Numbered from the stretch's first letter, positions 1-29,101 are shown. The stretch: DNA of 29,101 nt from Deltaproteobacteria bacterium (GCA_037382425.1 JARRPY010000067.1:1-29101); one strand, 5' to 3'. The notes: generated from the sequence alone by a model not told the origin. Made by a program: numbers and translations.

Positions 1-504
1 GTAAACACGCCGAATTCGGGCAGGAGTGTTGTGGTCTTTCACCCAGTGTCCGGCCAAGTGAAGAAGAATCTTCGGCCCGGTTTCTGGCACCGGCTCATGA
101 ATCGGTTCCGTAAACGGGCCGGGACGGGTGGATACCCGATGATCGTGCTGCTGGGGCCTGCCGAAGAAAAGCACAGGGAGGCCTTTGAGGCATCTCTCGC
201 AACAGGCGAAGATCAATTGATCTATTGCCCTTCCGGAGATCGGCTCATGTCCGTACTCGATGAGGCCATCCTTTTTATCGGCCACGACAGCGGCATTTCC
301 CACCTTGCCGCCATGCTGGGTGCCCCCACTATCTCCCTTTTCAAGGCTTCTGATCCGGTCCAGTGGCGGCCGTTGGGTCCGTCTGTTCGGGTCATTAGGG
401 ATTCGATTTCGGAGGATGGGCTCGTGGCCACCGTTATGCAGACGGCGGTGCCCTTTATCCCCCAGATGGGAGAATCAGCACCACCATTGGAACTGGTGGT
501 ATGA
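1..504 (+). CDS. Glycosyltransferase family 9 (heptosyltransferase-like), C-terminal part, truncated at window start
   Basis: Frame is open from base 1. VVFHPxSG..KKN segment and the GT9 motif GHDSGISHLAAMLGAPTISLF, followed by DPVQWRP. Confidence 0.85.
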   Translation, partial: VNTPNSGRSVVVFHPVSGQVKKNLRPGFWHRLMNRFRKRAGTGGYPMIVLLGPAEEKHREAFEASLATGEDQLIYCPSGDRLMSVLDEAILFIGHDSGISHLAAMLGAPTISLFKASDPVQWRPLGPSVRVIRDSISEDGLVATVMQTAVPFIPQMGESAPPLELVV

Positions 505-543
505 GGAAGGCCCCTAGAAGGGGCGGATCTTCCCGGTTTTCGG

Positions 544-570
544 ACAGGATTTACGGGATTAGCCGGATTT
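544..570 (+). repeat. Three imperfect tandem 9-mers
   Basis: ACAGGATTT ACGGGATTA GCCGGATTT read directly, downstream of the GT9 stop. Confidence 0.55.
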
Positions 571-665
571 TTTTGTATGGTTGCCGGATGCAATCATACA
601 AACAGCCATTGGACCTATCCCTGAGAATTTAAGAGGGCTCGCCAGTATTCTTGGTTACACTGCAA

Positions 666-686
666 TGTGCATTTGGAATCTGCACA
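666..686. promoter_or_regulatory. Inverted repeat TGTGCA-N9-TGCACA, possible transcription factor site upstream of the CDF gene
   Basis: Perfect 6-bp arms in an intergenic region. The cognate factor is unknown. Confidence 0.3.
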
Positions 687-835
687 ATTTCATTTCGCGA
701 TAGGCATTGGTTGTCTTTATTTTCAACGGCGCTTCTGTTATTTTTTGGGAGAAACCTCCTCGTGGGCATCCTGGATATGGGCTTCAGGTTCTGAGCAAGG
801 CCCACGCAAGCCTCCTGGATAGGGAATGGTCCTGT

Positions 836-2068
836 ATGAATGAGACGGACGGCAAAAACGACGTGGCGGCCGAAGACCGGCTGATTCGGAAAATGGCCCT
901 CATGGCCTTTTTACTGAATCTGGCATTGGCCCTGGTCAAAGGCTATCTGGCCCGGCAATCTTCCAGCCTGGCCATCACCGCCGGGGCCATTGATTCGGCC
1001 ACGGACAGCATCGCCTCCCTGGCGGTGTTGGGCGGCCTCCTCACGTCCACCCGCAAAACGCGAACCTTTCCTCTCGGTTTGTACAAGATCGAGAATCTCA
1101 TATCCGTGGTCATTGCGCTCTTCATCTTCTTTGCCGGGTTTGAGATCGCGGCCCGGGTCCTCCAACCCCCTACGGAGCGCCCGGATATCCGCATGCCGCT
1201 GTTGTGGTGGATTCTGGGGTGCACCGCAGCCACCTTTTTCTTCGGCAAATACGCCCTGTACCTGGGCCGGAAGACCGAATCTCCGGCCCTTCTCGCCGAG
1301 GGCCGCCACCGGCAGGTGGACGTGCTCTCTTCCGTGGTGGTGCTGATATCCGTGTTGCTGAACTACTACCAGGTGGATTTACGATACGGCTTTCTGACCA
1401 TCGATCGGATGGCTGCCCTGCTGGTCCTCATCTTTATTGGTAAGGCCGGTTGGGAGTTGCTGTCCGACGGCATGCGCGTTCTGTTGGACGCCTCGGTGGA
1501 TTACGCCACTCTGGACCGGGCCCGAAAGATCATCGAAAAGGAGCCGGCGGTTAAGGAGGTCACCGCTTTGGTGGGAAGAAACGCCGGTCGATTCCGGTTT
1601 ATCAGCGCCGAGGTGACGCTGCGGATCCTCGATTTCAAAAAGGCCCATCAAGTAGCCGACCGCGTGGAAAAACAGATCCGGGAAGAAATCCCCCATGTGG
1701 AGCGAGTCAAACTGCGCTATGCGCCCACAGCGTCCAAGATCCGGCGGGTGGCCTTTCCCGTGTTGGCGGATGGAGAGACCATCAGTGACCATTTTGGAGA
1801 AGCGCCTCAATTTTTGATCTGTCAGATGGACACGGAGACTGGAGAGATCCAGAGGAAAGTGCTCCTCAAGAATCCGCACGGCAAAGAGAGTAAAGGAAAG
1901 GGGATCATGGCCGCACGGTTCCTGGTAAATCACAATATCGACATGCTGGGGGCCAGAAAAAAGATGGAGCAGAGCGGACCCGGTTATGTTTTTTCCGATG
2001 CCGGGGTCGAGACCTTCGAGGTCTCCGGAAATACCGCCACAGAGGCCCTGCAGGTGTTCATGTCATAA
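836..2068 (+). CDS. Cation diffusion facilitator (CDF) transporter with C-terminal NifB/NifX-type (FeMo-co binding fold) domain
   Basis: TM2 DSATD (DxxxD), TM5 HRQVD (HxxxD), FPLGLYKIE loop and cytosolic dimerisation domain, then RVAFP..ISDHFGEAPQF..NP..GKG typical of NifB/NifX domains. ATG 836 is preferred over the track start at 707. Confidence 0.88.
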   Translation: MNETDGKNDVAAEDRLIRKMALMAFLLNLALALVKGYLARQSSSLAITAGAIDSATDSIASLAVLGGLLTSTRKTRTFPLGLYKIENLISVVIALFIFFAGFEIAARVLQPPTERPDIRMPLLWWILGCTAATFFFGKYALYLGRKTESPALLAEGRHRQVDVLSSVVVLISVLLNYYQVDLRYGFLTIDRMAALLVLIFIGKAGWELLSDGMRVLLDASVDYATLDRARKIIEKEPAVKEVTALVGRNAGRFRFISAEVTLRILDFKKAHQVADRVEKQIREEIPHVERVKLRYAPTASKIRRVAFPVLADGETISDHFGEAPQFLICQMDTETGEIQRKVLLKNPHGKESKGKGIMAARFLVNHNIDMLGARKKMEQSGPGYVFSDAGVETFEVSGNTATEALQVFMS

Positions 2069-2177
2069 GTGGATAAGTGACTTTTTAGAGTCATAGGCGT
2101 GGCGTTGATTTCCATGACATCTCAACTCCCACTTCAGACTGGAAAAAACCGTATCACAAAGGTCCTATTTGAAAATG

Positions 2178-5100
2178 TTATGAAAGCGAGGCCAGTTCTT
2201 TCTCGTATTTTTCCACCCAGCCATCCGCACCGCATTCTCGATAAATACGAACCGATTCAGATAAAGCCGCTTTGACTGTCGATTGATCACCCATCCGTCT
2301 ATGAATTTTAGCGGACACGGCAAGATCTTGCGGCAGGTCATAAAAGTTTTTATTTTGACTATCGACGGCAATGGCCTCTTGAATCAATTTATCAGCCTTA
2401 CGCATGTCAGAATCGTTTAAATACAACATCACTTCAGCGACATATCTCCGCATTCGGCCCCCAAATAACATGATGTTATTTTTATCGGCATATGCAGAAA
2501 GTGAATCAAGATTGGGTATCTCCTCCTTATTAAACGCCATCACTCTGGCCAGGGCCAATTCGCATACCCGCATAAAGGAAGGGTAAAAATCATTAGATTT
2601 CAAAAGCCAAACCGCATTTGCCAAATGTTTCTTTGATTTCTTTATTTCCCCCAAGGAGAAATACGTGTCACCGAGCAGAAATTCAGCACCGCTCTGGATT
2701 AACAGAAACCCAATCCGGACGCTTAGATCACAGCTCATGATCAGATGTTTTGTGGCATCTTCCAGCTGCCTTTTGAGATAATACGCCATGCCCATGCTGA
2801 AATGCGCTTCCGCCTTTGAATAGGCATCTCCGCTCTCCTCAGCCTTTTGTAATCCATCGCAGCTCATGGGGTATCCCACGTTCACCTTTCCTTGATACAG
2901 GTGCACCGTTCGAGCGATGCAACTCGTTTGGGCGGCAATCCCCCAAAGCACATTTGCCATGGTACTTATCTCCAGGCTTCTGTTTAGATACGTTAGAGAT
3001 TTTTCAAACTCGCAATTATCCGCAAGAACGTGACCCATCCAGTGGCTCGCCATGACCAGGGAAATGGGATCGCCGGTTGCTTCAGCGAGTCGTATCGCAT
3101 CCTGTAATCTGTCTTTAGCGTTAGAAACATCTTCTTCAACGATGTACGTATGCACTCCCAGTATGGTATTGATCTGGCCGATCCTCCTCTTATGGTCATG
3201 TTTTGTAGCAAGCTCTATGACCGGCGCTACGGCTTCTTTCGAGAACTTAAACCCATTGACCTGAAGGTAGTAAAGCCCCAGGGTGGTCCGAGCATCGATA
3301 ATTTTCTTATCAAGATCTTCAGTGTGAGGCAGGTTTTCCAAAGAGCGAACCAGTTTCTCTCCGTAATCAATGGCGTCCTTCAAGGCGCCCACCTTCTGGG
3401 CTCTCTTGGCGGCAAGCTTGGCATACTCGGCAGCCTTGACATAATTCTTCGACGCCATAAAATGATCTGCCAGGGTTTCATAGTGGATATCCAGCCTGTC
3501 CCCATAGGTGTCTTCGATGGCGATGCCGACTTGATTATGTAGGTCTCGTTTTCTGCTGGTCAGTATTGAATCATTGACCACATCCCGGGTGAGTGCATGT
3601 TTGAAAGCATAAGTCACATGGGGGGCTACGCCTCTTTCTAGGAGGAGTTCAGCGTCCAGTAAAGCTGCGAGTGACTCAAGCAGTTCGTCTTCCTGGCAGC
3701 CTGAAACTCTTCGGATCAACTCCCCGCTGAATTCCCTTTCGATAACCGAAGCAATTTGGAGAACGTTTTTGGCTGTCTCGGGCAACGCATCGACCCTCGC
3801 CATGATGACGTCGTGAATAGTAGAGGGGATTTCCATGTGCAGGGCGTCTTTCGACAGGCAATATACTGCTCCGTCTCGTTCCAATATATTCAGGTTTTTG
3901 AAGGACTTCACGAATTCTTCCACAAAAAACGGGACGCCTTCTGTCTTTTCCAGAATCATCTCCTCAGCCGATGCATTCATCGCTTTTGACCCCAGCAGAT
4001 ACTTGGCGATTTGGATACTCTCCCGGTTTGGTAAGCGATTGAGCGTGATCTGGTTGTGATAGGACTTTATGGGCCAGGACGGCTGGTATTCCGGTCGATA
4101 CGTGAATATAAGAAGCACTCTTGATCCTGGTATGGAGGGCAAAAGGAACTTGAGGACATCCTCTGAACTTCGGTCTATCCAGTGGAGATCCTCTACTGTT
4201 AGCACAATCGGTCTGATCTGAGCGCCTCTTAAGACAATTTGCTTGAGTGCCTCAATGGTTTGCTCTCGCTTCCCTTCAGGACTCATCATGATTTTGTCAA
4301 CGCCGCTATCCTTAACCGACAACAGTCCCAGGATATACGGCAGGATGATGGATTCCTCGGCCCCGAGGTCCAGCAAACCGGACCGGACCTTCTCCTGGAT
4401 AGCGTCATCAACGTCTTCTTCATGTATGCCGAAGGCCGATTTCAGAAGATCTATAATAGGGTGGAAAGACAACCCCCTGCCATAGGAGACGCATTTCCCT
4501 TCCAGAAAGTTTACATTTTCATTGTTAACGGCCTTTCTAAACTCGTGCAAGAGTCGTGACTTGCCTAAACCCGCTTCGGCGACGATACTGAACGCCTGAC
4601 CGTGGCCCGATTTAACACGATTCAGGCCGTCAAGCAGAAGATCGAGTTCCCGCCGCCGGCCTACGAAGGGGCTAAGTCCACTCATCGCACTGACGTCGAA
4701 GCGCGTCTTTTGCGTACTGGGCGAAATGACGCGATAGATAGTGACAGGTTTTTCCATTCCTTTGATCTTTTCCTCTCCCATCGACTCAAAACTAAACAAG
4801 CCCTCCGTGAGTCTGAAGGTATCCTCCGTCACATAGGTACTGCCAGGATCGGCCAGTCCCTCCATCCGGGAAGCCAGATTCACCGTGTCGCCTACGGCTT
4901 TGAATTCCACCCTTAGATTGTTACCCAGGGTTCCTACGACCACGGGCCCGGAATGGATTCCGATTCTCATTTTAAGAGGGGATATCTCCTCTCGTTTCTG
5001 TCTAAGAGTTTCGTTGAAGACGGTCATTTCTTTGTGTATGGCGTGGGCCGATCGTATGGCCCGTTGAGGGGCATCCTCCAAGGCAATGGGTGCACCAAAA

Positions 5101-5549
5101 AGCGCCATAATCCCGTCGCCGGTCATCTCATTCACCGTGCCCTCGTAATCGTGGACTTTGTGGATGAGAAGTTCGTAGACCTTGTCCATGATGCCATAGG
5201 CTTCTTCTGCGCCGAGGCGCTCCACCAGAGGGGTGAATCCCTCCATATCGCAGAACATGACGGTGACCTGTTTGCGCTCTCCCTCGATCTTGTCTCGCTG
5301 GGAAAGGATCTTCTCGGTCAGGCCTTTGGGCAGATACCGTTGGATTTTGTCTAATTTTTCGTCAAAGGAAAGGTCTTTAGGGGCCGGCTCAGAAGGTGTG
5401 GCGAGATCATGGCCGCATTCACCACAAAATTTATCCCCTGGGAGGTTCTCAGACCCGCAATGGGAACAGAGCAAGACGAGTTTAGCGCCACATTCTCTAC
5501 AAAATTTGCGGGTCTCAGGGTTGTCAGTCTGGCATTTTTTGCATTTCAT
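2178..5549 (-). CDS. Double zinc ribbon - class III nucleotidyl cyclase - STAND AAA ATPase - TPR-like protein
   Basis: Four CxxC pairs (MKCKKC..FCREC..CSHC..FCGEC); cyclase motifs VMFCDMEGF, TGDGIMALFG, GDTVNLASR; Walker A AEAGLGKS; Walker B LTVEDLHWID; GVPFFVEE; FKHALTRD; helical repeat C-terminus. Start taken at MKCKKC. Confidence 0.92.
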   Translation of the reverse strand: MKCKKCQTDNPETRKFCRECGAKLVLLCSHCGSENLPGDKFCGECGHDLATPSEPAPKDLSFDEKLDKIQRYLPKGLTEKILSQRDKIEGERKQVTVMFCDMEGFTPLVERLGAEEAYGIMDKVYELLIHKVHDYEGTVNEMTGDGIMALFGAPIALEDAPQRAIRSAHAIHKEMTVFNETLRQKREEISPLKMRIGIHSGPVVVGTLGNNLRVEFKAVGDTVNLASRMEGLADPGSTYVTEDTFRLTEGLFSFESMGEEKIKGMEKPVTIYRVISPSTQKTRFDVSAMSGLSPFVGRRRELDLLLDGLNRVKSGHGQAFSIVAEAGLGKSRLLHEFRKAVNNENVNFLEGKCVSYGRGLSFHPIIDLLKSAFGIHEEDVDDAIQEKVRSGLLDLGAEESIILPYILGLLSVKDSGVDKIMMSPEGKREQTIEALKQIVLRGAQIRPIVLTVEDLHWIDRSSEDVLKFLLPSIPGSRVLLIFTYRPEYQPSWPIKSYHNQITLNRLPNRESIQIAKYLLGSKAMNASAEEMILEKTEGVPFFVEEFVKSFKNLNILERDGAVYCLSKDALHMEIPSTIHDVIMARVDALPETAKNVLQIASVIEREFSGELIRRVSGCQEDELLESLAALLDAELLLERGVAPHVTYAFKHALTRDVVNDSILTSRKRDLHNQVGIAIEDTYGDRLDIHYETLADHFMASKNYVKAAEYAKLAAKRAQKVGALKDAIDYGEKLVRSLENLPHTEDLDKKIIDARTTLGLYYLQVNGFKFSKEAVAPVIELATKHDHKRRIGQINTILGVHTYIVEEDVSNAKDRLQDAIRLAEATGDPISLVMASHWMGHVLADNCEFEKSLTYLNRSLEISTMANVLWGIAAQTSCIARTVHLYQGKVNVGYPMSCDGLQKAEESGDAYSKAEAHFSMGMAYYLKRQLEDATKHLIMSCDLSVRIGFLLIQSGAEFLLGDTYFSLGEIKKSKKHLANAVWLLKSNDFYPSFMRVCELALARVMAFNKEEIPNLDSLSAYADKNNIMLFGGRMRRYVAEVMLYLNDSDMRKADKLIQEAIAVDSQNKNFYDLPQDLAVSAKIHRRMGDQSTVKAALSESVRIYRECGADGWVEKYEKELASLS

Positions 5550-5566
5550 CTCTGTTGCCCCCACAC

Positions 5567-6846
5567 TCAGGATTTATTCCAGAGAACCTCATGGACATCC
5601 ATGGTTTCCTCAAATCCTTTGGGTATAAAACTTCCCGCCTTTAAAAACTCAAATGTCCCCCCGGAGACGATTTGCCTTGTCACATCAGATGTCAATATCC
5701 GCCCACCCGTAGCCTGAGAAAGCAATCGGGAGGCCATTACCACGGCACGGCCGAAGGGATGTCTGCCTTCGCGTCTGACCACTTCACCGGTGTGGACGCC
5801 AATGCGAACCCTTATGTCCGGCAACTCTTTTGAGATTTCTTTTTGAATATCCTGAGCGCACTTAATGGCGTTTGATGCCGTATCAAAGGACAGCATGAAC
5901 CCGTCACCCAGGTTCTGAAGTTCCCTACCTCTGTGTTTTTCGAGATGGGTCCTGATAATTGCATCATGCCTTAAAAAAATCTCTCTCGCCGCACGATCCC
6001 CAAGCCTGGTCACCAATTCTGTAGAAGATTCTATATCTGAAAACACGATGGTCGCTTGTTCAACTACATCTGAACCTTCATCAGATGAAACTTCCGTCGG
6101 CACATCCTGAGCAGCACCCCTTTCTCCAGCAATTCCTACCTGCAAAAATGTGTGAATCTCCTGAACGATTTCATCCGAATCACCATGCCAACACGGATGG
6201 ATGTCGCCTTTCAGGACCTTAAATAAGGCATCGGGAATTTCGCGTGCCAGCTTACGGCCGAGTTCAAGTTTATGTGCCTTATCCTCTTCTCGGTGAAGAA
6301 TAAGTGTTGGCGTCTTTATTTCGGACAGTTTATCGCTCACATCGAAGCCATAACCCATTTCCATCAATTTCGCAGCCATTTCGGGAGTAGTCGACTTTCG
6401 TTGAAGCTTTGCAAGGCTTTCAAGGTGTTCTTTATCTGCCTTTGGCACAAAAATTTCCGCCAAAGTACGAGAACCAATACCCCATGACGCCCTGACGAGG
6501 TTTGGTAAGGCCGACTGTACGTCTTCAGGTGCGACGTCTTTTCCCTTCGCGTACGTCCCGTATAAGACTAAACGGGACACCTTTTCAGGGTTCTCCGCAG
6601 TATAAGCAATGGCCACCGGGCCTGCCTGAGAACTGCCGAACAGACCGAATTTTTCGAGACCCAAGTAATGACAGTCACGCCTCTGGAAAGGCTTTCCCAG
6701 AATCGATTGGCGAAGCGATCTTCCAAACTGTACGACAGGCTGGTCACCCATGGCGGTGGACAAACTAAAGGAGGGCCTTGGCCGAATTGGGCATAGGCGA
6801 TCTTCACTCCGTCATTTCTCTTAACAAACTGGATCCCTGGTTGCAT
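5567..6846 (-). pseudogene. Alpha/beta hydrolase - class III cyclase fusion (LipJ/Rv1900c-like architecture), frameshifted by an apparent internal deletion near 6667-6670
   Basis: The N-terminus MQPGIQFVKRNDGVKIAYAQFGQGPPLV..SRGVTVI (GGAG RBS, ATG 6846) is in one frame. The rest (LGLEKFGLFGSSQAGP..HREED..GDIH..IVFSDIESST..GDGF..MASR) is in another. The usual RYDxxGxGxSD segment is absent. Confidence 0.8.
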
Positions 6847-6983
6847 TTCAGAACTCCAACTTGAGATTGACGATATCAACAACGTAATTCATTTGATTCA
6901 TGCAGCTTCAGGTATAACATTTGGCGTCATTTCAGCGGCCATTCTGATTAAATGGGTTGAAGGCTTGGTCCGTTAGGCACAGC

Positions 6984-7468
6984 TCATGAGAGGTTTGCCA
7001 GTTCTTTCTCGTATTTCTCCGCCCAGCCATCTGAGCTGCATTCTTCAAAAACTTGTATTTCCTTTTTTAGCGTTTCTTTTGCTTTGTAAAAGTCGCCTTT
7101 CCGTTTGAAAAGTTCTGCGTACAGAACATAATCCCTGGCTAAGTCGAATCTCGTATCGTTATTTGTATCTGCTTCAATAGCCTGATTTATCCATTTTTCC
7201 GCCTCGGGTATATGAGGGCTACCCAAGCTCAACAGAATGCATCCGATCTCCTTGGCTATCCATCCATCGAATAATCGTATCCTGTTTCTATGAGCGTGTT
7301 TTCCAAATTTTGAAAATCGATCCGTTCTTGGCCGCATTCATCGCAGAATTTGAATGTCGGTGGATTCGCGAAACCACATTTGTCGCAGATCCGTTCTATT
7401 TTGGCCCCGCATTCCCCACAAAACTTCATACCTTCTGGGTTATCAAACCGGCATTTTGGGCATTTCAT
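6984..7468 (-). pseudogene. Internally deleted paralog of the zinc ribbon-cyclase-STAND-TPR gene (zinc ribbon joined to the last ~113 aa), with a 1-nt frameshift
   Basis: MKCPKC..FCGEC..CDKC..FCDECGQ is followed directly by sequence aligning with the C-terminus of 2178-5549 (DGWAEKYEKELANLS vs DGWVEKYEKELASLS). One extra base in the T4 run at 7299-7302 would join the two frames. Confidence 0.82.
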
Positions 7469-7935
7469 TTGGATAGCTCAGTTTTGAATATTTAGGATCT
7501 GGCAATTAAGCGTCATTCCAAAATGAAACCGGGCCGACTAGAAGCGGATTACAAAAGAGGCGATTAAGCCCTGTGGCTTATCGTCTTAATCCTGCCAGCT
7601 TCGCTTTGGGCAGAAAAGACGGTGAACTCCCAACAGGTGGAATTCCCCTGTCAGGAGATGGGCATGCAGAATTTGAGGATTTTTGGCATATCTAACCTCA
7701 GAAAAAGAGGTTGAATAATCGGTAGGATTACGTAGAAATGATGAAAAAACAAAAAGCCTTTTATGTCAAGGAAAATCGGTTTCTAATAGACCCACCCCAA
7801 TTGTGTTATCTGTGGTGTTGGTTCGCTGGAGTAAGTTGGTGATAATAATTCCAAATCTAATGTTCTATTATATTGCAACCATTGTTGAATGCAGATATAA
7901 CAACCGACACCGCTATTTCGATGGGGAAAGCTCTG

Positions 7936-8118
7936 ATGGGAACCATTAAGAAAACGCTCATTTGGATACTGACCGGTATCTGTCTGATTCTCGCCTCCTG
8001 TGCAGGCGACGGCCAATTCGCAGGCCGGTTCACCATCGACGATATAATAAAGCTCTGGAAACCGGCCAAGGCCCAAGAACCGGGCAAAGCGGTGTCATCG
8101 CAGCACTCCCAGCCCTGA
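7936..8118 (+). CDS. Small hypothetical lipoprotein (60 aa)
   Basis: Basic N-terminus, hydrophobic stretch and lipobox LASC; purine-rich upstream GGGGAAAG. Confidence 0.55.
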   Translation: MGTIKKTLIWILTGICLILASCAGDGQFAGRFTIDDIIKLWKPAKAQEPGKAVSSQHSQP

Positions 8119-8171
8119 AAATCCATGATGTGAGGGCCACGAAAATGATGTCTAAGGGGCCGGTTCTTAAA

Positions 8172-8531
<360 letters not shown>

Positions 8532-9752
8532 TTAGATGTTGTAGGCGGTCTCTTCATGCTGCGTAATATCCAATCCACCCCGCTCCTCGCTCAAATCCAC
8601 ACGCAATCCAAACAGCTTGTCCACGATTTTCAACAAGATATAGCTGACCACAAAAGTGTATAAAATGGTCACCGCGATGGCAACAGACTGGATGCCCAGT
8701 TGGGCCGGATTGCCGAAAAAGAGACCGTCGGCCCCATCCGGGTTGACGGCCACGGTGGCAAAGAGCCCGGTGGCCAGGAGTCCCAAAACACCGCTGACGC
8801 CGTGGATACCCACCACATCGAGGCTGTCGTCATACCCGAAGCGACTCTTGGCCATGATCCCAAGATAGCAGAACACACCGGCCAGGACCCCGATGATGGC
8901 CGCTGAAATGGGCCCGACAAAACCGGCCGCCGGGGTCACGGTGGCCAGACCGGCGATGGCGCCGCTGGCCCCGCCCAGGGTGGTGGCTTTTCCCGTGTGC
9001 TTCCATTCCATGAAAATCCAGGCAAGGGCCCCGGTGGTCCCGGCCACATGGGTGGCCACGAAGGCGCTTCCGGCAAGGGCCCCGGCAGCCAGGGCGCTGC
9101 CCGCATTAAAGCCGAACCAGCCGAACCACAAGAGCCCGGCCCCGAGCAATGTCATGGGCAGGTTATGGGGACGCAATTCCTCTGTTCCGTAGCCTTCTCT
9201 TTTTCCCAGGAGAACGGCCGCGGCCAGTGCCGCCACTCCTGAGCTCAAATGGACGGCCACACCGCCCGCAAAGTCCAACGTGCCGAGACGTCCGAGCCAT
9301 CCGCCGTCCCCCCAGATCCAATGGGCCAGGGGGTTGTACACGAATGTGGCCCAAAGGAGACTGAACAATAAAAAAGGCCCGAATCGCATGCGCTCTGCAA
9401 AGGCGCCTGTAATGAGGGCCGGAGTGATGACCGCGAACATGCACTGGTAAATCATGAACACCTGATGGGGAATGGTGGGGGCATAGACGCTGTGGGGGTG
9501 CATGCCCACGCCTCTGAGACCGAACCATTCCAGGCCCCCGATGATGCCCCATTTATCCGGGCCGAAGGCCATGCTGTAGCCCCACAAAATCCACTCCAGG
9601 GTGATGAGTGCGATAATAATGAAACTCTGCATGATGGTGCCCAGAGCATTCTTGCTCCTCACCATGCCCGCATAGAACAGGGCCAGTCCGATGGTCATGA
9701 GCATGACCAGCGCCGCGCAGATCAACATAAAGGTGGTGTCTCCGGTGTCCAT
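8532..9752 (-). CDS. amtB: Ammonium transporter
   Basis: LALFYAG, FQ-type YQCMFAVIT, GAFAER, LDFAGGVAVH and DDSLDVVGIHG twin-His motifs, WFGWFGFNAGS. Confidence 0.97.
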   Translation of the reverse strand: MDTGDTTFMLICAALVMLMTIGLALFYAGMVRSKNALGTIMQSFIIIALITLEWILWGYSMAFGPDKWGIIGGLEWFGLRGVGMHPHSVYAPTIPHQVFMIYQCMFAVITPALITGAFAERMRFGPFLLFSLLWATFVYNPLAHWIWGDGGWLGRLGTLDFAGGVAVHLSSGVAALAAAVLLGKREGYGTEELRPHNLPMTLLGAGLLWFGWFGFNAGSALAAGALAGSAFVATHVAGTTGALAWIFMEWKHTGKATTLGGASGAIAGLATVTPAAGFVGPISAAIIGVLAGVFCYLGIMAKSRFGYDDSLDVVGIHGVSGVLGLLATGLFATVAVNPDGADGLFFGNPAQLGIQSVAIAVTILYTFVVSYILLKIVDKLFGLRVDLSEERGGLDITQHEETAYNI

Positions 9753-9815
9753 TTGTGCGCTCCCTCCTGTGCATTAAGTTTAAGATTCTCTCCCGCTCCT
9801 CATGTAAATTGGGAC

Positions 9816-9831
9816 AGCAAAAACTATACCT
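9816..9831 (-). promoter_or_regulatory. Candidate sigma54 (-24/-12) promoter for amtB-glnK
   Basis: Minus strand AGGTAT-AGTTT-TTGCT has exact GG-N10-GC spacing, about 65 nt upstream of the amtB ATG. Confidence 0.6.
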
Positions 9832-9975
9832 TATCAAATTGACATAATTTGAATGTATTCAGGCATGAAAATACATATTTGTAAAAAGGCAATAGGATAT
9901 TCGATCAGACAAAAATGTAATATAGGAGGCCCATATTCTACAGAACCGTATGATTTCATGATTTTGAAAAACGGA

Positions 9976-10005
9976 TTGACCTGAGAAGGCCAAACTGGGT
10001 AAACT
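9976..10005 (+). promoter_or_regulatory. Candidate sigma70 promoter for the methyltransferase operon
   Basis: TTGACC-N18-TAAACT. Confidence 0.3.
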
Positions 10006-10132
10006 TCACCATATGCAACCGATCTTGGAGCAAACGGCGATTTATGCATACCCAGGGTGATGGACCTATGGAATCGTTTGGATCTTCTTATCAACCCAAA
10101 GATGATCAATCGTCAGGAAGGAGCGGTATCAA

Positions 10133-12592
10133 ATGGCGGACGCAGCGCATATCCCACTCGGTGTGGGTTTTTATCCGGACTGGTTTTATGAGAACTACGG
10201 GATCTCCTTTGGGGAGGCATACTACTTTGACCCGGAAACGCGGGTGGAGACGCGGATGGAGATCGACCGGCGCCTGTACGAGCGGTTCGGTGATGTGGGA
10301 TTGGGCGCACCGGATCCCAAACCCAAGCCTTTGATCACCTTCGGCATGGTGATGCTGCCCGCCGTCTTCGGCTGCGAGATTGTCTACAAAGACGCGGCCC
10401 TGCCGTGGGCCATGCCCCTGAATCTCTCCGAGGACGAGGTCATGGCCTTGGAGGTGCCGGACATCTTCAACACCTATCCCATGACCGAGATGATCCGCCA
10501 GATCAATTACCTCAAAGAAAAATACGGAACGGTGGTGGGAGACATCAACACCACCGGCGTGCAGAACCTTGCGCTCAAGATCCGAGGAGATCAGCTCTAT
10601 TTTGATTTTTTCGAGAACCCTGATTTGTGTCATCATCTGCTGGATATCTGCACCCAGTGCGTGATCCAACTCTTTCAGTTCAACCATGAGACCACGGGCA
10701 CGGGGGCCGTGGATGTGACACCCATGTGCGACCCCACCTTGTACGTGATTCCCAACTGCACCGCAGAGCAGATTTCCAACGCCACCTATGAGAAATTCAT
10801 CCTCCCTTATGACAATCGGGTGGCCGATGCCTGTCATCCCTTGGGCATCCATCATTGCGGGTCCATCAATGAGGTCTTGCCCGGATATGCCAAAGTGCAT
10901 CATCTCAAATTCGTGGAGATCGGATTCGGTTCGGATGTGAAACGTGCCAGGGAGGTCTTTGGCCCGGATGTGGCGATAAACGCCCGGATCAACCCGGTCT
11001 TAATGAAGAACGGGACGGCAGATGAGGTGGCGGCGGAGGTCAGACGGTTGATCGACCAGGGGGACCCCCTTTACAAGTTCTCCATCGATACGGTGGGATT
11101 GACCCACGGCACACCAGACGAAAACGTGAGGGCCGCCCGAATGACGGCCGCGGAATACGGCAAAATCGACGGCGGGCGGAAACCGGTTCGAGCCAAGGCG
11201 GTCCAGGCCGAGGCGCTCCGCCAGGTGGAGGCCGGTGCCCAGGTATTGGATGTGAATGTGGGGGTATCGGGCATTGATGAACCCAAGATGCTGAAGGCGG
11301 CGGTAGCGGCCGTACAGGCGGTGACGGACGTGCCCTTGTGCATCGATTCGGCCGTGCCGGAAGCCCTGGCCGCGGCCCTGTCCGTGTACGAGGGAAAGGC
11401 CCTGGTCAACTCGGTCAACGGGGAGGCGGCCAAACTGGATCGGGTGTTGCCGCTGGTCAAGGAACATGGAGCGGCCGTCATCGGTCTGACCATGGATGAT
11501 GAGGGGATTCCCGCGGGGGCGGAAAAGCGTGTGGAGATTGCCGAGACCATCATCGGTCGGGCCCTCGAGATCGGCATTCCCCGGGAGGACGTCATCATCG
11601 ATCCCCTGGCCATGGCCATCAGTGCGGAATCGCGTGCGGGAGTAGAGACCCTTCGGGCACTGCAGATGATTCGAGACGCGCTGGGCGTTAATCAGACATT
11701 GGGTTTGAGCAACATTTCTTTCGGGCTGCCCGGTCGGCATCAAGTCAACGGGGCCTTTCTTGCCATGGCCGTTCAAAACTGGCTCACCTGTCCCATCCTC
11801 GACCCCACGGTGTGGGAGATGCGGCTGGCGGTTCTGATTTCGGATATGCTCCTGGGAAGGGACGAATTCTGCATGAACTACATCCGGGCCGCCTCAAAAG
11901 GCACGGAAGGGGATGCAGGAAGAGGTTCGGCGCCTGAACCGGCAGAAACCGGGGAGGGGGGATACGAGGCCCTCAAGGAAGCGGTGATTTCAGGCCGGCG
12001 AAAGAAAGCCGTGGACCTGACCCGAAAGGCCTTAGCAGCGGGAATGGACCCCCAGGACATTATCAATACCTATTTGATCCCGGGTCTCAATATGGTGGGA
12101 GAGCGGTTTGAGAGAAAGGAGATTTTCGTCCCGGAAATGATGATTTCGGCCAAGACCATGCAGGCGTGCGTGGATGAGCTCACCCCCGTGTTGAAGCAAC
12201 AATCGGGCAGGTCCCTGGGCACGGTGGTGATCGGGACGGTCTTCGGGGATCTTCACGATATCGGCAAGAACCTCACACGGCTTCTGCTGGAGACCTCGGG
12301 ATTCAAAGTGGTGGATCTGGGAGAGAACGTGCCGGCAGAGACTTTTCTGGAGCAGGCCAAGGCGGCGCACGCGGATGTGGTGGGATTGTCTTCGCTATTG
12401 ACCACGGGCGACCCGCATGTGGAGGAAACGGTCAAGGCGCTTAAGGAGAGCGAGATCGGGGATCAAATCAAGATCATCTGCGGCGGGGCCGCCATGACAC
12501 CGAGATTTGTACTGGAGGTCTGCGGTGCGGACGCCCACGCGGAAAATGCGGCGGACGGGGTCAGCAAGATCAAGGCGTTTTTGAGCCTGTAA
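10133..12592 (+). CDS. Fusion of URO-D/MtaA-type methyltransferase, pterin-binding (methyl-THF:corrinoid methyltransferase), B12 cap and B12-binding domains
   Basis: aa ~1-345 are URO-D-like (GDINTTG, IHHCG, TPDENV). aa ~356-590 are MeTr/AcsE-like (LDVN, IDS, VNS, IDPL, GLSNISFGLPGR). The cap domain (LIPGLNMVGERF..FVPEM) is followed by the B12 motif DLHDIG..SSL..GGA. Confidence 0.88.
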   Translation: MADAAHIPLGVGFYPDWFYENYGISFGEAYYFDPETRVETRMEIDRRLYERFGDVGLGAPDPKPKPLITFGMVMLPAVFGCEIVYKDAALPWAMPLNLSEDEVMALEVPDIFNTYPMTEMIRQINYLKEKYGTVVGDINTTGVQNLALKIRGDQLYFDFFENPDLCHHLLDICTQCVIQLFQFNHETTGTGAVDVTPMCDPTLYVIPNCTAEQISNATYEKFILPYDNRVADACHPLGIHHCGSINEVLPGYAKVHHLKFVEIGFGSDVKRAREVFGPDVAINARINPVLMKNGTADEVAAEVRRLIDQGDPLYKFSIDTVGLTHGTPDENVRAARMTAAEYGKIDGGRKPVRAKAVQAEALRQVEAGAQVLDVNVGVSGIDEPKMLKAAVAAVQAVTDVPLCIDSAVPEALAAALSVYEGKALVNSVNGEAAKLDRVLPLVKEHGAAVIGLTMDDEGIPAGAEKRVEIAETIIGRALEIGIPREDVIIDPLAMAISAESRAGVETLRALQMIRDALGVNQTLGLSNISFGLPGRHQVNGAFLAMAVQNWLTCPILDPTVWEMRLAVLISDMLLGRDEFCMNYIRAASKGTEGDAGRGSAPEPAETGEGGYEALKEAVISGRRKKAVDLTRKALAAGMDPQDIINTYLIPGLNMVGERFERKEIFVPEMMISAKTMQACVDELTPVLKQQSGRSLGTVVIGTVFGDLHDIGKNLTRLLLETSGFKVVDLGENVPAETFLEQAKAAHADVVGLSSLLTTGDPHVEETVKALKESEIGDQIKIICGGAAMTPRFVLEVCGADAHAENAADGVSKIKAFLSL

Positions 12593-12600
12593 TCGCGGGA

Positions 12601-14454
12601 ATGGCAAAGATACTCTTCATCCCCGCGCACAAAAAGACCGTGGCCGACGGTCGCCGGAGCATCCTGGAACTGGCCCAGGAAAATGGAATCGGCATCCGGT
12701 CCACCTGCGGCGGAAAGCAGCGGTGCGGGGAGTGCCGGATCGTGATTGAGGCGTCGAGGGCCCCGGTCCCCGAACCTTCTTCCTACGAACGGGAGGTGTT
12801 GGGGCGCGATATTGAGAAAGGATACCGGCTGGCCTGTGAAGTCGTTCTGTGTAACGACGCGACCGTCCGCATCCCAAAAGAGAGCCTCCCCGAACGCCAG
12901 GTGATACTGACCGCCGCCACACAGCATGACTATCCTGCCGCCGTTCGTTGCAACTTGACCCCCCATACTGTCACGGTCCCGCCGCCTGCGCTCCCGCAGG
13001 TGACGGCGGACCGGGAGCGACTCTTGGAGGCATTGGAAACGACCCATGGACTGAAGGGCCTTCACATGGATTCGGCCTTGTTGCAACGACTCCCCCACCT
13101 TCTTCGTCAGGAACAAGGCGCCATGGGCGTGGTGGTTCGGAACTCAGGTGAAATCATTGATGTGTGTCCGAATGCCTGTGAATCGGTGACGGGCATCGCC
13201 TTTGACCTGGGCACCACCACGGTGGTGGCCTATCTGATGGATATGAAAAATGCTCGCGACATGGCCGTGGCCTCTGCCATGAATCCCCAGATTCCCTTCG
13301 GGGATGATGTGATCTCCCGGATCGCCTTGTGCGGCGGAAGATCCGACGGGCTCAATACACTACGCACAAAGATGATGGCGTGTCTCAATGGGCTTGTGGA
13401 AGCCACCTGCCGGCAGGCGGGTATCGAGCCGCAACAGATCATGGAAGCGACCATGGTGGGCAACAGCGCCATGCATCATATCTCCATGGGGATCGACCCC
13501 ACGCCGCTTGCCACGGCCCCGTACACTCCGGCACTTCAGGCGGGCCAGGACATCAAGGCCCGGGATCTGGGCCTCAACATCGGGCCGTCTTCCTATGTCC
13601 ATTTTCTCCCCATCAAGGCGGGGTTCGTGGGAAGCGATACGGTGGCCGGCGTACTGGCCACCCGTATGCATAGGCACAAGATCCAAACCCTCCTCATCGA
13701 CCTGGGCACCAATGGCGAGATTGTTATGGGGAATAGGGAGGCGATGACCTGTTGCTCAACTGCTGCAGGCCCTGCCTTTGAAGGGGGACACATCCGCTTT
13801 GGTATGCGCGCGGCTCCCGGGGCGGTGGAGCGCGTGTTCATGGATCCCGCCTCCTGGGATGTCCGTGTGGATACCGTTGACGGGGCGCGCGCCTGCGGAT
13901 TGTGCGGTTCAGGCATCATTTCCGCGGTGGCGGAAATGATCAGGACCGGTCTATTGCTGGAAAAAGGCGATTTCAATCCGGATGTGACGTCGACTCGGTT
14001 GCGACACGGGACTGACGGACTCGAGTTCGTATTGGTTTGGGGGAGTGAGTCCGGTTTGGGCGGGGACCTGGTCATTACCCGCCGGGACATCTCGGAGCTC
14101 CAGATGGCCAAAGCCGCGGTATACGCAGGGATCATGGTGCTTCTTCAGTTGTCGGGAGAGCCGGACATTAAACGGGTACTTTTGGCCGGCGCCGGCGGGA
14201 GCCGGTTGGATCCTAAAGATGCCCGGATCATCGGCCTTCTCCCCTCTGAGCTGGATGCGGATGCCGTGGCCGTGGGAAACGCCGCGGTTCACGGCGCGTG
14301 CCTGGCCCTTCTGGACGTCCGGAAGCGCAGAGAGGCGGAACGAATTGCCCGGAAGATGCGCTATCAGGAACTGGCCTCCCACGGTGCGTTTCAGGATCTG
14401 TTCGTGTCCGGCATGCGCTTTCAAAATGCCGTCGATGCAGAAGATAGCTTTTGA
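12601..14454 (+). CDS. ASKHA-domain ATP-dependent reductive activator of corrinoid proteins (RACo/DUF4445 type) with N-terminal 2Fe-2S ferredoxin
   Basis: STCGGKQRCGEC..RLAC; AFDLGTTT; NPQIPFGDDVISR; GFVGSD; DLGTNGE; AAGPAFEG; GLCGSG; LAGAGG. Confidence 0.93.
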   Translation: MAKILFIPAHKKTVADGRRSILELAQENGIGIRSTCGGKQRCGECRIVIEASRAPVPEPSSYEREVLGRDIEKGYRLACEVVLCNDATVRIPKESLPERQVILTAATQHDYPAAVRCNLTPHTVTVPPPALPQVTADRERLLEALETTHGLKGLHMDSALLQRLPHLLRQEQGAMGVVVRNSGEIIDVCPNACESVTGIAFDLGTTTVVAYLMDMKNARDMAVASAMNPQIPFGDDVISRIALCGGRSDGLNTLRTKMMACLNGLVEATCRQAGIEPQQIMEATMVGNSAMHHISMGIDPTPLATAPYTPALQAGQDIKARDLGLNIGPSSYVHFLPIKAGFVGSDTVAGVLATRMHRHKIQTLLIDLGTNGEIVMGNREAMTCCSTAAGPAFEGGHIRFGMRAAPGAVERVFMDPASWDVRVDTVDGARACGLCGSGIISAVAEMIRTGLLLEKGDFNPDVTSTRLRHGTDGLEFVLVWGSESGLGGDLVITRRDISELQMAKAAVYAGIMVLLQLSGEPDIKRVLLAGAGGSRLDPKDARIIGLLPSELDADAVAVGNAAVHGACLALLDVRKRREAERIARKMRYQELASHGAFQDLFVSGMRFQNAVDAEDSF

Positions 14455-14460
14455 TTGCCT

Positions 14461-14874
14461 ATGGATGAGGGGCAGGGCCATGATGTCATGACAGTGCGGC
14501 AGGCCTTCCTCATCGGATATGCGCTTTGTGAGAATGAAGTGGTGGGCACGTCCACCCATAAAGCCCCCAAGCCGGACTATCGCAGAAAGATTGAAACCGC
14601 CACCGGTCTGGATCTGGACGGGTTTCTGGAACGGGGGTATACGGCTGTTCGGGCGGATTTCAGGGGAAGAGGAATTGGCGGCAGGCTGATCCGGGGGTTG
14701 ATTGAAAACTCCCCGGGCCTGCGTATTTACGTGACCATCCGCATGGACAATACGCACGCCCTCAAAATGACCTATAGGGAACAGATGATCCACGCCGCCA
14801 CCTTTATCAATGACCGTACGGGTCATGAACTGGGGGTGTTCACCAATGTCCGGCCGGGATGGATCAATCGCTGA
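14461..14874 (+). CDS. GNAT-fold acetyltransferase domain protein, start uncertain, possibly N-terminally truncated
   Basis: Motif A: ERGYTAVRADFRGRGIGGRLI; N-x-x-A segment (DNTHALK). No clear RBS. Confidence 0.65.
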   Translation: MDEGQGHDVMTVRQAFLIGYALCENEVVGTSTHKAPKPDYRRKIETATGLDLDGFLERGYTAVRADFRGRGIGGRLIRGLIENSPGLRIYVTIRMDNTHALKMTYREQMIHAATFINDRTGHELGVFTNVRPGWINR

Positions 14875-14931
14875 TGGGAAGTTAAAGGCGAACAAACAGA
14901 AAGAATCTGCCGTAAGAAAAGGGGGAGACCG

Positions 14932-15435
14932 ATGAAAAAGTGCGTTTTAATGTGGATCGCCGTCATCATATCGGTATGGGTTTTGAGCGGATGCGCGTCC
15001 CAGTTTTCTCAAGCCAATGTGATCGCTCAAGAAGGCCGCTTTGTTGCGTACAATGATGGAACGGTTTTGGACAAGGATCGGGGTCTGATGTGGGCGGCCC
15101 GAGACAACGGTGCACCCATCACCTGGGAGGAGGCCAAAGGCTACTGCGGCAACTTCAAGGCCGGAGGATACACGGACTGGCGTATGCCCACCCAGGATGA
15201 GCTGACCGATCTGTACGACGCCCGGGTGACCAACACGACCCCGCCGGCCGACGGCTGCAAGGGCGGGTGCCACCTCACCAATTTCATCCATCTTTCCTGT
15301 TGCCCCGTGTGGTACTGGAACGGTATCGATGAAGTGCCGGGGTTTTTTCATTTCGCCGTAGGCCCCAAGGACTGGCGAGATCAATCCCTTGAAACCTACT
15401 CTCCTCGGGCGCTCCCCGTGCGGCAATACAGATAA
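14932..15435 (+). CDS. DUF1566 (Lcl C-terminal domain) lipoprotein
   Basis: Lipobox LSGC; RF..NDGTVLD..GLMW..TWEEAKGYC..GGYTDWRMPTQDEL; GGGGGAG RBS. Confidence 0.85.
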   Translation: MKKCVLMWIAVIISVWVLSGCASQFSQANVIAQEGRFVAYNDGTVLDKDRGLMWAARDNGAPITWEEAKGYCGNFKAGGYTDWRMPTQDELTDLYDARVTNTTPPADGCKGGCHLTNFIHLSCCPVWYWNGIDEVPGFFHFAVGPKDWRDQSLETYSPRALPVRQYR

Positions 15436-15509
15436 TATTGCGGCAGCCGACTGAAACACATGGGGCCGATTCCATCGGAGGCGGCCTTGCTTGTGTAAAA
15501 CGCACAGAA

Positions 15510-16439
15510 ATGGAAATGAAACCCGTTGAAATCATGCAGGGCCTCTATTTTATTGAAAGGGGCTATCTCAACGCCAATCACTTTGTCTATCCTTTCGAAC
15601 ACCCGGTTCTTATTGACACGGGGTACAGCGCTGACTTTGATTTAACCGCACAGTTGATAAGAGAGACGGGCGCAACGCTTGAGCAGACGCGGCTGATTAT
15701 CAACACCCATGTTCATTGCGATCACATGGGCGGCAATAAGCCTATTCAAGATAAATCCGGATGCGATATTGTCCTTCATTCTATCGGTAAATATTTTGTG
15801 GATACCAAGGATGACTGGTCCACCTGGTACCGGTATTTCGACCAAGAGGCGGATTTCTTTCACTGCACCATGGGGGTGGGTGGCGGCGATGTGATTCCGG
15901 TGGGCCCGCACGAATTTCAGGTGATTCACACGCCCGGTCATGCAGCGGATGGGATGGCCCTGTACCATCCCGGGCAAAAGGTCCTCATATCCGGTGACGC
16001 ACTCTGGGAAGGCGATTTGCCGACCATTACCATGCGGGTGGAAGGAAGCACTTGTCTGTTTGATCTATTGGAATCCCTTGAGAAGCTGGAAGCCCTTGAT
16101 GTGGATGTGGTCTATCCCGGACACGGTCCCCCGTTTTCAGATGTAAAGTCGGCCATCGCCAAGAGCAGGGCCAAAGCCGAAGATTTCCTGAACCACCGGG
16201 AAAAAACAGGCGCCGCCCTCCTTAAGAAGATTTTGATATATACGCTTCTTATGAAAAGGACGGTGGATGAAGAGACCTTTTTCGATTACCTGATGGGAAC
16301 CCATTGGTTTAGGGAAACCATTGATCTTTTCTTTGACGGGGCCTATGAGCAGAAGTATGAGGAGATGATGACCGATTTCATTAGCCGTGGGATTGTGAAA
16401 CTAAGGAGCGGCAAATTGTTTAGCACGGTCAAGGCCTAA
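15510..16439 (+). CDS. MBL-fold metallo-hydrolase
   Basis: LIDTG, THVHCDHMGG (HxHxDH), HTPGH, ISGD, YPGHG. Start is 15510 or 15516. Confidence 0.9.
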   Translation: MEMKPVEIMQGLYFIERGYLNANHFVYPFEHPVLIDTGYSADFDLTAQLIRETGATLEQTRLIINTHVHCDHMGGNKPIQDKSGCDIVLHSIGKYFVDTKDDWSTWYRYFDQEADFFHCTMGVGGGDVIPVGPHEFQVIHTPGHAADGMALYHPGQKVLISGDALWEGDLPTITMRVEGSTCLFDLLESLEKLEALDVDVVYPGHGPPFSDVKSAIAKSRAKAEDFLNHREKTGAALLKKILIYTLLMKRTVDEETFFDYLMGTHWFRETIDLFFDGAYEQKYEEMMTDFISRGIVKLRSGKLFSTVKA

Positions 16440-17883
16440 GCCCATCCACCCCGCACAGGTTCAGGGCGCAGGACCTGGCGGATGCCAGATCGGCCAACCG
16501 GGTGATCATGATCTTTTGAGCCTGGGGTGACCCTGCGCCGTGAATGGACTCCGTCAGATAAGACACGGCACCGGTGCCGAGCACGATGTTTTCGATCAAA
16601 CGGAGGATCCGCATCCGCTGATCGCTGCTTACACCGCTTTTTCCCCCCATGTATTTTTGAATGTACGCCCCGATCTCCGGGTGGTTCTGATCATGGACAG
16701 AGGGCATGGTGACCAGGATGCCTCCGGCCAGATCCTGGGCCAGTCTGGATATCTCAAATGGGAACCGGGTGATGTTGAGTTTGCACACATTGGCCAATAG
16801 CTGATCCACCGAAAAGGACCCGCTCGGTGTCTTTGCACCCATGGCCGCGCTGGCCAGCGCCACCCCGTGAAGCGTCTCGTTTAAATGGATCATCTCGGCC
16901 ACTTTGTCTTTGAAGTGCGAAGACTTTTCCGTACCCTGTGCCTCTCCGACGGCCTGTGTCGCCCCGATCAACACATCGCCCACGCCCACCTTGCAACCGC
17001 CGTAGCTGGTTCGATGGTTGGCCGCAAAAAGCTCCACCAGCCGCCCGGCAAAGGGATATTCCCCCTTCATGAAAATCCGCTCTTCAGGAACGAATACATC
17101 ATCGAACACCACCAGGGCCTCACACCCGCCGAAATGGGGATTTCCCACATCGGAACGCCCCGTTTCCAGTCGCCGCGTGTCCGACGGCTGCCGTCCGTAG
17201 ACGAAGGTGACGCCCTTGGTGTCGGCGGGCACCGCAAAGGCGATGGCATAATTCTTGTCTTCGGGTCTCAAGGTTCGGGTGGGCATGACCAGCAGCTCGT
17301 GGGAATTCACCCCGCCCGTGATGTGCAGCTTGGCCCCTCTCACCTTCACACCGCCTTGGGCATCCGCCACCACATGAAGGTATTGATCCGTGTCCGCCTG
17401 TTGGGAAGGGGAGAGGCTCCGGTCCCCTTTGCTGTCCGTCATGCAGGCAGCGGGAACCAGATCATTTTGTTGAATATGTTTCAGGAATTCTTTGAATCTC
17501 TCGTGATAAGGGGTTTTGTATTCCCGATCGATATCATAGGTGATGGCATAGACCGCGTTAATGGCATCCATGCCGGCACATCTTTGAAAGCAGCAGGCGG
17601 TCTTGCGGCCCATCTCCCGAAGCATCACGACCTTGTCGATGATGTCCTGGGTGCTGTGCTGAATATGGGCGAATCGATTGATCCTATCACCGGTCAGGTG
17701 GGATTCGGCTGTAAACAGATCGGGGGCCTCTTGGGCCTGTTCATAGGTTTCGGCCATGGCCATGGCCCCGGGACGTGAAATGGGGTGATCCGGCACGCTC
17801 GGCACCGCTTCCCCCTGAATAAACACCCGATGCGCCAGATCCCTCAGACTCGATACATACGCTTCCTTGGTCATGAGTGGCAT
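16429..17883 (-). CDS. abfD: 4-hydroxybutyryl-CoA dehydratase / vinylacetyl-CoA isomerase
   Basis: CFQRCAGMD (CxxxC), MTDSKGDRS, GGCEAL, HRTSYGGCK (His and Cys Fe-S ligands, Tyr), ESIHGAGSPQAQ. GGAG RBS lies before ATG 17883. Confidence 0.88.
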   Translation of the reverse strand: MPLMTKEAYVSSLRDLAHRVFIQGEAVPSVPDHPISRPGAMAMAETYEQAQEAPDLFTAESHLTGDRINRFAHIQHSTQDIIDKVVMLREMGRKTACCFQRCAGMDAINAVYAITYDIDREYKTPYHERFKEFLKHIQQNDLVPAACMTDSKGDRSLSPSQQADTDQYLHVVADAQGGVKVRGAKLHITGGVNSHELLVMPTRTLRPEDKNYAIAFAVPADTKGVTFVYGRQPSDTRRLETGRSDVGNPHFGGCEALVVFDDVFVPEERIFMKGEYPFAGRLVELFAANHRTSYGGCKVGVGDVLIGATQAVGEAQGTEKSSHFKDKVAEMIHLNETLHGVALASAAMGAKTPSGSFSVDQLLANVCKLNITRFPFEISRLAQDLAGGILVTMPSVHDQNHPEIGAYIQKYMGGKSGVSSDQRMRILRLIENIVLGTGAVSYLTESIHGAGSPQAQKIMITRLADLASARSCALNLCGVDGLRP

Positions 17884-17994
17884 AACCTGCTCCATTAGTT
17901 ATTGATGGTGGCCATGTAAACGCTATCGAAGTCAGTTGATCATATTGCAGAAATGCACAAAAAGGCAAGGATAGAAATTTTGATCAATTTTTTC

Positions 17995-18023
17995 TTGACA
18001 CACAGGGCTCGGGGATATAGATT
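17995..18023 (+). promoter_or_regulatory. Sigma70 promoter of tetR
   Basis: TTGACA-N17-TAGATT. Confidence 0.7.
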
Positions 18024-18024
18024 C

Positions 18025-18042
18025 GGAGTGAATGATCACTCC
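18025..18042. promoter_or_regulatory. Palindromic operator 1 (GGAGTGA-ATGA-TCACTCC)
   Basis: Perfect 7-bp arms immediately downstream of the -10 box. A second copy lies at 18727. Confidence 0.75.
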
Positions 18043-18063
18043 TATTTCAGGAAAGGTGCCCGA

Positions 18064-18666
18064 ATGGCTGGAGGAAAACAACACTCGGATATACGGCGTG
18101 CCATTATCGAGGCCGCCCTGGATCTCATCGCCGAAAATGGATTTCATGGAACCCCGACCTCGAAAATCGCTCAAAAGGCCGGGGTGGGTATGGGAAGCAT
18201 TTACCGGTATTTCAAGGATAAGGAAGACTTGATTCATCACGTGTTTCAGCATGTGGTGGAGGAATCCAGTCGTAGGGTGCTCTCGGACCGCGATCTGGAT
18301 GCGCCCATCCGGGAACAATACCTAAAACTCGCGTTCAATACTTTCTATTTTTTGATTAACAACCCGAAAATACGAGCCTTTAATGAACAATACTTTAATT
18401 CCCCCTTCGGTATCTCGCGCAAGCGGGACATGTTGCTCATGGACAGGACCCAGGATGAACCCGGAAGTGCGACGTTTGCTCACGATCTGCTTCAATCGGC
18501 TCGTGATCAACAGATTGTCAAGGATTTGCCCCTGGGGATTTTGCTGGCACTGACCTTTGCGCCCATCGTCTTCATCGCGCGGGATGTTTGTACCGGGGTG
18601 TTGAAAGTCGATGAGGACACGGTTCAAAGGACGATTGAGGCCTGCTGGGATGCAGTAAAACGATAG
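18064..18666 (+). CDS. TetR/AcrR family transcriptional regulator
   Basis: AIIEAALDLIAENGFHGTPTSKIAQKAGVGMGSIYRYFKDKEDL helix-turn-helix. AGGAAAGG RBS before ATG 18064. Confidence 0.93.
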   Translation: MAGGKQHSDIRRAIIEAALDLIAENGFHGTPTSKIAQKAGVGMGSIYRYFKDKEDLIHHVFQHVVEESSRRVLSDRDLDAPIREQYLKLAFNTFYFLINNPKIRAFNEQYFNSPFGISRKRDMLLMDRTQDEPGSATFAHDLLQSARDQQIVKDLPLGILLALTFAPIVFIARDVCTGVLKVDEDTVQRTIEACWDAVKR

Positions 18667-18726
18667 AATAAAGGGTGCATCAACGGAGTTAATGGGGCGG
18701 GGCACCTTGTATTTTTCTTTGAAAAA

Positions 18727-18744
18727 GGAGTGAATAGTCACTCC
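18727..18744. promoter_or_regulatory. Palindromic operator 2 (GGAGTGA-ATAG-TCACTCC)
   Basis: Same arms and spacing as 18025-18042, 40 nt upstream of the next ATG. Confidence 0.75.
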
Positions 18745-18784
18745 GATTAAGCAGGATAACCCCGAAGCTGAAGGAGATAAGATC

Positions 18785-20022
18785 ATGGATACCCGTAATT
18801 TTCTCTACATTCGATTGACGACCTCATTGGTGCTCGGCGCATTGATCTGTATCGCCTCTCCAGCCTATGCAGCCGCATACGACCCATCGGACGAAAATGG
18901 CGTGGAGGTGCTTTCTGCCGGACCGGTCCACGAGGCATTTGCGGAAATGGTCGCTTTTGATCCTGAACCGGGGATTACCGTGCGGGCGATTCCGCCGGGT
19001 CGAAAGTGGGTTCCCGGTTATTGGTCTCAAACCGATACGGGCGTTCAGTGGATCTCGGGCTACTGGGGCCTCGATAATGAGGTGTCCACAAAATACCTTC
19101 CCGGACCACCCGCGTCATTGGAGGTGGGACCGAATGTGCCCGCACCGTCATCAGCGTATGGATGGGTTCCCGGGTGCTGGATATGGATCAACAGTGGATA
19201 TGTCTGGCGGCCCGGTTATTGGACACGGATGCGACCCGACTGGGTATGGGTTCCCGCTCACTATGTATGGCGACCCCTAGGGGTTGTATTCATCAGCGGG
19301 TATTGGGATTTTGCCGTTTCTCACCGGGGCATCCTATTCGCACCGGTTTTCTTCCCCTACAGGGTGACGGTCGTTTCTCACCGCCTTTTTACGCCGTCAT
19401 ATGTCATTGATCTGACGATTTTTTCCGACCTCATCTTTTGGCGGCCGCGATACCATCACTACTACTTTGGCGACTATTATGCATCCAAGTATTACAGGAG
19501 GGGAATTTATCCATGGTGTTCTTTTCACGCGAAACGCCACGGGTACAATCCGATTTATGCCCATGAACGGTGGGTGCATCGTCTCGACCGGAATTGGGAG
19601 CATCGAATACAGGCGAAATATGATCGACGTCCATCGATTCCATGTACAAAAAAGAAGGGAGCGTAATTGAAAGACGAAAACAGTTGAAGCCTCGGCAGTG
19701 GGCGGAACCGGCCGAGAAATCACGCATGGAAAATGAGACACACGGGAGGACATACGTCCCCTCGACCGTGATGTCAAAACCCGCCGGTCAAGTAAACCGG
19801 AAACGGGTGACCATCAGACGTTCTGCAAGTTCCCGAAGAGAACCGGCAGCCGGCACCGTGAGAAAACGCTCCACCGATTCCATAAATAGACGGCGAATCG
19901 AACAAGACAGGGAAAGGGCGCAGAAAGGGACCCGCCGGGATCAGATATCCCGGCCCACACGAGCGGGTTCATCGGGCCGTCAGGCGGAGAATCAGGCCAG
20001 TCCAAGAAGAGGCCACTTTTGA
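18785..20022 (+). pseudogene. WxxGxW (YXWGXW) repeat exported protein, split into 18785-19666 and an Arg-rich tail 19642-20022
   Basis: Signal peptide (..SPAYA), GPVHEAFA, repeated WVPGYW / WISGYW / WVPGCW / WRPGYW / WVPAHY / ISGYW. The overlapping second ORF looks like the low-complexity tail in a shifted frame. Confidence 0.65.
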
Positions 20023-20143
20023 TTCCCGAGAGGGCCGCGCTTGTTTGCGATGACGGGTGTCGCACCGGTAAAAGGATCGTCTCCTAAATTAAGCATCCCA
20101 TTGAAAATACTGTAGTTTTCTGCAACCAGTCGCGCCAAGAACG

Positions 20144-20172
20144 TTGACTTTGTCCGGAGGGATGTATAGAGT
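20144..20172 (+). promoter_or_regulatory. Candidate sigma70 promoter
   Basis: TTGACT-N17-TAGAGT upstream of 20242. Confidence 0.5.
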
Positions 20173-20241
20173 CTGGGGGAACGAAAAGAGATCGGGAAAC
20201 AGTATGCACTTATTTTCAGGACAAAGAAAGGAGATAAGCGG

Positions 20242-20742
20242 ATGTTGAAAAAGGCGTTTGTGTTCATGATGATGATGGGATGTATAGGCGGATTGAGCGT
20301 GGCCCATGCGGAAGATTTGAAGATCAACAAGTACTATTTTGTTTGGTATGCGGTTCAGGTAGGGGATGTCCACATGGATATCGAAAAGAGTCAGGATGGG
20401 TTGAAAGTGGTCTTGAGCAGCCCGGGCGGCGCATTGGCCCGTATATCGCCCACTCCCGCCAAAGCGGCTGAAATTGGGAAAACCTTAAAAGACACGTGTC
20501 CGCATTATTACGAGCAGCAAATGAAAAAGCAGGACTATAACGCCGAGGACATGGTCCCGGTTGGAGGATATAAGATTTACTACAGATCCTCACGGGGACA
20601 GAAGTTTGAAGTGAGCGTGAGGGCACCGGGTGTGATCAGCGCTGCTGTGATCATGACCAAAAAAGAGGCCCTGGAGATGGCAGAACATCTCCTCAAGGCC
20701 GAGAAAATGGCCACCCTGGTGGATGAGCGCATCACGCCTTGA
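20242..20742 (+). CDS. Hypothetical exported protein with a two-fold internal repeat
   Basis: AAGGAG RBS, signal peptide ending VAHA, no recognised family. Confidence 0.7.
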   Translation: MLKKAFVFMMMMGCIGGLSVAHAEDLKINKYYFVWYAVQVGDVHMDIEKSQDGLKVVLSSPGGALARISPTPAKAAEIGKTLKDTCPHYYEQQMKKQDYNAEDMVPVGGYKIYYRSSRGQKFEVSVRAPGVISAAVIMTKKEALEMAEHLLKAEKMATLVDERITP

Positions 20743-20900
20743 GCACCTTTTCCTAGACGCGAGGTATGTCTCCCGGACGTGTCCTCTAAGCGGCATGAAG
20801 CGTTCTTGAAAAATGTCACAGGGCACGCCCCGTGCGTGCGGCTGGGTTAACCCAACTGCTCCTATTGTCCGAGAGAGAATCTATTATCCCGGAGGAGAAG

Positions 20901-21449
20901 ATGGACCATTCTGATCTTGAGCGATATTGTCATCGGGCCCTAGATGGAGGGGCTTCCCATGTACAACCGATTTCTCCTTCCACAGTGGTCACGGCGCAGT
21001 GGGTCCGGATGAAATGCCAGTTCGGCTGTGCGGGATACGGCAGGCGATACGGCTGTCCACCGGATACACCGACCCCGGCGCAGACCCAGGCAGTCATCGA
21101 CTGTTATCATCGGGCGATCCTTTTTCATCTGGAAGCCCCGCACATCGAGGGTGAGTCGAGACGCAAACGCCGAAACCAATATTACGACATGCTGATAGCG
21201 CTTGAGGCAGAACTCTTCAAGGATGGGTATTATAAGGCCTTCGTCTTTCTCGCAGGCCCGTGTCACCTGTGCCGGGAGTGCGCAAAGATGAAGGGTGAAC
21301 CCTGCAAATTCGGATACAAATCCAGACCCTCCATGGAAGCCTGCGGTATCGATGTGTACCAGACCGTCAGAAACAACGGCTTCTTCATCCACCCCCTGAG
21401 AGAAAAGGAAGAGATCCAGAATATCTACTCTCTGATGCTGGTGGATTAA
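20901..21449 (+). CDS. DUF2284 Cys-rich predicted metal-binding protein
   Basis: KCQFGC..YG..CPP, GPCHLCREC..C..RPSMEACGIDV; GGAG RBS before ATG 20901. Confidence 0.85.
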   Translation: MDHSDLERYCHRALDGGASHVQPISPSTVVTAQWVRMKCQFGCAGYGRRYGCPPDTPTPAQTQAVIDCYHRAILFHLEAPHIEGESRRKRRNQYYDMLIALEAELFKDGYYKAFVFLAGPCHLCRECAKMKGEPCKFGYKSRPSMEACGIDVYQTVRNNGFFIHPLREKEEIQNIYSLMLVD

Positions 21450-21541
21450 GAGGCGTGATGGGTCAAAAGGGTTCAATTTCAGCATCAGCCGTCACTTGGA
21501 TTAGGGAGTTGCCGTTGATCGCATTTCCGAAAGACGTCCCC

Positions 21542-22282
21542 ATGGTGCGGTACCTATCCTTGTTTTGCCTGATCGCCCTGTGCGCCTGCGGCCTTAAACC
21601 CGCCGCTCCGCCATTACCCCCTTACGCGGAGACGTCTCCTGTACGATATGTCATTCAGGCGGGGGCATTTTCCAGTGTCGAAAATGCCATACGCATGACC
21701 CGTTCGCTCAAAGCGCACGGCCTTGACGCCTACTACTATCGGGAGCCCTCCGGGTTTTATAGGGTGCGTTTCGGCGATTTTGCATCACGTGAGGAAGCGA
21801 TTGACCGGGCCCGATCCCTTCTAAAGGATGGCATCATTGACGCCTATTATGTCGTCTCACCGGATGCCTATGCAGCGGCCCGAACCGGGTCTCTGGATAC
21901 ATCCCGTTTGCGGGCAGATATTGTGGATACGGCCGAACGCTTTATCGGCGTCCCTTATCAGTGGGGCGGGATATCTCAAGATGAGGGATTTGACTGCAGC
22001 GGATTGGTTATGGCTGTTTATCGACTCAACGGCCTCAATCTCCCCCGTTCCTCCAAAGACCAGTATGCCTCCGGAAAGCCGGTGGACCGAAGCGCGTTGA
22101 AGAAAGGCGATCTCGTGTTTTTTTCGTTTGCCCGGGGCCGCAAGGTCTCTCACGTGGGCATATACACAGGGGCGAATCGTTTTATCCATGCGCCGGGGGA
22201 GGGAAAAGTCATCCGAAAAGACGCCCTTTCCAATCCCTCTTTTCAGGCGCGATTTGTGGGTGCCCGCGCCTATCTCAGATAG
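21542..22282 (+). CDS. SPOR + NlpC/P60 lipoprotein (peptidoglycan endopeptidase)
   Basis: Lipobox LCAC; SPOR YVIQAGAFSSVENA..YRVRFG; NlpC/P60 PYQWGG..FDCSG..HVGIY..FIHA. Confidence 0.9.
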   Translation: MVRYLSLFCLIALCACGLKPAAPPLPPYAETSPVRYVIQAGAFSSVENAIRMTRSLKAHGLDAYYYREPSGFYRVRFGDFASREEAIDRARSLLKDGIIDAYYVVSPDAYAAARTGSLDTSRLRADIVDTAERFIGVPYQWGGISQDEGFDCSGLVMAVYRLNGLNLPRSSKDQYASGKPVDRSALKKGDLVFFSFARGRKVSHVGIYTGANRFIHAPGEGKVIRKDALSNPSFQARFVGARAYLR

Positions 22283-22345
22283 TCTCCGACACCCTGCTCC
22301 CCTCAATAATTTCCCCGGATAGATTATCCACCACCGGCGATTTAT

Positions 22346-23041
22346 TCATTGAACCGGGAAATCAAAATAGGTGTGGGGATGGGGCTCGTCCTTCAAAGTG
22401 AAATGCCACCATTCCTGCGTGTAAGGCATAAACCCGTGCCCCATCATGAGGCGTTGCAGCAGCATGCGGTGGGCTCTTGAAGCCGCCCCCACGGACAAGT
22501 CGGACGGCCATGATACGGGTCCGAAAAAGTCGAACCCCGAGCCCATATCCAGTTCCTTTGGTTTGCCTTGGGAACAGATATCCACGAGGGTGAGATCAAC
22601 CGTACTGCCTCGGGAGTGGCTGGATTTGTGGGCAATGTATTTTTTCTTGAACAGGTCCTTTTTATCCACATTCGGGTAGTATATCGCCTTCATTTTCGTA
22701 TCTGAAAGGTCCTTGGCCCACCGGACAAAATGATCCACCGCCCGCTGGGGTCGGTAGGCGTCGAACACTTTAAGCCCCAGGCCGAAGGCTTTGAGATCCA
22801 ACTGAACCTTTTTCAATGCATTTGCCGCCTGTTTTGTGAGGATGCACCGGGGTGACAGGTATCCGTCTATGGGTCGGCCCACAAAATTATTTTGGGTCCC
22901 ATACCTCAAATCGACCACTATATCAGTGATGACCGTGTCCACATAAACAAACCCATCCGGCAGATCCCGGGCCGTGGCCACGGTGGTGAAGAGGAAAAGA
23001 GCGATAAAGAACACCGCCGTCAGTGTGATGTTTTCTCTCAT
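22346..23041 (-). CDS. ddpX: D-alanyl-D-alanine dipeptidase (VanX/DdpX, M15D) with signal peptide
   Basis: DAYRP, SSHSRGSTVD (SxHxxGxxxD), DMGSGFDFF, EWWHF. Confidence 0.88.
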   Translation of the reverse strand: MRENITLTAVFFIALFLFTTVATARDLPDGFVYVDTVITDIVVDLRYGTQNNFVGRPIDGYLSPRCILTKQAANALKKVQLDLKAFGLGLKVFDAYRPQRAVDHFVRWAKDLSDTKMKAIYYPNVDKKDLFKKKYIAHKSSHSRGSTVDLTLVDICSQGKPKELDMGSGFDFFGPVSWPSDLSVGAASRAHRMLLQRLMMGHGFMPYTQEWWHFTLKDEPHPHTYFDFPVQ

Positions 23042-23076
23042 GTGCAAAGGATTTCCTTGGCCTGACAATGAGGACC

Positions 23077-23514
23077 TCATCTTTCTTTAACCTCCCCTCG
23101 CAGTGTTTCATAAAAGAAATCAGGATAAAATTCCTCATATTGCGCCTCATTAAAATAGAGGTAGATTCGGATGTCTAGGCAGAGATGGCAGGGAGACACA
23201 TATCCTTCCCCGCGAGGCGAATATCCCGCACCCAGAGCGTGTTCATAAAGCCCCTTCACTCCATGACTGACCAGGAGAGCCAAGATGGGAAAGCGGCTGA
23301 GGCGGACCCCTTCCTGGTAGAGGTGGGCCAGCGAAAACCCTTCGGCATCCCCCAGGCGCAGACCGCTGCAAAATCCGGTCAGGTAATTGCCTTTAAAGTC
23401 CACATGGGCGTGGATAGGCGAGGCAAGTGCCCCTGCGCAATCGTGATGAGGAAGTGCTTCAGCCGGTCGGCAGGGGAGGTGGTCGGCCAGGAAATAGGCG
23501 GCGCGGAACTTCAC
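23077..23514 (-). pseudogene. Probable C-terminal fragment of a radical SAM protein
   Basis: HAHVDFKGNYLTGFCSG and CHLCLDIR resemble radical SAM C-terminal regions. There is no CxxxCxxC motif and no RBS, and the frame is closed by a TGA inside the HAD gene about 20 codons upstream. Confidence 0.5.
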
Positions 23515-24290
23515 CCACCGGGACTGGCCGATTCCATGAGTGGCTCTTGAAGGTAACGAAACAGGTCATCCCAGTTCGAAATTCTCGGGATGTCTTTTCC
23601 CGGCAACTCGGCGGGGTCCGGCATCAACCCGGGCACCACGGGAATTCCGTTGTCCCTCACATAGGTCATCCAGACCGGCTGTATGCCCGCCTCAGCGGCC
23701 CCCGCAATATCGGAATCCGGGTCGTCGCCCACATAGATCATCCGGGATTTCTCAACCCCCAGTGCGTCCGCCAGTTGGTCGAAGATCGTCGGGTTGGGCT
23801 TGCGCACCCCCACTTCTCCAGATATGATCACCGCTTCAACGAAAGGCCGGAGCCCCAGGTATTCGATGAGGCCTTCGGCCGCAGGGGCGTGGGTGAAGTT
23901 GGAGAGGAGACCGAGCCGATAGGGCCCCGACAATGTGTCCAGCATGCGACGGGTGCCGGGGATGAGCCGACAATAGTCAAAAAAGGCCGAAAAATAGGCA
24001 TCCACTGTCCGGGAGATCCTTGGGTCGTCCGCTTGGACGGGATATCCTAAGTTTTGGAGGGCGGCGCTGATCCAGAGGCTGTTGTGGGTTTCTCTGCCCA
24101 GCTTTCTGGCCGACTTGATGAAGTGTAGGGCCGCTTCCCGGTAGGCCTGGCCGAAGGCGTTCACATCAAATTTAAAGCCGTTCTTGCGGAGGCTGCCCAT
24201 CAGCCGTGCCGAGGCCTCCTCGAGTGCCCCGTCTTGTGCAAAGATCAATGTATTAAACAGGTCGAATCCGATGGCGTCTATGTGTTCCAT
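23511..24290 (-). CDS. HAD family hydrolase
   Basis: Motif I FDLFNTL, motif II LSN, motif III RKP..IF, motif IV VGDDPDSDIAGA. Start is 24290 or 24302. Confidence 0.9.
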   Translation of the reverse strand: MEHIDAIGFDLFNTLIFAQDGALEEASARLMGSLRKNGFKFDVNAFGQAYREAALHFIKSARKLGRETHNSLWISAALQNLGYPVQADDPRISRTVDAYFSAFFDYCRLIPGTRRMLDTLSGPYRLGLLSNFTHAPAAEGLIEYLGLRPFVEAVIISGEVGVRKPNPTIFDQLADALGVEKSRMIYVGDDPDSDIAGAAEAGIQPVWMTYVRDNGIPVVPGLMPDPAELPGKDIPRISNWDDLFRYLQEPLMESASPGG

Positions 24291-24335
24291 GACGCCCTTC
24301 ATTAATCGAACATGGGCCATAAGGCAAGGGGTTAC

Positions 24336-25202
24336 CTACAGCTTCAGTTCCTTAAGCCCGGTTTTTTCACTCAGGTATTGATCAAATTCTTCGTCATCCA
24401 GCCGAGCCCGTTGTTCCAGGAATTCATCGGAGAACAGACCGGCCTGATAAACGGGTTTTGGCGATGCCGAGACCACGGCGTCTACGATCAAGCCGGCGAT
24501 GAGATCGGGGCCGGGTATGGTGACCCCTGCGAACATGCCGCCGATCCCTTTTCCGGACGTTTCATATACCGGCTTGTAGTCCGGATCGGTCCGCGCCATG
24601 AGATCACCGGTGAGCGCATTCGCCACATCGTTGAATTCGGTGGCAATAAACCCGGGACGAATGGCTACCACCCGAATACCGAAGGGTCGCACTTCTACAC
24701 GCAGCGCGTCGGTAACGGCTTCCACCGCATGCTTGGTTGCCGCATAGGGACCGCTCGCGGGAAAGGCGAATTTGCCGGCCATGGAACTGACGTTCACCAC
24801 GGTTCCTTGTCGTTGGCGGCGCATTCCCGGTAGACAGGCCTGGGTTACCCGCATGAGGCTGAACAGATTGACCTGAAACATTCTCTTGACGGCCTCCATC
24901 TGTACGTCTTCCAACACGCCCCGTATGCTGTACCCGGCATTGTTGACCAGCACGGAAATGGGATCCGGACGGGCTGAAATGTCGTCGCAGAATCGTTCCG
25001 TGTCCTCCGGGTCGGAGAGATCGACCCCCATGGGCGTCAGGCCTTCCACACGATCCGCCAGGTCGTTGAGCCGCTCCGTGCGTCTTGCGGCAATGATGAC
25101 CTGAAAGCCTTTTTCTGCCAACAGGATGGCCGTTTCCCTCCCGATGCCGCTGCTTGCCCCGGTGACCAGGGCGGTGTGTTTTCCATTTTGTGCCTTTTCC
25201 AT
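24336..25202 (-). CDS. Short-chain dehydrogenase/reductase
   Basis: TGASSGIG, NNAG, VNVSS, YAATK. Confidence 0.94.
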   Translation of the reverse strand: MEKAQNGKHTALVTGASSGIGRETAILLAEKGFQVIIAARRTERLNDLADRVEGLTPMGVDLSDPEDTERFCDDISARPDPISVLVNNAGYSIRGVLEDVQMEAVKRMFQVNLFSLMRVTQACLPGMRRQRQGTVVNVSSMAGKFAFPASGPYAATKHAVEAVTDALRVEVRPFGIRVVAIRPGFIATEFNDVANALTGDLMARTDPDYKPVYETSGKGIGGMFAGVTIPGPDLIAGLIVDAVVSASPKPVYQAGLFSDEFLEQRARLDDEEFDQYLSEKTGLKELKL

Positions 25203-25355
25203 ATTACCTTTTCCTCCTGTTCCTTTAATATGTTACTAAATTGGATGAATAAATAAATTAAACCATTCGATATAATTAGGTATATAATCGCCATTCGCTG
25301 ATTTAAACTCAATGTCATCAGCTTAAGGCGTGATGGGTTTATCCCAACAGGCAAA

Positions 25356-25427
25356 CGTCATTCCGGGCCTGACCCGGAATCCACGCTTTTGAAATACTCG
25401 TGGACCCCGGCTTTCGCCGGGGTGACG
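25356..25427. repeat. REP/RPE-like double-hairpin palindromic element
   Basis: CGTCA TTCCGGG-CCTGA-CCCGGAA TCCA ... TGGA CCCCGGC-TTTC-GCCGGGG TGACG, with inverted ends CGTCA/TGACG. Confidence 0.8.
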
Positions 25428-25644
25428 AAATGAATTAATGGAATTTTGCCTAAGTTAACGGCGTCGGATTTAACTTGCGCTACGAGCAGACCATAAATCG
25501 GCCCAATCGCCGGGCAAACGCGGCGACCCATTGGGTCCCTGAATCTTGGCCCCCTCCATGGGGCGCAGTATAACACATGACCTATGGAAGGCCGAAGGAT
25601 TATTGATGGCTTGTGCCACCATCGGCGGAATCAAGGAATTCCCT

Positions 25645-26418
25645 TCATGGCTCGGATGAAGCGGTGGGGGTGAGGCCCGTTCGGTAGGTGGATCGGAGAA
25701 TGGCCACGCTGACCAGGGCAAACGGGACGAGTGCCAGTTCCACCCACCACATGGAGATTTGATCCAGCTTTCCGGAGACGTGTGCGGCCCCGGCCACTGT
25801 GTCGAGGAGAGCGAACAGGAGGAATCCACCCCACACCCTCCAAGATCTATGCATCACCGCTCCCAATAGGACCAGTGAGCGGGATGCGGCATGGCAGGGT
25901 ATGGCGATGAGTCTCTCAACCGGGGCAATGAGCCAGAAGAGTGGGGTGGTGGCTGCCAGGCCTTCAATGCCCTTGCGAACCTGTTCCGCGGCCCCCATGC
26001 CCAATAAAGAGGCCATGATGGTGCATAGGCTGATGAGCCCCAACAAGAGTGCCTCAAAAGCCCCTGCGCCTACACCGATGCCTATGGCTCTATTGAAGTC
26101 CGATCCAAGCTTTCTCCAGACGAGCACCGCCGCCAGAGTCACGCCTATTTCACACAGACTGGACTGAATCCCCAAGAACAGCCCGCCGCTCAATAAGAAA
26201 TAAGGATAGGACAATTGTCCATTCAAGAAACCGATGACGGCTTGGTTCGTTAATAGCGTGAAAACCAGTTTCAAGCCTACCCCGACGGTCCACAGCGCAG
26301 CCCCGATCCAGAACCATCGTAGCTGAACCGCGGACAACCAACGCCAGAAGACCACCGATGCCGTGGCAATGATGATCATGCCGAAGGCGGGAATAAGAGA
26401 CAGGGTGACGGAGTCCAT
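25645..26418 (-). CDS. YhfC-family (PrsW-like) intramembrane metalloprotease
   Basis: Multi-TM protein with GIGVGAGAFEA, ER..AIPCH and a late TM segment. Confidence 0.75.
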   Translation of the reverse strand: MDSVTLSLIPAFGMIIIATASVVFWRWLSAVQLRWFWIGAALWTVGVGLKLVFTLLTNQAVIGFLNGQLSYPYFLLSGGLFLGIQSSLCEIGVTLAAVLVWRKLGSDFNRAIGIGVGAGAFEALLLGLISLCTIMASLLGMGAAEQVRKGIEGLAATTPLFWLIAPVERLIAIPCHAASRSLVLLGAVMHRSWRVWGGFLLFALLDTVAGAAHVSGKLDQISMWWVELALVPFALVSVAILRSTYRTGLTPTASSEP

Positions 26419-26596
26419 TTTTGCGCCTCATTAGATTTTTCAACAGGATAGATTATTTTCAAGTCAATGGCTACCCCTGTGGAGGAATCCTGCACAGCAG
26501 GCAGACCTGAGGACTTCACACGATATTTCAAATGTGCTAAATATTCATGAAATGGACAGATAGGATGGCCCAAATATGCCATAACACGGAGGACCC

Positions 26597-27583
26597 ATGC
26601 TGACATCCAAGGAAGAAACCCTCATCGCATCGTGGCAGGAAACCCTTTCCTGTGATATTCCCATCACGTGCCGTGTTTCTAGAGATGAGCGTAGCGATGT
26701 ATTCAGATCATTCTGCGAAGCTTTGTCGCATCTGGCGCCCGCCGTGAGCGTGACCTACGACAAGGATGATGGAGAAGACCTGCCCGGAATTGAGGTGAGA
26801 GAACGCCTGGTGTATCATGCCGTGCCCCATGGCCTTGAACTCGCCCCTTTTCTGGATCTTCTTTCCAGTATGATTTCAGCGCCATTGCCACTTCCTGAGG
26901 CGGTTGTTTCCCGGTTGGAACAACTCCATACCCCCAGCCCGCTAACGCTTTTTATTTCTCCCGAATGCCCGTTCTGTCCGCAAAGCGTCAAAGACCTGGT
27001 GCTCCTGCCGCTAACAAATCCGTGGATCGACCTGAAGATTGTGGACGGGACACTTTTTCCGGAACTGGCCGAAGCGTCAGATGTTCAAGCCACGCCCACC
27101 TTGGTGTATGATGGGCGCGTGAGATGGACAGGGCATGTGCCGGTGGAGGAAATTATGGAGGTCGTTCTCAATCAGGATCCCTCGCTCTTGAGCGCCACCG
27201 CCATGGAGGGCCTCTTGGGAGAGGGAAAAGCGGATTTTCTGGCCGAGATGATGATAGAAGAGGGCCGCCTGTTCCCCGCCCTTTATGAACTCCTGACCCA
27301 CGACAAGTGGCCGGTTCGGCTGGGGGCTATGGTGGCCATGGAGGAGATCGCCGAACACGATCCGAACCTGGCCCGTGACGCCGTTCCGGTGCTCTTGGAG
27401 CGTTTCTCCGGCCTAAATGAAACGGTACAAGGGGATGTGCTGTACATCCTCGGACAGGCTGGAAACCGGGACATCCTGCCGTGGTTGAAAACGGTGCTCT
27501 CAGGACCCTCCGGAGCGGACGTAAAGGAAGCGGCAAAAGAGGCCATGGATGCCATTCTGGCAAAGGGAAACAGAACGAAATAG
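26597..27583 (+). CDS. Thioredoxin-fold (AhpF-NTD/PDO-like) protein with C-terminal HEAT repeats
   Basis: GGAGG RBS, VPHGLEL, CPFCP, VQATPT, then WPVRLGAM..VQGDVLYILG..VKEAAKEA. Confidence 0.8.
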   Translation: MLTSKEETLIASWQETLSCDIPITCRVSRDERSDVFRSFCEALSHLAPAVSVTYDKDDGEDLPGIEVRERLVYHAVPHGLELAPFLDLLSSMISAPLPLPEAVVSRLEQLHTPSPLTLFISPECPFCPQSVKDLVLLPLTNPWIDLKIVDGTLFPELAEASDVQATPTLVYDGRVRWTGHVPVEEIMEVVLNQDPSLLSATAMEGLLGEGKADFLAEMMIEEGRLFPALYELLTHDKWPVRLGAMVAMEEIAEHDPNLARDAVPVLLERFSGLNETVQGDVLYILGQAGNRDILPWLKTVLSGPSGADVKEAAKEAMDAILAKGNRTK

Positions 27584-27627
27584 GTTCCCGGCCAAAACGC
27601 AAAAAGGACAGAAAGGGGTCCACAATC

Positions 27628-28422
27628 ATGAAAATCGACGTTAACGGGATTCACATCAACACCGAAATCTCAGGGAAAAAAGATGCACCGGCAGTGGTCT
27701 TGAGCCACTCGTTGAGCTCAGGAATCGTCATGTGGAGCCCTCAGCTCGAGGCACTGGAACCGCGGTATCGCGTGGTTCGCTATGACATGCGGGGTCACGG
27801 CCAAAGCGACGCGCCGGAAGGTGCCTACAGCCTGGACATGCTGGCAACGGATGTGGTGCGCCTGCTGGATGCGCTGGGGATGGACCGGGTCCATTTCGTG
27901 GGGTTATCCATCGGGGGGATGATCGGTCAGTGCCTCGCGCTGACCCATGGCGATCGGCTCAAGAGCCTGGTTTTGTGCGATACGGCCGCGGTGATTTCCG
28001 AGGAGGCTCGACCGCTATTTGAAGAGAGAAAACGAATGGCCCTGGAACAGGGAATGAAGGCCCTGGTGGATGGGACCCTGGCCCGATGGTTCACCGCCCC
28101 CTATTTGAAGGCGAATCCGCCGGCGGTCGAAATGATTCGGAACCAAATCCTGGCCACACCGGTAGCGGGCTATCTCGGATGCAGTGATGCCATACTGGGG
28201 TTGGATTTCATGGATCGGCTGAAGGAAATCGAACTGCCCACATTGATCATGGTGGGCGAAGAGGATCCGGGAACACCGGTGGCTGCCTCCGAAGCCATCC
28301 AAAAGAGAATTCCCAATGCCATGCTGAAGGTACTCCCATCCGCCGCGCACCTTTCCAATATTGAACAGGCTCAGGCATTTAACGCCCACCTGTCGGGGTT
28401 TTTGGATGCACAATCGGTGTGA
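27628..28422 (+). CDS. pcaD: 3-oxoadipate enol-lactonase-like alpha/beta hydrolase
   Basis: LSHSL, RYDMRGHG, GLSIGG nucleophile, RWF, GY..C, GEED, AHLSNIEQ. The substrate is not proven. Confidence 0.78.
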   Translation: MKIDVNGIHINTEISGKKDAPAVVLSHSLSSGIVMWSPQLEALEPRYRVVRYDMRGHGQSDAPEGAYSLDMLATDVVRLLDALGMDRVHFVGLSIGGMIGQCLALTHGDRLKSLVLCDTAAVISEEARPLFEERKRMALEQGMKALVDGTLARWFTAPYLKANPPAVEMIRNQILATPVAGYLGCSDAILGLDFMDRLKEIELPTLIMVGEEDPGTPVAASEAIQKRIPNAMLKVLPSAAHLSNIEQAQAFNAHLSGFLDAQSV

Positions 28423-28451
28423 AGGCCTGATTGGGTGCGATATCTTCACCC

Positions 28452-28609
28452 TTGATAATCCCCAAAAAGTATGTTTTCGCGCAGAGACGCGGGGACGCAG
28501 AGAAAAAACTTTATTAATTTTAAAGACTTGTCTTTGCGGCCTTGTTCACCCCGTAGGTCCGGAAGATCGTACCGGGGCGTGAGATATTGACTTTTTACGA
28601 GTGCATCAA
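28452..28609. mobile_element. MITE-like non-coding element (158 bp) with imperfect terminal inverted repeats
   Basis: Left end TTGATAATCCCCAAAAAGT; right end (reverse complement) TTGATGCACTCGTAAAAAGT. Internal 3x8-mer CGCAGAGA-type repeat and CACCCCG..CGGGG hairpin. Confidence 0.45.
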
Positions 28610-29100
28610 CCTTGGGAAATCACCAGAGCCAGTTTGCCCAGGCTCAGCCCCGACTCGATGGCCTGATGGGCCCGGGCCACTTCCTCAAAGGGGAATGACT
28701 GCACCGGCATGGCCGGGAGGCGGCCGTCGGCATCCCACAAAAGGAGTTGATCCATGATGTCGCGGAAGAGCGAGACCCGCTCGAAAAGATAGATGAGATT
28801 GAATCCGCTGATGGTGCGGTTGGACCCGGTGAGCTCGAAGGGATTGAAGCGGGGCGTCCGAAGATAATACCAGAGGAGTTTGAGCGGGTTCTTTCGGCCG
28901 GAATGGGAAAACATGGAGGCGAATCCGTAGATCAACAGGCGCCCGCCCGGACTCAGGTGGCGAAAGGATCCTTTCAGTGTGGCCGCGCCATTGGCGTCCA
29001 GGATGACGTCATACCCCTCAGGACGGATCTGTCCGGCGCGGGCCCACAAGTTCTCCCTGCTCTTGTCGATCACTTCCGCGGCCCCTGCCGCGCGCGCGGC
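28606..29100 (-). CDS. MDR-family (VAT-1/quinone oxidoreductase-like) protein, C-terminal part, truncated at window end
   Basis: Frame is open to the window edge: AAGAAEVIDKS..GYDVILDANG..LSPGGRLLIYG..FPFEEVARAHQAIESG..GKL. Confidence 0.85.
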   Translation of the reverse strand, partial: AARAAGAAEVIDKSRENLWARAGQIRPEGYDVILDANGAATLKGSFRHLSPGGRLLIYGFASMFSHSGRKNPLKLLWYYLRTPRFNPFELTGSNRTISGFNLIYLFERVSLFRDIMDQLLLWDADGRLPAMPVQSFPFEEVARAHQAIESGLSLGKLALVISQG

Positions 29101-29101
29101 C

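Follow-up and report, generated by a model that had tools for sequence, protein, structure and literature searches.

The window analysed here, a stretch of 29,101 nucleotides from a Deltaproteobacteria bacterium, carries two adjacent genes for corrinoid-dependent methyl transfer. The first, located by ORF search at 10133..12592 on the plus strand, encodes a fused corrinoid methyltransferase of 819 amino acids and has a GGAGG-type ribosome site upstream of its ATG. Its TAA (12590-12592) is followed, after a gap of 8 nt, by the ATG of a RACo-type activator at 12601. Base composition over the two genes is unremarkable, and the window has 0 matches in Rfam, hence neither a SAM nor a cobalamin riboswitch. 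The features are as follows.

10133..12592, plus strand: fused corrinoid methyltransferase gene, 819 aa (ORF, four Pfam domains)
10133..11167, plus strand: URO-D-like (beta/alpha)8 barrel, aa 1-345, putative substrate:cob(I)alamin methyltransferase, MT I (PF01208, AF2, Foldseek)
10757..10918, plus strand: candidate metal/active-site residues C209, H240, C242 and E262 (conservation, strand position)
10757-10759, plus strand: C209, in 56/56 relatives
10850-10852, plus strand: H240, in 54/56 relatives
10856-10858, plus strand: C242, in 49/56 relatives
10916-10918, plus strand: E262, Glu in 30 and Asp in 18 of 56 relatives
11168..11902, plus strand: pterin-binding (methyl-THF:corrinoid methyltransferase, MT II) barrel, incomplete (PF00809, PRK07535)
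11194..11195, plus strand: junction of a 165-nt (55-aa) in-frame deletion (alignments, DNA, contigs of runs X22 and X2)
11966..12181, plus strand: B12-binding cap (four-helix bundle), aa 612-683 (PF02607)
12221..12556, plus strand: Rossmann-type B12-binding domain, aa 697-808 (PF02310)
12248-12265, plus strand: DxHxxG motif of the B12-binding domain
12601..14454, plus strand: RACo-type ATP-dependent reductive activator of corrinoid enzymes, 617 aa (four Pfam matches)

Domain make-up of the two proteins

Pfam calls on both ORFs all exceed the curated cut-offs. The 819-aa protein reads URO-D-like, pterin-binding, B12 cap, B12-binding, and the ORF beyond it has the four RACo domains; the preliminary description of this DNA had claimed precisely this order and this adjoining activator, and both claims are borne out.

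The N-terminal domain matches PF01208 (URO-D) over aa 68-340, with 68 bits against a cut-off of 23.9, and covers profile positions 70-344 of 346. Its AF2 model (pLDDT 82.4, pTM 0.85) is a (beta/alpha)8 barrel whose top Foldseek matches are MtaA (4ay8/4ay7) and UROD. The match to 4ay8 has an E value of 2.8e-11 and a TM of 0.67 at 18% identity, and MetE barrels appear only weakly (E 2.6e-4). The MtaA/CmuA family cut-offs in NCBIfam are missed by a wide distance (TIGR01463, 62 against 235.4; PRK06252, 68 against 244), as is that of the MtbA profile (53 against 600), and phmmer gave no real match in the PDB. Profile searches of the PDB returned CdmB and UROD only, with CdmB as the best, marginal match (E 5.6e-4 and 5.9e-3). 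Judged by its sequence, the domain is a separate clade, far from every characterised methyltransferase.

Conservation of four residues in this barrel was counted over 56 relatives of 23-72% identity. In the AF2 model these residues sit at the C-terminal ends of strands 204-209, 237-242 and 258-263, and by conservation and secondary-structure position Cys209, His240 and Cys242, perhaps with Glu262, probably form a metal site. The zinc site of the MtaA/CmuA family consists of His-x-Cys and then a later Cys; H240-x-C242, at the end of a barrel strand, may resemble the zinc motif of MtaA. At the later position, 319, the 56 relatives vary (19 have S, 5 have D and 5 have C), and it is the earlier C209 that is invariant instead.

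The pterin-binding module scores 96.8 bits against PF00809 (Pterin_bind; aa 345-549, cut-off 25.5), with a match that begins at profile position 12, and 265.9 bits against the MeTr/AcsE-like PRK07535 of NCBIfam (aa 354-590, cut-off 259). The cap (PF02607, B12-binding_2) scores 83.9 bits and the B12-binding domain (PF02310) 78 bits. In an alignment of six sequences the motif D706-L-H-D-I-G711 is invariant, as are S753, L755, G784 and G785; the base-off/His-on signature DxHxxG...SxL...GG is thus present together with the cap and the Rossmann domain. The 617-aa protein has a complete RACo make-up of 2Fe-2S ferredoxin, linker, middle and ASKHA domains (Fer2, RACo_linker, Raco_middle and RACo_C_ter; PF00111, PF17650, PF17651 and PF14574). 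With 441 bits it stays under the cut-off of 800 for the AcsV equivalog, the activator of CoFeSP (NF040756).

The part of the chain behind the N-terminal barrel is organised as in methionine synthase. In P0002, the intact 874-aa form of the protein, aa 381-856 are collinear with the Fol-Cap-Cob part of Thermus MetH (9cbp; E 5e-65), and this part scores higher to Thermus MetH (223 bits) than to MeTr (2yci; 156 bits). The MetH profile TIGR02082 likewise aligns aa 361-797 with its positions 374-833, pterin, cap and B12 modules in register, at 260 bits and so below the equivalog cut-off of 1010.85. PF02574 (Hcy S-methyltransferase) is matched neither by the fusion protein nor anywhere in the genome. 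An AdoMet reactivation domain is also absent: the B12 domain is the last Pfam match, and the protein stops behind it.

Spread of the fusion and the missing barrel segment

A homologue search gave 765 matches, and all of the best 120 of these, examined for domains, contain PF01208, PF00809, PF02607 and PF02310. Their lengths run from 838 to 920 aa, the window's own 819 excepted. In GTDB, relatives are encoded in 115 species genomes, and the family is common in sulfate-reducing bacteria. We kept 80 species-level loci, of which 46 are fused (including L028, counted as such for its frame of 894 aa), 32 split and 2 truncated at a contig end. The fusion is therefore no singleton, which the preliminary description had named as a finding that would refute it, and our literature search found no paper characterising a natural fusion of this architecture; the preliminary description, too, knew of no characterised protein of this kind. 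A RACo gene is present in 49 of the 60 related loci that have enough downstream DNA.

Split operons such as L023 and L024 have the order URO-D-like, Pterin_bind, corrinoid protein, RACo. In the tree the earliest branches are split forms, and a derived clade of 53 rows holds the fused ones; the minimum is 4 fused/split changes, compared to a shuffled mean of 24.4. Because split operons branch first and fused forms are derived, we interpret the single chain as the product of fusion of neighbouring MT I, MT II and corrinoid-protein genes that already stood in this order. This goes against the earlier suggestion of a MetH chassis in which the Hcy domain had been replaced.

The window copy itself is incomplete. 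Aligned with its relatives, which measure about 876 aa each compared to 819 here, it lacks 55 residues common to all of them between aa 354 and 355; in the DNA the loss is of 165 nt, exactly in frame, at 11194|11195. Missing with them is the IGERINPTG motif of the first strand, kept in the 9 other sequences of alignment A4, among which I45-T52 is nearly invariant. When an intact orthologue is modelled, the segment comprises E24-28, E33-37, strand 45-49 and H55-62, so that what the folate barrel loses is a hairpin together with its strand 1 and helix 1. The block-mean pLDDT of this model is 85-93 for residues 21-50 (hairpin and strand 1) and 66 for residues 51-60. Without strand 1, the window copy does not have the complete eight-stranded pterin barrel, and a caveat that the preliminary description had attached to it proves justified. 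With 55 residues of the core barrel gone, the protein is probably crippled: we regard it as a probable defective allele and, from the absence of strand 1 and helix 1, as probably unable to perform the THF half-reaction. In the window's genus we find the deleted copy (G000), a frameshifted copy (G056) and two genomes without the gene (G055 and G057), and no intact copy.

An assembly error may have produced the deletion, as its junction is seen on no independent contig; the organism would then carry the intact gene and the system would work in this genome. The deleted protein forms a cluster of 1 sequence from 1 contig, next to 8 member sequences for the near-identical, full-length P0002. Contigs from two other samples (runs X22 and X2) have the undeleted form, with the missing segment, on both sides of 11194 and at an identity of at least 99%. 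The source genome is a fragmented bin of 484 contigs (86.3% complete, 5.2% contamination). The preliminary description had made the fusion hinge on reads across 11150-11210, and this check, like its two others, leaves the fusion standing: none of the contigs from four runs bridges the window junction at 11194, but the longer form they carry is still fused. Counter to an artefact, the two sides of the junction share at most 1 nt and have no flanking repeat, so that a graph assembler had no reason to jump, and the reading frame is kept exactly. Two conserved sites on the same contig have private replacements, K315 (N in the other 5 of 6 aligned sequences) and W550 (G in the other aligned sequences), which fits a diverged allele. 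X22, which differs from the window at 6 sites in 1 kb, is on that account another strain. Taken together, an artefact appears doubtful.

Gene neighbourhood and proposed function

Gene linkage was counted in those 16 fused loci that have 5 kb or more of DNA both upstream and downstream. Near the fusion, 12 of the 16 have an enoyl-CoA hydratase, 10 an orthologous acyl-CoA ligase and 13 a CoA-activating enzyme of any kind; RACo is near in 11. At seven loci (L034, L035, L037, L073, L065, L066 and L099) the hydratase lies 34-141 nt upstream of the methyltransferase on the same strand, which suggests that the two share one operon. Linkage to the hydratase and CoA-activating genes is absent from the window, from the same-genus locus L019 and from 10 of 19 split loci; in the window's genome the ligase and hydratase orthologues are on another contig, adjoining an MFS transporter. 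Both enzymes have generic family matches only. As a sink for methyl-THF, the genome has 8 matches to MTHFR and 1 to the acetyl-CoA synthase CdhC.

The neighbourhood in the relatives suggests a catabolic role, in which a methylated organic acid is demethylated to yield methyl-THF. Going by gene linkage only, namely the hydratase and the CoA-activating enzyme beside the genes in relatives, a methylated carboxylic acid is the most likely substrate. It may be a methoxy-aromatic acid, a phenylpropanoid acid or a methylthio acid, for instance methylmercaptopropionate.

The best explanation overall, to which we give a probability of roughly 0.6, is that the gene pair represents a natural single-chain MT I/MT II/corrinoid-protein methyltransferase system with a RACo activator. 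The URO-D-like barrel would demethylate an O- or S-methylated substrate and load the methyl onto Co(I) of the His-on B12 domain, probably by way of the candidate Cys209/His240/Cys242(/Glu262) site. The B12 domain would then swing to the middle, pterin barrel, which would hand the methyl on to tetrahydrofolate, and methyl-THF, in the direction of flow that we infer, would enter the Wood-Ljungdahl pathway encoded in the window's genome. RACo would use ATP and its 2Fe-2S cluster to re-reduce accidentally oxidised Co(II). As an idea, the one-chain shuttle between a methyl donor and THF put forward earlier is supported, like the domain order and the adjoining activator; the C-terminal two thirds are also collinear with MetH.

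Two other assignments of function deserve consideration. The donor may instead be a small volatile compound that carries no carboxylate (methanethiol, dimethylsulfide or a methyl halide), with ligase and hydratase belonging to a separate or an upstream, releasing pathway. Arguing for this, the only characterised methyltransferase matched by the URO-D-like domain among PDB sequences is the chloromethane enzyme CdmB (described in PMC13222342), the nearest solved fold is that of the thiol methyltransferase MtaA, and thiolate chemistry would be well served by a Cys/His/Cys site. In the window's genome, moreover, neither ligase nor hydratase is linked to the fusion, and 10 of 19 split loci have neither hydratase nor CoA-activating gene nearby. 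The CdmB match is, however, marginal, and CdmB works without zinc and has an aromatic, metal-free cavity (PMC13222342), unlike the conserved Cys/His/Cys set here. Given also the close, same-strand hydratase at seven loci, we consider a volatile donor unlikely.

Very improbable, in our judgement, is a family of cobalamin-dependent methionine synthases, in which a URO-D/MetE-clan Zn barrel binds homocysteine ahead of a MetH-like core and RACo replaces AdoMet reactivation. Such a function could draw on the closer score of Fol-Cap-Cob to MetH than to MeTr, on the weak matches to MetE barrels and on the conserved Cys/His/Cys(+Glu/Asp) set; variants of MetH, for their part, can be reactivated by RamA/DUF4445 proteins (PMC5764234). 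It would also fill a gap, as the window's genome has no match to PF02574 or PF01717, and within the order PF01717 is found in 0/124 genomes and PF02574 in 31/124. Counter to this, orthologues occur in only 32/124 genomes and both they and PF02574 are lacking from 67/124; the gap is thus a general one that this gene does not fill. Three genomes (G014, G076 and G105) carry both, and the window's genus has no intact copy. The neighbours are CoA ligase and enoyl-CoA hydratase rather than methionine genes, and the window is without a SAM or cobalamin riboswitch.

Comparison with known methyl-transfer systems

A single-chain methyl shuttle invites comparison with MetH, which also joins a donor/acceptor barrel, a pterin barrel, a cap and a B12 domain with the His-on DxHxxG motif in one chain. 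The fusion differs in having neither PF02574 nor an AdoMet activation domain and in its use of RACo as activator, and the tree indicates an operon fusion, not a domain swap, for the window family. Among solved folds, that of MtaA (methylcobalamin:coenzyme M methyltransferase, 4ay7/4ay8) comes closest to the N-terminal domain. The differences lie in the 18% identity, in an NCBIfam MtaA/CmuA score of 62 bits against a cut-off of 235, and in the invariant second Cys of the window protein (C209), which is on the preceding strand, position 319 being variable.

Methanosarcina reportedly has fused corrinoid/methyl-transfer proteins, MtsD/F/H. In CmuA, MT I is joined to a corrinoid domain in one chain (PMC13222342). 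Like the window fusion, these proteins combine a URO-D-type methyltransferase with a B12 domain; they differ in being without a pterin module, the second transfer falling to another protein or to the same barrel.

Three-component systems with a RACo/RamA-type activator, the O-demethylases Odm/Vdm/Mtv/Mto and the chloromethane system CdmBCA, encode the same four functions together (PMC13222342): a URO-D-fold MT I, a cap/Rossmann corrinoid protein, a methyl-THF-forming pterin MT II and an ATP-dependent activator. The basal relatives of the fusion are ordinary split operons of this kind. In the window family, by contrast, MT I, MT II and corrinoid protein are one polypeptide, and the MT I-like domain appears as a separate clade that matches CdmB at E 5.6e-4 and leaves MtaA unmatched by sequence.

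A split MetH with a RamA-like activator is described for Phaeobacter and Desulfovibrio in PMC5764234, and a bidirectional MtgBCD system of marine bacteria in PMC12478193. By these accounts, pterin barrel, corrinoid protein and RamA/DUF4445 activator are modules that can be reused with different donor or acceptor barrels. There the barrels are of the PF02574 or MttB family and the proteins are separate, whereas in the window the barrel is URO-D-like and fused. Finally, a cobalamin methyltransferase fusion enzyme has been engineered for aryl methyl ether demethylation, according to PMC9930637; that fusion is man-made, whereas the one in the window family is natural.

Architecture and spread of the fused methyltransferase

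This uncharacterised architecture is real and widespread: a fused system in which a substrate:cob(I)alamin methyltransferase (MT I), a methyl-THF:corrinoid methyltransferase (MT II) and a corrinoid protein form one chain, accompanied by RACo, an ATP-dependent reductive activator of corrinoid enzymes. Pfam and the ORF coordinates bear out the domain order and the adjacent activator that the preliminary description had reported.

Features of the fused gene and its activator
10133..12592, + strand: fused ORF, 819 aa, with a GGAGG-type ribosome site upstream
aa 68-340, + strand: URO-D (Pfam, above cut-off)
aa 345-549, + strand: Pterin_bind (Pfam, above cut-off)
aa 612-683, + strand: B12-binding_2, the B12 cap (Pfam, above cut-off)
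aa 697-808, + strand: B12-binding (Pfam, above cut-off)
12601..14454, + strand: RACo gene

The NCBIfam search agrees with this picture. It assigns the middle part to the methyl-THF:corrinoid methyltransferases (PRK07535, 265.9 against a cut-off of 259), whereas the MetH equivalog reaches 260 bits against a cut-off of 1011, with only the pterin, cap and B12 part aligned, and the N-terminal part, at 62-68 bits, falls far under the MtaA and CmuA cut-offs of 235-244. The His-on signature (D706-x-H708-x-x-G711, S753-x-L755 and G784-G785) is present and invariant in an alignment of six family members. The stop codon of the fusion (TAA, 12590-12592) is followed by 8 nt and then by the ATG of a 617-aa protein with all four RACo domains in Pfam (Fer2, linker, middle and ASKHA). 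An Rfam scan of the whole window gave no matches, riboswitches included, and a promoter and terminator scan of 9700-15000 gave no more than shuffles did.

The fusion is not a singleton. A protein-cluster search across 5.8 billion clusters returned 765 matches, and the same four Pfam domains occur in all 120 matches listed (the best 120 of 765), whose lengths, the query excepted, are 838-920 aa, mostly about 876 aa. Their automatic source names are 'dihydropteroate synthase', 'pterin binding enzyme' and 'corrinoid protein MtbC1/uroporphyrinogen decarboxylase'. In a library clustered at 50% identity, one representative (877 aa) holds all fused forms; those listed among the other 123 matches (E 1e-30 or better) are for the most part either separate proteins of ~340-380 aa or shorter fragments, apart from single rows of 442 and 724 aa. 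The collapse of the fused forms into one representative marks them as one tight clade nested in a wider branch of the URO-D superfamily that has no name.

A relative is encoded in 115 species-representative genomes, which belong mostly to sulfate-reducing Thermodesulfobacteriota. The best 80 loci comprise 46 fused, 32 split and 2 cut by contig ends, where split means that the URO-D-like gene is separate from the pterin/B12 gene(s) just downstream; locus L028 was counted as fused on the basis of its 894-aa frame. Nearly all are metagenome bins, from Desulfobacteraceae, Desulfatiglandales, Candidatus Desulfacyla, Desulfobacula, Desulfotignum and Desulfarculaceae, and strain NaphS2 is the only isolate. 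Its protein is P0032, and no RACo occurs within 8 kb of the NaphS2 locus; L015 and L017 each have one. Across 124 genomes of the window's order with completeness of at least 90%, the orthologue occurs in 32: as open frames of 860-909 aa in 21, as a stand-alone form of 357-405 aa in five, in pieces in three, as an 828-aa frame containing the 819-aa ORF in the window's own genome, as a 712-aa frame on a short contig in G034, and cut by a contig end in G020.

Several variants were seen along the way. Two orthologues of the order (G074:C14 and G075:C16) are each broken into at least three pieces that lie in different frames, and one of the two contains an in-frame TGA. They look like real pseudogenes, and both genomes also carry a PF02574 gene. 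Among the other relatives, L042 has an odd architecture in a 1083-aa open frame, the frames of L065 and L066 (651 and 617 aa) are possibly URO-D-like plus pterin without B12, and the 724-aa protein P0158 has two URO-D-like stretches.

Origin of the fusion and the N-terminal barrel

In split loci L023 and L024, the genes are ordered URO-D-like, Pterin_bind and corrinoid protein, with RACo adjoining, and this gene order equals the domain order of the fusion. We inferred a quick maximum-likelihood phylogeny from the URO-D-like part (82 rows, with four distant stand-alone relatives as outgroup), leaving out L064, L093 and L098 as short or broken. The first lineages to branch off are L061, which is split, and a clade of 20 rows that are all split (support 100), and all 46 fused rows fall inside a derived clade of 53 rows. 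The tree needs no fewer than four changes between fused and split states, and starred branches force at least three of these; shuffling the labels gives a mean of 24.4. The simplest reading of these sequences is that neighbouring genes fused once and that a few forms were secondarily split, or look so through sequencing frameshifts. The preliminary description had instead proposed a MetH with its homocysteine domain swapped, and this loses its support with split operons branching first and the fused clade derived, on a root made insecure by the long outgroup branches. The pterin-cap-B12 part is clearly MetH-like (aa 381-856 of P0002, the closest relative, against Thermus MetH 9cbp, E 5e-65).

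Two split systems encode RACo homologues without the N-terminal 2Fe-2S ferredoxin domain (L018 11538-13169, 544 aa; L023 4739-6292, 518 aa), transcribed together with an enoyl-CoA hydratase.

The N-terminal domain is modelled as a URO-D-type barrel (pLDDT 82.4, pTM 0.85). Among solved structures, the closest in fold are MtaA from Methanosarcina mazei (E 2.8e-11, TM 0.67) and the uroporphyrinogen decarboxylases, and MetE barrels match weakly. By sequence the domain is remote from anything solved: a phmmer search of the PDB with the URO-D part returned chance matches only (sulfite oxidase, E 0.04), and a family profile retrieved, among solved structures, nothing beyond UROD and the chloromethane methyltransferase CdmB (E 5.6e-4). 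With a broader profile, built from 56 relatives, the matches were UROD (8.7e-7) and CdmB (5.9e-3), and MtaA was not among them.

Conservation across these 56 relatives (23-72% identity) is concentrated at C209 (56/56), H240 (54/56), C242 (49/56) and N208 (46/56), with position 262 occupied by E in 30 and D in 18. In the model, the conserved residues lie at the C-terminal ends of three adjacent strands, the usual place of the active site in barrel enzymes, and may form a Cys/His/Cys(+carboxylate) metal site. MtaA, MetE and some MT I enzymes of O-demethylases use zinc sites of the Cys/His/Cys kind. In contrast, CdmB has no zinc site of this kind, according to its description (PMC13222342). The predicted site fits activation of ether oxygen and of thioether or thiolate sulfur alike, and does not discriminate between them.

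The 55-residue deletion in the window copy

Alignment with five relatives places the loss of 55 residues between aa 354 and 355 of the window protein, and the caveat raised in the preliminary description about this copy is thus real, the segment being present in all relatives. P0002 (874 aa, 8 member sequences) otherwise differs from the window protein only at positions 59, 315 and 550, and at the last two the window has K315 and W550 where all other aligned members have N and G. The absent segment (P0002 aa 355-409) comprises a linker and the motif PLV-IGERINPTGRK, which is nearly invariant in nine other sequences, split forms included, and in alignment it falls at the beginning of the MetH folate domain. 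An AlphaFold model was made of a sister orthologue's intact domain (pLDDT 83.1). In it, the residues deleted here form a beta hairpin (24-28, 33-37), strand 1 of the barrel (45-49) and helix 55-62, and extend about one residue into helix 66-78. On this model, a pterin barrel deprived of its first strand is unlikely to fold or bind folate normally.

The window's junction (11194|11195) is so far found in the window alone, the deleted protein being a cluster of one sequence from one contig. This could be due to an assembly error. Alternatively, the deletion may be real and private to the strain. We compared positions 10700-11700 with public contigs of four runs from four studies, and no contig bridges 11194; these being contigs rather than raw reads, with patchy cover, the result is neither proof nor disproof. 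Contigs of runs X22 and X2 that match to the right of 11194 are preceded by 148 and 116 other letters encoding the end of the absent segment, and one X2 contig matches up to 11194 and then continues into the start of that segment. At least two other samples therefore contain the undeleted form. At most 1 nt is shared at the junction and no repeat flanks it. Because nothing there would make an assembler jump, we favour a real, strain-private deletion as the probable explanation and regard an assembly error as unlikely. The window copy is thus probably either inactive or an assembly error. The lesson of the window itself is narrower than that of the family: it holds a deleted allele, a poor choice for expression or follow-up, for which an intact orthologue such as that of NaphS2 is preferable.

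A second genome of the genus (G056; loci L019 and L093) retains the 55-aa segment and has a frameshift in the URO-D-like part, and the two remaining genomes have no copy of the orthologue. Decay of the locus in the genus was considered, and the case for it is weakened by the nature of this frameshift: at about 8450 in L093, one G is lost from a run of four relative to window 10583-10592. As the assembly is from long reads, this may reflect a sequencing error and not a true pseudogene.

Likely role and relation to known systems

Corrinoid methyltransferase systems open methylated compounds, such as lignin methoxy groups, methylated sulfur compounds and methyl halides, to anaerobic carbon cycling. 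The genes flanking the fusion/RACo pair in the window are uninformative on role: amtB-glnK on the other strand, GNAT, lipoprotein and metallo-beta-lactamase-fold genes, and the following two.

Further flanking genes
16429-17895, - strand: HpaB-family protein, flanking the fusion/RACo pair
17953-18666, + strand: TetR regulator, beside the HpaB-family gene

The HpaB family is that of 4-hydroxyphenylacetate hydroxylase and 4-hydroxybutyryl-CoA dehydratase, and a same-genus genome also has such a gene near its RACo gene (L019 4177-5622). Elsewhere in the window, 707-2068 (+) encodes a CDF cation-efflux transporter with a zinc-transporter dimerisation domain, joined at its C-terminal end to a Nitro_FeMo-Co domain (dinitrogenase iron-molybdenum cofactor type). 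The 1128-aa protein of 2178-5564 (-) combines double zinc ribbons, adenylate/guanylate cyclase, AAA_16 ATPase and MalT-like TPR repeats, and its gene adjoins one for an alpha/beta-hydrolase fused to a cyclase domain (5567-6763, -).

Sister loci have a Succ_CoA_lig gene between amtB and the fusion, and a remnant of it was sought in the window and none found. Among 11 loci annotated with Pfam, nine have an enoyl-CoA hydratase (ECH_1, about 260 aa) and seven a CoA-activating enzyme (AMP-forming ligase, CoA transferase or ADP-forming synthetase). A BLAST neighbour survey of the 80 loci counted only the 35 flanked by 5 kb or more on both sides.

Neighbours of fused (16) and split (19) loci
RACo: fused 11/16, split 16/19
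Enoyl-CoA hydratase: fused 12/16, split 9/19
Orthologous acyl-CoA ligase: fused 10/16, split 3/19
Any CoA-activating enzyme: fused 13/16, split 8/19
Neither hydratase nor CoA-activating enzyme: fused 2/16, split 10/19

Seven loci have the hydratase gene on the same strand as the methyltransferase gene and 34-141 nt upstream of it. Ligase and hydratase match only generic families, which do not fix the substrate: PRK06187 falls just below cut-off for the ligase, whose best PDB matches are 4-coumarate/feruloyl-CoA ligases, and PRK08139 falls below cut-off for the hydratase, with human ECHDC3 among its best PDB matches. The window's own genome carries orthologues of both (77% and 59% identity) together on a separate contig (C68/L026, 6917-11808), with genes for an MFS transporter and a carbon-nitrogen hydrolase running divergently from them. 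It also encodes MTHFR homologues and acetyl-CoA synthase, which provide a sink for methyl-THF. Together, these predicted neighbours and this sink favour a role in catabolic demethylation of a methylated carboxylic acid. Methoxylated acids, either aromatic or phenylpropanoid, are candidate substrates. So are compounds of the methylmercaptopropionate/DMSP type, for which the DmdB ligase and DmdD hydratase offer an analogy.

Alternatively, the family could be a third kind of cobalamin-dependent methionine synthase, in which a zinc barrel of the URO-D/MetE clan replaces the MetH homocysteine domain and RACo replaces AdoMet reactivation. Arguing for this, the window's genome has neither PF02574 nor PF01717, and MetH variants reactivated by RamA-like proteins are described in PMC5764234. 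Counter to this, MetH and MetE are lacking across the order generally (PF01717 in 0/124 genomes, PF02574 in 31/124), and the phyletic pattern gives the idea no support: 67 of the 124 have neither PF02574 nor a fusion orthologue, some have both, and within the window's genus every genome either lacks the gene or has a damaged copy. The whole-window Rfam result and the catabolic neighbours also weigh against it, and we consider it very improbable. If true, it would fill part of the order's methionine-synthase gap; on the same counts, standard families leave methionine making in most of the order's sulfate reducers unexplained. A natural one-chain demethylase, heading an undescribed anaerobic pathway for methylated organic acids, is more likely than a methionine synthase. 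Given its ties to CoA ligase and enoyl-CoA hydratase genes, the family may mark an undescribed demethylation pathway in sediments.

We found no description of this natural three-module fusion in the full-text literature outside most subscription journals, in line with the preliminary description, which knew of no characterised protein with such a domain order. The Skagerrak preprint makes no mention of natural fusions of this kind. Among the nearest works, the paper on the Cdm chloromethane system describes CmuA as an MT I joined to a corrinoid protein (PMC13222342), mlp clusters exclude loci with THF methylases by definition (PMC10418091), and others concern an MtgBCD/MetH link (PMC12478193) and an artificial methyltransferase fusion (PMC9930637). 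Engineering of fusions of this type is already under way, and a natural one would thus be a ready-made biocatalyst scaffold. One chain with a donor barrel, a folate barrel and a B12 domain, MetH-style, would also be a compact model for a B12 domain visiting two active sites.
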